Source of the DNA: Haliangiales bacterium
GTDB taxonomy: Bacteria > Myxococcota_A > Polyangia > Haliangiales > Haliangiaceae
DNA: 48,377 bases
NCBI GenBank assembly: GCA_038321315.1
Contig: JBBQEX010000005.1
Coordinates: forward strand, 164,097 to 212,473
Direction of reading: 5' to 3'
Shown here: positions 1 through 48,377 of the stretch, one piece after another
Layout: the number at the start of each line of letters is the position of its first letter
Position numbering within the stretch: position 1 is the first letter of the stretch
Made by a program: the position numbers and the translations under genes
The notes under the pieces: model-generated
Databases searched by the model: none
Told to the model about the DNA's origin: nothing
Seen by the model: only the letters and a program-made list of their open reading frames with translations

Positions 1-241
1 TCGGCGCGTGGACGCCGAGCGCGCGCGTGCGCTCGAGCACCACGAGGCCATCGAGATCGGGCAGCCCGAGGTCGAGCACGATCGCCTCGATGTCGCGCCG
101 CTCGACGCGCTGGATCGCCACGGCGCCGGTCGCGGCGACGTCGACCTCGAAACCATCCTCACGGAGGCCCTTCGCGAGCGACCCGGCCAGCACCTCATTG
201 TCGTCGACGACGAGCACGGCCACGGCGCTGACAACTAACAT
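1..241 (-). CDS. Response regulator receiver (REC) domain protein, 3'-truncated at window edge
   Basis: Reverse-complement translation from ATG at 241..239 gives MLVVSAVAVLVVDDNEVLAGSLAKGLREDGFEVDVAATGAVAIQRVERRDIEAIVLDLGLPDLDGLVVLERTR, a canonical CheY-like receiver (DD acid pocket, phospho-Asp in ILDLGLPD). No stop before the window edge. Confidence 0.55.
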   Translation of the reverse strand, partial: MLVVSAVAVLVVDDNEVLAGSLAKGLREDGFEVDVAATGAVAIQRVERRDIEAIVLDLGLPDLDGLVVLERTRALGVHAP

Positions 242-331
242 CAGTTCGGGCCGCAAGTGCTCGTTAAGATCCGATATGGGGCACCGGTTTGGCTTGCGAC
301 ACCCGCGGGGCGGAGCGCATACCGGTGCGCG

Positions 332-1228
332 ATGCGATCCTTCACCTCGCTCGCGCTCGCGCTCGTCTCGTTCGCCGCCTGTGGCACACCGACTCGCGGT
401 GGTAACCCCGTCGATGGATCGCCCGGTGGCGGCCACGATGGTCCCACGACGATCGACGGGCCGCCGATCGACGACGGTTGTGGTGGCGTCCCGAACTGCT
501 ACAGCGTGTACGCGCACTCGAACGACACGCTCTACGTGATCGATCTCACGACCAAGGCCCTGCAGGCCGTCGGCAAGTTCAACGCGCCGCTGGTCAACGG
601 CACGGCCGACGTCATCACGGACCTCGCGGTCGCGCCCGACGGCACGCTGTGGGCGATCTCGGAGTCGCAGCTCTACACCGCGAGCGCGACCGACGCGCAC
701 GTCACCCCGAAGGGCTCGCTGTCGGCCTGCGGGATGCGCGGCGTCGCGCTCACGTTCACGCCCGACGGCAAGCTCTACACCGGCGACTTCAAGGGCGCGA
801 TCTGCCAGATCGAGATCGGCGGCGCGACGCCGGTGGTCGATGCGCCGGTGACGCTGTCGGGTGGCTACGCGCTGTCGGGCGACATCGTCGCGGTCGGTGA
901 CGGCACCGTGTTCGGCACGCTGTACAAGCTGTCCGACGCCGCGAACAAGGGCACCCAGCTGAGCAACGTCCTCGGCACGATCAACGTGACGACGGGCGCG
1001 GTCACCGTGAAGGGCGCGACCGGCTATCCCAAGCTGTTCGGCACGTCGTTCGCGCACTCCAAGGTCATGGGCTTCAGCCACGACGGCACCGGCGACGTGA
1101 TCGCGATCGATCCGGCGACCGGCGCGGGCACGGTGTTCGCGACGTTCCTCGATCCGACGACGCACGCGGGCATCGCGTTCTCGGGAGCCGGCGTCAACGC
1201 GCTGGTCTCCGTCATCGGCAAGCGCTGA
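332..1228 (+). CDS. Secreted lipoprotein, hypothetical (possible beta-propeller-like fold)
   Basis: ATG at 332 begins MRSFTSLALALVSFAAC, a lipoprotein signal with lipobox. Long ORF with high GC3. Track ORF 257..1228 is in the same frame. Confidence 0.75.
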   Translation: MRSFTSLALALVSFAACGTPTRGGNPVDGSPGGGHDGPTTIDGPPIDDGCGGVPNCYSVYAHSNDTLYVIDLTTKALQAVGKFNAPLVNGTADVITDLAVAPDGTLWAISESQLYTASATDAHVTPKGSLSACGMRGVALTFTPDGKLYTGDFKGAICQIEIGGATPVVDAPVTLSGGYALSGDIVAVGDGTVFGTLYKLSDAANKGTQLSNVLGTINVTTGAVTVKGATGYPKLFGTSFAHSKVMGFSHDGTGDVIAIDPATGAGTVFATFLDPTTHAGIAFSGAGVNALVSVIGKR

Positions 1229-1229
1229 G

Positions 1230-2312
1230 CTAGCGCGCGACGCCGGCCGCGAAGTCGCGGTCGATCGCGGTCTTGATCTTCGCGAGCTCGGCCTGGGTGT
1301 CGAAGATCACCCCGACCTCGCGGTTGTAGCCGAGCGAGCCCGCCGAGAAGTTCTCCGAGCCGACGAAGCCGCGCGTGCAGGTCGCCGCGGTCGCGCAGTC
1401 GATCACGATCGCCTTCGCGTGGATGTACGGGTTGCTCGCGGTGCCGTTGCCCGAGGTCGGGCCGGTCGTCACGACCTTGGCGCCCGCCGCCTTGACCAGC
1501 GAGACCGAGGTGCTGTCGAGCGTCGAGTTCGCGATGATCACGTGGACCGTGACGCCGCGTTGCGCGGCGCGCGCCACCGCCCTGACGACGCCGTTCGCCG
1601 TCGAGTCGCTGAACTCCTCACCCTCGACATCGAGCGTGTGGGTGGCCGCGTCGATCAGCGCGACGAGCCGCGGGCGCGCGTTGGCGTTCGCGACGACGAG
1701 GTCGCCGGTCGGTGCGATCGTCTGGTTGGCGTGATCGGCGACGAACACCGCGGTCGCCTCGGCGACATCAGCGGCGTCGGTGTCGATCGCGAGGTACTCG
1801 CGGTTGTACTTCGGCGACGACGTGTTCGCGTTCATCGTCATGATCCACGCGGTCTTGCCGTCGACGATCACGCACTTCTCGTGGGTGTAGGTGAAGCGCG
1901 AGCTCGACCACACGACCGACGCGCCGGCCGCGACCAGCTGGTCGTGTGCCGGCGTGTTGAACGACTTGGTCGACGACGAGCCGTCGAGCACGACGCGGAC
2001 CGGGATCCCGGCCTGGGCACGCGCGGCGAGGGCCCCGACCACGTTGGCGGCGTCGATCTCGTACATCGTCACGTCGACCGAGTGCTGCGCACCGGCGATC
2101 GCGTCGACCAGCTGCTGGCCCTTCTGACCGTCGGGCTCGACGATGATCGAGATCGCGTGGGTCGGCGGTGGGGCATCGGCGCCGCCGCGCGCGTCGACCG
2201 CGCCGCTGCCGCGAGCACCGTCGCCGGTCGGCCCCGCGTCCGAGCCGGGGTTCGACATCCCCGCGGTCGTACACGCGGAGAGCAGAACTGCAGCAACAGC
2301 GCGGAACAACAC
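1230..2312 (-). CDS. Phospholipase D-like (HKD) family lipoprotein
   Basis: Two HxKxxxxD motifs (HEKCVIVDG and HAKAIVID). N-terminal lipoprotein signal AAVLLSAC. GTG start at 2312. Convergent with the upstream lipoprotein gene, 1-nt gap. Confidence 0.85.
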   Translation of the reverse strand: MLFRAVAAVLLSACTTAGMSNPGSDAGPTGDGARGSGAVDARGGADAPPPTHAISIIVEPDGQKGQQLVDAIAGAQHSVDVTMYEIDAANVVGALAARAQAGIPVRVVLDGSSSTKSFNTPAHDQLVAAGASVVWSSSRFTYTHEKCVIVDGKTAWIMTMNANTSSPKYNREYLAIDTDAADVAEATAVFVADHANQTIAPTGDLVVANANARPRLVALIDAATHTLDVEGEEFSDSTANGVVRAVARAAQRGVTVHVIIANSTLDSTSVSLVKAAGAKVVTTGPTSGNGTASNPYIHAKAIVIDCATAATCTRGFVGSENFSAGSLGYNREVGVIFDTQAELAKIKTAIDRDFAAGVAR

Positions 2313-2366
2313 GGGCCGGGACCATACTCAGATCCGCGACCGCCGCGCGTTAAGACTCGCTACCAA

Positions 2367-5207
2367 CTACTGGCAGCTGTAGCCCGACGCGTAGATCGAG
2401 AACGCTCGCAGGCTGCCGACGTCGCCGGGTGTGCTGTCGGCCACATGGACGGTCCACGTGCCGCTCGCCGGCTGACCCGAGAACGCGGCCAGGGCCTGCT
2501 GCGGGTGGAAGTACCCGCTGAACGGCGCGTCGGTGGGCAACACGGTCTCGATCGACGAGAACGCCTGATCGTCGAGCATCGTCTGACACAGGTTGTTCCC
2601 GTCGTTGCCCGGGCCGCCGATCGCCGACAGCAGCGACACCGTGGTGCCGGCGGGCGAGCTCAGCGCGAGCGAGACATCGCTGATCCACGTGTGATCGAGC
2701 CCGACCTCGGTCGAGCCCTCGAGCGCGCTGCACGCGGTGCCGTCGATCGTGAACGTGAGGTGGCTGATCGGGCTCGTCCCGGTCAGCGTGATCGGGAGGT
2801 CGACGCCCATCGCGTCACCATCCGGGATCGCGACCGGCGCCCCGGCATAGGTGAACACCTGCGTCGCGGCGAAGTCGGGACGTCCGACCAGCAGCGAGAA
2901 CGGGATCACCGCCGGGTGCGAGCCGTTGCCCGTGTAGGAGACCGTCAGCGCGAAGTCGAGCTTCTGGCCGCACAACACGGTCGGCGCGACGGTGAACGCG
3001 AACGCCGTCGGATCGGTCGCGGTCGCGCCGCCCGCGACGTTCGGATACGTCGAGGTCGCGGAGGTGATCGTCACGCCCGGCGTGCTCGACGACAGCGTCG
3101 CCGAGACGGCAGTCGCCTTCGCGAGCCCGCTGTTGATCAGCTGGAGGCGCAGCGACGCACCGCCGCCGGGCAGGATCACGTCGGCGGTCGGCGTCACGGT
3201 GAGCGTGTTCTGCTCGAGGTAGACCGCCGGCGTCGCGCCGAGCTTCTTGAGTGCACCGGGCGCCCATGCGATGCCCGCGCCGGCATCGCGATCGCGGCCG
3301 GCGGCCTCGATGTCGAGCGCGGTCGCGGTCAGCGCCGCGCGGATCTGCGCCGAGGTGGCGGTCGGCACCGCCGACTTCGCGAGGGCCGCGACCGCGCCGA
3401 CGTGCGGCGCCGCGGCGCTCGTGCCGAAGAACGGGTTGAGGCCGGAGCCGCCGGGCAGCGTCGTCGCGACGCCGTCCGCGCCGGCGATGTCCGGCTTGGT
3501 GCGATTCTGGCCGCCACCGCTCGCGAACGTCACCTTGCCGGGGTTGAACGCGTTGCCGTCGCGATCGTAGAACACGCGCCGCGGACCATCCGAGCTGAAC
3601 AGCTCGATCGGCGTCGTCGGGCCCGCGGTGAACGCCCCGCCGCTCGCCTCCGCCGAGTACACCGCGGCCGCACCGAGTGCACCGTTCGCCGAGTTGTGGC
3701 CGAACGTCGCGCCGTCGGTCGCGATGCCGAGCTCGCCGTTGTAGACCGTCGCGCGCAGCGCCCGGGTCTCGGCGTTCGGGTGCTTCGCGATCACGACGCG
3801 GCTGCCCGCGGGAAACGAGTAGCCGAGGTACTCGGCCGGGATGCCGGCGCCGTCCTGGAGGTCGGTCGACGCGATGAGGACGTTGCGCAGGTCGGCATCG
3901 AGCACGAACAGGTCGTAGTCGTTCGACGACTGCGGCAGATCGAGCGACGACGGGTCGCTCCACTGCAGGACGATCGGGCCGCCGGTCTTCTCGATGCGAT
4001 CCGAGATCACCTTGTCGCCGAAGCTGTGGACGGTGTAGCCCGACGGGAGCGTCGCGAGCGTCCCGGCCGCCTTGAAGTCGCCTTCCCAGGTTCCGGAGGT
4101 GCCGTCGTCGAAGTTGCCTTCGTTACCCGCCGACGAGACGTAGACCGCGCCGTCGGCGACGACGTCATCGACCGCGGCGGCGATGATGTCGTCCTGATAC
4201 GGATTCTCCTCGTAGTAGATCACGTCGTCGACGATGACGTCCGCGTGATACGTGAAGCGCAGCGCGCGGATGTTGTCGGCCATCTGATCGGGGCCGTTGA
4301 ACGCGGTCGCGAACGCGAGCTTCGCGCCCGGCGCGAGGTCGTGCACGATCTCCATCATCGCGGTGCCTTCACCGGCGCCGGGTCGGCCGTCCTGACCGCC
4401 GAGCGTGATCGTGTCGGCGGGCAGATCGCCCGACGCGATCGCGGCCTCGCGACCGTCATCGCTGTCGGACAGCACGCCGACCGTCACGCCGGTCCCGTCG
4501 GCGCCATACTGCTTGCGCGCGAGGTCCGCGCCGTGCGCCGCGGCGCCAGCGGAGACCACCGAGCCCGTCGTCGTGCCGGGCGTCACGAGGCTCGCGTGCG
4601 ACGCGTTGGTCCACGCGCGCTGTGCCTCCTGCATCGCCGCGACGCGCGCCGCATCGGTCCCGACGTCGATCTGCCGGTTGCCCTTGCGGCCGTTGGCGCG
4701 CTGGGTCTTCGCGGCGTACGCCGGGCGGATCGCCGTCACGCCGGCGTCACCGGCGAGCTGCTCGAGCTTGCTCGCGTCGAGCCAGGCGCGCGTCGCGTGA
4801 TGCAGCGGCGAGCTACCGACGAACACGCCACCGAGCGCCTCGATCCGGGCCTTCGCGACGTCACCCTTGATGTCGACGAGGATGCGTCCGCTCGCGTCGT
4901 GCGAGGCGAGCGGCAGGATCTGCTTGTCCGGATCCTTGCCGCCGAGATTCGCGGCGAACGTCCCCTTCGCCTCGTAGAGCAGCGCCGAAGCGATCTTGCG
5001 CTGCGGTGGCGTGCGCGCGGCCTTCTCCGCGAGCAGCTTCTCGATCTGGTCCTGGGCACTCTGAGGGAGTGCCACCACGCTGTCGTCGGGAGCCGACGTC
5101 GGCTCCGTGCTGCACCCCACCAACGGTGTGATCAGCGAGGTCGCGATCACCAAAAACAAACTCTTCTTCACGGTCCAGCTCCTCGTGTTGTTAGACGGCC
5201 GGTGCAT
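2367..5207 (-). CDS. Subtilisin-like S8 serine peptidase with C-terminal proprotein-convertase P-domain, lipoprotein
   Basis: Catalytic triad contexts VGVLSDSDDG (Asp), HGTAMMEIV (His), GTSAAAPHVGAVAAL (Ser). C-terminal P-domain-like region (GTTVSLLSAIGGPGNDGNNLC). Signal/lipobox LITPLVGCS. Start chosen at the MHRP Met (5207); a GTG (VKKSLFL) at 5171 is an alternative. Track ORF extends to 5282. Confidence 0.88.
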   Translation of the reverse strand: MHRPSNNTRSWTVKKSLFLVIATSLITPLVGCSTEPTSAPDDSVVALPQSAQDQIEKLLAEKAARTPPQRKIASALLYEAKGTFAANLGGKDPDKQILPLASHDASGRILVDIKGDVAKARIEALGGVFVGSSPLHHATRAWLDASKLEQLAGDAGVTAIRPAYAAKTQRANGRKGNRQIDVGTDAARVAAMQEAQRAWTNASHASLVTPGTTTGSVVSAGAAAHGADLARKQYGADGTGVTVGVLSDSDDGREAAIASGDLPADTITLGGQDGRPGAGEGTAMMEIVHDLAPGAKLAFATAFNGPDQMADNIRALRFTYHADVIVDDVIYYEENPYQDDIIAAAVDDVVADGAVYVSSAGNEGNFDDGTSGTWEGDFKAAGTLATLPSGYTVHSFGDKVISDRIEKTGGPIVLQWSDPSSLDLPQSSNDYDLFVLDADLRNVLIASTDLQDGAGIPAEYLGYSFPAGSRVVIAKHPNAETRALRATVYNGELGIATDGATFGHNSANGALGAAAVYSAEASGGAFTAGPTTPIELFSSDGPRRVFYDRDGNAFNPGKVTFASGGGQNRTKPDIAGADGVATTLPGGSGLNPFFGTSAAAPHVGAVAALAKSAVPTATSAQIRAALTATALDIEAAGRDRDAGAGIAWAPGALKKLGATPAVYLEQNTLTVTPTADVILPGGGASLRLQLINSGLAKATAVSATLSSSTPGVTITSATSTYPNVAGGATATDPTAFAFTVAPTVLCGQKLDFALTVSYTGNGSHPAVIPFSLLVGRPDFAATQVFTYAGAPVAIPDGDAMGVDLPITLTGTSPISHLTFTIDGTACSALEGSTEVGLDHTWISDVSLALSSPAGTTVSLLSAIGGPGNDGNNLCQTMLDDQAFSSIETVLPTDAPFSGYFHPQQALAAFSGQPASGTWTVHVADSTPGDVGSLRAFSIYASGYSCQ

Positions 5208-5355
5208 AGGACCGCCACGACGAGCCGCGGTTGCAGCGCGAACGTGGAAAAGGCCGGCGAAACGATCGCGAAGTGCGGTCACTACCGACGGTGTTGCGAT
5301 TCACTATGGCCGTCGTCGAAACGGCAACGATCGAGCCGTGTGATAACTGCATCCC

Positions 5356-6360
5356 ATGTCACGACTAATCTGGTTGGTGATCCTCGCTGCGTGTAGCGGC
5401 AAGCCGGCGGTGAGGCCGGCGCCGCCGGAGATGGCGAACCTCGACGTCTATGGCTCCGCCGTGCTCGATCGCGAGCACCTGATCGCGCGCTATCGCGACC
5501 CGCTCGTCCTCGCGATCCGCGAACCGGATCTGCTTCGCGCCCTCGCCGAGCGCATCGCGAAGGACGGTGACTTCGCCTACGCCGAGTTCAGCCAGATCAC
5601 CTACTACGACCCCGAGCGCACGTTCACCACGCTCGATCTCGTCGATCGACGCGATGCGGCCCGGCGGATGACGTACGTCTCGGTGCCATCGTCCCGCGAG
5701 CACGCCGACCCCGACGGCCTGATCGCCGCATGGAACGACGACTACGAACCGAAGTTCATGGCGCACCTGAAGGACAACACGCTCGACTTCAAGGCGCCGT
5801 GCCCGTTCTGGCACTGCCTCGGGTTCGGAAACGCCGAGCTCGAGCCGTTCCGCGATCGGTTCGCGGCTTCGGTGCCGGCGCACGAGGCCGAGCTCGCCGC
5901 GATCCTGCTCGAGGATTCACGGATGACCTGGCGCGCGACCGCGGCGTTCCTGCTCGCGCACCTCGCGTCGGGCCCGCGCGTCGTCGAGCTGATGCTCCAG
6001 CGGATCCGCGACCCCGAGGCGCTCGTGCGCAACAACACGATGCGCGTGCTCGCGCTGATCGCGATCGACCATCCCGAGGTCGACATCCCCGTCGGCCCGA
6101 TCCTCGACGTGCTCGAGCTGCCGAGCACGCTCGATCGCAACAAGGCCTCGGCGGTCCTGTCGGGGCTGGTCAAGCGCGAGGCGAACCGCGCCACGATCCG
6201 CGCACGCGGCGGCGCGACGCTCGTCGCGATGCTCGCGCTCGGCCAGCCGAACAATCACGACTTCGCGTACAAGATCCTGAAGACCCTCGCCGGCAAGGAT
6301 CTCGGCGAGCACGACCTCGCCGCGTGGCGCGCGTGGCTCGCGTCCGATATGCCACGATAG
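5356..6360 (+). CDS. Lipoprotein with HEAT/armadillo-like C-terminal repeats, hypothetical
   Basis: MSRLIWLVILAACSG lipobox. 334-aa ORF with high GC3. The next gene starts 6 nt downstream, so an operon is likely. Confidence 0.7.
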   Translation: MSRLIWLVILAACSGKPAVRPAPPEMANLDVYGSAVLDREHLIARYRDPLVLAIREPDLLRALAERIAKDGDFAYAEFSQITYYDPERTFTTLDLVDRRDAARRMTYVSVPSSREHADPDGLIAAWNDDYEPKFMAHLKDNTLDFKAPCPFWHCLGFGNAELEPFRDRFAASVPAHEAELAAILLEDSRMTWRATAAFLLAHLASGPRVVELMLQRIRDPEALVRNNTMRVLALIAIDHPEVDIPVGPILDVLELPSTLDRNKASAVLSGLVKREANRATIRARGGATLVAMLALGQPNNHDFAYKILKTLAGKDLGEHDLAAWRAWLASDMPR

Positions 6361-6365
6361 GCGCG

Positions 6366-7553
6366 ATGGAGATCGCCTGTCCGGACGGCTACACGTTCGT
6401 GCGGTTCGAGGGCGGCGACCCGGCGCAGTTTCGCGCGCGCGAAGCGAGCGGCCAGGCGGTCACGATCCGCGACGCCCGGGTGAGGGCGCCCGGCTATCGC
6501 CGCCAGGTCGTCGAACGGCTCGCCCCGATGTCGGCGATCCGCAGCGACCACCTGGTCCAGATCCTCGAGGTGATCGACGACGGCGACGACGTCTACGTCG
6601 TGACCGAGCCGCTCGCCGGGACGTGGTTCGACACCGAGCTCCGGCGCGGCGGCGTGTCGCCCGATCGGATCTTCGAGGTCGTCGATCGTGCGATCGCCGC
6701 GCTCGAGGTGCTGCACGACGCGGGTGTCGTGCATCGCAAGCTGCGCGCGTCCGCGATCCTGACCGCGCCGCGCGGCATCGTCATCGACATCCCCGACATC
6801 GGGTACATCTCGCACGCCGAGGCGGCGAACCGGCCGGTGTTGATCCTGCCACCGCCGCCGTCGACGATCGTGCTGCCCGAGGTCGATCGGATCTTCCCGA
6901 CTCCGGCCGGTGACATCTACGCGATCGGTCTCCTCTTGTGGGAGGCGTTCGCGGGCCACGCGATGCACGCGGGCTCGTACTTCGACATCCTGCGGCGCGT
7001 GATCGGCGAACCCGCGCCGGCCTGTCCAGCCGCGCTGTCGGACGAGCTACGCGGGCTGATCGCGCGGTGCCTCGATCGCGATCCGGCCGCGCGACCCGCG
7101 CTCGCCGAGGTCCGCCGCGATCTGCCGCCGAGCCGGTTCGTCGACCTCTTGACGTCGGTCCCCGCGCCGGTCGATCCCGACGAGGCAGCGCTCCTCGCCA
7201 CGCTTCGCGACGAGCCCGGTGACGAGGCGGCCCGGCTGGTCTACGCGGACTGGCTCGAGGAGCACGGCGATCCCGATCGTGCCGCCTTCGTGCGCACCGC
7301 GGTTCCGACCCCAGCCGGCGATGCGCGCTGGCGATCGATCGTCTCGCGTGCGGCCATCGCGCGCTGCCCGTCGGAGCGGCCGAGCTGTCCGACGCAGTGG
7401 GATGGCTTCATGGCGACCGAGCGCGACGGCGTCCGGCACTGCGAGCGCTGCACGCTGCCGGTGTTCTACGCGACGACGCCCGAGGAGGCAGCCGCGTACA
7501 CCGCGGACGGTGAGATCGTCGTCGTGGACCCGGCGCTCGCGACCCGAACGTGA
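6366..7553 (+). CDS. Degenerate Ser/Thr protein-kinase-like (pseudokinase) domain fused to TIGR02996 repeat-companion domain
   Basis: Kinase subdomains are recognisable but catalytically degenerate. There is no Gly-rich loop. HRD is replaced by HRK (VVHRKLRASAILT) and DFG by DIPDIGY. Subdomain IX is DIYAIGLLLWE. The C-terminal DEAARLVYADWLEEHGDPDRAAFVR matches the TIGR02996 signature. ATG at 6366 (MEIACPDGY). Confidence 0.75.
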   Translation: MEIACPDGYTFVRFEGGDPAQFRAREASGQAVTIRDARVRAPGYRRQVVERLAPMSAIRSDHLVQILEVIDDGDDVYVVTEPLAGTWFDTELRRGGVSPDRIFEVVDRAIAALEVLHDAGVVHRKLRASAILTAPRGIVIDIPDIGYISHAEAANRPVLILPPPPSTIVLPEVDRIFPTPAGDIYAIGLLLWEAFAGHAMHAGSYFDILRRVIGEPAPACPAALSDELRGLIARCLDRDPAARPALAEVRRDLPPSRFVDLLTSVPAPVDPDEAALLATLRDEPGDEAARLVYADWLEEHGDPDRAAFVRTAVPTPAGDARWRSIVSRAAIARCPSERPSCPTQWDGFMATERDGVRHCERCTLPVFYATTPEEAAAYTADGEIVVVDPALATRT

Positions 7554-7582
7554 CGAGTCGCGGACCGCATGACGAACCCCTG

Positions 7583-8248
7583 TCACCGTGCCGGGTCGTC
7601 GAGATCGGCGAACACGAAGCCGCCGCGCTCGACGATCTCGCCGGGCACGACCTCGATCGCGCGATCGAACATCGGACCGTGCGTGACGAACGTGTGGAAC
7701 TCGCCGTGCTCGCCGCACGGGTCGACGTCGCCCGGAAGATCGGCGAGCAGCCGTGCGTCGAACGCCCGACCGGCGAAGGCCGCCGGCAGTCGCCGCGGAT
7801 CGACACACGTGAGGCGCGCCGACATCCCGGCGTCGATCATCTCGGTGGCGAGCGCGCGGGTGTCGCGGCCCCACAGCGGAAACACCGGGACGAGTCCGAG
7901 CGGGCGCAACAAGGTCTCGCGATACGCGCGGATATCGGCGAGGAACAGATCGCCGAACACGACGTGCGTGATGCCGCGCTCCTTCGCGGCCGTGAGCCAG
8001 CCGATCATCGTCTGCTCGTAGATCTCGTTCGTACACGTCGCCGGGATGCCGACCTCGAGGCAGGGCAGGCCGAGCGCGCGCGCCTGACGGGCGAGCAGCT
8101 CGCGGCGAACGCCGTGCATCGAGACCCGGTCGTAGTCCTCGGTGACCGTGGTCAGGATCCCGGCGATCTCGAGCTCGCCGGCGCGCGCGACCTCGTGGAG
8201 CGCGTACGCGCTGTCCTTGCCCGAGCTCCACGAGACCAGCGCCTTCAT
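7583..8248 (-). CDS. PP-loop ATP pyrophosphatase, Dph6-related (MJ0570/DUF71 family)
   Basis: N-terminus MKALVSWSSGKDSAYAL has the SGGKDS PP-loop; 221 aa, high GC3. It is the only real part of the 1001-aa track ORF 7583..10588; the rest of that ORF is antisense to the Kelch gene. Confidence 0.8.
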   Translation of the reverse strand: MKALVSWSSGKDSAYALHEVARAGELEIAGILTTVTEDYDRVSMHGVRRELLARQARALGLPCLEVGIPATCTNEIYEQTMIGWLTAAKERGITHVVFGDLFLADIRAYRETLLRPLGLVPVFPLWGRDTRALATEMIDAGMSARLTCVDPRRLPAAFAGRAFDARLLADLPGDVDPCGEHGEFHTFVTHGPMFDRAIEVVPGEIVERGGFVFADLDDPAR

Positions 8249-8302
8249 CGCGGTCGATGCTAGCTGTTGCGGTCGGTGGTTTCGACAGGCTACGACTTCG
8301 CG

Positions 8303-10777
8303 ATGCACCGTTTGGCGGTCGGAGTCGTGGTTGTCCTCTGCGGCTGTCTGAACGCGCGCACGACCACCTGCGACGATGGTCGCGTGTGTCCCGAGGATAC
8401 GGTCTGCAAGACGTTCGACTCGTTCGCCGGCACGCCCCTGCCGCGGTGCGTCCCGATCGCGGCGATCACCAAGTGCGACGGCAAGGCCGACCACAACGAC
8501 TGCGGCGATGGCAACCGCTGCTACAGCGGCGCGTGCCTGCCGGGTGGCTGCGGCAACTCGTTGCGCGACGACGGCGAGGTCTGCGACGACGGCAACCAGC
8601 TCGCCGGTGACGGCTGCACGAACGATTGCCAGTCGAACGAGACGTGCGGCAACGGCATCGCGGACCCGATCGCCGGCGAGGCCTGCGACGACGGCAACAC
8701 GTTCGCGCACGATGGCTGCTCGGCGACCTGCACGCCGGACGTGCTGGCGTGGAGCGATCCGGCGGTGGTTCCGGCCAGTCGCTATGGCGCGATGATCGCG
8801 TACGACTCGGATCGCGATCGCGTCGTGATGTTCAGCGGCTACCCGAACGATCCGACGGCTCCGACGACGAACGACCTGTGGGAGTGGGATGGGCGCGGCT
8901 GGGTCCGGCGCGAGGTCGCGACCGGTCCGCACGCGCGCTTCGCCGGTGCGATGGCCTACGACAGCGCCCATCACGCGACCGTGCTGTTCGGCGATGACGT
9001 CTCGCACGACACGTGGCTGTGGAACGGTGAGGGGTGGACCGAGCAACATCCGGCGGTCGACCCGGGGCCGCGCTTCGGTGCCGCGATGGCGTACGATCCG
9101 ATCGGCCATCAGATCGTGCTGTTCGGCGGGGCTGCTTCCGCGACGCTTCACGACACCTGGACCTGGGATGGCGCGAGCTGGGCCCGGCTCGTGGTCCCCG
9201 ACGTCGTCGTCGGGAGGCGGCCGAGCCTCGGCTTCGATCCGCGCCGGGGTGCGCTCGTCCTCGTCGGGTACACCGACGATGCCGCGGCGACCCCACAGGT
9301 CTGGGAGCTCGATCGCAACGCCCCGATGGCGTGGAAGCTGGTCGGTGCCGGCGGGACCGCGCCGGCGGCGGCCGCGGCCGGCGATCCGCAGTTTGCGTGG
9401 AGCGCGCCCGACCAGATGCTCGTGTACGTCGCCCCCCAGATGCCGACGTGGAAAGGCTGGAACGGCAGCGCGTGGAGCGACCTCGCGCCGCCGCAGGCCG
9501 GCGTCACGTCGGCACAGCTCGTGGCGGCGCCGAGCCACGATGCGCTGTTCCTGTTCGCGGGCGTCGGACCGACCTCGGCGACGACGACGTACGTGCGCGA
9601 CGCCACGAAGACCTGGCGCACGGTTCAACCGACGGTCGCGCCGACCGCGCGGCTCTCGGCCTGCAGCGCCTACGATCCGATCCGCCGTCGGATGTTGGTC
9701 GTCGGCGGTCGCACCGGCGCCACGCGGCTCGGCGAGGTGTGGGCGTGGAACGGCGGTGGCTGGGCGCAGGCCCCGAGCGGCTTGCCGGTGCGCAGCGCGT
9801 GCGCGGCCACCTACGATGTCGGGCGCGACGCGCTCGTGGTGTTCGGCGGCTTCGTGACCGGCGCCAACCTCGGCGACACGTACGAGCTCGATGCGACCGG
9901 CTGGCACGCGAGGACGCCGGGCCAGGCACCGACGATGCGCGGTGGCGCCGCGATGGCCTACGACGCCGCGAACCACGAGGTCGTGCTGTTCGGCGGTCGC
10001 GCGATCGACGCGACGGGCACGATCGCGTACTACGGCGACACCTGGACGTGGGACGGCACGACGTGGACCCAGCACGTGGGCGTGGGCCCGGCCGCACGGA
10101 GCAACGTCGGCCTCGCCTACGATCCGGTCGGCGCTCGCGTCGTGCTGTTCGGTGGTGGCGATGATACCCACAGCTATGACGACACGTGGATCTGGGATGG
10201 CACGGCCCACGCCTGGACCGAGGTGAGCGACGCGGTGCATCCGCCTCCGGCGTCGGCGCCGATCGCCTGGGATCCGGCGCGACGCGTGATGGTGCTCTTC
10301 GACATCGGTACCGGCAGGGGCAATGACGTGTGGGAGCTCGCCGGCGACACCTGGACGCTGCTCGCGGCGGCGAACCCGATCGCGGCCCGGAACTCGGCGG
10401 TGATGGAGCAAGATCCGAGCGGCGCCGGCGTGGTGATGTTCGGGGGTATCGGTGGAGACGGCACGACGCTCGCCTCGCTCGCGCGGCTGCGCTGGGATGG
10501 CGCGCCCGCGGACACGTGCGCCCACAGCGATGGCGATCACGACGGCAAGATCGGCTGTGCCGACGACGATTGCTGGTACGACTGCCATCCGACCTGCCCG
10601 CCGGCGAGCACGTGCGATCCGGGCGCTCCGCGCTGCGGCGATGGCACGTGCGATGCGCGGTTCGAGACCTGCGCGAGTTGCCCGCTCGATTGCACGACTG
10701 CCTGCGTGCCGATCTGCGGTGACCTGCAGTGCACCGGCACCGAGACCGCGGCGAGTTGCCCGGGCGATTGCCCCTAG
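8303..10777 (+). CDS. Kelch-repeat lipoprotein with Myxococcus cysteine-rich repeats (TIGR02232-like) and Cys-rich C-terminus
   Basis: MHRLAVGVVVVLCGC lipobox. Two DGEVCDDGNxxxGDGC(T/S)xxC repeats. At least 6 Kelch-like blades (VLFGG...DTWxWDG..W). C-terminal Cys-rich tail. Track start 8267 is an in-frame alternative. Confidence 0.85.
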   Translation: MHRLAVGVVVVLCGCLNARTTTCDDGRVCPEDTVCKTFDSFAGTPLPRCVPIAAITKCDGKADHNDCGDGNRCYSGACLPGGCGNSLRDDGEVCDDGNQLAGDGCTNDCQSNETCGNGIADPIAGEACDDGNTFAHDGCSATCTPDVLAWSDPAVVPASRYGAMIAYDSDRDRVVMFSGYPNDPTAPTTNDLWEWDGRGWVRREVATGPHARFAGAMAYDSAHHATVLFGDDVSHDTWLWNGEGWTEQHPAVDPGPRFGAAMAYDPIGHQIVLFGGAASATLHDTWTWDGASWARLVVPDVVVGRRPSLGFDPRRGALVLVGYTDDAAATPQVWELDRNAPMAWKLVGAGGTAPAAAAAGDPQFAWSAPDQMLVYVAPQMPTWKGWNGSAWSDLAPPQAGVTSAQLVAAPSHDALFLFAGVGPTSATTTYVRDATKTWRTVQPTVAPTARLSACSAYDPIRRRMLVVGGRTGATRLGEVWAWNGGGWAQAPSGLPVRSACAATYDVGRDALVVFGGFVTGANLGDTYELDATGWHARTPGQAPTMRGGAAMAYDAANHEVVLFGGRAIDATGTIAYYGDTWTWDGTTWTQHVGVGPAARSNVGLAYDPVGARVVLFGGGDDTHSYDDTWIWDGTAHAWTEVSDAVHPPPASAPIAWDPARRVMVLFDIGTGRGNDVWELAGDTWTLLAAANPIAARNSAVMEQDPSGAGVVMFGGIGGDGTTLASLARLRWDGAPADTCAHSDGDHDGKIGCADDDCWYDCHPTCPPASTCDPGAPRCGDGTCDARFETCASCPLDCTTACVPICGDLQCTGTETAASCPGDCP

Positions 10778-12996
10778 GCTCGGCGTTGGATCCGAACAGG
10801 CAGCGACCGGTCGCGACCATCGCGATCGTCACGTTCGTGGTGCTCGTCCTCGAGCTCACGTCCACCCGGCTGTTCGCGTACATCGGTAGCTCGCACGCGA
10901 CCGCGACCGCGCTGTCGATCGCGTTCCTCGGCCTCGGCGTCGGCGCGTTCGTTCGCTTGCGATTCCCACGCTGGGTGGAGCCGGGTCGCGCCGCGATCGG
11001 GCTCGCGATCGCGCTTCTCGGCCTGGCCTCGGCCGCGATCGCGGGCGCGTCCATGTCGGGACTCGTGGCGCTGTCGCTCGTGCCGTTCGCGCTCGCAGGC
11101 ACGCTGGTCTCGGACGCGTATGCCGCGCGTGGCCGCGAGGGCGCGCGCGCGACCTACGCGATCGACCTGTTCGCAGCGGCGAGCGGCTGCCTCGTCGCGC
11201 CTCGGCTGATCGGGCCACTCGGCCCGATCGAGATCGTGCTGGGGCTCGGCCTGATCTGCTGCGTGCTCGCGGCGATCGTGGTCGTGCGTCGGCCGCGCAC
11301 CGTGGCCGCGATCGCGGTGATCTCGGTGGCGCACGTCGGCCTGTTGATTGCCGGACGGGCGGGAGCTCTCCCCGACGGCGCGCTCGAGGTCGTCCTCGAC
11401 GCCGGACCGCATTCCGAGAAGGCCCTCGCCCGCACCGGTGCATCGTCGCGCGACATCGTCGACTCGGCGTGGAGTCCGCTCGGTCGCCTAGACGTCCACC
11501 GCACGCACGACGCGAGACTCGGTGTGTACACCGACGGCATGAGCCCGACGTTCATGGTGCAACAAGCGAACGTGGGTTCGTTCGAGACCACGTGGGGCCT
11601 GCTCATGTCGTTGCCCTATCGCGCGCTCCACCCCGACCGCGTCCTCGTGCTCGGCGCCGGCGCAGGTGCGAGTGTGTGGCTGGCCAAGAAGTACGGCTCG
11701 TCGCGCGTCGACGCGGTGGAGGTCAATCCCGCGATTCCCGATCTCCTCGCGCGCTGGAGGCAGTTCGCCGGTGACGTCTACCGCCAGCCCGGGGTTCGCC
11801 TGTTCATCGACGACGCGCGCCGACACCTGGCCGACACCACCGAGCGCTACGACCTCATCGAGCTCGCGCTCGCGCTGACCGGAAACGAGCACGCGCAGCC
11901 GGCCGGGATGGAGGCGCACCTGTACACGGTCGAGGCGGTCCGGTTGTATCTGCGTCACCTGACCCCGACGGGCGCGCTCGTGCTCATCCACAGCGATCCG
12001 GGCAATGCGTATCGCCAGCTGATCACCGTGCTCGAGGCGCTCGAGGCGATCGGGATCAGTCGCGCGCACGCGCTCGAAGGCATCGCCGTGCTGCGCGATC
12101 CGCGGCCCGGGACCGCCTATCAGTACCTGCTGGTCGTCCGGACCTCGCCGATGCCGCTCGACGTGGTCGACGGCCTCGACGTCTCACCGGCCGAGCTCCT
12201 GTGGGGACCGGGAGATCCGCCGGAGCGCAGCGTCCAGCTGCTCGATCGGAAGCGGCTCGGCGTGACCGACGCGGACGACCTGAGCCCGGTGCATGACGAG
12301 CGTCCGTACTTCTTTCAGAACACCAAGGGGCTGCGCGCGACCGCGCTGGCCCAACCCGGCCGGTTGTGGGTCCTCGCTGGCGCGATCCTGCTGGTGCTCG
12401 TGCTCGTGATCGAGCGCGGTCGCGACACCCGCGCGTTCCTCCGTCCGGCCGGGGTCGCGGTCGGCCTCGGGGCGGCGTTTCTGTGCGTCGAGCTCGCGCT
12501 CATCCAGCGGTTCACGCTCGCGGCGGGCGGGGCGCTGTACGCCGTGTCGTTCGTGCTGTTCAGCTTGCTCGCGTGGAGCGCCGCCGGCGCGCTGATCCTC
12601 GGCGGTTGGTGGCGGCGGCTCGACCGCGGCGTCGCGTGGGCATCGCTCGCGGCGGGGCTCGCCGTCGCCGCGACTGGCCTGATCGCGCGCGATCTCGCGT
12701 GGCTCGACTCGATCACCAGTGACGCCGGTCGCCTGCTGCTGATCACGGCGATCCTCGCGCCCGTCGGGCTCGCCCTCGGCGGTCCGTTTCCGGTGCTGCT
12801 CGCGCACCACGGCGAGCCCACCGATCGCATCGCCAGCTTGTGGGCGATCAACGGAGCGGCGTCGGTGGCCGGCGGAATCGTCGCCGTCCTCGCGCTGCGC
12901 GTCGCCGGATCTACCGAGGCCCTGTTCCTCGCCGCCGGCTTGTATCTGGCAACCGCGGCGATCGCACCGCGCGCATTCGGTCGCGCCGCGATGTAG
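10729..12996 (+). CDS. Polytopic membrane protein with central spermidine synthase-like (aminopropyltransferase/SAM-MTase fold) domain
   Basis: Multiple transmembrane segments flank VLVLGAGAGASVWLAKKYGSSRVDAVEVNPAIPDLL...IDDARRHL...YDLIEL, a spermidine-synthase-like signature. The exact start is uncertain: no ATG after 10729 and a 48-nt overlap with the upstream gene, so an internal GTG start is possible. Confidence 0.72.
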   Translation: MHRHRDRGELPGRLPLGSALDPNRQRPVATIAIVTFVVLVLELTSTRLFAYIGSSHATATALSIAFLGLGVGAFVRLRFPRWVEPGRAAIGLAIALLGLASAAIAGASMSGLVALSLVPFALAGTLVSDAYAARGREGARATYAIDLFAAASGCLVAPRLIGPLGPIEIVLGLGLICCVLAAIVVVRRPRTVAAIAVISVAHVGLLIAGRAGALPDGALEVVLDAGPHSEKALARTGASSRDIVDSAWSPLGRLDVHRTHDARLGVYTDGMSPTFMVQQANVGSFETTWGLLMSLPYRALHPDRVLVLGAGAGASVWLAKKYGSSRVDAVEVNPAIPDLLARWRQFAGDVYRQPGVRLFIDDARRHLADTTERYDLIELALALTGNEHAQPAGMEAHLYTVEAVRLYLRHLTPTGALVLIHSDPGNAYRQLITVLEALEAIGISRAHALEGIAVLRDPRPGTAYQYLLVVRTSPMPLDVVDGLDVSPAELLWGPGDPPERSVQLLDRKRLGVTDADDLSPVHDERPYFFQNTKGLRATALAQPGRLWVLAGAILLVLVLVIERGRDTRAFLRPAGVAVGLGAAFLCVELALIQRFTLAAGGALYAVSFVLFSLLAWSAAGALILGGWWRRLDRGVAWASLAAGLAVAATGLIARDLAWLDSITSDAGRLLLITAILAPVGLALGGPFPVLLAHHGEPTDRIASLWAINGAASVAGGIVAVLALRVAGSTEALFLAAGLYLATAAIAPRAFGRAAM

Positions 12997-13007
12997 AGTC
13001 CGCGCCA

Positions 13008-13715
13008 ATGACAAACAAGCATTGGCTCACGACGGCACTCCTGTGCGGCGCCGTCCTCACGACGGCGGCTTGCAAGAAGAAGGCGCCGGACGCGGCCGCG
13101 GGCAGCGGCTCCAACGACATGACCATGGGCAGCGCGGGGAGCGCGGTTGCACCGGTCGCGCCGCCCGTCGGTTCGGCTGCGGCGCCCGCGCCGGCCGCGA
13201 AGGACGGACTCGAGGCCGCGTCGTGGAAGAACGACAAGGGCCCCGGGAAGGCGGGCCCGCTCACGTTCGATCGTCAGGTGTGGACCGACGATGGCAGCGG
13301 CAATCTCCAGATCTGGATGATCTCGAACTGCCCGAAGATCGCGCAGGACTGCGCCGTGGTCGCGTCGGATCAGCTCCAGCCGGATCGCCTCGACGCGCTC
13401 TGCAAGGGCTACACGATGATGCACATCGCGTTCAACCCGAAGCACGGCGAGCAGAAGGCGAACATGGGTCCGCTCAAGCTCGTGCCCGGCAAGTACGGCT
13501 CGAAGACCGAGCCACTCAACAGCTTCATCGAGTACACGAATGGCGATCGCACCGTCGGTGGTCAGTCCTATCAGGAGAAGGACCAGCTCGAGATCACGAA
13601 CGTGACCGCCACGACGATCGCGGGCACCTTCGACACGAAGTACAACGACTACGCGTACAAGGGCTCGTTCACGGCGCAGAAGTGCACGTGCGATCCCAGC
13701 GGCGCCTGCAAGTAG
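13008..13715 (+). CDS. Lipoprotein, hypothetical
   Basis: MTNKHWLTTALLCGAVLTTAACKKK lipobox. 235 aa with Ala/Pro-rich linker then a globular domain. High GC3. Confidence 0.7.
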   Translation: MTNKHWLTTALLCGAVLTTAACKKKAPDAAAGSGSNDMTMGSAGSAVAPVAPPVGSAAAPAPAAKDGLEAASWKNDKGPGKAGPLTFDRQVWTDDGSGNLQIWMISNCPKIAQDCAVVASDQLQPDRLDALCKGYTMMHIAFNPKHGEQKANMGPLKLVPGKYGSKTEPLNSFIEYTNGDRTVGGQSYQEKDQLEITNVTATTIAGTFDTKYNDYAYKGSFTAQKCTCDPSGACK

Positions 13716-13718
13716 CGG

Positions 13719-14951
13719 GTGTCCGACGCTCCGCTCACGGTGCGGCACCCCGCGGTGTGGACGGTGCTCTACCTGCCGTTCGGCGCGATGTCCGGTTTCG
13801 TCAACGTCGCGTTGACGTTCCTCGCGACGCTGCACGGGCTGTCGATCACCGAGGCCTCGTTCCTGCCGGCGGCGGCGCTGATCAGCCAGTGGCTCAAGTG
13901 GATCTGGGCCCCGGCCGTCGACGTGACGCTGTCTCCGAAGATCTGGTACCTGATCGGTACGACGGCTTCGGCGCTCGGCGTATTCGCGCTCGCCGCGATG
14001 CCGATGACCGAGGCCACGCTGCCCGCGCTGCTCGCGGTGATCGCGAGCACGAGCCTCCTCCGCTCGTTTGTCGGCATGTCGCTCGAGGCCATGCTCGCCG
14101 CCACCACGCCGCCGGAAGGGCAGGGGCGCGCGAGCGCGTGGTTCCAGGTTGGCAATCTCGGCGGCGCGGCGCTCGGTGGCGGGCTCGGCCTGACGCTGCT
14201 CGAGGTCATGGCCGAACCGTGGATGGCCGGCGCGATCCTCGCGACGCTGTTCATGCTGTGTAGCCTCGGGTTGCTCGCGGTGCCGGCGATCGCGGCGCAT
14301 CGGAGCACGACCCGCCCGTCGATCCGCGGCGTGCTCCACGACATCGCGAACCTCGCGCGCAGCAAGGGCGGGATCCTCGTGACGCTCCTCTGCTTCTTGC
14401 CGTTCGGCACCGGTGCCGCGCAGAGCGTCCTGACCCAGGCACGCGTCGCCGATCACTGGCACGCGACGGCCAGCCAGGTCGAATGGGTTCAAGGCTACGC
14501 GGGCGCGGCGGTGACCGCGCTCGGATGTTTCGCCGGTGGTTGGATGAGCACGCGGATGCGACCCCGGCCGGCCTACGTCGCCCAGGTCCTCTTGCTCGCG
14601 GCGGTCGCGGTGGCGATCGCGGTGGTGCCGGCGACCGTCACCGCGTACGTCGCCTTGAACCTGCTCTACGGGTTCATGTACGGCGTCGTGTTCGCGGGCT
14701 GGACGGTCGTCGTGCTCAACGCGATGGGGGCGCGCTCGGCGGCGACCAAGTACAGCCTGTTCGCCTCGCTGTCGAACTTCCCGACGTGGTGGCTCGGGCT
14801 CGCGCTCGGATACATCACCGACCGCCACGGGCCGATCGCGATGCTGCTCGTCGAAGCCGGGATCGCGGTGGTCGCGGTCGGCGTCTTCCTCGGCGCGAGT
14901 CGGCTGGTCGCGGGGAGTACGCTCCCCGACGAGCTCGTCGAAGCAAGCTGA
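13719..14951 (+). CDS. MFS transporter (AmpG/PUCC-like)
   Basis: About 12 predicted transmembrane segments. Starts 4 nt after the lipoprotein gene, so operon-like. High GC3. Confidence 0.8.
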   Translation: MSDAPLTVRHPAVWTVLYLPFGAMSGFVNVALTFLATLHGLSITEASFLPAAALISQWLKWIWAPAVDVTLSPKIWYLIGTTASALGVFALAAMPMTEATLPALLAVIASTSLLRSFVGMSLEAMLAATTPPEGQGRASAWFQVGNLGGAALGGGLGLTLLEVMAEPWMAGAILATLFMLCSLGLLAVPAIAAHRSTTRPSIRGVLHDIANLARSKGGILVTLLCFLPFGTGAAQSVLTQARVADHWHATASQVEWVQGYAGAAVTALGCFAGGWMSTRMRPRPAYVAQVLLLAAVAVAIAVVPATVTAYVALNLLYGFMYGVVFAGWTVVVLNAMGARSAATKYSLFASLSNFPTWWLGLALGYITDRHGPIAMLLVEAGIAVVAVGVFLGASRLVAGSTLPDELVEAS

Positions 14952-14977
14952 GCCGGGCCGATCGGCTGCGACCTGCG

Positions 14978-15442
14978 CTAGGTCCGGCGCTTGCCGAGCG
15001 CGACCGCGTAGACCGCACACGTCGCGGCGTAGCTCGCGGGGATCGAGAGGAGGACCATGAGCTCCCAGAACATGCCGTGGGCCTGCGGATGGAGAAACGC
15101 GATCAAGCCCAACACGACGATGCCCAGCACCCACCCGGCAAGTCCGGTGAGTGCCGCGGCGATGCCGTAGCCGGGAGCGCGAACCATGGAGCTCGCGGCG
15201 ACCGCCGCGATCGGGATCGCGACACACGGCGCGCCGACGAAGAAGATCAGGAAGAAGACGGGCGTGTCGTCGACGTTCGTGAGCATCAGCGTGAGCGCGA
15301 GGGTCGTCGCGAGCAGCGTCGTCGCGATCGTGACGAGCAAGACCCTCGGGAGGTCGATCGCGAAGCGCCGTCGGCGCAGGACGAGCAACACGGGTGCGAA
15401 CAGCGCGGCGCCGATGACGAGACCCATTCGATCTCGTAGCAC
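14978..15442 (-). CDS. Small integral membrane protein (4 TM), hypothetical
   Basis: Hydrophobic helices (LVIGAALFAPVLLVL, LVTIATTLLATTLALTLML, etc.). Convergent with the MFS gene. Confidence 0.6.
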   Translation of the reverse strand: MLRDRMGLVIGAALFAPVLLVLRRRRFAIDLPRVLLVTIATTLLATTLALTLMLTNVDDTPVFFLIFFVGAPCVAIPIAAVAASSMVRAPGYGIAAALTGLAGWVLGIVVLGLIAFLHPQAHGMFWELMVLLSIPASYAATCAVYAVALGKRRT

Positions 15443-15460
15443 ACCGCACGCGCTCCCTGG

Positions 15461-16774
15461 TCAGAAGCCGTCCCCGTCCATCGAAGGCGCGGGGCGAGTC
15501 GCCGGACGGATCAGATCGAGCAGCGCACGGCCGAGAGCCACGACCTCGTCGGCGTCCGCGCGGGATTCCGGGGTCAACGACGACCACTGGAGCACGAGTC
15601 CGTCGATCTCGTCGTTCAGGCCGGACAGGCGCTCGGCTTTCACGAACGCCTGCTCGATCACATCGCACGCGACCTCGGGCAAGAGCGCTGCGAACTTGAC
15701 GGCCCGCTCGAGCTCGCCGGTGATCTTGGCCTTCAGATCGGTGTCGTGCTTGATGAGCACCCCGCGCTGCGACACGAACGACAGCGAGTCGAGGTACTTG
15801 TCGAACCCTTCACAGTCGAGCCGGTTCTGCACCGAGTTCCCGTTCGTCAGCGTTTCGCGGATCTGCCAGAAGTCCCGGCGGGTGTCGGAGCGCAGGTAGT
15901 TGAACACGTCGGCGTCGACGAACTGGCTCATCGCTTCGACGATGCGCCGGTAGTTCGTCTCCGCGACGTCGGGTGGCGTCGTGCGATCCTGGACGCGCCG
16001 GTTGAGCCCACGGATCCCGCGGCGCAGCTCCGCCAGGGCGCGCCGGATCGCCAGGGCCTTGCCGAGGCTGTCGCGGTGTCCCGACACCATGCGCTCGGGC
16101 TCGGCGTAGCCTAAGAAGCATTCGTACACCGTCGTCATCACCGCGAAGACGCCATCCATGAGGCCGGTGGTCGCGTCGTTGAGATCGCGAACGGCCTGCT
16201 CCTTCTTGTCGTTCTTGAGCGCGTGCGCGAACCGGCGTTCGAATTCCCGGAGCTCCGAGACCAGCCCGTACTGCAACGTCGACATCTCGGCCGAGAGTGC
16301 ATCCCAGCGATCGTCGTCCGTCCGCTGGCGATGGGGGATCAAGGCGCGCGACGAGATCGAGCCGGGGCGCGGGGCGGCCGGGCGGTCGTCGAGCTCGAGA
16401 TCCGTGCCTCCCTCGTCGGGATTCGCGGCCGCCGCGGGCGCGACCATGGCGAGGTACTCGAGCAGGCGGCGGAAGTGACTCAGGACCGCGTCGGAGACGA
16501 TCTGGAGTTGCTCCTCGCCATCTTCTCGGAGGTAGAGCGCGGCGTCGAGCTCGCCGAGCGCGCGCACCGCGTCTTCGCCGAACTGGAGGAGCTTCTGGAT
16601 CTTCCTTCGGATGCGACGGTCCGAGATCGTCGCGAGCAGCCCGGCGAGGGCTGCGTTCTCGGATGGTTCGGATTCCAATGTCTTAGGATATGGGTCGGCG
16701 AATGCGAGCGCGAGCAAATCCTCCCGATCATCGTGGCCCCATCGCTGACACTCGATCGCACGTCGCTGCGACAC
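15461..16774 (-). CDS. Hypothetical cytoplasmic protein (437 aa)
   Basis: Long ORF with GC3-rich codon usage. The overlapping plus-strand ORFs are Arg-rich antisense artifacts. No recognisable domain. Confidence 0.65.
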   Translation of the reverse strand: MSQRRAIECQRWGHDDREDLLALAFADPYPKTLESEPSENAALAGLLATISDRRIRRKIQKLLQFGEDAVRALGELDAALYLREDGEEQLQIVSDAVLSHFRRLLEYLAMVAPAAAANPDEGGTDLELDDRPAAPRPGSISSRALIPHRQRTDDDRWDALSAEMSTLQYGLVSELREFERRFAHALKNDKKEQAVRDLNDATTGLMDGVFAVMTTVYECFLGYAEPERMVSGHRDSLGKALAIRRALAELRRGIRGLNRRVQDRTTPPDVAETNYRRIVEAMSQFVDADVFNYLRSDTRRDFWQIRETLTNGNSVQNRLDCEGFDKYLDSLSFVSQRGVLIKHDTDLKAKITGELERAVKFAALLPEVACDVIEQAFVKAERLSGLNDEIDGLVLQWSSLTPESRADADEVVALGRALLDLIRPATRPAPSMDGDGF

Positions 16775-16855
16775 CCCCGCTCGCTACCCCTGGTATGGGG
16801 GTGGTGGTCTTGCAGATGTGCGGGCTATCGAGGTGGACCGAGCTAGGATCGAGGC

Positions 16856-17284
16856 ATGCGCGGCCTCGCCCTGCTCTTGCTCGTGGGCTGCGTGACCGAG
16901 CAGGTCTCCGTGACCCCGCGCGAGTTGCTGCACCGCGTTCGTGAGTTGCGTATCACGGGCCATGCCCACGTCTCGGTCGGCAACGGTGACACCTACGACC
17001 TGTCAGCCGATCGGGTGTTCGATGTCACACTCCACGACAAGCCCGCGACGATCACGCTGCGCCAGATGATCGATGGCTGCCCCGAGATCGTCCCGTTCGC
17101 GGGTCAGCCCGGGTCGCCGACCCGCTGCCTGCTGCTCGACACCACCGTCGAGCGGTTCCGGATCGACACGCGTCACCACGTCAACTGGGAGATCTTCGAG
17201 GTGTTCGGTGGCGCGCTGCTCGTGACCGCGACCCTCGGCGCGATCGCCGGCCTCGTGTGTCACGCCTCGGCGAGTGGCTGCTAG
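16856..17284 (+). CDS. Small lipoprotein with C-terminal TM anchor, hypothetical
   Basis: MRGLALLLLVGC lipobox. Very high GC3. C-terminal hydrophobic segment GGALLVTATLGAIAGLVC. Confidence 0.7.
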   Translation: MRGLALLLLVGCVTEQVSVTPRELLHRVRELRITGHAHVSVGNGDTYDLSADRVFDVTLHDKPATITLRQMIDGCPEIVPFAGQPGSPTRCLLLDTTVERFRIDTRHHVNWEIFEVFGGALLVTATLGAIAGLVCHASASGC

Positions 17285-17295
17285 CGCGATCGCCC

Positions 17296-18879
17296 TCAGC
17301 GCGAGATCACGCGCCACGGAGGCGCGGCCGTCCAGTCGACGTTGACGTAGTCGCGGACCTTCATGCCGCTCAGGTACCAGATGCCGACCTCGCCGGTCGT
17401 CGTGTTGTGCCACGCGAGGTCGATCAGGCCGTCGTCGTCGAAGTCCTCGGTACCCATCAACTTCCAGTCCGTGCCCGCGTACGAGCCGTCGAGCGACTCG
17501 ATGCTGCGCACGGTGGTACCGCGCATCAGCCACACGCTGACGACCCCGGTCGTCGGGTTGTGCCACAGCACGTCGACGTTGCCATCACCGTCGAAGTCGC
17601 CGGTGCCCATGACCGAATTTGCAGTTCCGACGGAAGTGCGCGACAGGGCCGCACTACCGATGATGTGTCCACCGCTGAGGTACCAGACGCTCAGCTGTCC
17701 GGTCGTCGCGTTGTGCCACAGGATGTCGGCGCTGCCGTCACCGTTGAAGTCACCGGTGCCACGCACCTGCCACGTGGTGCCGGGCACGTTCCACTCGAGG
17801 TCGAACCCGCGCGTCACGGTCGTCCCGTTCACGAGCCAGATGCCGACCTCACCGCTCGACGGGTTGTGCCACAGCACGTCGGGCTTGTGATCGCCGTTGA
17901 AGTCCGCGACGCCAACCCCGAGCCACGGCGTGTTCGCAGTCCAGTTGAGAGTTGCCGCACTGGCGACCTTGCTGTCGCGGCCGATCGACCAGAACGCCAC
18001 GGCTCCGGTCGACGAATTTTGCCACAGGATGTCGCTCAGTCCGTCGCCGTTGAAGTCCTTGAGCCCGGCGCCGACGCCTTCGCTCGTGACGCACCCGCAG
18101 GACCGGTTCGAGTAGATCCGCGGGACGTCGTAGCCATCGAGGCTCCACGCCGGCAGCGTCTCGCACGGGTCACCGACCTCGCGCCAACCAGCTTCCGTCG
18201 AGATCGGGTGGGCCATCGCCTCGAAGAGCTCGTGCGAGGCATACGTCGTGAAACGGTCGATGTTGATCGAGACGCTGTCGCCACCCGCCCATGGGATCGT
18301 CGCGCCGACGACACGACGGCCATCCTCGGGGTGATAGAAGAACCAGTGATGGCCTCCGAGGCCGATGTCACCGGTCGACACGACACCGTTCGGTAGGTAG
18401 ACGACATAGACGTCGTTGACCGTCGGCGCGATGCCGGTGAGCGTGTACTTCGACGTCACGCTCGTGACGAAGTTCTGGATGTCGTCGTTGTTCACCGTCG
18501 CGGGCGGGTTGCCCGTCACGAGGGAGCCGGCGAACCGACCGGTGCCGGTCCCGTACTGCTGGACCGCGTTGAAGTAGGCGTGGTCGTTGCCGAGGAATCG
18601 CCACGCGGTGTCGATCTGGTCGCGCCACATCGCGCCACCACCGAATCCGGTCTCGTTCCAGAACGCGGTGCCCCAGTAGAGATTGTAGATGTTGACGGGA
18701 TGGGTGGCGTCGCCGAGGACCTGGGCGCCGCCGTTCGCCATGTGGTGGCAAGCGTCGACGGGGTTGTCCGGGCTCGGGATGGTGTCGGCCTGGCTGACCG
18801 TGCCATCAGCAGGATCGGCGGTGTCGACACAACCGACGCAGAGCAGCAGCGGGAACAGCGAGAGGGCGATCTTGTTCAT
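17296..18879 (-). CDS. Secreted lipoprotein: N-terminal PHI-1/EXORDIUM-like domain + FG-GAP (integrin-alpha-like) repeats
   Basis: MNKIALSLFPLLLCVGC lipobox. The N-domain (YNLYWGTAFW...YGTGTGRF...VYVVYLP...YASHELFEAMAHP) is paralogous to the N-domain of 46133..48040 and resembles the plant EXORDIUM/PHI-1 pattern. Five DFNGDGxxDILWHN FG-GAP repeats follow. Confidence 0.85.
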   Translation of the reverse strand: MNKIALSLFPLLLCVGCVDTADPADGTVSQADTIPSPDNPVDACHHMANGGAQVLGDATHPVNIYNLYWGTAFWNETGFGGGAMWRDQIDTAWRFLGNDHAYFNAVQQYGTGTGRFAGSLVTGNPPATVNNDDIQNFVTSVTSKYTLTGIAPTVNDVYVVYLPNGVVSTGDIGLGGHHWFFYHPEDGRRVVGATIPWAGGDSVSINIDRFTTYASHELFEAMAHPISTEAGWREVGDPCETLPAWSLDGYDVPRIYSNRSCGCVTSEGVGAGLKDFNGDGLSDILWQNSSTGAVAFWSIGRDSKVASAATLNWTANTPWLGVGVADFNGDHKPDVLWHNPSSGEVGIWLVNGTTVTRGFDLEWNVPGTTWQVRGTGDFNGDGSADILWHNATTGQLSVWYLSGGHIIGSAALSRTSVGTANSVMGTGDFDGDGNVDVLWHNPTTGVVSVWLMRGTTVRSIESLDGSYAGTDWKLMGTEDFDDDGLIDLAWHNTTTGEVGIWYLSGMKVRDYVNVDWTAAPPWRVISR

Positions 18880-18927
18880 ACCCGCTAGATGCGGTCGAAC
18901 TCCGATGTGACAGAGCTCGAAGCAAGC

Positions 18928-20039
18928 TCACCACGCGCCGCAGCGGATCGGGCCGAACCGATCGGCGTCATCGAGCCGATCGCGGATCAGCGTGCCCATG
19001 CGGCTCGTCGACACCACCGCGCCGCCAGATCCGGGTGGCGCGATGTCGGCGGTCCGGCTCCCTGCTGCGATCGTCGCTGCGACCGCGTCCTCGACCGCGT
19101 GCGCCTCGGCGTCGAGCCCGAGCGAGTGCCGGAGCAGCAACGCGGCGCTGAGGACCGTGCCGATCGGATTCGCCGCGCCGGTGCCGGCGATGTCGGGCGC
19201 CGAGCCGTGGATCGGCTCGTACAAGCCGCACCGGCCGTCTCCGAGCGACGCGCTCGGGCACAAGCCGAGCGAGCCCGCGAGAACCGAGGCCTCGTCGCTG
19301 AGGATATCGCCGAACATGTTCTCGGTCACGATCACGTCGAATTGCGCGGGCGAGGTGATCAGGCGCATCGCGGCCGAATCGACGAGCTGATGGTCGAGTT
19401 GCACGTCGGGGTAGCGAGCCGCGACCTCGGTCGCGATCTGTCGCCACAGGCGCGAGGATTCGAGGACGTTCGCCTTGTCGATCGACGTGACGCGACCCCG
19501 CCGGCCGCGCGCGAGCTTGAACGCGAGCTCGACGACGCGCTCGATCTCGTGATCGGAGTACTCCAGCGTGTCGACCGCGCGCCGGCGACCGGCGTGCTCG
19601 TCGCGCCGGCGCGGGCCGAAGTACAACCCACCGGTCAGCTCGCGGATCACGAGGACATCGACGCCGGCGAGCCGCTCGGGGCGGAGCGGCGAGCAGCCGG
19701 CGAGCTCGCTGTACGGTCGCACCGGACGAAGATTCGCCCACAGCCCGAGTTGCCTGCGCAGCGCGAGCAGGCCCTGCTCGGGCCGGACCGGGGCGTTCGG
19801 ATCGTCCCAGCGCGGCCCACCGACGGCCCCGAGCAAGATGGCATCGGCCTCGCGACAGCTCGCGAGCGCGGCATCCGACAGCGCGGTGCCGTGCGCGTCG
19901 ATCGACACACCGCCGATCGGCTGCTCGACGAACTGAAAGCGGTGACCGAACAGGCTCGCGACGGTGTCGAGGACGCGGCGGCCTTCCTCGACGACCTCGG
20001 GGCCGATGCCGTCACCGGGAAACAAGACGATCGTGGCCT

Positions 20040-20043
<4 letters not shown>
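18928..20043 (-). CDS. leuB: 3-isopropylmalate dehydrogenase
   Basis: [18 protein letters not shown]...NLRP...[10 protein letters not shown] signature. ATG at 20043 overlaps the upstream gene's stop (ATGA). Confidence 0.95.
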
Positions 20044-21621
<1,578 letters not shown>

Positions 21622-21638
<17 letters not shown>

Positions 21639-22194
21639 ACGCCTCGATGTCGGGAAGGTGAGTCATCAGGAACCCGAGCTCGTCGACGCCGTCGAGCAAG
21701 CAGCGGCGCGCGAACGCGTCGACGGTGAACGCGGTGGTCGCGAACCCCGGCGCGCGCAGCTCCCGAGCCTCGAGATCGATCGTGATCTCGAGCGCGGCAT
21801 CGGCGGCGATCGCCGCGGCGAGCTGGGCATGGAGGGTGCTCGGCACGACCACCGGGACGAGCCCGTTCTTGAGCGCGTTGCCGCGGAAGATGTCGGCGAA
21901 CGACGGCGCGACGACGGCGCGAAACCCGCCGGCGACGAGGGCCCACGCGGCGTGCTCGCGCGACGAGCCGCATCCGAAGTTGTCGCCGGCGACGAGGATC
22001 TGCGCGCCGGCGCTGTGCGGCGCCCCGATCGGGCAGTCCGGACGCGCGCGCCAGTCGGCGAACAGCGCGTCGGCGAGCCCGGCCTTGTCGGTGCCCTTCA
22101 GGTATCGCGCGGGGATGATCTGATCGGTATCGACATCGGCGTCGAGCACCAGGACGGCACGTGCCACGAGCTGGGTGAAGCGTGGGGTGGTCAT
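21622..22194 (-). CDS. leuD: 3-isopropylmalate dehydratase small subunit
   Basis: [17 protein letters not shown] motif. 190 aa. ATG at 22194 overlaps the leuC stop (ATGA). Track ORF 21622..22719 has a spurious N-terminal extension. Confidence 0.9.
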
Positions 22195-25133
22195 GCGGTC
22201 CTCGTCTCGGGCAGGAACGTCCGCGGGTCGGTGACTCGACCGGTCACGGCCGAGGCCGCGGCGGTCTGTGGCGACGCGAGCAGCGTGCGGCCACCAGGGC
22301 CCTGGCGACCCTCGAAGTTGCGGTTCGACGTCGACACCGCCAGCTGGCCGGGCTGCAGCTGGTCGCCGTTCATCGCGATGCACATCGAACATCCGGGCTC
22401 GCGCCACTCGGCGCCCGCGTCGCGGAACACGCGATCGAGTCCCTCGGCTTCGGCCGCGGCCTTGATCGCGGCGCTGCCTGGCACGACCAGCATGCGCACG
22501 CCGCGGTCGACCCGACGGCCCCGCAGGATGTCGGCCGCGGCGCGGAGATCGCCGATCCGCGAGTTCGTGCACGAGCCGACGAACACGACATCGACCTTCA
22601 TGCCGAGCAGCGGGACGCCGGGCGCGACGCGCGTGTAGCGCACCGCGGCCTCGAGCTGCGGCGACGTCTCGGGCACCCGCTGCGTGATCCCGATCCCGTG
22701 GCCGGGGTTGGTGCCCCACGTGATCATCGGCTCGAGCACCGTGGCATCGATGTGCAGCTCGCGATCGAAGACCGCGCCGTCGTCGGTGGCGAGCGCGCGC
22801 CAGCGCTCCACCGCGCGATCCCAGTCCGCGCCCGACGGTGCGTGGGGCCGGCCCGCGAGGTACGCGAACGTCGTGTCGTCAGGCGCGATCATGCCGGCGC
22901 GTGCACCGGCCTCGATCGACATGTTGCAGACCGTCATGCGGCCATCCATGTCGAGCGCGCGGATCGCCTCGCCGGCATACTCGATCACGTGGCCGGTCGC
23001 GCCACCGATCCCGATCTTCGCGATCATCGCGAGGATCAGATCCTTCGCGGTGACGCCACGGCCCGGTAGACCGTCGAACGTCACGCGCAACGTGCGCGGC
23101 CGGCGCTGCAGCAGGCACTGGGTCGCGAGGACGTGCTCGACCTCGCTCGTGCCGATGCCGAACGCGAGCGCGCCGAACGCGCCGTGCGTCGACGTGTGCG
23201 AGTCGCCGCACACGATCGTCATCCCGGGTTGCGTGAGCCCTTGTTCCGGGCCGATCACGTGCACGATGCCGTGACCCGGCGAACCGAGCGCGTGCAGGGT
23301 GATCCCGTGCTCGGCGCAATTCGTCTCGAGCCGGCGCAGCTGGGCGCGCGCGGCGTCGTCGGCGATCGCGAGTCCGCCCGCGCGCGTCGGCGTCGAGTGA
23401 TCCATCGTCGCGACCGTGCGGGCCGGTCGCCGGACGGGCAGGCCGCGCGTCGCGAGGCCCGCGAACGCCTGCGGCGACGTGACCTCGTGAACCAGGTGGA
23501 GATCGACGTAGAGGATCGCGGGCGCATCGGGCGGCGACGCCGCGACATGCGCGTCCCAGACCTTGGCGAACAGCGTGCGTGGTGGCGGCCGCGTGTCGAG
23601 CGCGCGGTCGAGCACGCGATTGACGGCGGCGAGGTACGCCTTCGCACTCGCGACGACGATGTCGGTGTCGGCGCCGTGCCCGCGGGCGATGCCGGTGCCG
23701 GCTCCAGGTCGAACGCGGACGCTGACCTCGCCGAGTGCGTCGATGCCGGCGGTCACGGCATCGACGTGGTACTCGAGGAGCTCGACGCGAACTCCGACGA
23801 TGGCGTCGATCGCCTTGAACGCGGCGTCGACCGGTCCGGTGCCGATCGCGGCCTGCACCACGAGCTGGTCGTCGGGTCCGCGCAGGCGCACGGTGGCGGT
23901 CGACATCCCGGTCGTGCCGCAGCCGACCTGCATGCCGTCGAGCACGTAGTGCGCCGATGGTGCACCCCGCTCGCTCGCGGCCAGCGCGAGCAGGTCGGCC
24001 TCGCCGACGTACTGCTTGCGATCCGCGATGGCCTTGAAGCGCTCGAACGCGCGCGCCAGCGCCGCACCGTCGAGGCTGATGCCGAGGGCGGCGAGCTGGT
24101 CGGCGAACGCATGACGCCCCGAGTGTTTGCCGAGCACGAGGCGACTGCCAAGCGCGCCGACGTCCTCGGGTCGCATGATCTCGTAGGTCGCCTGGTGCTT
24201 GAGCATCCCGTCCTGGTGGATGCCCGACTCGTGCGCGAACGCGTTGGCTCCGACCACCGCCTTGTTGGGTGGCACGACGAATCCGGTGCAGCTCGCGACC
24301 AGCTTCGACAGCCGTGTCAGCTGTGGCGTCTCGATCCCGGTGTCGAGCCCGATCACCGCGCGCCGCGTTCGCAGCGCCATCACGAGCTCCTCGAGCGAGC
24401 AGTTGCCGGCGCGTTCGCCGATGCCGTTCACGGTGACCTCGGCCTGGCGCGCGCCCGCTCGCAGACCCGCGAGCGTGTTGGCGACCGCGAGGCCGAGGTC
24501 ATCGTGACAATGAACCGAGATGATCACGCCGCTCGCGCCCGGGACGTTCGCGAGGATCCCGGTGATCAGCGCACCGAACTCGTCGGGGAGCGTGTAGCCG
24601 ACGGTGTCGGGGATGTTGAGCGTCGTCGCGCCCGCCGCGATCGCGCGCTCGAGCACCTCGTAGAGGAACGCGGGATCGCTGCGACCGGCATCCTCGGGCG
24701 AGAACTCGACGTCATCGCAGTAGGTCTTCGCGTAGGCGACGATCTCGGATACGCGGGTCTTCACGTCGACACGCGACATCCGCAGCTTGTGCTCGAGGTG
24801 CAGATCGCTCGTCGCGAGGAACGTGTGGAGGCGCGGGCGCTGGGCGCCGCGGACCGCCTCCCACGCGCGATCGACGTCGACGCGGGTCGCGCGCGCGAGG
24901 CCCGCGATGATCGGCGGCTCGGGCCTCGCGTCGTGCGGCATGCCGACCTCGCGTGCGATCGCACGCACGGCCTCGAGATCGCCAGGAGACGCGGCGGGAA
25001 AGCCGGCCTCGATCACGTCGACCCCGATGCGCGAGAGAGCGCGCGCGATCTCGAGCTTCTCGGCGGGCTGGAGCGTCGCGCCCGGCGCCTGTTCGCCGTC
25101 GCGCAGCGTGGTGTCGAAGATGCGGATGTACAT
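22191..25133 (-). CDS. leuA-leuC: 2-isopropylmalate synthase (LeuA) fused in-frame to 3-isopropylmalate dehydratase large subunit (LeuC); 980-aa single ORF
   Basis: The N-terminal 515 aa carry the LeuA TIM barrel ([18 protein letters not shown]...) and the LeuA_dimer domain ending [19 protein letters not shown] 12-aa linker [12 protein letters not shown] follows, then the LeuC N-terminus [11 protein letters not shown]...[17 protein letters not shown] with [19 protein letters not shown] and [11 protein letters not shown] motifs. The junction was translated by hand: the two halves share one frame, and no stop was found in either alternative frame across the junction. Confidence 0.85.
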
Positions 25134-25134
25134 C

Positions 25135-26154
25135 TCACTCCCCCGGCTTGACGGTGACGGGATCGAGGAACGGCATCATCGCGCGCAGCTCCGCGCCGAC
25201 CTTCTCGATCGGCTGTTCCTGCTCGGCGCGACGGCGTGCCTTGAACTCGGGCGAGCCGTTTCCGACCTCGGCGATCCACGCCTTCGCGAAGCTGCCGCTG
25301 CGAATGTCGGCGAGCAGCTTCTGCATCGCCGCCTTGGCCTCCGGACCGATCACCTTGTCGCCGGCGACGTAGTCACCCCACTCGGCGGTGTCCGACACCG
25401 AGTAGCGCATGTAGTTGAGTCCGCCGCGGTACATGAGGTCGACGATCAACTTGAGCTCGTGCAGACACTCGAAGTACGCGACCTCGGGCTGATAGCCCGC
25501 GTCGGTCAGCGTCTCGAAGCCCGCCTTGACGAGCGCGGAGACGCCGCCGCACAACACGGCCTGCTCGCCGAACAGATCGGTCTCGGTCTCCTCGGCGAAC
25601 GTGGTCTCGAGCACCCCGGCGCGCGCGCATCCGAGCGCGGAGGCGTACGCGAGGGCGAGCGCGTGGGCCGCGGGCGACGACGCCGGATGGACCGCGAGCA
25701 GTGCCGGCGTGCCGCCGCCCTCGCGATAGGTCTCGCGGACGCGATGGCCGGGCGCCTTCGGCGCGATGAGAGCGACGTCGACGCCGACCGGCGGCGTGAT
25801 CGTGCCGTAGTGGATGTTGAAACCGTGCGCGAACAGGAGCGTCTTCCCGCTGCCGGCGGCGAACTGTGGGGCCACGCGGTCCCGCCAGATCTCGGCCTGC
25901 GCGGTGTCGGGCGCGAGCATCATGAGCACGTCGCACCACGCGGCCACCTCGTCGACCGACCCGACGGTGAGGCCGGCCTCCTTCGCCGTGGCGATCCGGC
26001 GCGAGGTCGGCGCGAGGCCGACCCGGACCTCGACGCCGGAGTCGCGCAGGTTGAGCGCGTGCGCGTGCCCTTGCGAGCCGTAGCCGACGACGGCCACCTT
26101 CTTCGATTGGATCAGACGGAGATCAGCGTCGCGGTCGTAGAAGATGCGGGCCAT
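25135..26154 (-). CDS. ilvC: Ketol-acid reductoisomerase (class I)
   Basis: [40 protein letters not shown]. 339 aa. ATG at 26154. Track ORF 25135..26376 has an Arg-rich spurious extension. Confidence 0.95.
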
Positions 26155-26693
26155 GGGGAGGTTCCTTGTGGTTGGGCTTCTGCGGAAGTCGAAGAGGGGG
26201 ATCGTGGCGTCGGCTCGCCGCGGGTCATCGCGACCACGCCGGTGCGGACCATCTCGAGGACACCCTCGGGTGCGAGTACGCCGACGAGGTCGTCGATCTT
26301 GTCGTGGGTCGCGGTCAGCTCGATGGTGACGAGCTCGGCGGTCATGTCGATGACCCGCGCGCCGAACACCTCGCACACCTGCAGGATCCGAGGACGCGAG
26401 CCGGCGCTGGCGCGCACCTTGATGAGCGCGAGCTCGCGGGCGATCGACGGCGAGAACGTGACGTCCTCGACGAGCAGGACGTTGACCAGCTTGTAGAGGT
26501 TGGCCTCGATCCGCCGCGCGCTGTCCTCGTCGGCCTCGATCACCAGCGTGAGACGCGAGACGCCGGGCTCGGCGGTGCGCCCGACGGTCAGCGACGCGAT
26601 GTTGAACCCGCGGCGCCGGAACAGCGACGCGATCCGGTTCAGCACGCCGGGCTTGTCCTCGACGCGCGCGATGAACGTGTGGGTCTTGGTCAT
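26112..26693 (-). CDS. ilvH: Acetolactate synthase small (regulatory) subunit
   Basis: ACT domain [38 protein letters not shown]. Its 3' end overlaps the ilvC start by 43 nt in this frame, so the true stop or a C-terminal extension is uncertain. Confidence 0.85.
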
Positions 26694-26694
26694 G

Positions 26695-28431
26695 TCAGGG
26701 GTCCTCGGCGGTCTCGACCAGGGCGCTGGTAGGCTTGGGGCGGCGGATCATCTCGGCGAGATCCGCGCCGCTCGGCACCATCGGGTAGACCGAGTCCTCT
26801 TGCTCGACGCGGAAGTCGATCACCACCGTGCCGGGCGTCGCCTGCGCGGCACGCACCGTGCTCTCGACCTCGGCGCGCTTGGTCACGCGCATCGCGGTGA
26901 GGCCGTGCGCCTCGGCGAGCTTCACGAAGTCGGGCGACCGCATCGGCGTCGACGAGTAGCGACCGCCGTAGAAGAACTGTTGCCACTGCCGGACCATCCC
27001 GAGATAGCCGTTGTTGATGATCGCGACGTTGACCTTCACGCCCTCCTGCGCCGCGGTCGACAGCTCGCATGCGGTCATCTGGAAGCCGCCGTCGCCGGCG
27101 ATCACCCAGATCTCCTCGTCGGGGCACGCGAACCGCGCGCCGATCGCGGCGGGCAGCGCGAACCCCATCGTGCCGAGCCCGCCGGAGGTCAGGAGCTTCC
27201 GCGGGTAGTCGTGCTTGTAGTACTGCGCCTCCCACATCTGGTGCTGGCCGACGTCGGTCACGACGAGAGCGCGGCCCTCGGTGAGCCGCCAGAGATCGTG
27301 GATCACGTGGGCCGCGTAGAGCCGACCCTCGTCGGGCAGGCCCTGGATGTCGCGCACCGCGCTGTCGCCCTTGAGCGCGTCGATGTGCGCGAGCCACGGC
27401 GCGCGCTGGCGCGCGGCGACCCGCGGCGTGAGGGCCTCGAGCACGCGACCGACGTCGTCGACCAGCGCGACGTCGACCTTGACGTTCTTGCCGACCTCGC
27501 TGCGATCGATCTCGACGTGGATCTTGCGCGCGCTCGGGGCGTAGGTCGCGAGCCGGCCGGTGACGCGATCGTCGAACCGCATGCCGAGCGCGATCAACAG
27601 GTCGGCCTCCTGGATCGCGTGGTTGACCCACGCCTCGCCGTGCATGCCCATCATGCCGAGCGCGAGCGGGTGGCTCGCGGGGAACCCCCCGAGGCCGAGC
27701 AGCGTCGCCGCCACCGGGATGTGGGCCTTGTCGACGAACGCGCGCAGGAGGTCACCGGCACCCGCCTTGACGATGCCGTGGCCCGCGAGCACGACGGGAC
27801 GCTCCGCGCGATCGATGAGATCCGCGGCGCGCGCGAGCAACTCGTCGGGCGCGTGGGACGACGGTCGGTAGCCGGGCAGCGTCGGCGCGCCGGTCGGCGA
27901 GCGCCAGGTGCCGGTCGCTTGCTGTGCATCCTTGCAGATATCGACGAGGACCGGCCCGGGTCGACCGCTGCGCGCCAGGAAGAAGGCTTCGCGAATCGTC
28001 GACGCGATGTCGTCGACGCTGGTGACCAGGTAGTTGTGCTTCGTGATCGGTAGCGTCACGCCGGTGACGTCGGTCTCCTGAAACGCGTCGCTGCCGAGCA
28101 GCGTCGACGACACCTGGCCGGTGATGAACACGACCGGGACCGAGTCCATCATCGCGGTCGCGATCCCGGTGACCAGGTTCGTCGCGCCCGGGCCGCTGGT
28201 CGCGAGCGCGACGCCGACCTTGCCCGAGGCGCGCGCGTAGCCGTCGGCCATGTGCGCGGCGCCCTGTTCGTGCCGGACCAGCACGTGGCGGATCCGATCC
28301 GCGTACTTCAGCATCGCGTCGTACGCCGGCATGATCGCGCCGCCCGGATACCCGAACACGACCTCGACGCCCTCGGCGACGAGCGCCTCCCACAGGATCT
28401 CCGCGCCGGTGAGCCGACGCCCATCGGTCAC
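26695..28431 (-). CDS. ilvB: Acetolactate synthase large subunit (TPP enzyme)
   Basis: GTG start at 28431 ([31 protein letters not shown]), preceded by a GGAGG Shine-Dalgarno 5 nt upstream, and overlapping the ilvD stop (GTGA). TPP-binding GDGGFQM...NN motif. The track's N-terminal 170 aa are an Arg-rich artifact. Confidence 0.9.
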
Positions 28432-30089
28432 GTGAGCCTCCAGGTCTTGACGTCCGTGGTGATCGCGCCGTCGGAGGCACTCGAGACGGTGGCCGCGTAC
28501 TTCCGCATCACGCCGATGAGCGGGCGTTGTGGGCGCTGCAACGGCACGCGTCCGGTGAGATCCGCGAGCACGTCGAGCCGGCGGTTGGCGACGTCGATCC
28601 GGATCCGATCGCCGTGACGAAGCAGGTCGATCGGGCCACCGGCGGCGGCCTCCGGGCAGACATGGCCGACCATGAACCCGTGCGTCGCGCCGCTGAACCG
28701 ACCGTCGGTGACGAGCGCGACGTCGTCGGCGAGGCCAGCGCCGACCAGCGCACCGGTGACCTGGAGCATCTCGCGCATCCCGGGGCCGCCGCGTGGACCC
28801 TCGTTGCGGATCACGATCACGTCGCCGCGGACGATCGTGCCGGCGGTGACCGCGGCGTATGCGGTCTCCTCGCTGTCGAACACGCGCGCCGGCCCCTCGT
28901 GGAGCTCGCGGTCGTGGCCAGCGAGCTTCACCACGCATCCATCGGGAGCGAGCGAGCCGCGCAGGATCGCGAAACCGCCGCGCGCCTTGATCGGCGCCCC
29001 GACCGCGACGATCACCTGCTGGCCGTCGGCTTCACGCGCCGCATCGGCCTCGCCGCGCAGCGTCTTGCCGGTGACCGTCGGCGCGTCCTCGAGGAGGTTC
29101 GCGTCGAGCAACCGGCGCACGAGGAGTCCGATGCCACCGGCGGCGTACATGTCGGCGGCGGCGAAGCGCCCACCCGGCTTCAAGTCGGCGATCACCGGCG
29201 TGCGCGCGGCGATCGTGTCGAACTCGTCGATCGTGAGGGGCAGCCCGGCCTCGCGGGCGATCGCGAGCATGTGCAACACGCCGTTGGTCGAGCCGCCGGT
29301 CGCCGCGATCGACACGATCGCGTTGCGCAGCGAGGTCGGCGTCAGGAACTGTCGCGCGTTCCGCCCGTCGCGCACGAGCGCCATCACCATCTCGCCGGCC
29401 TCGCGCGCGACCCGCGACTTGTCGGGCGCGGTCGCGGGAACCTCGCCGGCGCCGATCGCCGAGAGCCCGAGCACCGCGAGCGCGGTCGCCATCGTGTTGG
29501 CGGTGAACTGGCCACCGCACGCGCCCGCGCCGGGGCACGCGGCATCCTCGAGCGCGCGCAGGTCTCCGTCGGTCATCGCGCCGCGCGCATGGGCGCCGAC
29601 CGCTTCGAACACGTCCTGGATCGTCACGTCCTTGCCGCGAAACCGACCGGGCTGGATCGGCCCGCCGTAGAACACGAGGCCGGGCAGGTCGAGGCGCGCG
29701 AGCGCCATCGCCGCGGCCGGCAGGGTCTTGTCGCATCCGACAAGCACGACCACGCCGTCGACCATGTGCCCGAACGCGACGAGCTCGATCGAATCGGCGA
29801 TCACCTCGCGCGACACGAGCGAGGCCCGCATGCCCTCGGTTCCCATCGTCACGCCGTCGGACACCGCGATCGTGTTGAACTTGATTGGGGTGTTTTCGGC
29901 CGCGCGCACGCCGCGCTTGACCTCCTCGGCGAGCGCGCGCAGATGCAGATTGCACGGCATGACGTCGGTGTGGCTGCCGACGACGGCGATCAGCGGCCGC
30001 TCGAGGTCAGCGTCGGTGAGTCCGGTGGCCTTGAGCATGGCGCGTGCGGGCGCGCGGCTCGGGCCCTTCTTCAGTTGATCGCTTCTCAT
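28428..30089 (-). CDS. ilvD: Dihydroxy-acid dehydratase
   Basis: [26 protein letters not shown]...CDKTLP...SDGRFSG motifs. ATG at 30089. First gene of the minus-strand ilv-leu cluster. Confidence 0.95.
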
Positions 30090-30107
30090 GTGGCTTCTGA
30101 ATTCCTC

Positions 30108-30153
30108 GTCGGAAAAACAAAAGACCCCGCCACCCAGGAGTGGGTGCGGGGCC
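30108..30153 (-). terminator. Intrinsic terminator (attenuator terminator) in the ilvD 5' leader
   Basis: Minus-strand RNA is CCCCGCACCC-acuccu-GGGUGGCGGGG, a 10-bp GC stem with one bulge, followed by UCUUUUGUUUUUCC. The U-tract ends about 24 nt upstream of the ilvD ATG. Confidence 0.6.
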
Positions 30154-30184
30154 AGTGGTCGTGAACTCGTTAGTTCAGGATCGG

Positions 30185-30337
30185 CTACCCGCACCCGGGG
30201 CTAATCAGGGAGATGCCAATAAGGCGAAGTCCCTCGAGCCCGAGCGCGATCAGCGATACGAGTGCCGGCGCTACGCACGCCCCGCCGTAGATGCTGGTCG
30301 GCATCTCCGTCGGCGAGTCGTTCGCGTCAAACTGCAT
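30185..30337 (-). CDS. Branched-chain amino-acid leader peptide (ilv/leu attenuator leader), 50 aa
   Basis: Hand-translated sequence is [50 protein letters not shown] followed by a TAG stop. 14 of the last 29 residues are Ile/Leu/Val. Several use codons rare for this genome (GTA x2, CTT x2, ATT x2). The stop codon sits inside GGGUGCGGGUAG, a perfect 9-nt complement of the terminator 5' arm CCCGCACCC. Confidence 0.55.
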
Positions 30338-30538
30338 CGCCTGATCACGCTAAGGAAAATGCCGCACCGGGTCAAGAAGTTTTGACGCGGCATGTCGTGA
30401 AGCGAGACTAGGAGTGCAACATTACAGTCGAAATCCAAGATGAGATTTCTGCGATCGTTGTGAATTATCAGATGGTGAGTCCGCTACAGCGCTGCGGTCG
30501 CGCGATTCGTGTACGCGCCATCACCGGAATCGGTGGAA

Positions 30539-30945
30539 CTACAGCGGCGCGGCATAGCAGAAGCGCGGGCCAAGCTTCTCGGTACAGTCCCGAGCGGCGG
30601 CGACGCCGAGCGCGTTGTCGTGGAGGCACAGGCGCGAGATGGTCGGAACGAGTTGCGAAGACTCGCCGACGAGGGCGTGCGCTCCCTCATCGGTGATGGC
30701 GTTGTCTTGCAACAGCAGATCGACGACGCGCGCAGCCGCTGGGGCTTCGGCGAGGGCGCGCGCGCCGGCGTCACCGAGCCGATTCCCGTTGAGAAAGATC
30801 CTGAGCGGCAGGCGAGGGGCGCGCGCGAGGATGGCGCCAGCCTCGGGGCCCAGCTGGTTGTGATCGAGCTCGATCACGTCGAGCCGCGCGAAGGCAGGGT
30901 GCGCCACGATCTTCGCGAGGCCGGCATCGTCGATCGCGCAGCGGC
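30539..30945 (-). pseudogene. Frameshifted C-terminal continuation of the TIGR02996/LRR gene (LRR units in the -1 frame)
   Basis: The alternative frame reads AIDDAGLAKIVAHPAFARLDVIELDHNQLGPEAGAILARAP...LLLQDNAITDEGAHALVGES..., clearly LRR, continuing the upstream gene after a single-nucleotide frame change around 30930..30950. Confidence 0.45.
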
Positions 30946-33573
30946 AAGGGTCATCCCGCGTAGCTCTGGGAGGGCGTCGAGGAGAGCGATCGCTCCGTCG
31001 GCGCCCAGCTCGCAGTCCCGCAACAGCAGCCTGCGGAGCAGTGGCAGGCTGGCGAGCGAACGCACGATCTCGGGGCCGAGACGGCGATCGACGCACGGGC
31101 CGACCACCAACCGGCGCAGGGTCTTCGCGACGCGCCCGCGTGCGAGCGCGCCCAGGGCCATCTCGTCGAACCGGTTCTCGCCGAGGTCGAGACTCACGAG
31201 CTCGAGCTCGGCAAGCGCCGCGACACCCACATTGCCTACACCCACGTTCGAGATATCGAGCCACGCGAGCCCGGACGCCGAGGCGAGCGCCGCAACACCC
31301 CCGTCACCGATGGCGATTCCGCCGAGCTGCAAGCGTTCCACGCCAAGCTTCGCCAGCGTCCGCGCGCCTCGGACCCCGATCGGATTGCCGCCCAGATCGA
31401 GGTGCTTGAGCGACGGCAGCCGCGTCAACGGCGCCACATCGTCATCGGCGAGCTGGCAATGATCGAGCCTCAGGTCCTTCAACCTCGTGAAGCGGCTCGC
31501 GCCTCCCGCGCCGAACAACGCGCCCGTCGCGGCGCGGAGCGCCACTTCACCGAGGTCGAGCGTTTGCAGCTGGTCTCGCGGCCCGATCGATCCGACCTCC
31601 TCGATCGAGAGCTGCGCACCGCGCAGCCCCAGCTCGCGGAGGTCGGGAAACCGTCCCGCGAGCCGACGCACGATCTGGTCTCCGAATCGCTCGAGGGTCT
31701 CGCCGTCCGGTCCATCCACCGCGAACACGGGCCTCTTGAAATCGAGGATCGTGAGTCGCTCGAGCCTCGGATCGTCGAGCACGCGCGCCGGGTCATCGAT
31801 GACCTCGTTGCGGTAACTCCTGAAGTAAAGGCCCTGCAGTGGTGGCGAGAGCGCGAAGGCCTCGTCGAGATTCGCGGCGTACGTGCCCCAGCGCACCTCG
31901 ATGCCCTCCACGAACCCGCGGTCCCACCGATATCCGCGCTTGCCCCACGCGCGCCCGTGCTGCGCGAGCAGCTGCTCGACGCGGATGGTTAGCAACTCGC
32001 GCTCCGGATCGTCCTCGTGGAGGCCGGCGATCCTGCATTGCGCGACGATCAGCTCGCCTCGCGGGTCGCCGCGTTCGGTGAGGAGGTCGGCCCACACGAG
32101 CCGCGGCGCGTCGTCGTCCGGGGTCGCCGCGATCTGCGCGAGGATGCTCGCGTCGGCGAGCTTGGCCATCGCGCGCTCGAGATACGGCCGGTCGTCGTCG
32201 TCCTTTGGAAGCCGCGCGCGCTCCCACGCGAGATCCTCGATGGCACCCTCGACGTCGCCGGCCATCGCCCGAAACTCCGAGCGCCACCGCCGCCAGCCGG
32301 GCAGCTCGCGCCCGAGCATCTCCGCGAGCGCCGCGAAGACGCGAAGCCCGAACCTCCCGGTCGCCGGCGTGCTCGCCTCGTAGCCGACCGACGATCGGAT
32401 GAAGTGATAGACGTCGACCCCGTCCTTCAACGTGGCCAGCTCCGCTTCGGCCGCCGCCGACAAGATGGGTGCGTCCACCTCCACCGAAGCCGCATCGGGC
32501 CAGTCGATGACGACCTCGAGGAGACGGCGATGGCTCAGACAGTCGCCGTAGACAAGGAGGTCGCGCAGCGCTTCGTGCGGCGACACGGCCGACAACCCGA
32601 CCAGCGTGCGACACAACACCTCGCGGAGTGGACGGCGCAGCACCTCGAGGAACTCGGCCGAGCCGCCGGCGATCATCGCCTGTAGCTCGGCCTCGGGACA
32701 TGCGCGCTCGCTGGTCACGCCCTCGTCGAAGTCTTCGATGAAGAGCTCGCCGTTTCGCCCGAGGTACGTCGTGTGCAGGCGCGAACCCCCGATCACGACC
32801 TGCATGCCGTCTCGGATCCCGGCGATCACGCGTTGGATCTCGTCCGCGCCGAGCTCGAGCGTGCTGCGCGGTGGCTCGCGGGTCACGTGCGCGTACGTGG
32901 ACGTCGAGATGAATTGAAACGTCGCGCGGCAGCGCGTACAGCGCAAGCGCCCGGCACGCCACGCGTCCCCGGTCTCCACGCTCGTGAGCGTGACGAACTG
33001 CGACCGCGGGAACGCGCGGATGTCGCCGTTCGTCATCCCATCCCAGACCGCGCACGAACACGGCGCGGGGGTGCGGGACTCCCACGCGATCCCCATCTGT
33101 TGTTCGCGCGCAGCCGGCACGTTCGCGCGGAAGATCCGCACGTACGCGGCCGCCTCCTCGGCGCGCCCGACGGCCGGCTCGGAGAGTTGCTCGACGAGTG
33201 CGCGCGCGACACGCTCCCGATCCTCGCCGTCGCCCGCGGCGCGCACGAGGCGATCCGCGAGCATCATCGGATCGGCGACGTGCGGTTCGAGCAGGGCATC
33301 CGCGAATTCGAGATGATCCCTCGTGATGAGCGACGTCACCACGACGGCGCTGTCGTCGTCGTCCCAGGCGCGCGGCGATCCGTAGACGCCCTGATCGAGA
33401 TCGAGCGTCCGCCGGAGCAGCACGTCGGGCTCCCCGGGATGCACGAGGTCGAGGCGGGTCCAGGCGCCTTCTCGCCGCGCGCTCCAGCTCATCGCATCGA
33501 TCTCGTCGGGCGTGTTCGCGCGAACGACCAGCACGGTCAGCGACCGCGTCGGCGACCGAGGTTGCGCGGCCAT
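30874..33573 (-). CDS. Large hypothetical protein: N-terminal unknown domain + TIGR02996 repeat-companion domain + RNI-like leucine-rich repeats (main frame)
   Basis: RLVWADLLTERGDPRGELIVAQCRIAG matches the TIGR02996 signature. LRR units follow (LKHLDLGGNPIGVRGARTLA, LDISNVGVGNVGVAALA, ...). The last 20 or so residues of this frame (MTLAAARSTMPASRR...) are non-LRR garbage, consistent with a frameshift near 30940. Confidence 0.75.
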   Translation of the reverse strand: MAAQPRSPTRSLTVLVVRANTPDEIDAMSWSARREGAWTRLDLVHPGEPDVLLRRTLDLDQGVYGSPRAWDDDDSAVVVTSLITRDHLEFADALLEPHVADPMMLADRLVRAAGDGEDRERVARALVEQLSEPAVGRAEEAAAYVRIFRANVPAAREQQMGIAWESRTPAPCSCAVWDGMTNGDIRAFPRSQFVTLTSVETGDAWRAGRLRCTRCRATFQFISTSTYAHVTREPPRSTLELGADEIQRVIAGIRDGMQVVIGGSRLHTTYLGRNGELFIEDFDEGVTSERACPEAELQAMIAGGSAEFLEVLRRPLREVLCRTLVGLSAVSPHEALRDLLVYGDCLSHRRLLEVVIDWPDAASVEVDAPILSAAAEAELATLKDGVDVYHFIRSSVGYEASTPATGRFGLRVFAALAEMLGRELPGWRRWRSEFRAMAGDVEGAIEDLAWERARLPKDDDDRPYLERAMAKLADASILAQIAATPDDDAPRLVWADLLTERGDPRGELIVAQCRIAGLHEDDPERELLTIRVEQLLAQHGRAWGKRGYRWDRGFVEGIEVRWGTYAANLDEAFALSPPLQGLYFRSYRNEVIDDPARVLDDPRLERLTILDFKRPVFAVDGPDGETLERFGDQIVRRLAGRFPDLRELGLRGAQLSIEEVGSIGPRDQLQTLDLGEVALRAATGALFGAGGASRFTRLKDLRLDHCQLADDDVAPLTRLPSLKHLDLGGNPIGVRGARTLAKLGVERLQLGGIAIGDGGVAALASASGLAWLDISNVGVGNVGVAALAELELVSLDLGENRFDEMALGALARGRVAKTLRRLVVGPCVDRRLGPEIVRSLASLPLLRRLLLRDCELGADGAIALLDALPELRGMTLAAARSTMPASRRSWRTLPSRGST

Positions 33574-33639
33574 CTGACCGACGATAGCCGGCCGAGCGGC
33601 GCGACCGATCGGATCAGCGCACCGATTCCACCGTCCGCG

Positions 33640-35085
33640 CTAGGCCACGAGACCCGGTGCGGTCGCGACGTCGGACTCTGCCATCGGCGCCGAGGGCTCG
33701 ACGAGCACCGGCTTGCCGCTCTCGGTCGCGTAGCCCGGTGCGCCCATCTCGGGGATGTCGAGGCCGCCGATCTCGTCCTCGATTGGCACGCGATTGCCGA
33801 CGAGCTTGCCGATCACCTTGAGCGCGACCCAGGTCACCGGCGCGACCCACAGGATGTTGATCACGATGCCGATGCACTCGGCGGCGAACTGACCGGCATC
33901 GCCGTAGAGCAGGCCGGTCACGTTGCCGGCGACGCCATTGGTGCCGTCGCCGTAGGTGCCGTTCGCGAACAGGCCGAGCGCGACGATGCCGAACGCGCCG
34001 TTGACGCCGTGGACCGCGATCGCGCCGACCGGGTCGTCGATCTTGAGCTTCTTCTCGATGAACAGGGCGGCGTACACGACGAGGACGCCGGAGATCGCGC
34101 CGATCAGGACCGCTGCCCACGGTGCCACGAACGCGCACGGCGCCGTGATCGCCACCATGCCGGCCAGCATGCCGTTGCAGATCATCGAGACGTCGGGCTT
34201 GCCGAACCGGAACTTGGTGACGAGGAACGCCACGAACGCGCCGGAGGCAGACGCGAGCATCGTGTTGACCGCGATCACCGCGATCCGCGAGTCCATGCCG
34301 GAGAGCGTCGAGCCCGCATTGAAGCCGAACCAGCCGAACGCGAGGATGAACGTGCCGATCACGACCATCGAGATGTTGTGCGCGGGGATCGGGTTCGCGG
34401 TGCCATCCTTGTTGTACTTGCCTCGTCGCGCGCCGATCAGCTTGGCGCCGACGAAGGCGATCACGCCGCCGGTCATGTGCACGACGGAGCTGCCGGCGAA
34501 GTCGACGTGCCCGTGGCCGAGCCCGAAGTTCGTGCCGAGCGTGGAGAGCCATCCGCCACCCCACACCCAGTTCGCGAACACCGGATAGATCAGCGTCGAG
34601 ATCACGAAGCTGAACAGCACGAACGAGCTGAACTTCCAGCGCTCGGCCATCGCCCCGGTCGGGATCGTCGCCGTGGTGTCCATGAACACCATCTGGAACA
34701 GGAACATCGCCGCGACCGGGCCCGTGAACATCGTCGTCGGCAAGAAGAAGCCCTTCATGCCGAACAGGCCGAACGTGTGGCCGGCGAGGGTGACCGTGAA
34801 CTCGTGGTCGAGGGTGGCGTCGCCGCCGAAGATCGAGCCGACGCCGCCCATCTGCAGCGCGAATCCGACGGCCCAGAAGCCCAGGATGCCGATCGCGTAC
34901 ACCGACAAGTTCATCGCCATCGTATGCGCGACGTTCTTGGCGCGTACGAGGCCGGTCTCGACGAGCGCGAAGCCCGCTTGCATGAACATCACCAGGAAGC
35001 CCGCGATGAGCGTCCACATGATGTTGGTGCTGACCTGGGTGTCGGCGAGTTGCTTAGCGAGGTCGGACACTGACGGATCTGGCAT
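33640..35085 (-). CDS. amt: Ammonium transporter (Amt/MEP/Rh family)
   Basis: 11 to 12 TM helices with Amt signatures (DFAGSSVVHMTGG, GAFGIVALGLFAN). 481 aa. The start may be a downstream Met because the track start overlaps the CPA gene by 32 nt. Confidence 0.9.
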   Translation of the reverse strand: MPDPSVSDLAKQLADTQVSTNIMWTLIAGFLVMFMQAGFALVETGLVRAKNVAHTMAMNLSVYAIGILGFWAVGFALQMGGVGSIFGGDATLDHEFTVTLAGHTFGLFGMKGFFLPTTMFTGPVAAMFLFQMVFMDTTATIPTGAMAERWKFSSFVLFSFVISTLIYPVFANWVWGGGWLSTLGTNFGLGHGHVDFAGSSVVHMTGGVIAFVGAKLIGARRGKYNKDGTANPIPAHNISMVVIGTFILAFGWFGFNAGSTLSGMDSRIAVIAVNTMLASASGAFVAFLVTKFRFGKPDVSMICNGMLAGMVAITAPCAFVAPWAAVLIGAISGVLVVYAALFIEKKLKIDDPVGAIAVHGVNGAFGIVALGLFANGTYGDGTNGVAGNVTGLLYGDAGQFAAECIGIVINILWVAPVTWVALKVIGKLVGNRVPIEDEIGGLDIPEMGAPGYATESGKPVLVEPSAPMAESDVATAPGLVA

Positions 35086-36331
35086 GACTATTCTCCTGGT
35101 TAGTGAACAGAGATCTGCGGGCGAGTGCCCACTTGAGAAGGGGAGGACTGATCACCGTCGTGACGAGCACGACGATGACGACGCTTGAGAACATCGTGTC
35201 GTCGATCACCGGTCGGCCGCCGATCGACAGGTGGCGCCCGACATCGGCGACGATGAGGCCGACCTCGCCGCGCGGGATCATCCCGACGCCGATCGCGAGG
35301 CGATCGAGGCCACGATCGGACACCCCGAGACCACACACCTGCTTGCCGAGGACCGCCGCCCCGCACAGGAGGCCGGCGATCGCGAGCACGTCCGCGTGGG
35401 CGAACACGCGCAGGTCGAAGCCGAGGCCCATGCGCACGAAGAACAGCGGCACGAGCACCGTCGAGAGCGGGCGCACCTCGTCGGCGAGCGAGCGCGGGGC
35501 GCGGTCGGCGAAGTCCTTGAAGTGAACCTGGTCGAGCACGAGCCCGGCGGCGAACGCGCCAACGATCGGCGCGAGCCCCGCGGCCCCCGCGGCCCACGAC
35601 GTCAGGAAGCAGATCGCGAGCGCGGTCACCAGCAGCATCGAGTGCACGCGCAGAAACGACGCCGCGCGAAACAGGTGCGGCGCGAGCCTGCCTCCGATGA
35701 GGATCGCACCGACCAGAAAGCCGATCGCCTTGATCACGACGATGGCGACTCCACCGGCGGCGAGCCCTTCGCCTCCGGCGGCGGCGATCACCATGCCCTG
35801 AACGATCGCGAGCACGACGAGACCCATGACGTCATCGATCACCGCGGCGCCGAGCACGATGCGCGCCTCGGTGCGCGCGGTCGCGCCGAGGTCCTTGAAC
35901 ACGCGCGCGGTGATGCCGACCGAGGTCGCCGCGAGCGTCGCGGCCACGAACAGCACCGCGGCGAGCGGGAGGTCCGGACGCACCCAGTGGAGCACGAGCC
36001 CGCCGAGCGCCATCGGTGCGATCACGCCGAGTGCGGCGACGCGCAACGCCGTCGCACCGACGCCGAGCATCTGCGCGACGCTCGACTCGAGCCCGACCTC
36101 GAAGAGGAGGAGCAGGAGGCCGATCCCGGCGACGGCCTCGAACAGCGGCGCGTCGCGCAGCGGCTCGGCGATGTCGATGCCGAGCAGCTGGAGGTTGCCG
36201 AGCACGATGCCGACCACGAGCTCGCCGATCACCGCGGGCTGTCCGAGGCGCTCGAACAGCTCGCCCATCGCCTTCGCGGCGACGAGCATCACCGTCAAGG
36301 CGACGAGCATGGTGCCGAACGAGCCCCCCAT
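35054..36331 (-). CDS. Cation:proton antiporter (CPA1/CPA2, Kef/NhaP-like)
   Basis: Polytopic membrane protein with a CPA-type Na+/H+ exchanger fold pattern. 425 aa. Immediately follows the porin gene with a 2-nt gap. Confidence 0.85.
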   Translation of the reverse strand: MGGSFGTMLVALTVMLVAAKAMGELFERLGQPAVIGELVVGIVLGNLQLLGIDIAEPLRDAPLFEAVAGIGLLLLLFEVGLESSVAQMLGVGATALRVAALGVIAPMALGGLVLHWVRPDLPLAAVLFVAATLAATSVGITARVFKDLGATARTEARIVLGAAVIDDVMGLVVLAIVQGMVIAAAGGEGLAAGGVAIVVIKAIGFLVGAILIGGRLAPHLFRAASFLRVHSMLLVTALAICFLTSWAAGAAGLAPIVGAFAAGLVLDQVHFKDFADRAPRSLADEVRPLSTVLVPLFFVRMGLGFDLRVFAHADVLAIAGLLCGAAVLGKQVCGLGVSDRGLDRLAIGVGMIPRGEVGLIVADVGRHLSIGGRPVIDDTMFSSVVIVVLVTTVISPPLLKWALARRSLFTNQENSHARSVSVRPR

Positions 36332-36333
36332 CG

Positions 36334-37605
36334 TCAGAACGCCGCGACCGCGCCCAGCGTGAAGGTCACCTGCTGCGACGTCGAGTACGGCATCGCATCG
36401 CTGCCGGAGAACGGCTTGTAGCTACCGAGCCCGCGATCGAGGCGCGCCTCGCCGCGCAGGAGCAGCCCGGCCGCGGGCGCGTACGTGAACGTCGCGGTTC
36501 CCTCGACGACGTTGCCCTTCATCGGCAACAGGATCCCGAGCGTCGGCGAGTCGTTGTCGTGGAAGTATTCGGCGCGGGCGGACACCGCCGACTTCGGGCT
36601 GGAATGCCAGCGCGCGTAGCCGGCGATGCCGGCGAAGATCTTGTCGCTCGGCAGCGAAGCGTCGATCGCGATGTCGCTGTTCGCGGCGAGCTCGAACGCG
36701 TCGGACACGGTCCACGTCGCGATCGTGTCGAACAGGTAGATCGCCTGGTCGAAGCTCGTCAGCTTGCCCTTGTCGCCGGGCTGCTCGTTGAACGCGCTGA
36801 AGTTCTGCGTCAGCGCGAGCGAAGGCGTCGGCTTGTAGATCACCGAGAGGCCCGGGCTCTTGAACGCGTTGCCCTCGAACGTGTTGTTGAGGCCGTTGAC
36901 GACGAACAGCGTCATCTCGAGCTGGTCGTTGGCGACCCAGTCGACCGCGATGCCGGTCTCGGTGAACGGGATCGCCCACGTGAACAGCAACGAGTGCGTG
37001 TAGTTCCAGTTCGCCTGCGACTCGATCACCTCCATGCCGTGGTGGGTGACCATCTTGCCGACCTTGAGCGTCAGCGCCGGCGTCGCGGCCCAGGCGACGT
37101 AGGCCTGTTCGAGGTTGCGCATGACGTCGTGGCCCATGCCCGACGCGGTGTCGGTCGCGTTGACGAGGTCGATCGTCTCGCCGAAGCCGACGTCGAGCCG
37201 GAACCCGACCGGCCCGGGCTTGCGCTCGAGCGTGATCTTCGCGAACGACACCGACGCGCCGTTGGCCTGGGTCTCGAACGCGTACAGCTCGTTCGGCGAC
37301 GTGTTGGTCGCGCTGCGCGCTGGGTTGAACGTCGCGTACGCGTCGAGCGATCCGGAGATCGTGACGCCAGCGATCGTCGGCGAGGTCGTCTGTGCGCTCG
37401 CGGCGACATCGGGTGCGGCCTTGGACGTGACGGCGGCCGTGGTCGCGGGTGTTGGTGGTGGGGTTGTCGGGGGTGGTGGTGGTTCAGCAGGTGGCCCGAC
37501 CTCCGATGGGGGATCGGTGGTGGCTTGTGGTGACTCCACATCAGCACTGACGTCGTGTGCCGAAATTAACAATACACCCGCCGCGACGAGAGCATTCGAC
37601 CTCAT
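36334..37605 (-). CDS. Outer-membrane beta-barrel porin-like protein with Pro-rich N-terminal linker
   Basis: ATG at 37605 has a strong SD (AAGAAGGAGGAGGAG-ATG). Signal peptide MRSNALVAAGVLLISAHDVSA. Alternating amphipathic beta-strands and a C-terminal Phe (TFTLGAVAAF). The track's upstream 55 aa are a non-coding extension. Confidence 0.75.
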   Translation of the reverse strand: MRSNALVAAGVLLISAHDVSADVESPQATTDPPSEVGPPAEPPPPPTTPPPTPATTAAVTSKAAPDVAASAQTTSPTIAGVTISGSLDAYATFNPARSATNTSPNELYAFETQANGASVSFAKITLERKPGPVGFRLDVGFGETIDLVNATDTASGMGHDVMRNLEQAYVAWAATPALTLKVGKMVTHHGMEVIESQANWNYTHSLLFTWAIPFTETGIAVDWVANDQLEMTLFVVNGLNNTFEGNAFKSPGLSVIYKPTPSLALTQNFSAFNEQPGDKGKLTSFDQAIYLFDTIATWTVSDAFELAANSDIAIDASLPSDKIFAGIAGYARWHSSPKSAVSARAEYFHDNDSPTLGILLPMKGNVVEGTATFTYAPAAGLLLRGEARLDRGLGSYKPFSGSDAMPYSTSQQVTFTLGAVAAF

Positions 37606-37926
37606 CTCCTCCTCCTTCTTGTGCCGCCACACTAGGCGTTCGAATGTTTCGGGCAGGTTGCCGCGCCGTAAATAATGCACTGCGTCATTTAGATCGTCGA
37701 CGGGAAAACACGAGAACGTGAACACTTCCCACGGGAAGCCCGGTTCACCGAGGCGCCAACAAAACCTCACCGCGGGCGATCATTCGCGAGGGTTCCGTAC
37801 TGGCGGTTGCCAAAACAACCGGTGAAGAGTCCGATTCGGCGATTATAGGTCTCGATGATCCTGCCGAATCAGACATCACCGTCGAAGCGCCGGACGCCGG
37901 GTGGGCTGTCGACGTATGATGGCCCG

Positions 37927-39216
37927 ATGCGAATTCCTTGGACTGTGGTGATGGTCGCGAACCTCGCGATCGTCGGGGTGGCCGGTGCCGATCGGCGGAC
38001 GGATATGCAAGGCGAGAACGCCGAGTACAAGCTCGACGACTACGACGCGAACAAGCCGACCGACTGGTTCGACGGCAAGGTGGCGAAGCCCGGCACCGAT
38101 CCGGCTCGGGCACTCGCATCCGTCGAGGTGTGCCTGCGGACCGCGGGCGTCGTGAAGCAGATGCTGACCGAGACGCCAGGCCTCGTGACGACCAAGCACG
38201 GCAAGGATGTCCCGGCGCGCCTCGACGCGCTGAACAAGTACTGCGCGACGATGCAGACCGTGGCGAACGCGGTCGGAAAGCAGGCGGCGGGCGCGACAGC
38301 GGACAAGGCGACTGCGGACAAGGCGGAGGCGGACCGCGAGGCGCGGCGAGCGGCCTGGCGCGCCGCGGCCCAGCCGTACTCCGCGACCATCGCGACGCTC
38401 GCGCCGTACTTCGATCCAACGATGCCGGCCAGCGGGTTCAGCGACGGTCTGCTCGATCAGATGCGCAGCGAGTTGCCGAAGGTCGCGAAGATCTGCCAGC
38501 AGTTCCCCGACCTCGTCGATCCACCGCATCCACGCAACGACGCGATGGATCGCCCCGTCGTCGTGTGCAAGATGGCCGCGGGCGGCATCGAGCCGATGGT
38601 CAAGCTCGCGCATCACGGGATGATCATGACGTCGGTCGAGATCAACAACGGCACCGCGATCCAGTCGATCAAGGACATGATGTCCAACCCCGACAAGCAG
38701 ATCGACGACGACACGCAGAAGCTGGTCTACGACCACGACGGGTGGGTGAAGGACCGCGACGCGTTCTACAAGCCGATCTTCGGCAAGAACGGCGAGTCGG
38801 TGCCGGCGGATATCTACAAGCCGGTCGAGGCGATGGTGCCCGAGCTCAAGGCCTTCATCGACAAGGTCGGCACCACGAACAAGTTCGAGATGTCACCCCA
38901 CCAGGATGCCGCGGCGCAGAAGCTCGTCATCGCCAAGCTCGCCGCGACGCGCCCGAACGCGACCGTCGTGAAGATCGGCAGCGACTACGTCGACTGGGTC
39001 GCGTACGACGAGAAGACCTTCGTGAAGAGCGACTCGACCTACGACTACTACCGGGTGAGCAAGGGCAAGGATCGCTACAAGCGCGGCTGGATGCTGGTCA
39101 AGTTCAAGGACCGTCCGTACTGCCAGGCGCGCGAGTGGATCGTGCACCGCGTGTACAACGGGACGGTCGCGGTCGACTGGCTCGCGCAGGGTGGGCTGTT
39201 CGTGAAGTGCGACTGA
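37927..39216 (+). CDS. Secreted hypothetical protein (Lys-rich), first gene of a two-gene unit with the P450
   Basis: ATG at 37927 begins the signal peptide MRIPWTVVMVANLAIVGVAGA. 429 aa. Lysine content is unusually high for a 70% GC genome. Ends 24 nt before the P450 gene. Confidence 0.75.
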   Translation: MRIPWTVVMVANLAIVGVAGADRRTDMQGENAEYKLDDYDANKPTDWFDGKVAKPGTDPARALASVEVCLRTAGVVKQMLTETPGLVTTKHGKDVPARLDALNKYCATMQTVANAVGKQAAGATADKATADKAEADREARRAAWRAAAQPYSATIATLAPYFDPTMPASGFSDGLLDQMRSELPKVAKICQQFPDLVDPPHPRNDAMDRPVVVCKMAAGGIEPMVKLAHHGMIMTSVEINNGTAIQSIKDMMSNPDKQIDDDTQKLVYDHDGWVKDRDAFYKPIFGKNGESVPADIYKPVEAMVPELKAFIDKVGTTNKFEMSPHQDAAAQKLVIAKLAATRPNATVVKIGSDYVDWVAYDEKTFVKSDSTYDYYRVSKGKDRYKRGWMLVKFKDRPYCQAREWIVHRVYNGTVAVDWLAQGGLFVKCD

Positions 39217-39240
39217 CTCGTGCCGGGGTAGCATCGACGC

Positions 39241-40545
39241 GTGTTGCCACCCGGACCGAACGCACCCGCGCTCCTCCAGATCGGCCGCTGGATCGTGCGC
39301 CCGATCGAGCTGCTCGAGAGCTGCCACGCGCGTTACGGCGACGTGTTCACGTTGCGTGCACCCGGCGGGACGGGGACGATCATCGTCGTCTCCGATCCCG
39401 ACCTCGTGAAGGGCATCTTCACGGCGGATCCGGACGTCCTGCTCGCGGGCGTCGGGAACGCGTCGATCCTGGAGCCGATGCTCGGTCGCCACTCGCTGCT
39501 CACGCTCGACGGCGCCGAGCACCTGCGACAGCGGCGGCTCCTGTTGCCGGCGTTTCACGGCGAGCGGATGCACGCGTTCGCCGCGATCATGCGCGAGATC
39601 ACCGAGACCTCGTTCGCGTCGTGGCCGATCGATCGCCCGTTCTCGATCCACACGATGATGCAGTCGATCACGCTCGACGTGATCCTGCAGACCGTGTTCG
39701 GGATCGGCGCCGACGATCGCTATCACCTGCGCGCGGCGCTCGTCGATCTCCTCGAGATCGCGGCGAACCCGTGGCTCATCTTCCCCGGCCTGGTCGGCCT
39801 GAACCCGTTCAAGGTTCCGTGGCTTCGCATCACGCGGCTCAAGAAGCGCGTCGACGAGACGCTGTATCGCATGATCGCGGATCGCCGGCGGGCGCTGACC
39901 GCGACCGGCGACGTGCTCGCGATGATGCTCGAGGCGCGCGACGACACCGGCGCCGGGATGACCGACGTCGAGATCCACGACGAGCTGCTCACGCTTCTCC
40001 TCGCCGGCCACGAGACCACCGCGACGACGCTCGCGTGGATCTTCGATCGCGTGCTCGCGCATCCGCAGGTGCTCGCGAAGCTGCGCGACGAGCTCGCCGC
40101 CGGACGCGAGGAGTATCTCGACGCGGTGATCCGCGAGACGCTGCGCGTGCGACCGATCATCCCGATGGTCGGTCGCCACGTCGCCAAGCCCTATCAGCTC
40201 GGGCGCTGGACGATCCCAACCGGCATGCGCCTCGCGCCGTCGATCTACCTGTCGGGCATGAACGCGACGACGTATCCGGACCCGACGCGGTTTCTCCCCG
40301 AGCGCTGGCTCGGCGTCAAGCCCGACCCGTACACCTGGTTCCCGTTCGGCGGTGGGATCCGACGCTGTATCGGGATGGCGTTCGCGCTGTTCGAGATGCG
40401 GATCGTGCTGTCGACCATCCTGCCGCACGCCGACCTGCGACTCGCTGACGGCGCGGCGACCATCGTGCGGCGCGGCATCACGCTCGCACCGTCGAACGGC
40501 GCGCGCGTCGTGCTGTCGCGCCGCGCAGCCCGCCGCGCGGCGTGA
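39241..40545 (+). CDS. Cytochrome P450
   Basis: Heme-binding FGGGIRRCIGMAFA, I-helix AGHETT, K-helix ETLR, PERW motif. GTG/TTG start at 39241. Confidence 0.9.
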   Translation: MLPPGPNAPALLQIGRWIVRPIELLESCHARYGDVFTLRAPGGTGTIIVVSDPDLVKGIFTADPDVLLAGVGNASILEPMLGRHSLLTLDGAEHLRQRRLLLPAFHGERMHAFAAIMREITETSFASWPIDRPFSIHTMMQSITLDVILQTVFGIGADDRYHLRAALVDLLEIAANPWLIFPGLVGLNPFKVPWLRITRLKKRVDETLYRMIADRRRALTATGDVLAMMLEARDDTGAGMTDVEIHDELLTLLLAGHETTATTLAWIFDRVLAHPQVLAKLRDELAAGREEYLDAVIRETLRVRPIIPMVGRHVAKPYQLGRWTIPTGMRLAPSIYLSGMNATTYPDPTRFLPERWLGVKPDPYTWFPFGGGIRRCIGMAFALFEMRIVLSTILPHADLRLADGAATIVRRGITLAPSNGARVVLSRRAARRAA

Positions 40546-40828
40546 CATCTGCGTTCACCACCACCATGGCTGGCCTCTCCTCACACGAGCTCGAGCGATC
40601 GTCGCGCGCAAGCTCGCCGCCACGAAGCCGACGAGCGCGACCAATGCCGTACGTGGTCGCCGCACAGATCAACGCGAATTCGCGCAGGTGCGCCCGCGCC
40701 TCTGGTCGGATGCGCCGCCACGCGACGAACGCGATCACCAGCACGACGAGCGCGCTCCCGAATTCGGTCCGATAGGGATTCGCGGACGGGTCGTTCTCTG
40801 GATGACTCAGCATCCATGTGGGGCACAT
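40478..40828 (-). CDS. Possible small membrane protein (low confidence)
   Basis: Contains one strongly hydrophobic, GC3-rich segment (GSALVVLVIAFVAWRRIRP), but the N-terminal codons have mixed GC3 and the 3' end overlaps the P450 gene by 67 nt. Confidence 0.25.
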   Translation of the reverse strand: MCPTWMLSHPENDPSANPYRTEFGSALVVLVIAFVAWRRIRPEARAHLREFALICAATTYGIGRARRLRGGELARDDRSSSCEERPAMVVVNADVTPRGGLRGATARRARRSTVRA

Positions 40829-40940
40829 AGCAGGGTCGGCTCGCAGAGATCGTGCCGTCGACCAACTCGCGTGGATCCGTGCTGCCGCCGCGGCCCCGTG
40901 CCAGCGCGGCGCGCCGGTCCCTCCGGCACGTGGCCGGATG

Positions 40941-41618
40941 TCAGCGCGACGCGAGCGACACGCACAGCGGACATGCAGGCGCGGCGTGCGGCACGTCGCG
41001 GCGATGCAGGTCGAGCAGGGCCCGCGAGATCTGCGCGAGCTCGCGGCGAACCTCGCGCCGGCGACCCTTCACGCGCGCGATCGTCATGCGGTCGTACGCC
41101 GTCGTCTGGTGGCGCATCCACGCGATCACCGCCGCCTCGGCGCGCTCGGCGACCGGGATCCGCTGGGTGCGCGCGACAGTGCCGCTGCCGACCGGCGTCG
41201 CGTGCTCGGCGACGAGGCGCGCCATTCGCTGGCCCTGCGCGGCCCAGCTCGTCGAGAACTGCAGGAACGCGCGCACTTCTTCCTCGAACGTCACGACGTA
41301 CGCGGCCTGCGTCCGCTCGCGCCGGGCGACGTCTCCGGCCCGCTTCCTGGCGTAGCTGTCCGTCCCGCGCTCGGCGTCGAGCGCGGCGCGCGCCGCGTCG
41401 ATGTTCGCGGCCGGTGCCCACAAGCCCTTCGAGAACGCCTTGCGGCCCTGCTTCTCGATCACCGCCCACGACGGCCCGGCCGCCTTCACGCGGCGCGTGA
41501 GGCCGGCATCTCCCGGCGGGAGACATGCCCACGTGGGGGGCGGTGACATGCGCGAGCCATCGGGCGCGACGAACACCTTCGGATCCGCGGTCGGTGCGAG
41601 CACGAGCGCCTCGGTCAT
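40941..41618 (-). CDS. DUF2293-like protein, divergent from the helicase gene
   Basis: MTEALVLAPTADPKVFVAPDGSRMSPPPTWACLPPGDAGLTRRVKAAG... Start at ATG 41618; the further-upstream Met at 41660 has low-GC3 codons and would overlap the helicase start. Assignment to DUF2293 is from pattern memory. Confidence 0.65.
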   Translation of the reverse strand: MTEALVLAPTADPKVFVAPDGSRMSPPPTWACLPPGDAGLTRRVKAAGPSWAVIEKQGRKAFSKGLWAPAANIDAARAALDAERGTDSYARKRAGDVARRERTQAAYVVTFEEEVRAFLQFSTSWAAQGQRMARLVAEHATPVGSGTVARTQRIPVAERAEAAVIAWMRHQTTAYDRMTIARVKGRRREVRRELAQISRALLDLHRRDVPHAAPACPLCVSLASR

Positions 41619-41658
41619 CGCCGCGCACCTTACCTTCGAACAGAAGTAGAGTCGCGAC

Positions 41659-43263
41659 ATGACCGCGCCGGAGCTCCGTGCGTATCAGCGCGAAGCGATC
41701 GACGCGGTGATCGCCGCGCGACGCCGCGGCATCCGCCGCATGGTCGTGTGCCTGCCGACCGGCGCGGGCAAGACCGTGATCTTCTCGCATCTCGCGCGGC
41801 TCGCGACCAAGCAGGTGTTGGTGCTCGCGCATCGCGAGGAGCTGCTCGCGCAGGCGATCGACAAGCTGTCGCGCGCGCTCGACGACACGCGCGTCGTCGG
41901 CCTCGAGCGTGGGACGTCGCGCGCGCCAGCGGAGGCCAAGGTGCTCGTCGCGTCGCTGCGCTCGCTGCATCCCGATCGCATCGGCAGCGTGCTGTCCGGC
42001 CGCGACCTCGGGCTCATCATCTACGACGAGTGCCACCACGCGCCCGCGGAGGACAACCTGCGCGTGCTGCGCACGATCGGTGCGTTCGAACCCGACTGGC
42101 CGGGCACGCTGCTCGGCTTCACCGCGACCACCGCGCGCGGCGACGGCAAGGGCCTCGATACCGTGTTCGAGGAGATCGTGTACTCGCGGACGCTACCGGA
42201 GCTGATCGCCGAGGGCTTCCTCGCGCCGCTCAAGGGCTTTCGCATCGCGACCGCCGCGGATCTCACGCGCCTGTCGCCCGGCGGGAGCGACTTCACCGAC
42301 GACGAGCTCGCCGAGGCGGTCGACATCGAGGAGCGCAACGCGCTGGTCGCGCGCTCGATCCAGGAGCTCGCGCGCGATCGGCGCACCATCGCGTTCTGCG
42401 TCACGGTGAATCACGCGCGCAACCTCGCGCGCGCGCTGAACCACCTCGGCGTGCCCGCCGGCATCGTCCACGGCGAGATGCGGCCCGCCGATCGCGCACG
42501 CGCGCTCGCCGAGTTTCGCGACGGCCGCATCCACGTGCTCGCCAACGTCGCCGTGCTCACCGAGGGGTTCGACGATCCGGGCGTGTCGTGCATCGCGATG
42601 GCGCGCCCGACCCGCTCCGAGGGCCTCTACGCGCAGTGCGTCGGTCGCGGCACGCGGCTCGCCGACAACAAGCGCGATTGCCTGATCCTCGACTTCGTCG
42701 ACGTCTCGACGCTCAGCCTGTGCACGCTGCCGTCGCTGTTCGGCTGTCCGCGCGATCTCGATCTGCGCGGCGAGGACGCGAGCGACGCCGCGCGCGCGTG
42801 GATGCAGATCCAGCTCGACTACCCCGAGCTCGAGCTCGAGGCCGGCGCGCTCACGCTGCGCGAGATCCAGGATCGCGCCGAGGCGTTCGATCCGCTCACG
42901 CTCGAGCTGCACCACGAGGTCCGCGCGATCTCGCAGAACGCGTGGTTCTCGCTCGGTCGCCACGGTGTCGGGTTGCACTTCATCCCTCGAGCGGGCTCGC
43001 CGGTCGGCTCGGTCACCGTGCTCGCGCGCCCGACACGCGGCAAGCGCTGGGAGGTCGCCGTCGACGATCAGGTGATGGATCGGTTCTCCACCCTCGAGGA
43101 GGCGGTCCAGGCCGTCGACTACGAGGTCGATCGGCGCGGGCCGGTCGCGCGAGCCTCGGCGCACGACGATGCGGCGTGGCGTCACGAACGTCGGGGCCAC
43201 GTGACGCGCGCGCAGGCGCTCCAGCTCGCCGTGTGGAACGCGGTGACCCGAACGAGCCGATGA
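41659..43263 (+). CDS. Superfamily-2 DEAD/DEAH-box helicase (COG1061/ResIII-like)
   Basis: Walker A CLPTGAGKT, motif II DECHH, motif III FTATTAR, motif VI QCVGRGTR. 534 aa. Confidence 0.9.
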   Translation: MTAPELRAYQREAIDAVIAARRRGIRRMVVCLPTGAGKTVIFSHLARLATKQVLVLAHREELLAQAIDKLSRALDDTRVVGLERGTSRAPAEAKVLVASLRSLHPDRIGSVLSGRDLGLIIYDECHHAPAEDNLRVLRTIGAFEPDWPGTLLGFTATTARGDGKGLDTVFEEIVYSRTLPELIAEGFLAPLKGFRIATAADLTRLSPGGSDFTDDELAEAVDIEERNALVARSIQELARDRRTIAFCVTVNHARNLARALNHLGVPAGIVHGEMRPADRARALAEFRDGRIHVLANVAVLTEGFDDPGVSCIAMARPTRSEGLYAQCVGRGTRLADNKRDCLILDFVDVSTLSLCTLPSLFGCPRDLDLRGEDASDAARAWMQIQLDYPELELEAGALTLREIQDRAEAFDPLTLELHHEVRAISQNAWFSLGRHGVGLHFIPRAGSPVGSVTVLARPTRGKRWEVAVDDQVMDRFSTLEEAVQAVDYEVDRRGPVARASAHDDAAWRHERRGHVTRAQALQLAVWNAVTRTSR

Positions 43264-43271
43264 TCGTCGCG

Positions 43272-43469
43272 TTACACGTTGACCAGCCGCCACAGCTTGT
43301 TCGCCGCATCGGCGGTCGCGCCCACGAGCTGCATGTTCGACATGCTGGCCGGGATGTCGAACTCGACGGACTGCGCCTTGTGCTGGGCCTTGTACGTCGA
43401 GTCCTTCACGTGCCCGAGCTGCGCGCGGGCACCGGAGAGCTGCAGATAGTTCGCGTTGAAGGCGGTCAT
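43272..43469 (-). CDS. Small conserved-looking hypothetical protein (65 aa)
   Basis: MTAFNANYLQLSGARAQLGHVKDSTYKAQHKAQSVEFDIPASMSNMQLVGATADAANKLWRLVNV. Almost every codon ends in G/C, so the coding signal is very strong. The upstream part of the track ORF has low GC3, so the start is at 43469. No obvious SD. Convergent with the helicase (8-nt gap). Confidence 0.6.
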   Translation of the reverse strand: MTAFNANYLQLSGARAQLGHVKDSTYKAQHKAQSVEFDIPASMSNMQLVGATADAANKLWRLVNV

Positions 43470-43590
43470 GATTGCTTCGGAGGTGGCCACGTCGCAGCCT
43501 TGATCGTTCGCCACCAAATAAGAAGGGCGCTGTCCGGAGTTCGTCGCCCGCATCGGGTATCGACGCGCGGCCGTGGTTTCATCACGGAGC

Positions 43591-45003
43591 ATGGACGAGC
43601 ACGTGTTCGCGGGCACCTTGATCTACGAGAGCGCCCACGCGATGGAGCACGCGATCGACCGCTTCATGAAATCGAAGTCGATCCTGACGCCACTCGCGGT
43701 GCTCGCCTTCGACGGGCTGCGCCTCTGCGTGGAGTTTCGCGCGATGGCCTACCGAGGTCTCGACCAGCGCTACGTCGATGACTTCGCGATGCTCGCCGAG
43801 GCCGCGATCGACGGCGAGCTCACGGTCCTCGACAACCACGGGCGAACGGCCGCGAGGATCCCGCACGGTGGCAAGCCACGCGCGAAGCTGCCCGCGCGCC
43901 ACCGGCGCTGGGAGCTGTTCGCCGGCGCGAAGTCAGTCGACGCCCTGCGCGCGCTCGCCGCCGACGGCACCGCGATGGCGCAGCCGCTCGGTCCGCTGAA
44001 GGTGACCGCGCTGCACATCGCCGCGCGCGCGGGGGCCGAAGACGCGGTGGCGTTCCTTCTCGAGGTCGGAGTCCCGGTCGACGCGGCGACGATCGAGAAG
44101 ACGACGGCCCTCGCGTTCGCGTCGACCGGCGCGGTCGCCGGGCGGCTGATCGCGGCAGGCGCGAACATCGACGGCGAGGTCGGTGACTGCGCGATCGTCG
44201 TCAACTCGGCACGGCTCGACCGCGGCGAGGTCGTCCGCGTGCTGCTCCAGGCCGGCGCACGCGTCCCCGATGGTAGCCACCACGAGCTCGCGAAGGCGCT
44301 CGCGCTCGCCGGAGACTTCGAGCTGCTACGCGACCTGGCGACGGGCGATGACGCGTTCCGGACAGCCCTCGCCCACGACGACGTCATCAACGCCGCGCTG
44401 CGCAGTGACAACGAGGTCGCGCTCGATCTCCTGCTCGGCTTCGGAGCGCAGTTGCCCTCCGACTTCATCGGCCGCGCCGCCGCGTTCGGTGCGCGCACCC
44501 ACCTCCTCGCCGCCCTGCGCGCCGCCGACGCCGTGGCCTCCGCCGGGCCGTCTTCGAACGATCGCGATGCGATGTGCCTCGCCGCCGCCTACGGCCGCCT
44601 CGAGGCGATGCAGCTCCTCGCCGACGCCGGCGTCCCCGTCGAGCCGCGCAAGGCGGGCGCGACGTCGCCGCTGATCTGGTCCGTCTGGTCCGCCGCGCTC
44701 GACGCCGACGCCTGTCGCGCCACCGCGGCCTGGCTCCTCGAGCGCGGCGCCTCGATCGACACGGTCAACGCACGCCGCCGCACCGCGCTCGCCTTCGCGG
44801 TCGAACGGATGTCGCGTCACGGCGCGACGTTCCTCGTCGAGCGTGGCGCCGACCTCTCGCTGCTCTCCGCCGTGGCTCGCCGCGCCCTCGTCGACCTACT
44901 CCCTGACGAGCTCGCAGCCCGCGTTCGCGCAACCGCCCCTGCGAAGAAGCGCACGACCAAGAAGCCGGCGCCGACGAAGTCGAAGACGCGCAAGCGCGCG
45001 TGA
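43591..45003 (+). CDS. Ankyrin-repeat protein with Lys-rich basic C-terminal tail
   Basis: Multiple ANK-like units (TALHIAARAGAEDAVAFLLEVGVPVDAAT, RTALAFAVERMSRHGATFLVERGADL). C-terminal APAKKRTTKKPAPTKSKTRKRA. ATG at 43591; in-frame GTG at 43573 is an alternative. Confidence 0.8.
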   Translation: MDEHVFAGTLIYESAHAMEHAIDRFMKSKSILTPLAVLAFDGLRLCVEFRAMAYRGLDQRYVDDFAMLAEAAIDGELTVLDNHGRTAARIPHGGKPRAKLPARHRRWELFAGAKSVDALRALAADGTAMAQPLGPLKVTALHIAARAGAEDAVAFLLEVGVPVDAATIEKTTALAFASTGAVAGRLIAAGANIDGEVGDCAIVVNSARLDRGEVVRVLLQAGARVPDGSHHELAKALALAGDFELLRDLATGDDAFRTALAHDDVINAALRSDNEVALDLLLGFGAQLPSDFIGRAAAFGARTHLLAALRAADAVASAGPSSNDRDAMCLAAAYGRLEAMQLLADAGVPVEPRKAGATSPLIWSVWSAALDADACRATAAWLLERGASIDTVNARRRTALAFAVERMSRHGATFLVERGADLSLLSAVARRALVDLLPDELAARVRATAPAKKRTTKKPAPTKSKTRKRA

Positions 45004-45014
45004 ACGCCACACGC

Positions 45015-45407
45015 TCATCGCGCAGTGAGCGGGCGCTGATACTCCTCGCAGCGCGACGCGTTGGCGAACCCGCCATGCGCGGAGACGGCGTAGATCACGG
45101 TAGGGATCAGGAACACCACCCCGAGCACACCGAGGATCGGCACGTGATCGGTCTCCCCACCCGGGGTCGTCTCGTAGGCGACGAACGCGAGTCCGGACAG
45201 CGCGCCGAACGCGATGGCACCGACCACGTCGACGCGTGGCGCCGTGTCATCGGTCGAACACGCGACCGGGCGCGTGCCGGGGTCGTGCATCGGCGTCGTC
45301 TGCACGAAGTACGAACACCCCGCGAGCGCGACGCACGCGAGGTAGGCGGCGAGCCTCGCGATCGCGGCGTGACCGTCGCAGATCGGCTTGGGTTGCTGGT
45401 CGCGCAT
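45015..45407 (-). CDS. Small lipoprotein / membrane protein, hypothetical
   Basis: MRDQQPKPICDGHAAIARLAAYLACVALAGCSY lipobox. Two C-terminal hydrophobic helices. Very high GC3. Convergent with the ankyrin gene (11-nt gap). Confidence 0.65.
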   Translation of the reverse strand: MRDQQPKPICDGHAAIARLAAYLACVALAGCSYFVQTTPMHDPGTRPVACSTDDTAPRVDVVGAIAFGALSGLAFVAYETTPGGETDHVPILGVLGVVFLIPTVIYAVSAHGGFANASRCEEYQRPLTAR

Positions 45408-45500
45408 GCGGGCATCCTCTCCCAGGAGCGGGGGCTGGGTCCTGCACTTTGGCAAACCAGTCGGACGTCGCGCAGCGCACCCCGTGTCAGCATCGCCGTG

Positions 45501-46115
45501 ATGAAGAAAGTCGGATCACTGCTCGTGGCGGGTCTCTTGTTGATGGGTGCTTGCAAGAAGAAGGGAGGAGACCAGGGTGCAGGCAGCGCGGGCAGCGCCA
45601 CCACGGCGGGCAGCGCGACCACCGGAAGCACCGACAAGCCCGCACCGGGGAGCGCGGAGACGGCCACGACTCCGTGCTCCGCCACCGCGTGGAAAGAGCC
45701 CAGCGGGCTGTTCTGCGTCGAGGCAACGGGCTTCACGGCCAGCCCGGTCGAGACCAACGCCGACGACGACCCCAAGTCGACGATCTGGTTCAAGAAGCCT
45801 GACTCGGACACCAGCCAGGTCATGTTCCAGGTCTACTGGTACCCGAAGCGCACCGAGGCCACGATCGACGCCGTTGGGTTCGTCTCCAACATGGAGCTCC
45901 AGTACAAGAACGAGACTGGTGAGGGCACCGGCAAGTTCGCCGGTGGCAAGGGGCGGTTCTTCCAGTACTCGAAGAAGGCCGACGCGAAGTCACACAAGAT
46001 CCAGGCAGTCACGGAAGGCAAGAAGCGCGCGTACTGGTGCGAAGGCAACTCGTACGACGCCCCGATCGCGGCCGAGGTCATCGCGGCGTGCAAGAGCGTG
46101 ATCGCCACGGACTGA
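45501..46115 (+). CDS. Lipoprotein, hypothetical
   Basis: MKKVGSLLVAGLLLMGACKKKGG lipobox, then a Gly/Ser/Thr linker and a globular domain. Shares the ACKKK post-lipobox motif with the 13008..13715 lipoprotein. Confidence 0.75.
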   Translation: MKKVGSLLVAGLLLMGACKKKGGDQGAGSAGSATTAGSATTGSTDKPAPGSAETATTPCSATAWKEPSGLFCVEATGFTASPVETNADDDPKSTIWFKKPDSDTSQVMFQVYWYPKRTEATIDAVGFVSNMELQYKNETGEGTGKFAGGKGRFFQYSKKADAKSHKIQAVTEGKKRAYWCEGNSYDAPIAAEVIAACKSVIATD

Positions 46116-46132
46116 CGGACCTACCGCCGAGC

Positions 46133-48040
46133 CTAGGGATAGTGGCCGACCAGGGTCACGCCGGTGTACGCCGCATAGCCGCGAAGCATCACGTAGTAGT
46201 CGGTGGCCGTGGGGTTGCTGAACGAGCACGTCTCCGTGTTGCCGTTGACGTACGGCCGGCAGTCGTACGTCGCGGTCGTCGGCTTGGCTCCCGCCTTGAT
46301 GTACATGTCGGCATCACCGGTGCCGCCGCTCGTCGAGAACACCAGGGTCGTTTGGCCCGCCGGGACGGTCAGCTTCCAGTACTTCGTCGAGCCGGTCGCG
46401 CCCGCGAGCCCGGTCACCGGCACGTTGTTGCCGAGCGCGGTCGTCGTGTCGGTCGACGCCGCGTAGGTCGCGGTCAGCGTCACGCCCGCGTACGTCGCGT
46501 AGGCGTTCAGCATCACGTACCAGGTGCCGGCGGCAGGATTCGCGAACGTGCAGGTCTCGCTATTGCCGTTGACGTACGGCCGGCAGTCGTAGGTCGTCAG
46601 CGTCGGTGCGGAGCCCGAGCGGACGTAGAGATCGGCGTCCCCGGTGCCGCCAACCAGCGTGACCGTCAGCGACGTCTGGCCGGCCGGGACGACGATCGTA
46701 TAGTTCGCCTGCGCACCGGTCGCGCCGGACAGGTTCGGGACCGGGACCCCGCTCGACAGCGAGCCACCACCGGTGGTTCCGCCGCTCACGGTGACCGAGG
46801 CCGTTGCGGTGTGCGACGTCGAGCCCGAGGTGCCCTTGACCGTGAACGTCGCCGAGCCACTCGCGGTCGACGCCGCCGTCAGCGTCAGCGTCGAGCTGCC
46901 GCCGGCGGTGACCGTCGTCGGCGAGAACGCACCGGTCACGCCGCTCGGCAGGCCGGAGACCGACAGCGCGATGCTCTGCGAGCTGCCGCCGATCGCGCTG
47001 GTCGTCACGTGGATCGCGACCGAGCTTCCGGGCGCCACCGTCGAGCTGGTCGGCGAGTCCGCGACGCTGAAGTCGGGGGAGGTCGAGGTGGCGCGCGTGG
47101 TGATGCACGCATTCTGCTGATTGGACCACTCCTTCTGGACCGTGTAGCTGAACCCGTCGCCACCGGTGAACGTGCCCTGTTGCGCGTTGCAGATGTCGCC
47201 GATCTCACCGTTCGTGGTGTCGTACCAGGCGAGCGGTGGGCCGACCGTCGTCGAGAGTCCGACCTCGGCATCGGTGATCGTCTCGACCAGCTCGTGCGAG
47301 GCCACCGAGGCCTGGTTCGCGAACGCCGACGGCGACGAGCCGCACCCAGACGCGCAGCTGCCGGTCATGTCGGGGAGAACCCCGTAGTAGACGTTCTGCG
47401 AGCCGATCGTGAACGTACCGTGATACGCGCAGAACACCTGGCACGACTGCGCGCCGCTCGGATCGGTGATCGTCTTGCCCGCCGGAAAGTTCACCATGTA
47501 GATCGTGTTGTTGGTCGCCGCCGGCAACGTGCCCGCCTGGATCTTCGCTGCGAGCTCGGCCTGGATGCTCGCGTCGGTGACCGTCGCGCCGTTGTGCGCG
47601 CTGGTCGGCGAGATCTGGACCTGTTGCAGGAATCCACCACGTCCGATCGTCTGCGACGGCGAGCTGGTGTTGTATTCGGCCAGCCAGTCCCAGACGCCGC
47701 TCGACATCGCCTGCTGATAGAACGAGGCCATCGTGCCGGTGCCGGTCCCGCTGACCTGCGAGATGTATGTCCCCGAGCCGTAGAGCACCTGCACGACGCT
47801 CGCGTTCTGCACGACCTTCCCGCCGTAGTAAGTCAGGTGAGCCGCGGACGCCGGCGCGAGTAGCGTCGGGTCCGACGCGTGCGTGTCGGCACCGGTGACC
47901 GACATCGCGTGTACGCGATCGCTGAATGTGACGTCGGGATGGGGATCGTCCGTTGGCAGATCTTCGGTCGCGACCGACGCGACACACGCAGACAGGGCGA
48001 ACGATCCGAGGGCAAGGATCTGGGAACAGCGGCTCATCAT
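46133..48040 (-). CDS. Secreted (lipo)protein: PHI-1/EXORDIUM-like domain + Big-like region + two tandem pre-peptidase C-terminal (PPC) domains
   Basis: Signal MMSRCSQILALGSFALSAC. The N-domain LTYYGGKVVQNASVVQVLYGSGTY...QVFCAYHGTF...VASHELVETITDAEVG is paralogous to the N-domain of 17296..18879. Two repeats of about 95 aa follow (GGTGDADLYVRSG...YDCRPYVNGNSETC and GGTGDADMYIKAG...YDCRPYVNGNTETC). Start chosen at Met 48040; Met codons at 48037, 48058 and 48070 are alternatives. Confidence 0.85.
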   Translation of the reverse strand: MMSRCSQILALGSFALSACVASVATEDLPTDDPHPDVTFSDRVHAMSVTGADTHASDPTLLAPASAAHLTYYGGKVVQNASVVQVLYGSGTYISQVSGTGTGTMASFYQQAMSSGVWDWLAEYNTSSPSQTIGRGGFLQQVQISPTSAHNGATVTDASIQAELAAKIQAGTLPAATNNTIYMVNFPAGKTITDPSGAQSCQVFCAYHGTFTIGSQNVYYGVLPDMTGSCASGCGSSPSAFANQASVASHELVETITDAEVGLSTTVGPPLAWYDTTNGEIGDICNAQQGTFTGGDGFSYTVQKEWSNQQNACITTRATSTSPDFSVADSPTSSTVAPGSSVAIHVTTSAIGGSSQSIALSVSGLPSGVTGAFSPTTVTAGGSSTLTLTAASTASGSATFTVKGTSGSTSHTATASVTVSGGTTGGGSLSSGVPVPNLSGATGAQANYTIVVPAGQTSLTVTLVGGTGDADLYVRSGSAPTLTTYDCRPYVNGNSETCTFANPAAGTWYVMLNAYATYAGVTLTATYAASTDTTTALGNNVPVTGLAGATGSTKYWKLTVPAGQTTLVFSTSGGTGDADMYIKAGAKPTTATYDCRPYVNGNTETCSFSNPTATDYYVMLRGYAAYTGVTLVGHYP

Positions 48041-48377
48041 GGCGGTCGCTTCGTTCATGGTCGATGCCATCGCGCGATGCACATCTCGCGCATCACGCGC
48101 GATCGGCCGAGGTGCATCCCGATGGTCACACTCGCGCAAATCCGGTGTCGGCGCGCTTACCTTCGAGGTCAGGTCGTGTGGGAGGTGTTGCTCGATCGTA
48201 GTCAAGCAGCCGAGATCAACGCTGCAACGTGGGCGAACCAACCGGTCGTGCGTGGACAGAACCGGTCATCGAGCGATCTTCGGTCAAGTCCCTTTTTTTG
48301 TGTGATTGCCTGAAGGGGGAACATCGGGATTCGTCGTCGGTGATCGGTCAGGCCGCAGCGGCGCAAGTGGTGTCGAG

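What the first reader, a model, noticed from the sequence alone, without database searches (positions are those of the whole stretch)
17296..18879. Secreted proteins carrying a plant PHI-1/EXORDIUM-like domain, fused once to FG-GAP repeats and once to PPC domains (two paralogs in the window)
The N-terminal domains of 17296..18879 and 46133..48040, each about 200 aa, are clearly homologous to each other: YGTGTG, V/IY-V/M-V/N-L/FP, and ASHEL(F/V)E all align. They also fit the pattern of Pfam PF04674 (phosphate-induced protein 1 / EXORDIUM: LxYHxGxxLxGxIxVNLIWYG...FCxxxCGxHG), which is mainly a plant extracellular family of unknown biochemical function. Both are lipoproteins. One is followed by five integrin-like FG-GAP repeats, the other by Big-like and tandem PPC domains. 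That points to a surface-displayed binding or hydrolytic module. The conserved HELxE motif could be catalytic.
Basis: inference. Interest (0 to 1): 0.6.

Follow-up and report, generated by a model that had tools for sequence, protein, structure and literature searches.

The report
Unnamed secreted zincin-like HExxE domain
Two secreted proteins in this window share a roughly 250-residue domain from a very large bacterial family that no database names; its predicted fold resembles zinc metalloproteases but has an unusual His-Glu-x-x-Glu motif, and the proposed kinship to plant EXORDIUM proteins is plausible by fold but unproven by sequence.

Summary
Both ORFs are real, and their N-terminal domains are homologous. 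BLASTP gives only E 0.012, but a family profile matches protein A at hhalign E 5.6e-10, probability 96.6%. The "YGTGTG" match is coincidental.

The domain does not match Pfam PF04674 (PHI-1/EXORDIUM) or any other Pfam or NCBIfam model. Profile-profile comparison with genuine plant EXORDIUM proteins is not significant.

Protein B's domain belongs to a very large unannotated bacterial family: 8,146 cluster representatives at E<=1e-3. Members stand alone or are fused to PPC, Ig-like, CBM or FG-GAP modules. Protein A is a rare divergent offshoot.

A low-confidence model of plant EXORDIUM retrieves the same metzincin structures. The two families also share a collinear C-x3-C-x2-H-G...C-x3-C...C...C pattern. 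Remote homology is therefore plausible but unproven.

Best reading: a surface-anchored or secreted metal-dependent hydrolase, probably a peptidase, with a non-canonical site.

The parts
17296..18879 (-). Protein A gene (527 aa): signal or lipoprotein leader, divergent HExxE zincin-like domain, then five FG-GAP/VCBS repeats.
   Evidence: ORF. Domain content. An 87%-identical ortholog with the same architecture lies in L004 at 5797..7467.
18829..18879 (-). Protein A signal peptide with a non-canonical lipobox (MNKIALSLFPLLLCVGC).
   Evidence: It fails the PROSITE-type lipobox pattern. The ortholog's LLSAGC passes, with the Cys at the same position.
18082..18756 (-). Protein A N-terminal domain (residues 42-266), a divergent member of the family. 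It has lost the two CxxxC pairs, and the +8 Asp is replaced by His (SHELFEAMAH, window 18208..18237).
   Evidence: hhalign against the B-family profile gives E 5.6e-10, probability 96.6%. hmmsearch gives E 4.3e-8 for the single comparison. Only 2 close relatives were found among 5.8 billion proteins.
17299..18075 (-). Five 51-aa FG-GAP/VCBS repeats (residues 269-527), each with a DxNGDGxxD Ca-binding-type loop.
   Evidence: PF01839 at 8.6e-18 and PF13517 at 9.1e-18. The repeat motif starts at residues 275, 326, 377, 428 and 479.
46133..48040 (-). Protein B gene (635 aa from the ATG at 48040): lipoprotein leader, linker, canonical HExxE zincin-like domain, Ig-like region, then two PPC domains.
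47984..48040 (-). Protein B lipoprotein signal peptide (MMSRCSQILALGSFALSAC).
   Evidence: It matches the PROSITE-type lipobox pattern.
47096..47842 (-). Protein B N-terminal domain (residues 67-315), with a predicted metzincin-like fold. Motifs: SCQVFCAYHG at 47417..47446, SHELVETITD at 47270..47299, NGEIGDIC at 47189..47212.
46778..47080 (-). Ser/Thr/Gly-rich, probably Ig-like spacer domain of protein B (residues 321-421).
   Evidence: Only sub-threshold hits: HYDIN/VesB Ig at E 0.77 and PACE-CTERM S-layer at E 0.0025. Homologs carry significant ASH/HYDIN-type Ig domains in this position.
46136..46759 (-). Two tandem PPC (bacterial pre-peptidase C-terminal) domains of protein B (residues 428-527 and 535-635).
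   Evidence: PF04151 at E 2.6e-39, two stretches. Coordinates.

Best explanation
Proteins A and B are two divergent paralogs. Each carries at its N-terminus a domain of about 250 aa from a very large family of secreted bacterial proteins that has no Pfam or NCBIfam model.

The domain is predicted to adopt a metzincin/adamalysin-like fold: a five-stranded sheet with two backing helices, followed by a long helix. In the place where zincins carry HExxH, that helix carries the near-invariant motif S-H-E-x-x-E-x-x-T-D. In protein A this is SHELFEAMAH.

I infer the following mechanism:
- H193 and E197 bind a metal ion, together with D201 (His in protein A) and possibly H151 or E223.
- E194 acts as the general base that activates water, as in zincin peptidases.

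On this reading the domain is a metal-dependent hydrolase, most probably a peptidase. The C-terminal modules then place or target it:
- a lipid anchor plus a five-repeat FG-GAP/VCBS module in protein A;
- an Ig-like spacer plus two PPC domains in protein B.

What is shown: the paralogy, the family size, the residue conservation, and the fold similarity (for a predicted model). What is inferred: metal binding, the catalytic roles and the substrate class.
For: - **Homology of A to the B family:** hhalign E 5.6e-10, probability 96.6%; controls score 17.5 or less against 69.
- **Family size:** 8,146 representatives at E<=1e-3 and 1,477 at E<=1e-30. None of the listed hits has a Pfam domain over this region.
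- **Model quality:** pLDDT 94.7, pTM 0.92.
- **Topology:** the order of secondary-structure elements is beta-alpha-beta-alpha-beta-beta-beta-long helix. H193/E194/E197 lie in the last turns of helix 183-200, and D201 sits right after it. This is the position of HExxH and the post-helix ligand in adamalysins (established knowledge).
- **Conservation across 266 domains:** H151 100%, H193 99%, E194 98%, E197 98%, T200 100%, D201 99%, E223 99%, D226 98%, six Cys 93-99%.
- **Protein A keeps the key residues:** H, HE, E, E and D are retained, and D201 is replaced by His, another metal ligand.
- **Fusion partners are typical of secreted hydrolases:** PPC, Ig-like, CBM_4_9, B_lectin, FG-GAP.
- **Export signals:** signal and lipobox sequences are present.
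Against: - No zincin family with Glu in place of the second His (HExxE) is known to me. A full-text search for 'HEXXE' returned nothing relevant.
- There is no conserved Met-turn and no Gly at +7, so this is not a metzincin in the strict sense.
- I could not inspect model coordinates. The superposition of H193/E197 on the zinc ligands is inferred from topology only.
- There is no sequence match to any peptidase family or PDB chain.
- Gene neighbourhoods are not conserved and give no functional hint.
Confidence: 0.55

Rival explanations
1. The domain is a remote bacterial homolog of the plant PHI-1/EXORDIUM family (PF04674). This is superfamily-level kinship rather than membership. Bacterial proteins keep a metal or catalytic site that the plant proteins have lost. 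This reading is compatible with the best explanation; it adds an evolutionary link.
For: - The secondary-structure elements correspond one to one in order.
- The block C-x3-C-x2-H-G (B 144-152 against EXORDIUM 157-165) is the best of 76,755 possible 9-column placements. LTYYGG/FQYHKG and the C-terminal G-x-[DN]-G-x-x-Y...C block are each the best placement for their own block. All of these are collinear.
- A permissive hhalign alignment is collinear end to end: 221 columns, 24% identity.
- Both families are extracellular and have six conserved Cys in the same order.
Against: - There is no PF04674 HMM hit at E<=10 for A or B, and PF04674 is not among the 25 families listed for the 55 family members scanned.
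- hhalign probability is 0.2-0.7% with scores of 15-17, equal to shuffled controls.
- Shuffle-calibrated profile Smith-Waterman gives z 2.0-2.5 only with cheap gaps and z<1 otherwise.
- The objective tiling test is mostly not significant.
- The motif blocks were chosen after the fact.
- The EXORDIUM model is low confidence (pLDDT 51.7).
- No bacterial PF04674-like locus was found to act as an intermediate.
Confidence: 0.45
2. The domain is a bona fide member of Pfam PF04674 (an EXORDIUM-like domain in the strict sense).
Against: The Pfam HMM finds nothing at E<=10 in A or B, and PF04674 is not among the 25 families listed for the 55 diverse relatives scanned. All 120 listed real PF04674 proteins carry the annotation, while none of the 120 listed B-family hits does.
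Confidence: 0.03
3. The domain is a non-catalytic module that binds a metal or a ligand, that is, an adhesin or receptor-type domain. The conserved His, Glu and Asp residues would hold a structural Ca2+ or Zn2+ rather than performing catalysis. Plant EXORDIUM and PIG-S would be analogous, as zincin-like folds without peptidase activity.
For: - The motif is non-canonical: HExxE, no Met-turn.
- Fusion partners include adhesion-type modules: FG-GAP, Ig-like, lectin.
- One family member has 4 matched stretches of the domain, consistent with tandem copies (P0243), which is more typical of binding modules.
Against: - H193, E194 and E197 are 98-99% conserved across 266 family domains taken from the strongest hits of the two searches, with the Glu directly after the first His exactly as in catalytic zincins.
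- PPC domains are characteristically attached to secreted peptidases (Pfam description).
- Most members are stand-alone secreted proteins of about 310 aa.
Confidence: 0.2
4. The similarity between A and B is chance or low-complexity similarity, so there is no shared domain.
For: Pairwise BLASTP gives only E 0.012. The Gly/Thr-rich 'YGTGTG' match is indeed spurious.
Against: The profile comparison gives E 5.6e-10 against controls at E>=0.1. It covers 164 columns and includes H151, H193, E194, E197, W216, E223, D226, C228 and C256.
Confidence: 0.02

Closest known systems
Adamalysin/ADAM and archaemetzincin catalytic domains (metzincin clan of zinc metallopeptidases: MEROPS M12B, M54)
   Same: - They share the beta-alpha-beta-alpha-beta-beta-beta-helix order.
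- The first His is followed by Glu near the C-terminal end of the long helix, and a carboxylate or His ligand candidate sits right after the helix.
- They are extracellular and disulfide-rich.
   Different: - The motif is HExxExxTD, not HExxHxxGxxH/D.
- There is no conserved Met-turn.
- There is no detectable sequence similarity to any peptidase HMM or PDB chain.
- There is an extra N-terminal hairpin (LxYYGG...VxVLYG).
- Foldseek finds nothing significant.
Plant PHI-1/EXORDIUM family (Pfam PF04674)
   Same: - It is an extracellular domain of about 280 aa.
- It has the same order of predicted secondary-structure elements.
- It shares a collinear pattern: Lx[YF][YH]xG, hydrophobic strand + [YW]G, C-x3-C-x2-H-G, C-x3-C, T-[DN], G-x-[DN]-G-x-x-Y and a terminal Cys.
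   Different: - There is no HMM or profile-level significance.
- In the permissive alignment, EXORDIUM has S/L/A/N where the bacterial family has H193/E194/E197/D201. If the two are related, the plant proteins lack the putative metal or catalytic site.
- EXORDIUM has an insertion of about 29 residues before the equivalent helix.
O-glycan-dependent metzincin-like peptidases (OgpA of Akkermansia, Amuc_1438)
   Different: They carry canonical HExxH. There is no sequence similarity. No evidence here points to glycan dependence.

Membership tests
Pfam PF04674 (Phi_1 / EXORDIUM) | Match to the PF04674 HMM at or above its gathering score. | tested here: not met
   There is no PF04674 hit even at E<=10 for full-length A or B or for their isolated N-domains. 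PF04674 is not among the 25 families (of 81 matched) listed for 55 diverse family members.
Pfam PF04674 (Phi_1 / EXORDIUM) | Significant profile-profile similarity to verified PF04674 proteins. | tested here: not met
   hhalign probability is 0.2-0.7%, E 0.13-0.3. These scores equal those of shuffled controls. The shuffle-calibrated z is 2.5 or less.
Pfam PF04674 (Phi_1 / EXORDIUM) | Same three-dimensional fold. | tested here: inconclusive
   Both models hit the same metzincin structures. However, the EXORDIUM model has pLDDT 51.7, the AFDB libraries were unavailable, and no direct superposition was possible.
Pfam PF04674 (Phi_1 / EXORDIUM) | Conserved Cys framework C-x3-C-x2-H-G ... C-x3-C ... 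C ... C. | tested here: met
   The block scores best of 76,755 placements. This was a post hoc observation.
Metzincin clan of zinc metallopeptidases | Catalytic-domain fold: five-stranded sheet, backing helices and an active-site helix. | tested here: met
   [not shown]
Metzincin clan of zinc metallopeptidases | Extended motif HExxHxxGxxH/D. | tested here: not met
   The family consensus is S-H-E-x-[IV]-E-x-[IV]-T-D. Position +4 is Glu in 98% of members, +7 is Thr in 100% and +8 is Asp in 99%.
Metzincin clan of zinc metallopeptidases | Conserved Met-turn below the metal site. | tested here: not met
   No Met reaches 85% conservation anywhere in the domain.
Metzincin clan of zinc metallopeptidases | Bound catalytic zinc and peptidase activity. 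| not testable with these tools
   This needs metal analysis and enzyme assays.
FG-GAP / VCBS repeat proteins (PF01839, PF13517) | Repeats matching the HMMs above the gathering score. | tested here: met
   Protein A scores 64.3 bits for PF01839 (cut-off 22.1) and 65.1 bits for PF13517 (cut-off 26.9). There are five repeats with a 51-aa period.
PPC domain (PF04151) | HMM match above the gathering score. | tested here: met
   Protein B scores 134.4 bits (cut-off 25.9) over two stretches.
Bacterial lipoproteins | Signal peptide ending in a lipobox [LVI..][..][AGS]C (PROSITE PS51257-type pattern). | tested here: inconclusive
   B passes (ALSAC). A fails because Cys is at position -3 (LCVGC). A's ortholog in L004 passes, with the Cys at the same position. 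No dedicated signal-peptide predictor was available.

The most novel reading that the evidence does not exclude
The plant PHI-1/EXORDIUM family has been biochemically enigmatic for two decades. On this reading it is a catalytically degenerate relative of a very large bacterial family of secreted zincin-like HExxE proteins. EXORDIUM proteins would then be metalloprotease-fold pseudoenzymes, possibly of bacterial origin. The bacterial family itself would be a new type of zincin that uses a His/Glu/Asp metal site instead of HExxH.
Probability: 0.35. Interest if true: 0.75.

Novelty: new variant of a known kind. Interest (0 to 1): 0.5.

Why it matters
- **An unnamed family of this size is a real annotation gap.** It has at least 8,146 clusters at 50% identity, no Pfam or NCBIfam model, and a near-invariant, catalytic-looking signature on a metalloprotease-like scaffold.
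- **A working HExxE...D site would extend the known zincin metal-site repertoire.** It would also assign a function to thousands of "hypothetical" secreted proteins from environmental metagenomes and metagenome-assembled genomes.
- **A confirmed EXORDIUM link would give the first structural hypothesis for plant EXO/EXL/PHI-1 proteins.** These are cell-wall proteins implicated in growth and carbon or phosphate signalling. They would be read as a pseudo-protease or ligand-binding zincin fold, and there would be a bacterial outgroup for evolutionary and mutational tests.
- **For this genome, the result is modest.** It has two modular surface or secreted proteins of this family and no informative operon context.

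Tried and rejected
- **Pfam and NCBIfam scans** of the full proteins and isolated N-domains: only the C-terminal FG-GAP and PPC domains hit.
- **PDB sequence searches** with the single sequence and with the profile: only chance-level hits at E>=0.17.
- **AFDB fold libraries** were not available.
- **hhalign of the B-family against EXORDIUM**, tried in local mode, global mode, with secondary structure and with relaxed gaps: never significant.
- **HMM-versus-sequence searches across the two families:** no signal.
- **My own profile Smith-Waterman with column and block shuffles:** z 0.2-2.5 depending on gap costs.
- **Objective tiling/collinearity test:** mostly not significant, with one parameter set at P 2.5e-4 that does not survive multiple testing.
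- **Search for bacterial PF04674-like intermediates** in 185,579 species genomes: none found.
- **Exact look-up of protein A** in the assembly index: not on record.
- **Gene-context comparison** for two B-family homologs and A's ortholog: no conserved neighbours.
- **Source names** for ten family members: all 'hypothetical protein' or unnamed.
- **Literature:**
  - No paper links EXORDIUM with a zincin fold.
  - 'HEXXE' in CLCA1 papers refers to a site that in fact has His156/His160.
  - One literature query was badly framed and uninformative.
- **Rejected ideas:** strict PF04674 membership; strict metzincin membership; the A-B similarity being merely low-complexity.
Full report
**1. The observation**

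Both ORFs exist as described:
- Protein A is at 17296..18879 (-) and is 527 aa.
- Protein B is at 46133..48040 (-) and is 635 aa from the ATG that precedes a lipoprotein leader. The open frame continues upstream to a TTG at 48241.

The C-terminal parts are confirmed:
- Protein A has FG-GAP (PF01839, 8.6e-18) and FG-GAP_3 (PF13517, 9.1e-18) hits.
- Protein A has five DFxGDGxxDxLWxN motifs exactly 51 residues apart, at residues 275, 326, 377, 428 and 479.
- Protein B has two PPC domains (PF04151, 2.6e-39).
- Before the PPC domains lies a Ser/Thr/Gly-rich region of about 100 aa with only sub-threshold Ig-like hits.

On lipidation:
- B's leader ends in a canonical lipobox (FALSAC).
- A's LLCVGC fails the PROSITE-type pattern.
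- A's 87%-identical ortholog has LLSAGC with the Cys in the same place.

**2. Are the two N-domains related?**

Pairwise BLASTP is marginal: E 0.012, 27% identity over 171 aa.

- B's N-domain has 818 relatives in the word-indexed search.
- A profile of 44 of these matches A's N-domain at hhalign E 5.6e-7, probability 92%.
- A 266-sequence profile gives E 5.6e-10, probability 96.6%, score 69. Reversed and shuffled versions of A score 9-17.5.

The aligned region spans about 164 columns. It includes H151, the SHExxE helix, W216, E223, D226, C228 and C256. The paralogy is therefore real and is not a low-complexity artefact.

A's YGTGTG aligns with the family's 'EYNT..IGRG' segment, not with B's SGTGTGT.

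A's subtype is rare:
- Only two close relatives were found among 5.8 billion proteins. Both are from Kofleriaceae metagenome-assembled genomes.
- One ortholog with the same architecture was found in a 'Deltaproteobacteria bacterium' metagenome-assembled genome (L004).

**3. What the domain is**

Neither Pfam nor NCBIfam covers it.

An exhaustive profile search finds 8,146 cluster representatives at E<=1e-3, 4,396 at 1e-10 and 1,477 at 1e-30.
- Many are stand-alone secreted proteins of about 310 aa.
- Others carry PPC, Ig-like (ASH, Big, HYDIN-type), DUF1573, CBM_4_9, B_lectin or FG-GAP modules.
- One representative has 4 matched stretches of the domain, consistent with tandem copies (P0243).
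- Source annotations are all 'hypothetical protein'.

The AlphaFold model built from the family alignment is confident: pLDDT 94.7, pTM 0.92.

- ADAM17 at 7.9;
- OgpA at 7.8;
- atrolysin C at 7.7;
- other ADAM and ADAMTS proteins, ulilysin and CpaA, with fragilysin and mirolysin further down the list.

Foldseek finds nothing significant (best E 0.049), but adamalysins and ADAM17 dominate its list. The fold similarity is therefore remote but consistent.

The order of secondary-structure elements is strand, helices, strand, helix, strand, two strands, short helix, then a long helix at 183-200. This is the adamalysin order (my knowledge of metzincin architecture).

Conservation across 266 domains is striking:
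- H151 100%, H193 99%, E194 98%, E197 98%, T200 100%, D201 99%, E223 99%, D226 98%.
- Six Cys at 93-99%.

H193-E194-x-x-E197 lies in the last turns of the long helix, and T200-D201 lie at its end. That is where zincins have HExxH and where metzincins place the third ligand.

The family therefore has a zincin-like scaffold with HExxExxTD. It has no Gly at +7 and no conserved Met-turn.

Protein A keeps H151, H193, E194, E197, W216, E223, D226 and the last two Cys. It replaces D201 by His and has lost both CxxxC pairs.

**4. Mechanism (inferred)**

The simplest reading is a metal-dependent hydrolase:
- H193 and E197 lie one helical turn apart on the same face and bind the metal, with D201 (His in A) and possibly H151 or E223.
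- E194 polarises the water, as in zincin peptidases.

Several features fit an extracellular peptidase-type enzyme:
- PPC domains are typical appendages of secreted peptidases.
- Carbohydrate-binding, Ig-like and FG-GAP partners occur in the family.
- Export signals are present.

In A, the five Ca-loop FG-GAP repeats would provide a binding platform on a lipid-anchored protein.

What I could not do:
- I could not inspect coordinates, so the convergence of these residues on one site is not shown.
- I know of no characterised HExxE zincin. A full-text search for 'HEXXE' gave only CLCA1 papers, in which the zinc is in fact held by His156/His160/Asp167.

A non-catalytic metal- or ligand-binding role remains possible.

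Gene context is uninformative:
- A lies downstream of leuA-leuB, but its ortholog has different neighbours.
- Two B-family homologs also share no neighbours.

**5. The EXORDIUM hypothesis**

As bait I used a remembered Arabidopsis EXO-like sequence. The search returned 120 listed database proteins, all annotated with PF04674 and named EXORDIUM or PHOSPHATE-INDUCED 1. I aligned 30 of them.

*Sequence-level tests are negative.*
- There is no PF04674 HMM hit.
- hhalign probability is 0.2-0.7%. Scores are 15-17, the same as for shuffled controls.
- HMM-versus-sequence searches show no signal.
- My own profile alignment with shuffles gives z 2.0-2.5 only with cheap gaps.
- A tiling/collinearity test is mostly not significant.
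- No bacterial PF04674-like intermediate was found.

*Three observations keep the idea alive.*
- The secondary-structure elements of the two models correspond one to one.
- The conserved blocks are collinear.
  - C-x3-C-x2-H-G is the single best 9-column placement of 76,755.
  - LxY[YH]xG and the C-terminal G-x-[DN]-G-x-x-Y...C block are each the best placement for their own block.
  - A permissive hhalign alignment runs end to end with 24% identity.

In that permissive alignment the plant proteins have S/L/A/N where the bacterial family has H193/E194/E197/D201.

These motif observations were made after the fact, and the plant model is weak. I rate remote homology at roughly 0.35-0.45. Strict PF04674 membership is refuted. 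No paper in the searchable library connects EXORDIUM with a zincin fold.

**6. Verdict**

- What is really there is a pair of modular secreted or lipid-anchored proteins. Each carries a domain from a very large unnamed bacterial family with a metalloprotease-like fold and a non-canonical HExxE...D signature. This is a new variant of a known kind.
- Interest is moderate (0.5). It would rise if the metal site is shown to be catalytic or if the EXORDIUM link is confirmed.

Noticed in passing
window 16856..17284 (+): A 142-aa ORF with a canonical lipoprotein leader (MRGLALLLLVGC) lies convergent to and immediately downstream of protein A. It has no Pfam hit.
   Followed up: partly
window 18928..21638 (-): leuB (Iso_dh, 1.6e-133) and leuA (HMGL-like + LeuA_dimer) lie directly upstream of protein A on the same strand. 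This arrangement is not conserved at the ortholog locus L004, where a Ser/Thr-kinase-like ORF lies upstream.
   Followed up: partly
window 45000..46115 (+): This ORF contains an internal lipoprotein-type start (MKKVGSLLVAGLLLMGACKKK...) followed by a Gly/Ser/Thr/Ala-rich linker. It is convergent with protein B and has no Pfam hit.
   Followed up: no
window 43573..45003 (+) and 41659..43263 (+): An ankyrin-repeat protein (Ank_2, 9e-16) and a ResIII/DEAD helicase-like protein lie near protein B.
   Followed up: no
window 12315..15668 (-) and 15461..16774 (-): These long ORFs (1117 aa and 437 aa) have no Pfam match. In this 70% GC window, many overlapping ORFs on both strands are probably spurious.
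   Followed up: no
P0243 (1860 aa) and P0244 (916 aa): These family members have 4 and 3 matched stretches of the HExxE domain, consistent with several tandem copies in one polypeptide. That would be unusual for a catalytic domain and is relevant to the binding-module rival.
   Followed up: no
window 18670..18735 (protein A residues 49-70): A's N-terminal hairpin (NGGAQVLGDATHPVNIYNLYWG) looks closer by eye to the EXORDIUM motif (HKGALLTGDVSINLIWYG) than B's does. However, hhalign of A against EXORDIUM is not significant (E 0.13).
   Followed up: yes
L004 7510..8784 (+): Downstream of A's ortholog is a secreted protein with a (GS)n linker. It has no counterpart next to protein A in the window.
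   Followed up: no

What the first reader, a model, noticed from the sequence alone, without database searches (positions are those of the whole stretch)
22191..25133. In-frame fusion of 2-isopropylmalate synthase (LeuA) and isopropylmalate dehydratase large subunit (LeuC) in a single 980-aa ORF
Translating across the junction (about 23590) shows the end of the LeuA_dimer domain ([18 protein letters not shown]), a 12-aa linker ([12 protein letters not shown]) and the LeuC N-terminus ([11 protein letters not shown]...[17 protein letters not shown]) in one reading frame. No stop codon was found across the junction in either alternative frame. A bifunctional LeuA-LeuC would couple consecutive leucine-pathway steps. 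I do not know of a described LeuA-LeuC fusion. A lost stop codon or a sequencing error is the alternative.
Basis: seen in the sequence. Interest (0 to 1): 0.65.

Follow-up and report, generated by a model that had tools for sequence, protein, structure and literature searches.

The report
Recent in-frame LeuA–LeuC gene fusion
In this Kofleriaceae-like genome, a short deletion has joined two neighbouring leucine-biosynthesis genes (leuA and leuC) into one 980-residue protein; its closest relatives lack the join, but the same kind of fusion has arisen separately in a few other bacterial lineages.

Summary
The 980-aa ORF (22191..25133, minus strand) is real. It holds a complete LeuA (2-isopropylmalate synthase, including the regulatory domain) and a complete LeuC (isopropylmalate isomerase large subunit), about 8 residues apart. 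It is not a lost stop or a one-base error. The four closest loci (85-92% nt identity, Kofleriaceae-like) keep leuA and leuC separate, with an ATGA stop/start overlap and a CAGGAGC ribosome-binding site. The window lacks 26/50/56 nt there (each 2 mod 3). This removes the LeuA tail end, stop, SD and leuC ATG, and puts leuC in frame. Every other indel inside genes is a multiple of 3. Both halves show dN/dS of 0.12-0.21, and the catalytic motifs are intact. leuD remains translationally coupled, and no usable internal start exists. So LeuC here must be made as a fusion, unless the assembly is wrong; reads were not available. The fusion is a singleton in its clade, but NJ trees give 5-6 separate fused clades elsewhere. 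One is a Myxococcota-like long form, one a Gemmatimonadota long form, and one has 22 clusters lacking the regulatory domain. No paper describing it was found. Verdict: a genuine, probably tolerated, recent fusion. It is a modestly interesting new variant of well-known enzymes.

The parts
22191..25133 (-). Fused leuA::leuC ORF, 980 aa. ATG at 25133 and TGA at 22191-22193. A GGGAG Shine-Dalgarno site lies 4 nt upstream, inside the end of ilvC.
24297..25127 (-). LeuA catalytic TIM barrel (HMGL-like, residues 3-279). Motifs [16 protein letters not shown] and GERAGN are present.
   Evidence: motifs read from the translation; invariant columns
24012..24257 (-). LeuA subdomain (HCS_D2, residues 293-374).
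23610..24005 (-). LeuA allosteric/dimerisation domain (LeuA_dimer, residues 377-508; model positions 3-131 of 131, so complete).
23583..23606 (-). Junction/linker RALDTRPP (residues 510-517). It is what remains of the hypervariable Pro/Ala-rich LeuA C-terminal tail. The deletion point relative to relatives lies at about 23584-23587. The stop codon, the CAGGAGC Shine-Dalgarno site and the leuC ATG (Met-Thr-Thr/Ala) are absent.
22239..23564 (-). LeuC aconitase-family domain (residues 524-965). It carries CGDSHT and the Fe-S cysteine motifs GSCTNSR and [10 protein letters not shown].
   Evidence: motifs read
21622..22194 (-). leuD (isopropylmalate isomerase small subunit, 190 aa). Its ATG at 22194 overlaps the fusion's TGA (ATGA), and a GAGG Shine-Dalgarno site lies upstream.
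20040..21638 (-). Second LeuA-family synthase (cimA-like, 532 aa), between leuD and leuB.
   Evidence: same gene in L001/L165/L003
18928..20043 (-). leuB (3-isopropylmalate dehydrogenase).
25135..26154 (-). ilvC (ketol-acid reductoisomerase). Its stop lies 1 nt before the fusion's ATG.
26112..30089 (-). Upstream part of the same operon: ilvD (about 28437-30089), ilvB (about 26698-28431) and ilvN (26112-26693).

Best explanation
This is a genuine, evolutionarily recent gene fusion. The ancestor had the gene order ilvD-B-N-C-leuA-leuC-leuD-cimA-leuB. There, leuA ended in a disordered Pro/Ala-rich tail, and its stop codon overlapped the leuC start (ATGA), with the leuC Shine-Dalgarno site (CAGGAGC) embedded in the tail. 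A deletion of a few tens of nucleotides, of length 2 mod 3, removed the end of the tail, the stop, the Shine-Dalgarno site and the first three leuC codons. That put leuC in the leuA frame. The product is one 980-residue chain: a complete LeuA, a linker of about 8 residues left over from the tail, and LeuC from its conserved PRTLF motif onward. By inference it dimerises through LeuA, and each LeuC moiety binds a separately made LeuD. It would then catalyse steps 1 and 2 of the leucine branch and also serve the neighbouring CimA. Because leuC has lost its own start and ribosome-binding site, LeuC can only be made as part of the fusion. An out-of-frame deletion would have caused leucine auxotrophy, so only in-frame outcomes survive. 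The most likely status in this lineage is a tolerated, near-neutral event that fixes LeuA:LeuC at 1:1. Substrate channelling is possible but not shown.
For: Shown: the ORF and its full-length domains. Relatives L164 (92.1% nt identity over aligned columns), L165 (87.7%) and L001/L002 (86.4%) share the operon but keep leuA and leuC separate, with the ATGA overlap and a conserved CAGGAGC. The window lacks 50 nt against L164 (47+3), 26 against L165 and 56 against L001, each 2 mod 3. All other indels inside coding bodies are multiples of 3, so the assembly is clean. No linker codon is one substitution from a stop. The only canonical in-frame start near the junction is GTG at V507, with no Shine-Dalgarno site; the next is M577, inside the conserved LeuC core. 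dN/dS is 0.12-0.21 for both halves. leuD coupling is retained. In NJ trees of both halves the window nests inside unfused relatives: ((window, L164), L165), (L001, L002). The architecture is viable elsewhere. P0001/P0279 (960 aa, same operon) has an even shorter linker. The P0002 and P0003 clusters (1001-1021 aa, Gemmatimonadota MAGs) each hold full-length fused members from more than one source database. A 22-cluster clade is monophyletic in both the LeuA and LeuC trees, each fusion followed by leuD-leuB. AlphaFold2 predicts helix 492-512, coil 513-520 and helix 521-529, which fits a short flexible linker. Inferred: quaternary structure, retained activities and neutrality.
Against: The fusion is a singleton. 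No protein or contig more than 80% identical shares the junction. The sequence comes from a 212-kb NCBI contig in a clade otherwise known only from MAGs, and I could not inspect reads. The junction lies in a GC-rich, low-complexity, length-variable stretch, where assembly or strain-consensus errors are conceivable. dN/dS covers the whole divergence since the split from L164, not only the time since the fusion. No activity or proteomic data exist. AlphaFold2 gives no confident inter-domain arrangement (pTM 0.54).
Confidence: 0.75

Rival explanations
1. Assembly or consensus artefact, or a minority allele. The organism really has separate leuA and leuC like its relatives, and the deletion arose during assembly or binning of a strain mixture in a GC-rich, low-complexity, length-variable segment.
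For: All close relatives are unfused. The tail region varies in length between relatives. The relatives are MAG or metagenome contigs, and the window's contig is probably one too. Public data do contain spurious LeuA-LeuC 'fusions' caused by frameshifts or chimeras: P0057, P0180, P0294, P0300 and P0311.
Against: Those artefacts keep remnants (an in-frame Met-Thr leuC start, out-of-frame stretches). The window has none. The deletion is clean and restores the frame exactly. Over about 11.5 kb of operon, every other indel inside a gene is a multiple of 3. Assemblers rarely create 26-56 nt deletions in unique sequence. Equally clean junctions occur in well-replicated fusions (P0001-P0003).
Confidence: 0.13
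2. The fused ORF is real, but one half is non-functional or redundant. The event would be a decaying copy, with the activity supplied from elsewhere in the genome.
For: Only 48 kb of the genome is visible. The event is young, so decay might not show yet.
Against: Both halves score above the curated equivalog cut-offs. The catalytic and Fe-S motifs are intact. dN/dS is 0.12-0.21. The ORF sits in an otherwise intact, tightly coupled operon with leuD, cimA and leuB.
Confidence: 0.07
3. Two proteins are still made, either by internal translation initiation (GTG at V507) or by proteolytic cleavage in the linker. The fusion would then exist only at the DNA level.
For: An in-frame GTG lies 11 codons before the conserved LeuC core. 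The linker is predicted to be coil.
Against: The 20 nt upstream of that GTG contain no Shine-Dalgarno-like motif, whereas relatives have a conserved CAGGAGC that is deleted here. There is no stop to release LeuA. No protease site is known.
Confidence: 0.05

Closest known systems
Separate bacterial LeuA (2-isopropylmalate synthase, long form with regulatory domain; NCBIfam NF002086 / TIGR00973) and LeuC (TIGR00170), as in the Kofleriaceae-like relatives L164, L165 and L001
   Same: The domains, the motifs and the operon order are the same, with 82-90% amino-acid identity in each half against L001 and L165.
   Different: In the relatives the two genes are separate and overlap by ATGA, and leuC has its own Shine-Dalgarno site. 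Here they form one ORF, and the stop, Shine-Dalgarno site and start are deleted.
Undescribed LeuA-LeuC fusions in public metagenome/MAG data, long form: P0001/P0279 (960 aa), the P0002 cluster (1015-1021 aa, Gemmatimonadota), the P0003 cluster (1001 aa, e.g. MBX7118814.1, Gemmatimonadaceae) and L088
   Same: The four-domain architecture is identical. The linker is short and has no Met. The fusion point lies just before the PRTL motif of LeuC. leuD follows the fused gene.
   Different: Identity is only 62-68%. In NJ trees each sits among unfused genes of its own lineage, so these are independent events and not orthologues of the window's fusion.
Short-form LeuA(no regulatory domain)-LeuC fusions: P0004-P0025, P0121, L049 (Gemmatimonadetes bacterium 2013_60CM_65_52) and L147
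   Same: A synthase catalytic domain plus HCS_D2 is fused in frame to LeuC, followed by leuD and leuB.
   Different: They lack the LeuA_dimer allosteric domain. They form one old clade of 22 clusters that is monophyletic in both halves. The window keeps the regulatory domain and is not in that clade.
Fungal Leu1-type isopropylmalate isomerase (LeuC-LeuD fused in one chain; from my own knowledge)
   Same: It is also a gene fusion within the leucine pathway that involves LeuC.
   Different: The fusion partner is the small subunit, part of the same enzyme, not the preceding pathway enzyme. Here leuD stays separate.
Other fusions of consecutive biosynthetic enzymes, e.g. TrpC-TrpF and HisI-HisE (from my own knowledge)
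   Same: Adjacent, translationally coupled operon genes for consecutive steps are merged into one chain.
   Different: Those fusions are widespread and biochemically characterised. This one is rare (1 of 80 and 2 of 80 sampled loci) and uncharacterised.

Membership tests
2-isopropylmalate synthase LeuA (bacterial long form) | Score above the curated equivalog cut-off | tested here: met
   NF002086 scores 733.9 bits against 532. TIGR00973 scores 666.4 against 598.7. Both matches cover residues 2-510.
2-isopropylmalate synthase LeuA (bacterial long form) | HMGL-like TIM barrel with the metal and substrate motifs (RDGEQ, HxH...D, GERAGN) | tested here: met
   PF00682 covers 3-279. The motifs were read in the translation and fall on invariant columns of alignment A2.
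2-isopropylmalate synthase LeuA (bacterial long form) | Complete C-terminal LeuA_dimer regulatory domain | tested here: met
   PF08502 covers residues 377-508, model positions 3-131 of 131.
2-isopropylmalate synthase LeuA (bacterial long form) | IPMS activity and leucine feedback inhibition | not testable with these tools
   This needs an enzyme assay.
3-isopropylmalate dehydratase large subunit LeuC | Score above the curated cut-off | tested here: met
   TIGR00170 scores 654.1 bits against 560.25. NF004016 scores 715.6 against 510. Both matches cover residues 518-973.
3-isopropylmalate dehydratase large subunit LeuC | Three cysteine ligands of the 4Fe-4S cluster, plus the CGDSHT motif | tested here: met
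   [17 protein letters not shown] and [10 protein letters not shown] are present in the translation. That these are the ligands comes from established knowledge of the aconitase family.
3-isopropylmalate dehydratase large subunit LeuC | A partner small-subunit gene (leuD) next to it | tested here: met
   leuD lies at 21622..22194 and overlaps the fusion's stop through ATGA.
Gemmatimonadota-type LeuA-LeuC fusion clade | Common descent of the fused gene with that clade | tested here: not met
   In NJ trees of both halves the window is sister to the unfused L164 and lies far from the fused clades.
Gemmatimonadota-type LeuA-LeuC fusion clade | Single ORF with a synthase domain N-terminal to the aconitase domain, with leuD downstream | tested here: met
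   This is a resemblance in architecture only.
Fungal Leu1-type LeuC-LeuD fusion | LeuC and LeuD in one chain | tested here: not met
   leuD is a separate ORF.

The most novel reading that the evidence does not exclude
LeuA-LeuC fusion is a convergently selected device rather than a tolerated accident. Under this reading it arose at least 4-5 times wherever leuA and leuC are adjacent. It would assemble a (LeuA-LeuC)2-LeuD2 complex that channels 2-isopropylmalate or lets LeuC influence the allosteric domain. In one Gemmatimonadota clade, LeuC has taken the place of the regulatory domain. The window would then be the youngest known example, caught just after the fusing deletion.
Probability: 0.2. 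Interest if true: 0.55.

Novelty: new variant of a known kind. Interest (0 to 1): 0.35.

Why it matters
Both enzymes are textbook, so the biochemistry is not new. The case is still useful in four ways.

1. It is an unusually clear natural example of how an operon gene fusion is born. The unfused ancestral state is preserved in relatives 85-92% identical in DNA, so the exact deletion can be read off.

2. It shows that LeuA-LeuC fusions recur independently wherever the two genes overlap. One such fusion has been stably inherited across a sizeable clade, which argues that the architecture works.

3. It has a practical side for annotation. Public records name these proteins after only one of the two enzymes: '2-isopropylmalate synthase' for MBX7118814.1, and '3-isopropylmalate dehydratase large subunit' for the JGI entries. 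Pathway reconstructions will therefore wrongly report a missing leuA or leuC.

4. It offers natural scaffolds for testing substrate channelling in 2-keto-acid chain-elongation pathways, which are used in metabolic engineering.

Tried and rejected
- **Point-mutated stop codon.** Rejected. None of the 12 junction codons is one substitution from TAA, TAG or TGA.
- **Single-base frameshift error.** Rejected. LeuA homology up to NRVLD and LeuC homology from PRTLF are in the same frame, only 8 codons apart. No remnant of the tail end, Shine-Dalgarno site, stop or ATG is left. No other non-3n indel occurs inside a gene.
- **Internal start for LeuC.** Only GTG at V507, without a Shine-Dalgarno site, and M577 inside the conserved core are available. 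No promoter-like site was found across 18500-31000.
- **Conservation in close relatives.** Looked for and not found.
- **Exact look-up of the window protein's contig.** Nothing on record, so the source sample and reads stay unknown.
- **GTDB genome scan.** It returned 80 loci, and none was more than about 74% identical in either half. The source species was not recovered.
- **Junction-only protein search.** It returned only short fragments. Several turned out to be frameshifted, read-through or chimeric (P0294, P0300, P0311; also P0180; P0255 does not span a junction at all). They were not counted as fusions. P0057 was likewise rejected as a frameshift artefact. P0006 is a plant TrpA+LeuA gene model and is irrelevant.
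- **AlphaFold2 monomer.** It gave good domain models but no confident relative orientation (pTM 0.54). Parts of LeuC had low pLDDT because the alignment was shallow, so no fold search was run.
- **Rfam scan of the whole window.** No hit.
- **Literature.** Four searches found no description of a LeuA-LeuC fusion. The two candidate papers I opened were irrelevant.
- **Solved structures.** No PDB chain covers both halves.
Full report
**1. The observation**

The window holds a single ORF at 22191..25133 on the minus strand: 980 aa with an ATG start.
- Pfam places HMGL-like at residues 3-279, HCS_D2 at 293-374, LeuA_dimer at 377-508 (model 3-131 of 131) and Aconitase at 524-965.
- NCBIfam matches the LeuA equivalog NF002086 over residues 2-510 (733.9 bits, cut-off 532). 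It matches LeuC models NF004016 and TIGR00170 over 518-973 (715.6 and 654.1 bits, cut-offs 510 and 560.25).
- Both enzymes are therefore complete. The gap between the ends of the HMM matches is about 8 residues.
- The junction reads ...[34 protein letters not shown]....
- No frame has a stop near the junction.
- The window is 69.4% G+C. That explains the many long antisense ORFs, which I treat as spurious.

**2. Context**

tblastn with the genes of relative L165 maps a tight minus-strand operon:

| Gene | Window coordinates |
|---|---|
| ilvD | about 28437-30089 |
| ilvB | about 26698-28431 |
| ilvN | 26112-26693 |
| ilvC | 25135-26154 |
| leuA::leuC | 22191-25133 |
| leuD | 21622-22194 |
| cimA-like second synthase | 20040-21638 |
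| leuB | 18928-20043 |

- The ilvC stop lies 1 nt before the fusion's ATG, which has a GGGAG Shine-Dalgarno site.
- The leuD ATG overlaps the fusion's TGA (ATGA) and has a GAGG Shine-Dalgarno site.

**3. Close relatives are unfused**

- The exact protein is in the public collection (P0271, from a 212,473-bp NCBI contig). The other full-length members of its 90% cluster are ordinary LeuA proteins of 525 aa (P0272, P0277, P0278) and 547 aa (P0275, 'Kofleriaceae bacterium').
- Their C-termini continue after NRVLD with variable Pro/Ala-rich tails, for example TTLVAPPLQQEQAR* and ARGSVAPRPPATPPIQDQEHSR*.
- Contigs L164 (P0275), L165 (P0272) and L001/L002 (P0026) carry the same operon, with leuA and leuC called separately and overlapping by 4 nt.
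- Identity to the window over aligned columns is 92.1%, 87.7% and 86.4%. These are genus-level relatives, not the same species.

**4. What happened at the junction**

- In all three relatives the leuA tail contains CAGGAGC about 8 nt before an ATGA. There the leuA TGA and the leuC ATG overlap. LeuC then starts MT(T/A)[10 protein letters not shown] or MTTSDAPRTLF.
- The window lacks 26 nt relative to L165, 50 nt (47+3) relative to L164 and 56 nt relative to L001.
- Each of these lengths is 2 mod 3, which is exactly what is needed to bring leuC into the leuA frame.
- The missing piece holds the end of the tail, the Shine-Dalgarno site, the stop and the leuC start codon.
- None of the remaining linker codons is one substitution away from a stop.
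- The only canonical in-frame start near the junction is GTG at V507, with no Shine-Dalgarno-like sequence upstream. The next is M577, inside the conserved core.
- A lost stop, a one-base error and independent translation of LeuC are therefore all poor explanations.

**5. Assembly quality and selection**

- Over about 11.5 kb of aligned operon, every indel inside a coding body is a multiple of 3 (3, 6, 9, 15, 24, 36 nt). The non-3n indels all lie at gene boundaries or upstream of ilvD.
- dN/dS against L164, L165 and L001 is 0.118-0.209 for the LeuA half and 0.155-0.178 for the LeuC half.
- The LeuA motifs [16 protein letters not shown] and GERAGN are present. So are the LeuC motifs CGDSHT, GSCTNSR and CSMC (invariant columns).
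- I could not inspect reads, so an assembly or strain-consensus artefact keeps some probability (about 0.13).

**6. The architecture elsewhere**

A full-length search found three groups.
- **Long-form fusions** with all four domains: P0001 (960 aa, 68% identity), P0002 (1015 aa) and P0003 (1001 aa).
- **Short-form fusions** of 850-931 aa that lack LeuA_dimer (P0004-P0025).
- **Unfused LeuA** at 72-81% identity.

Further details:
- Cluster look-ups show full-length fused members from more than one source database. P0001 and P0279 come from ENA and JGI. The P0002 cluster holds 1015- and 1021-aa members, including a Gemmatimonadota MAG. The P0003 cluster has three 1001-aa members, including MBX7118814.1 (Gemmatimonadaceae). 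P0014 has four 879-aa members.
- The junctions are clean and lack a Met: NRVVATRSRRTLF, NTLLRARTAPRTLA, NALLRARESAAARPRTLI, and for the short form LLEGMTLPRTLF.
- P0001 sits in the same nine-gene operon as the window.
- The Gemmatimonadota fusions are followed by leuD and leuB.
- The fusions are rare. They made up 1 of 80 GTDB loci (L049) and 2 of 80 metagenome loci (L088, L147), found by checking for a stop-free ORF.
- In the library clustered at 50% identity, only one of the top 150 representatives (P0121) is a clear full-length fusion.
- Some database 'fusions' are frameshift, read-through or chimera artefacts (P0057, P0180, P0294, P0300, P0311). I excluded them.

**7. Independent origins**

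I built NJ trees of the LeuA core (122 sequences) and the LeuC core (155 sequences).
- The window is placed as ((window, L164), L165), (L001, L002). It nests among unfused genes.
- The trees give 5-6 separate all-fused clades: the window; P0001; L088; P0002+P0003; P0010; and a 22-member short-form clade that is monophyletic in both trees.
- The window's fusion is therefore a separate, recent event, younger than its split from L164 (dS about 0.22).
- The short-form clade shows that a LeuA-LeuC fusion can be inherited stably.

**8. Mechanism**

Shown: one ORF, a clean in-frame deletion, intact domains and a coupled leuD.

Inferred:
- The chain dimerises through LeuA.
- Each LeuC moiety binds a LeuD.
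- LeuA and LeuC are produced at 1:1.
- LeuC also serves the adjacent CimA-like enzyme.

AlphaFold2 (mean pLDDT 80.7, pTM 0.54) predicts helix 492-512, coil 513-520 and helix 521-529. That describes a short flexible tether with no confident inter-domain packing. No PDB chain spans both halves.

Recurrence is explained by the mutational set-up. The two genes overlap, LeuA ends in a disordered and length-variable tail, and only 3-6 residues precede the conserved core of LeuC. Any deletion of length 2 mod 3 across the overlap yields a viable fusion, whereas other deletion lengths knock out leuC. Whether the fusion adds channelling or changes regulation is untested.

**9. Literature and novelty**

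- A search for 'LeuA-LeuC' returned no papers. Three other term combinations returned nothing relevant.
- Source names cover only one of the two activities.
- I rate this a new variant of a known kind. The fusion itself is undescribed but simple. In this genome it is a young singleton.
- Interest is 0.35. The score is lowered by the ordinary enzymology and the singleton MAG status. It is raised by the clearly documented birth of a fusion and its convergent recurrence.

Noticed in passing
window 30185..30337 (-) and 30124..30141 (-): Upstream of ilvD lies a 50-codon [53 protein letters not shown], with a C-terminal half rich in Leu, Ile and Val. It is conserved in relative L165 (MGLDANDSLTEMPTGIDRALFVSSALVSVIALGLEGIRLISLLVISPGCG*). 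A strong GC-rich hairpin with a U-run follows it; the fold z-score is -2.86. This looks like leader-peptide attenuation of the whole ilv-leu operon. No Rfam family matched.
   Followed up: partly
window 20040..21638 (-): A second LeuA-family synthase (cimA-like, 532 aa, about 33% identical to the LeuA half) sits between leuD and leuB. It is conserved in L001, L165 and L003. This suggests a citramalate route to isoleucine that shares LeuC/LeuD/LeuB, so the fused LeuC probably also serves a second synthase.
   Followed up: partly
P0004-P0025, P0121; loci L049, L147, L166: A clade of 22 clusters, at least partly Gemmatimonadota, carries synthase-LeuC fusions that have lost the LeuA_dimer allosteric domain entirely. 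LeuC starts right after the HCS_D2 helix. This implies a leucine-insensitive or differently regulated first step. They are followed by leuD and leuB.
   Followed up: partly
window ~22660 and ~25133: The window has further deletions, relative to all three relatives, in variable segments. One is 24 nt in a LeuC surface loop. The other is 13-28 nt at the ilvC/leuA boundary, which shortens the LeuA N-terminus (MYIRIF... against MDSHVRIF... and MKRVINTDVTGTYVRIL...). This lineage seems to trim its variable linkers.
   Followed up: no
P0057, P0180, P0294, P0300, P0311 (public proteins): Several database proteins with both LeuA and LeuC domains are artefacts. They include frameshifted read-throughs that keep the leuC Met, and a LeuC-LeuA chimera. 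Counts of this architecture from domain tables alone would be inflated.
   Followed up: yes
P0003/MBX7118814.1 and JGI entries for P0002, P0010, P0013, P0014: Genuine fusions are named for only one enzyme by their sources ('2-isopropylmalate synthase' or '3-isopropylmalate dehydratase large subunit'). This would create false pathway gaps in automated metabolic reconstructions.
   Followed up: no
window 23133..25151 (+), 20061..21728 (+), 24787..26496 (+) and others: Long antisense ORFs (up to 672 aa) overlap the operon genes. They fit the expected artefacts of 69% G+C and are not evidence of genes.
   Followed up: no

Follow-up and report, generated by a model that had tools for sequence, protein, structure and literature searches.

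The window, by which we mean the whole stretch of 48,377 nucleotides that was analysed, carries on its minus strand an ilv-leu cluster that starts with ilvD. A preliminary description of this DNA proposed that the region between an upstream LRR gene and ilvD contains an attenuator with the logic of the trp/ilv/leu systems, in which a ribosome translating a short leader ORF decides whether a terminator is formed. This raises the question of whether the cluster is indeed controlled in this way, or whether the hairpin in front of ilvD belongs to the LRR gene or to a switch or RNA of another kind. The proposal was supported in silico by the anatomy of the region, folding energies, conservation, covariation and codon bias, and we consider it very probable that the element is a ribosome-mediated, ilvL-type transcription attenuator that controls whether transcription from a sigma-70-like promoter continues into ilvD and the other ilv-leu genes.

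The leader ORF and its upstream signals

The features of the region are listed in Table 1. Matches to NCBIfam models confirmed the gene identities that had been proposed for the 11-kb cluster, ilvDBHC-leuAC-leuD-cimA-leuB, and the tight spacing of the genes suggests that ilvD and the remaining genes are expressed as one transcript. The best IlvD matches, which are 67-69% identical, came from 'delta proteobacterium', Myxococcales and Kofleriaceae MAGs, and also from an Acidobacteria MAG; the suggested myxobacterial origin is compatible with these matches and plausible. In look-ups of exact proteins, CimA and IlvD had no entry on record, and IlvH was present only on a 1.4-kb Logan contig. A GTG at 30194 was considered as an alternative start of ilvD and rejected because its frame would cross the terminator; the ATG at 30089 is preceded by the conserved GAGGAA and fits the N-terminus of the family.

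Table 1. Positions of the features in and around the putative attenuator, numbered from the first nucleotide of the window.
Feature	Position	Strand	Basis
-35-like hexamer, TTGACC	30370..30375	minus	Read from sequence; conserved in relatives
-10-like hexamer, TAGCGT, spacer 17 nt	30347..30352	minus	Read from sequence and conservation
Leader ORF, 50 codons plus TAG	30185..30337	minus	ORF list, codon count
Region 1, 5' arm of the 1:2 helix, GCUGAUCGCGCUCGGGCU, codons Leu-Ile-Ala-Leu-Gly-Leu	30237..30254	minus	RNAfold
Apical stem-loop of the 1:2 hairpin, with rare codons, CTT CGC CTT ATT GGC ATC	30207..30234	minus	Fold
Region 2, AGCCCCGGGUGCGGGUAGC, holds the leader stop codon; partner is region 1 or 3	30184..30202	minus	Fold, covariation
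Spacer hairpin, CC-UGAACU-AACG-AGUUCA-CG	30159..30180	minus	Fold; kept in L086 and L081
Region 3, UGGCCCCGCACCC, common to the 2:3 antiterminator and the 3:4 terminator	30142..30154	minus	Fold
Predicted intrinsic terminator, 12-bp hairpin (one bulged G) plus U-tract	30113..30152	minus	Terminator scan and fold
Shine-Dalgarno of ilvD, GAGGAA	30102..30107	minus	Sequence; conserved in L086 and L081
ilvD, dihydroxy-acid dehydratase, first structural gene	28428..30089	minus	NCBIfam NF002068, 730.8 bits
ilvB, ilvH, ilvC, leuA-leuC (single ORF), leuD, cimA, leuB	18928..28410	minus	NCBIfam matches

The leader ORF of 50 codons was found on the minus strand as described previously. It contains 14 codons for Ile, Leu or Val, six of which are rare (two each of GTA, CTT and ATT). 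The enrichment reported for the end of the peptide holds, although the number given for it does not: Ile, Leu and Val occupy 13 of the last 29 positions, one fewer than stated, and a count of 14 is reached only over the 35 residues that were quoted. The claim that the leader uses codons that are rare in this genome was borne out by counts in eight operon genes, where GTA accounts for 0.6% of the Val codons, CTT for 2.0% of the Leu codons and ATT for 1.1% of the Ile codons. The same preference is seen in the 45 related leaders of the survey described below, in which 169 of the 508 Ile, Leu and Val codons are rare ones, against 26 expected. The CTTATT motif of the apical stem-loop recurs in related leaders, and both the in-frame Ile/Leu/Val enrichment and the choice of rare codons recur across phyla, while the remainder of the peptide varies. 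The genome has a G+C content of 69%, and the regulatory codons of the leader are rare and A/U-ending.

Among the loci compared, the two closest relatives of the window are L086 (IlvD 91% identical) and L081 (84%). Relative to their leaders, the ORF of the window shows indels of 3, 9 and 9 nt, which are all multiples of three and which, together with the rare-codon bias, suggest indirectly that the ORF may be translated. A second in-frame ATG, at codon 12, was considered as the true start of the leader and dismissed, since L081 does not conserve it. The stop codon TAG (30187..30185) immediately follows GGGTGCGGG (30196..30188), and the core of region 2, GGGUGCGGG, occupies the same positions (30196..30188) and adjoins the stop codon.

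The putative promoter is located upstream of the leader ATG and not downstream of the leader, where a transcription start would argue against attenuation. A TTGAC(C/T/G) sequence is present in the same place in L086, L081, L003, L001 and L007. In the window as well as in L086 and L081, 9 nt separate the end of the -10-like hexamer from the start codon of the leader; similar promoter-like sites are present in L001, L003 and L007, and a TAnnnT hexamer precedes the start codon by 7-9 nt in all six related leaders. A generic scan for promoter consensus sequences called no site in this region, since the -10-like hexamer matches the consensus at only three of the six positions, and the putative promoter was recognised through conservation alone. 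No Shine-Dalgarno sequence precedes the leader ATG, and none is conserved among the related leaders. The position of the -10-like hexamer implies a 5' untranslated region of 0-4 nt. Because the promoter-like site lies 9 nt from the ATG and a Shine-Dalgarno sequence is absent, the mRNA from which the leader ORF is read is probably leaderless or close to it. This apparent leaderless start, conserved in position, offers a testable case, outside Actinomycetota, of ribosome-polymerase coupling that sets in at the very 5' end.

Alternative helices and their conservation

The hairpin downstream of the leader ORF, GCCCCGCACCCA-CUCC-UGGGU(G)GCGGGGU (30152..30124), has a predicted energy of -21.6 kcal/mol (z -3.6) and is followed by the U-tract TCTTTTGTTTTT / UCUUUUGUUUUU, spanning 30124..30113; it was also flagged by a simple terminator scan. 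The U-tract is present where it had been placed, but its last U lies 23 nt and not 24 nt before the ilvD ATG. It had also been claimed that the region of the stop codon is perfectly complementary over 9 nt to the 5' arm of this hairpin, and GGGUGCGGG indeed pairs with CCCGCACCC. The duplex of the stop-codon region with the terminator 5' arm reaches -26.5 kcal/mol, against -16.5 kcal/mol for shuffled sequences (z -3.0, p 0.005).

Folding of the leader RNA and comparison of the energies, as the preliminary description had suggested, revealed three mutually exclusive helices, 1:2, 2:3 and 3:4, of -38.3, -30.7 and -21.6 kcal/mol, respectively. The 1:2 hairpin (z -2.8), which appears in the minimum-energy structure of the complete leader, is a prediction from energy and from three near-identical relatives, and the 2:3 structure has a z of -4.6. 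When regions 2-4 were folded alone, the antiterminator was formed (-39.2 kcal/mol), whereas folding of regions 1-4 together resulted in the 1:2 hairpin plus the terminator (-69.1 kcal/mol, z -5.1). The spacer hairpin between regions 2 and 3 is compatible with the antiterminator and terminator states alike.

Conservation of the mini-ORF and the hairpin in related genomes had been proposed as a check. L086 and L081 have the mini-ORF, the antiterminator segment and the terminator in common with the window and also retain the promoter-like site, region 2 and the spacer hairpin; the first three of these parts are kept as well in Myxococcales and 'delta' MAGs (L003, L001). In a broader survey, a terminator with an upstream Ile/Leu/Val-rich ORF was detected in 45 of 159 ilvD upstream regions from many phyla; the controls gave 0/159 for the reverse complements, 2/160 inside ilvD and 0/106 in flanking sequences. 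The design precedes ilvD in Acidobacteriota, Lysobacterales, Alphaproteobacteria, Planctomycetota, Rhodothermales and Obscuribacter-type MAGs. These leaders share with the window the position and logic of the element, the CUUAUUA(G/C)C motif and the rare AUU, CUU and GUA codons, but differ in the lengths and N-termini of their peptides and in the sequences of their helices: one acidobacterial group has GAUGAUGGCC, for instance, and Planctomycetota have GGGGCGC. They are unannotated, and we found no description of them in the literature.

The variation in the helices follows the pairing. Between lineages the two partners of the 2:3 helix change together (GGUGCGGG/CCCGCACC, GCGCGGG/CCCGCGC, GAUGAUGGCC/GGCCAUCAUC and GGGGCGC/GCGCCCC). 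On alignment A2, which was made with MAFFT and not fitted to the pairing, 85.6% of the cells are paired, a share that drops to 36-60% if the partners are slid against each other, and three pairs are changed on both sides. The covariation score of 0.181 (0.091 for shuffled alignments) was not reached by any of 500 shuffles. Over the 45 loci, the 2:3 pairing has a mean z of -2.2 relative to shuffled sequences, with p<0.05 in 28 of them.

Relationship to known attenuators

Attenuation at ilvL of E. coli and Salmonella depends on the ribosome and gives multivalent control by Ile, Leu and Val. As in the window, the ilvL ORF is short and mixes Ile, Leu and Val codons. In both ORFs, ..AUUAGC.. is followed by a G-rich stretch, GUGCGGGG in E. 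coli and GGGUGCGGG in the window, which specifies -Cys-Gly- and whose complement is a terminator arm of CCCCGCACC, and in both systems a small spacer, a hairpin and a U-tract then lead to an operon that includes ilvD. The two differ in gene order, which is ilvD-B-H-C-leuA/C-D-cimA-leuB in the window and ilvG-M-E-D-A in E. coli, and in the stop codon, which adjoins region 2 here, whereas the E. coli ORF continues for 9 codons beyond. Moreover, the E. coli leader ATG is preceded by AAGAAAAGACAAA, in contrast to the leader of the window, which lacks a Shine-Dalgarno sequence and has its promoter-like site 9 nt away.

The likeness extends to a sequence-level relationship. A covariance model (R1) built from 20 leaders other than that of E. 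coli, including the window, matched the E. coli K-12 ilvL attenuator (L161, 248-379) over the full model length with 41.5 bits (E ~1e-11), while a terminator alone, on the opposite strand of L161, scored 8.4 bits. R1 matches 30114..30231 of the window, itself a seed member, at 80.4 bits and finds about 38 of the surveyed loci on the ilvD strand. As a positive control, the E. coli element was passed through the detector used for the survey and was recovered, with a terminator of -21.1 kcal/mol located 20 nt from the stop codon and with Ile, Leu or Val at 12 of the last 25 leader residues. These comparisons make the window element a relative of the E. coli ilvL attenuator.

Branched-chain attenuators are also known from other bacteria. 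Corynebacterium glutamicum makes its IlvL leader peptide from a leaderless mRNA (PMC11857589). The ilvBNC attenuator of this high-G+C organism has mutually exclusive anti-antiterminator, antiterminator and terminator hairpins, as in the window, but it belongs to Actinomycetota and controls ilvB-N-C and not an ilvD-led cluster; the comparison was made at the level of published descriptions. The same holds for Caulobacter crescentus, a non-enteric Gram-negative, in which ilvBN, encoding acetolactate synthase, is preceded by a leader with tandem Ile/Val codons and, after it, a rho-independent terminator (PMC4117421, citing Tarleton et al. 1994). Further branched-chain attenuators have been documented in Staphylococcus and Listeria (PMC5794164, PMC5864092).

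The novelty implied by the remark that such attenuators are classically described from enterobacteria and a few Actinobacteria, with none noted for Myxococcota, was overstated: the element is related to E. coli ilvL, the same design is present in many phyla, and the window attenuator belongs to a known family and is not a new kind. It leaves the current understanding of attenuation unchanged. In the literature we found no report of a Myxococcus leader-peptide attenuator with a terminator and nothing specific for delta-proteobacteria; Lopatovskaya et al. 2010 (Mol Biol 44:128), reportedly a broad survey, may already list deltaproteobacterial ilv attenuators. What emerges is a single attenuator family that can be recognised ahead of ilvD in many phyla, is not covered by Rfam and includes E. 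coli ilvL as the member already known; a curated family model would improve genome annotation and the calling of operon starts.

More tentatively, and with doubt prevailing, the ilvL-type attenuator could be an old, sequence-conserved RNA-plus-peptide element that has travelled with ilvD through at least seven phyla and is leaderless in some lineages. The parts held in common would be a CUUAUUAGC motif, a segment of GGUGCGGG and a terminator arm of CCCCGCACC. To judge from the sequences, the leader mRNA appears to be leaderless in the lineage of the window and in some Acidobacteriota and Planctomycetota. If true, leaderless leader-peptide attenuation would extend beyond Actinomycetota.

Proposed mechanism and competing explanations

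In the model that we propose, transcription would begin with the leader ATG itself or a few bases upstream of it, and a ribosome would load on the leaderless 5' end and trail the polymerase. With an ample supply of charged tRNAs for Ile, Leu and Val, the ribosome would reach the TAG and, because this codon adjoins GGGUGCGGG, mask region 2; in the absence of a ribosome, region 1 would hold region 2. In both cases region 3 would be free to form the 3:4 hairpin, which with the U-tract would cause termination 23 nt before ilvD. Scarcity of any one of the three amino acids would stall the ribosome at the Ile, Leu and Val codons, above all at the rare GTA, CTT and ATT in and around region 1, disrupting the 1:2 helix and releasing region 2, which would capture region 3 before region 4 exists, so that the terminator would be blocked and the operon transcribed. 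The last ATT, codon 45, is too near region 2 to serve as a site of relief, and so, probably, is the CTG of codon 44. The transcription start, translation of the ORF, the timing and the response to amino acids are parts of the model that we infer. The model predicts a terminated transcript of ~225 nt ending near 30113, and it also predicts that mutation of GGGUGCGGG would lock termination and that compensating changes in CCCGCACCC/GGGUGGCGGG would restore the switch. The attenuator would then mark the regulatory start of an ilv-leu cluster of 11 kb, in a soil lineage that has a high G+C content and has been little studied, with expression predicted to be set by the levels of charged Ile, Leu and Val tRNAs and not by a dedicated repressor.

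The model was compared with folds in which the segment covered by a ribosome was masked. In the absence of region 4, region 3 was sequestered to 88% for stalls at codons -35 to -9 and to 44% for a ribosome at the stop codon, and the naked RNA without region 4 already favours 2:3. At equilibrium and with region 4 present, the terminator persisted at most stall positions, and masking folds of the full transcript gave the expected result on all three criteria in only 9 of the 45 loci. As equilibrium folds thus give no clean switch, the model relies on co-transcriptional timing; because the terminator decision is kinetic, such folds support it weakly.

This imperfect behaviour would suit a switch that is real but set by a factor other than a translating ribosome, for instance a protein, an uncharged tRNA or a small ligand, with the ORF being incidental, as would the lack of a Shine-Dalgarno sequence at a leader ATG whose use we infer. 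However, a search of 29800..30800 against Rfam 15 at E values up to 10 gave no match to a T-box, a riboswitch or a Leu, Thr, His or Trp leader. The frame is kept by indels of multiples of three, Ile/Leu/Val codons and rare codons recur in frame across phyla, and the stop codon lies within reach of region 2 in every related leader compared. The kinship with E. coli ilvL, ribosome-dependent by textbook, and the precedent of a leaderless leader peptide set by C. glutamicum IlvL (PMC11857589) point the same way, and we regard this explanation as improbable. Even less credence is given to the view that the hairpin is the terminator of the co-directional LRR gene and that the Ile/Leu/Val-rich ORF is a chance frame in the spacer. 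The LRR gene (ending at 30539) does lie on the same strand as ilvD, and no other terminator-like site was found between the two, but the hairpin is located ~390 nt past the LRR stop codon, with the conserved promoter-like site in between. In addition, the leader ORF and the hairpin are kept in L086, whose upstream neighbour, an S9 peptidase gene, is transcribed divergently, and also in L081, which has unrelated sequence upstream, and the combination of ORF and terminator is specific to ilvD upstream regions (45/159 versus 0-2 in the controls). By these comparisons, this reading is largely refuted.

The remaining candidate came from Rfam itself. Over the entire window nothing reached a gathering score; the permissive search of 29800..30800 returned only a sub-threshold match to sX13 and two chance-level matches. 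The sX13 match (RF02232, 30118..30228) covers the full model length with an E value of 0.0011, which might mean that the ~225-nt terminated transcript is mainly a trans-acting sRNA related to Xanthomonas sX13 and not a cis-acting attenuator. Its score of 30.5 bits is below the gathering score of 50, though, and is owed for the most part to the CCCCGC/GCGGGG terminator; the alignment lacks one C-rich loop, and non-standard pairs are numerous in its first two stems. Membership of sX13 was rejected on the basis of the score and of these pairs. Position, coding frame and covariation suit an attenuator, and the ilvL-type model scores 80.4 bits at this site, so that a mainly trans-acting sRNA is very unlikely here. 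For the attenuator reading, a second role in trans of the 50-residue peptide or of the ~225-nt terminated RNA is a possibility, raised by analogy; trans roles have been reported for some trp leaders. A point against the attenuator reading is the length of the leader, whose 50 codons exceed those of the classic examples (32 in E. coli IlvL).

The leader upstream of ilvD and its relatives

Reading of the minus strand upstream of ilvD reproduced every element of the layout in the preliminary description: a leader ORF, a complement to the hairpin, and the hairpin with a U-tract before ilvD. The leader ends in GGG UGC GGG UAG (three final sense codons and the stop), and GGGUGCGGG at this stop is the exact complement of CCCGCACCC, a segment of the hairpin 5' arm. 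Two of the earlier counts were slightly off: the last 29 leader residues are indeed enriched in Ile, Leu and Val but contain 13 rather than 14 of them, and the short gap between the terminator and the ilvD ATG is 23 nt, not 24.

Features of the leader, the operon and the upstream gene (window positions)
Feature	Position	Strand	Remark
-35-like hexamer TTGACC	30375..30370	minus	sequence reading
-10-like hexamer TAGCGT	30352..30347	minus	17-nt spacer after TTGACC
Leader ORF, 50 codons	ATG at 30337, TAG 30187..30185	minus	opens nine bases past TAGCGT
Small (spacer) hairpin	30180..30159	minus	
G+C-rich hairpin, then UCUUUUGUUUUU	hairpin 30152..30124, tract to 30113	minus	
GAGGAA	30107..30102	minus	ilvD Shine-Dalgarno
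ilvD start ATG	30089	minus	
leuA-leuC single ORF	22191..25133	minus	uninterrupted, 980 codons
LRR/TIGR02996-domain gene upstream of leader	30539..33573	minus	present as two ORFs that overlap out of frame: one of 899 aa (30874..33573) and one of 241 aa with LRR_6 (30539..31264)

IlvD scans yielded 160 loci, of which the closest were the metagenome contigs L086 and L081 (IlvD identity 91% and 84%). Both the mini-ORF and the hairpin are kept in these relatives, which retain the Ile/Leu/Val-rich ORF, GGGUGCGGG, the spacer hairpin, the terminator, the ilvD Shine-Dalgarno and the promoter-like site, the last with a spacing to the ATG identical to that in the window. Before the stop, their leaders end in LGLEGIGLISLISLLVISPGCG (L086) and GLAVIGLLLILPGCGQPI (L081). 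The indels between the three sequences measure 3, 9 and 9 nt within the ORF, and 1 nt or 7-8 nt beyond it; multiples of three inside and other sizes outside are the pattern predicted by a translated frame. The same layout is present in the next relatives, a Myxococcales MAG (L003, leader ending in GLIGLISLIGSRCGPPA), a 'delta proteobacterium' MAG (L001) and a Kofleriaceae MAG (L007). Among species representatives, the best IlvD matches (67-69% identity) include 'delta', Myxococcales and Kofleriaceae MAGs, and also an Acidobacteria MAG.

The hairpin might alternatively be the terminator of the upstream LRR gene. However, the upstream neighbour in L086 is a divergently transcribed S9 peptidase gene and the upstream sequence of L081 is unrelated, yet both loci keep the hairpin; it therefore goes with ilvD, and the LRR-gene terminator is largely ruled out.

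A block of about 60 nt directly upstream of the -35 (~30380..30440, minus strand; GACTGTAATGTT...CGACATGCCGCGTCAAAACTTC) is also kept in L086 and L081 although the upstream genes differ. A regulator might bind here, or the block might act as an UP-like site of the ilv promoter.

Predicted helices and the proposed switch

The best explanation for the element is very probably classic multivalent attenuation, supported by three mutually exclusive predicted helices, a stop codon at region 2, conservation and covariation in relatives, and a biosynthetic operon downstream. The helices are 1:2 (codons 28-34 with the stop-codon region; -38.3 kcal/mol, z -2.8), 2:3 (the stop-codon region with the terminator 5' arm, the antiterminator; -30.7, z -4.6) and the terminator hairpin 3:4 (-21.6, z -3.6). 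The 2:3 duplex is stronger than 199 of 200 shuffles. Terminator and antiterminator, both proposed beforehand, are thus both predicted, and which of them appears in the best fold depends on region 1: the antiterminator is the best fold of regions 2-4 without it, and 1:2 plus terminator is the best fold of regions 1-4 (-69.1 kcal/mol, z -5.1). The leader contains ATT, CTT and GTA twice each among its 14 Ile/Leu/Val codons. That these codons are rare, as noted earlier, was borne out in the eight operon genes, where they make up 1.1% of Ile, 2.0% of Leu and 0.6% of Val codons, respectively; the rare regulatory codons sit in region 1 and directly after it.

According to the proposed mechanism, a ribosome arriving at the TAG would cover region 2, and in untranslated RNA the 1:2 helix would form; by either route region 3 would pair with region 4, and transcription would stop at ~30113. 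A ribosome stalled on an Ile, Leu or Val codon, approximately at codons 22-42, would open 1:2, and the freed region 2 would capture region 3 ahead of region 4 synthesis, a timing that we infer. In a crude footprint model, region 3 sequestration was 88% for stall codons -35 to -9, 56% at -7/-6 and 44% at the stop, which is in line with the switch in direction. Equilibrium folds of the complete leader did not reproduce the switch, as expected of a kinetic device.

Control of branched-chain operons by leader-peptide attenuation is a textbook matter in enterobacteria. It is also documented in Caulobacter (PMC4117421), Corynebacterium (PMC11857589, PMC10272879), Staphylococcus (PMC5794164) and Listeria (PMC5864092). 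The mechanism is therefore a known one; for Myxococcota, we found no description in the literature searched, outside one broad survey that might include it. The element is solid as an annotation and a modest surprise. What is mildly new is a cross-phylum sequence family tied to ilvD and absent from Rfam, and the apparent leaderless start of the leader.

The design across phyla and its link to E. coli ilvL

A mechanical detector required a strong hairpin plus T-run, an ORF stop at most 110 nt before it and at least eight Ile/Leu/Val among the last 25 residues of that ORF. This detector scored 45/159 ilvD upstream regions, 0/159 of their reverse complements, 2/160 stretches inside ilvD and 0/106 other flanks, and it also scored the E. 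coli ilvL attenuator. The leader-plus-terminator design is thus widespread and specific to ilvD upstream regions. Positive loci came from Lysobacterales, several Acidobacteriota groups, Alphaproteobacteria, Planctomycetota, Rhodothermales, Holophagae and Obscuribacter-type MAGs. Complementarity between stop region and terminator 5' arm exceeded that of shuffles (mean z -2.2; p<0.05 in 28/45 loci), and the paired 2:3 sequences co-change between lineages. Twenty diverse leaders were then aligned with plain MAFFT. In this alignment the nine antiterminator pairs were standard in 85.6% of cases (36-60% when partners were slid), three pairs showed changes in both partners, and covariation scored 0.181 versus 0.091 for shuffles, with 0/500 shuffles as high; the outer terminator pairs are near-invariant and hence carry little covariation information.

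Of the 508 Ile/Leu/Val codons in the 45 leader tails, 169 were rare, where the ilvD gene of each locus would predict 26; ATT, CTT and GTA predominated even in genomes of ~70% G+C. The motif CUUAUUAGC / CUUAUUACC (Leu-Ile-Ser/Thr in rare codons), at 30210..30220 (minus strand) in the window, occurs in ilvD leaders of many phyla (L001, L003, L028, L029, L035, L086 and others) and is more specific than plain Ile/Leu/Val richness. In two distinct sub-types, a TTGACT-17/18-TAT(A/C)(C/T)T promoter precedes the start codon by 9-14 nt: a planctomycete one (L018, L104, L110; ending RVIRILRLPLR, switch GGGGCGC/GCGCCCC) and an acidobacterial one (L023, L027, L047, L122, L127, L130; VVRI(I/T)PVI(V/I)RG, switch GAUGAUGGCC/GGCCAUCAUC).

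The E. coli K-12 ilvL leader reads GUG AUU AGC ... AUC CCA CCG UGC GGG GCU ... UAG, then CCCCCGCACCGAAAGGUCCGGGGG-U8, and the counterpart of the CUUAUUAGC / CUUAUUACC motif is GUGAUUAGC (250-262 of that locus, L161). A covariance model built from the 20-leader alignment, E. coli sequences excluded, matched the 701-base E. coli locus at 248-379 over the full model length (41.5 bits, E ~1e-11), aligning AUUAGC, GUGCGGG and the terminator; the opposite-strand terminator alone gave 8.4 bits. Across the 160 loci the model hit ~38 sites linked to ilvD, and in the window it hit a single site (30114..30231). Rfam 15 contained no matching family; its sole listing, sX13, was sub-threshold and owed mostly to the terminator.

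Many leader-less loci (L002, L004, L082, L084, L088-L091, L095, L098) carry GTGATAGAAGC or GTGGTATAAGC ~10-25 nt before the ilvD start, which looks like a conserved -10 of a near-leaderless ilvD, that is, another regulatory layout.

Probable leaderless start and operon genes

With 9 nt between the promoter-like site and the ATG, and no Shine-Dalgarno conserved there among the related leaders compared, we infer that the mRNA from which the leader is translated is leaderless or almost so. Such translation is documented for C. glutamicum IlvL (PMC11857589). Comparable promoter-to-start spacing (7-14 nt) was present in 14/45 loci, acidobacterial and planctomycete ones included. Towards the 5' end of the ORF, 28 nt (GACGCGAACGACTCGCCGACGGAGATGC; 30299..30326, minus strand) are identical in L086 (~2263-2290). 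When the complete leader is folded to minimum energy, these bases fall within a long 5' hairpin that also takes in the start codon. By analogy with hairpin H1 of C. glutamicum, this hairpin might gate leaderless initiation.

NCBIfam confirmed the ilv-leu cluster described behind the leader: ilvD, ilvB, ilvH, ilvC, a LeuA+LeuC ORF, leuD, cimA and leuB, all on the minus strand and reaching ~18930. In the leuA-leuC ORF, residues 2-510 match LeuA and 518-973 LeuC; the junction lacks a stop codon, and neither an ATG nor a GTG is present there to start leuC. The ORF could encode a true fusion of LeuA and LeuC, or it could result from an error in the sequence. The split of the LRR/TIGR02996 gene points to a frameshift or to a fault in the assembly.
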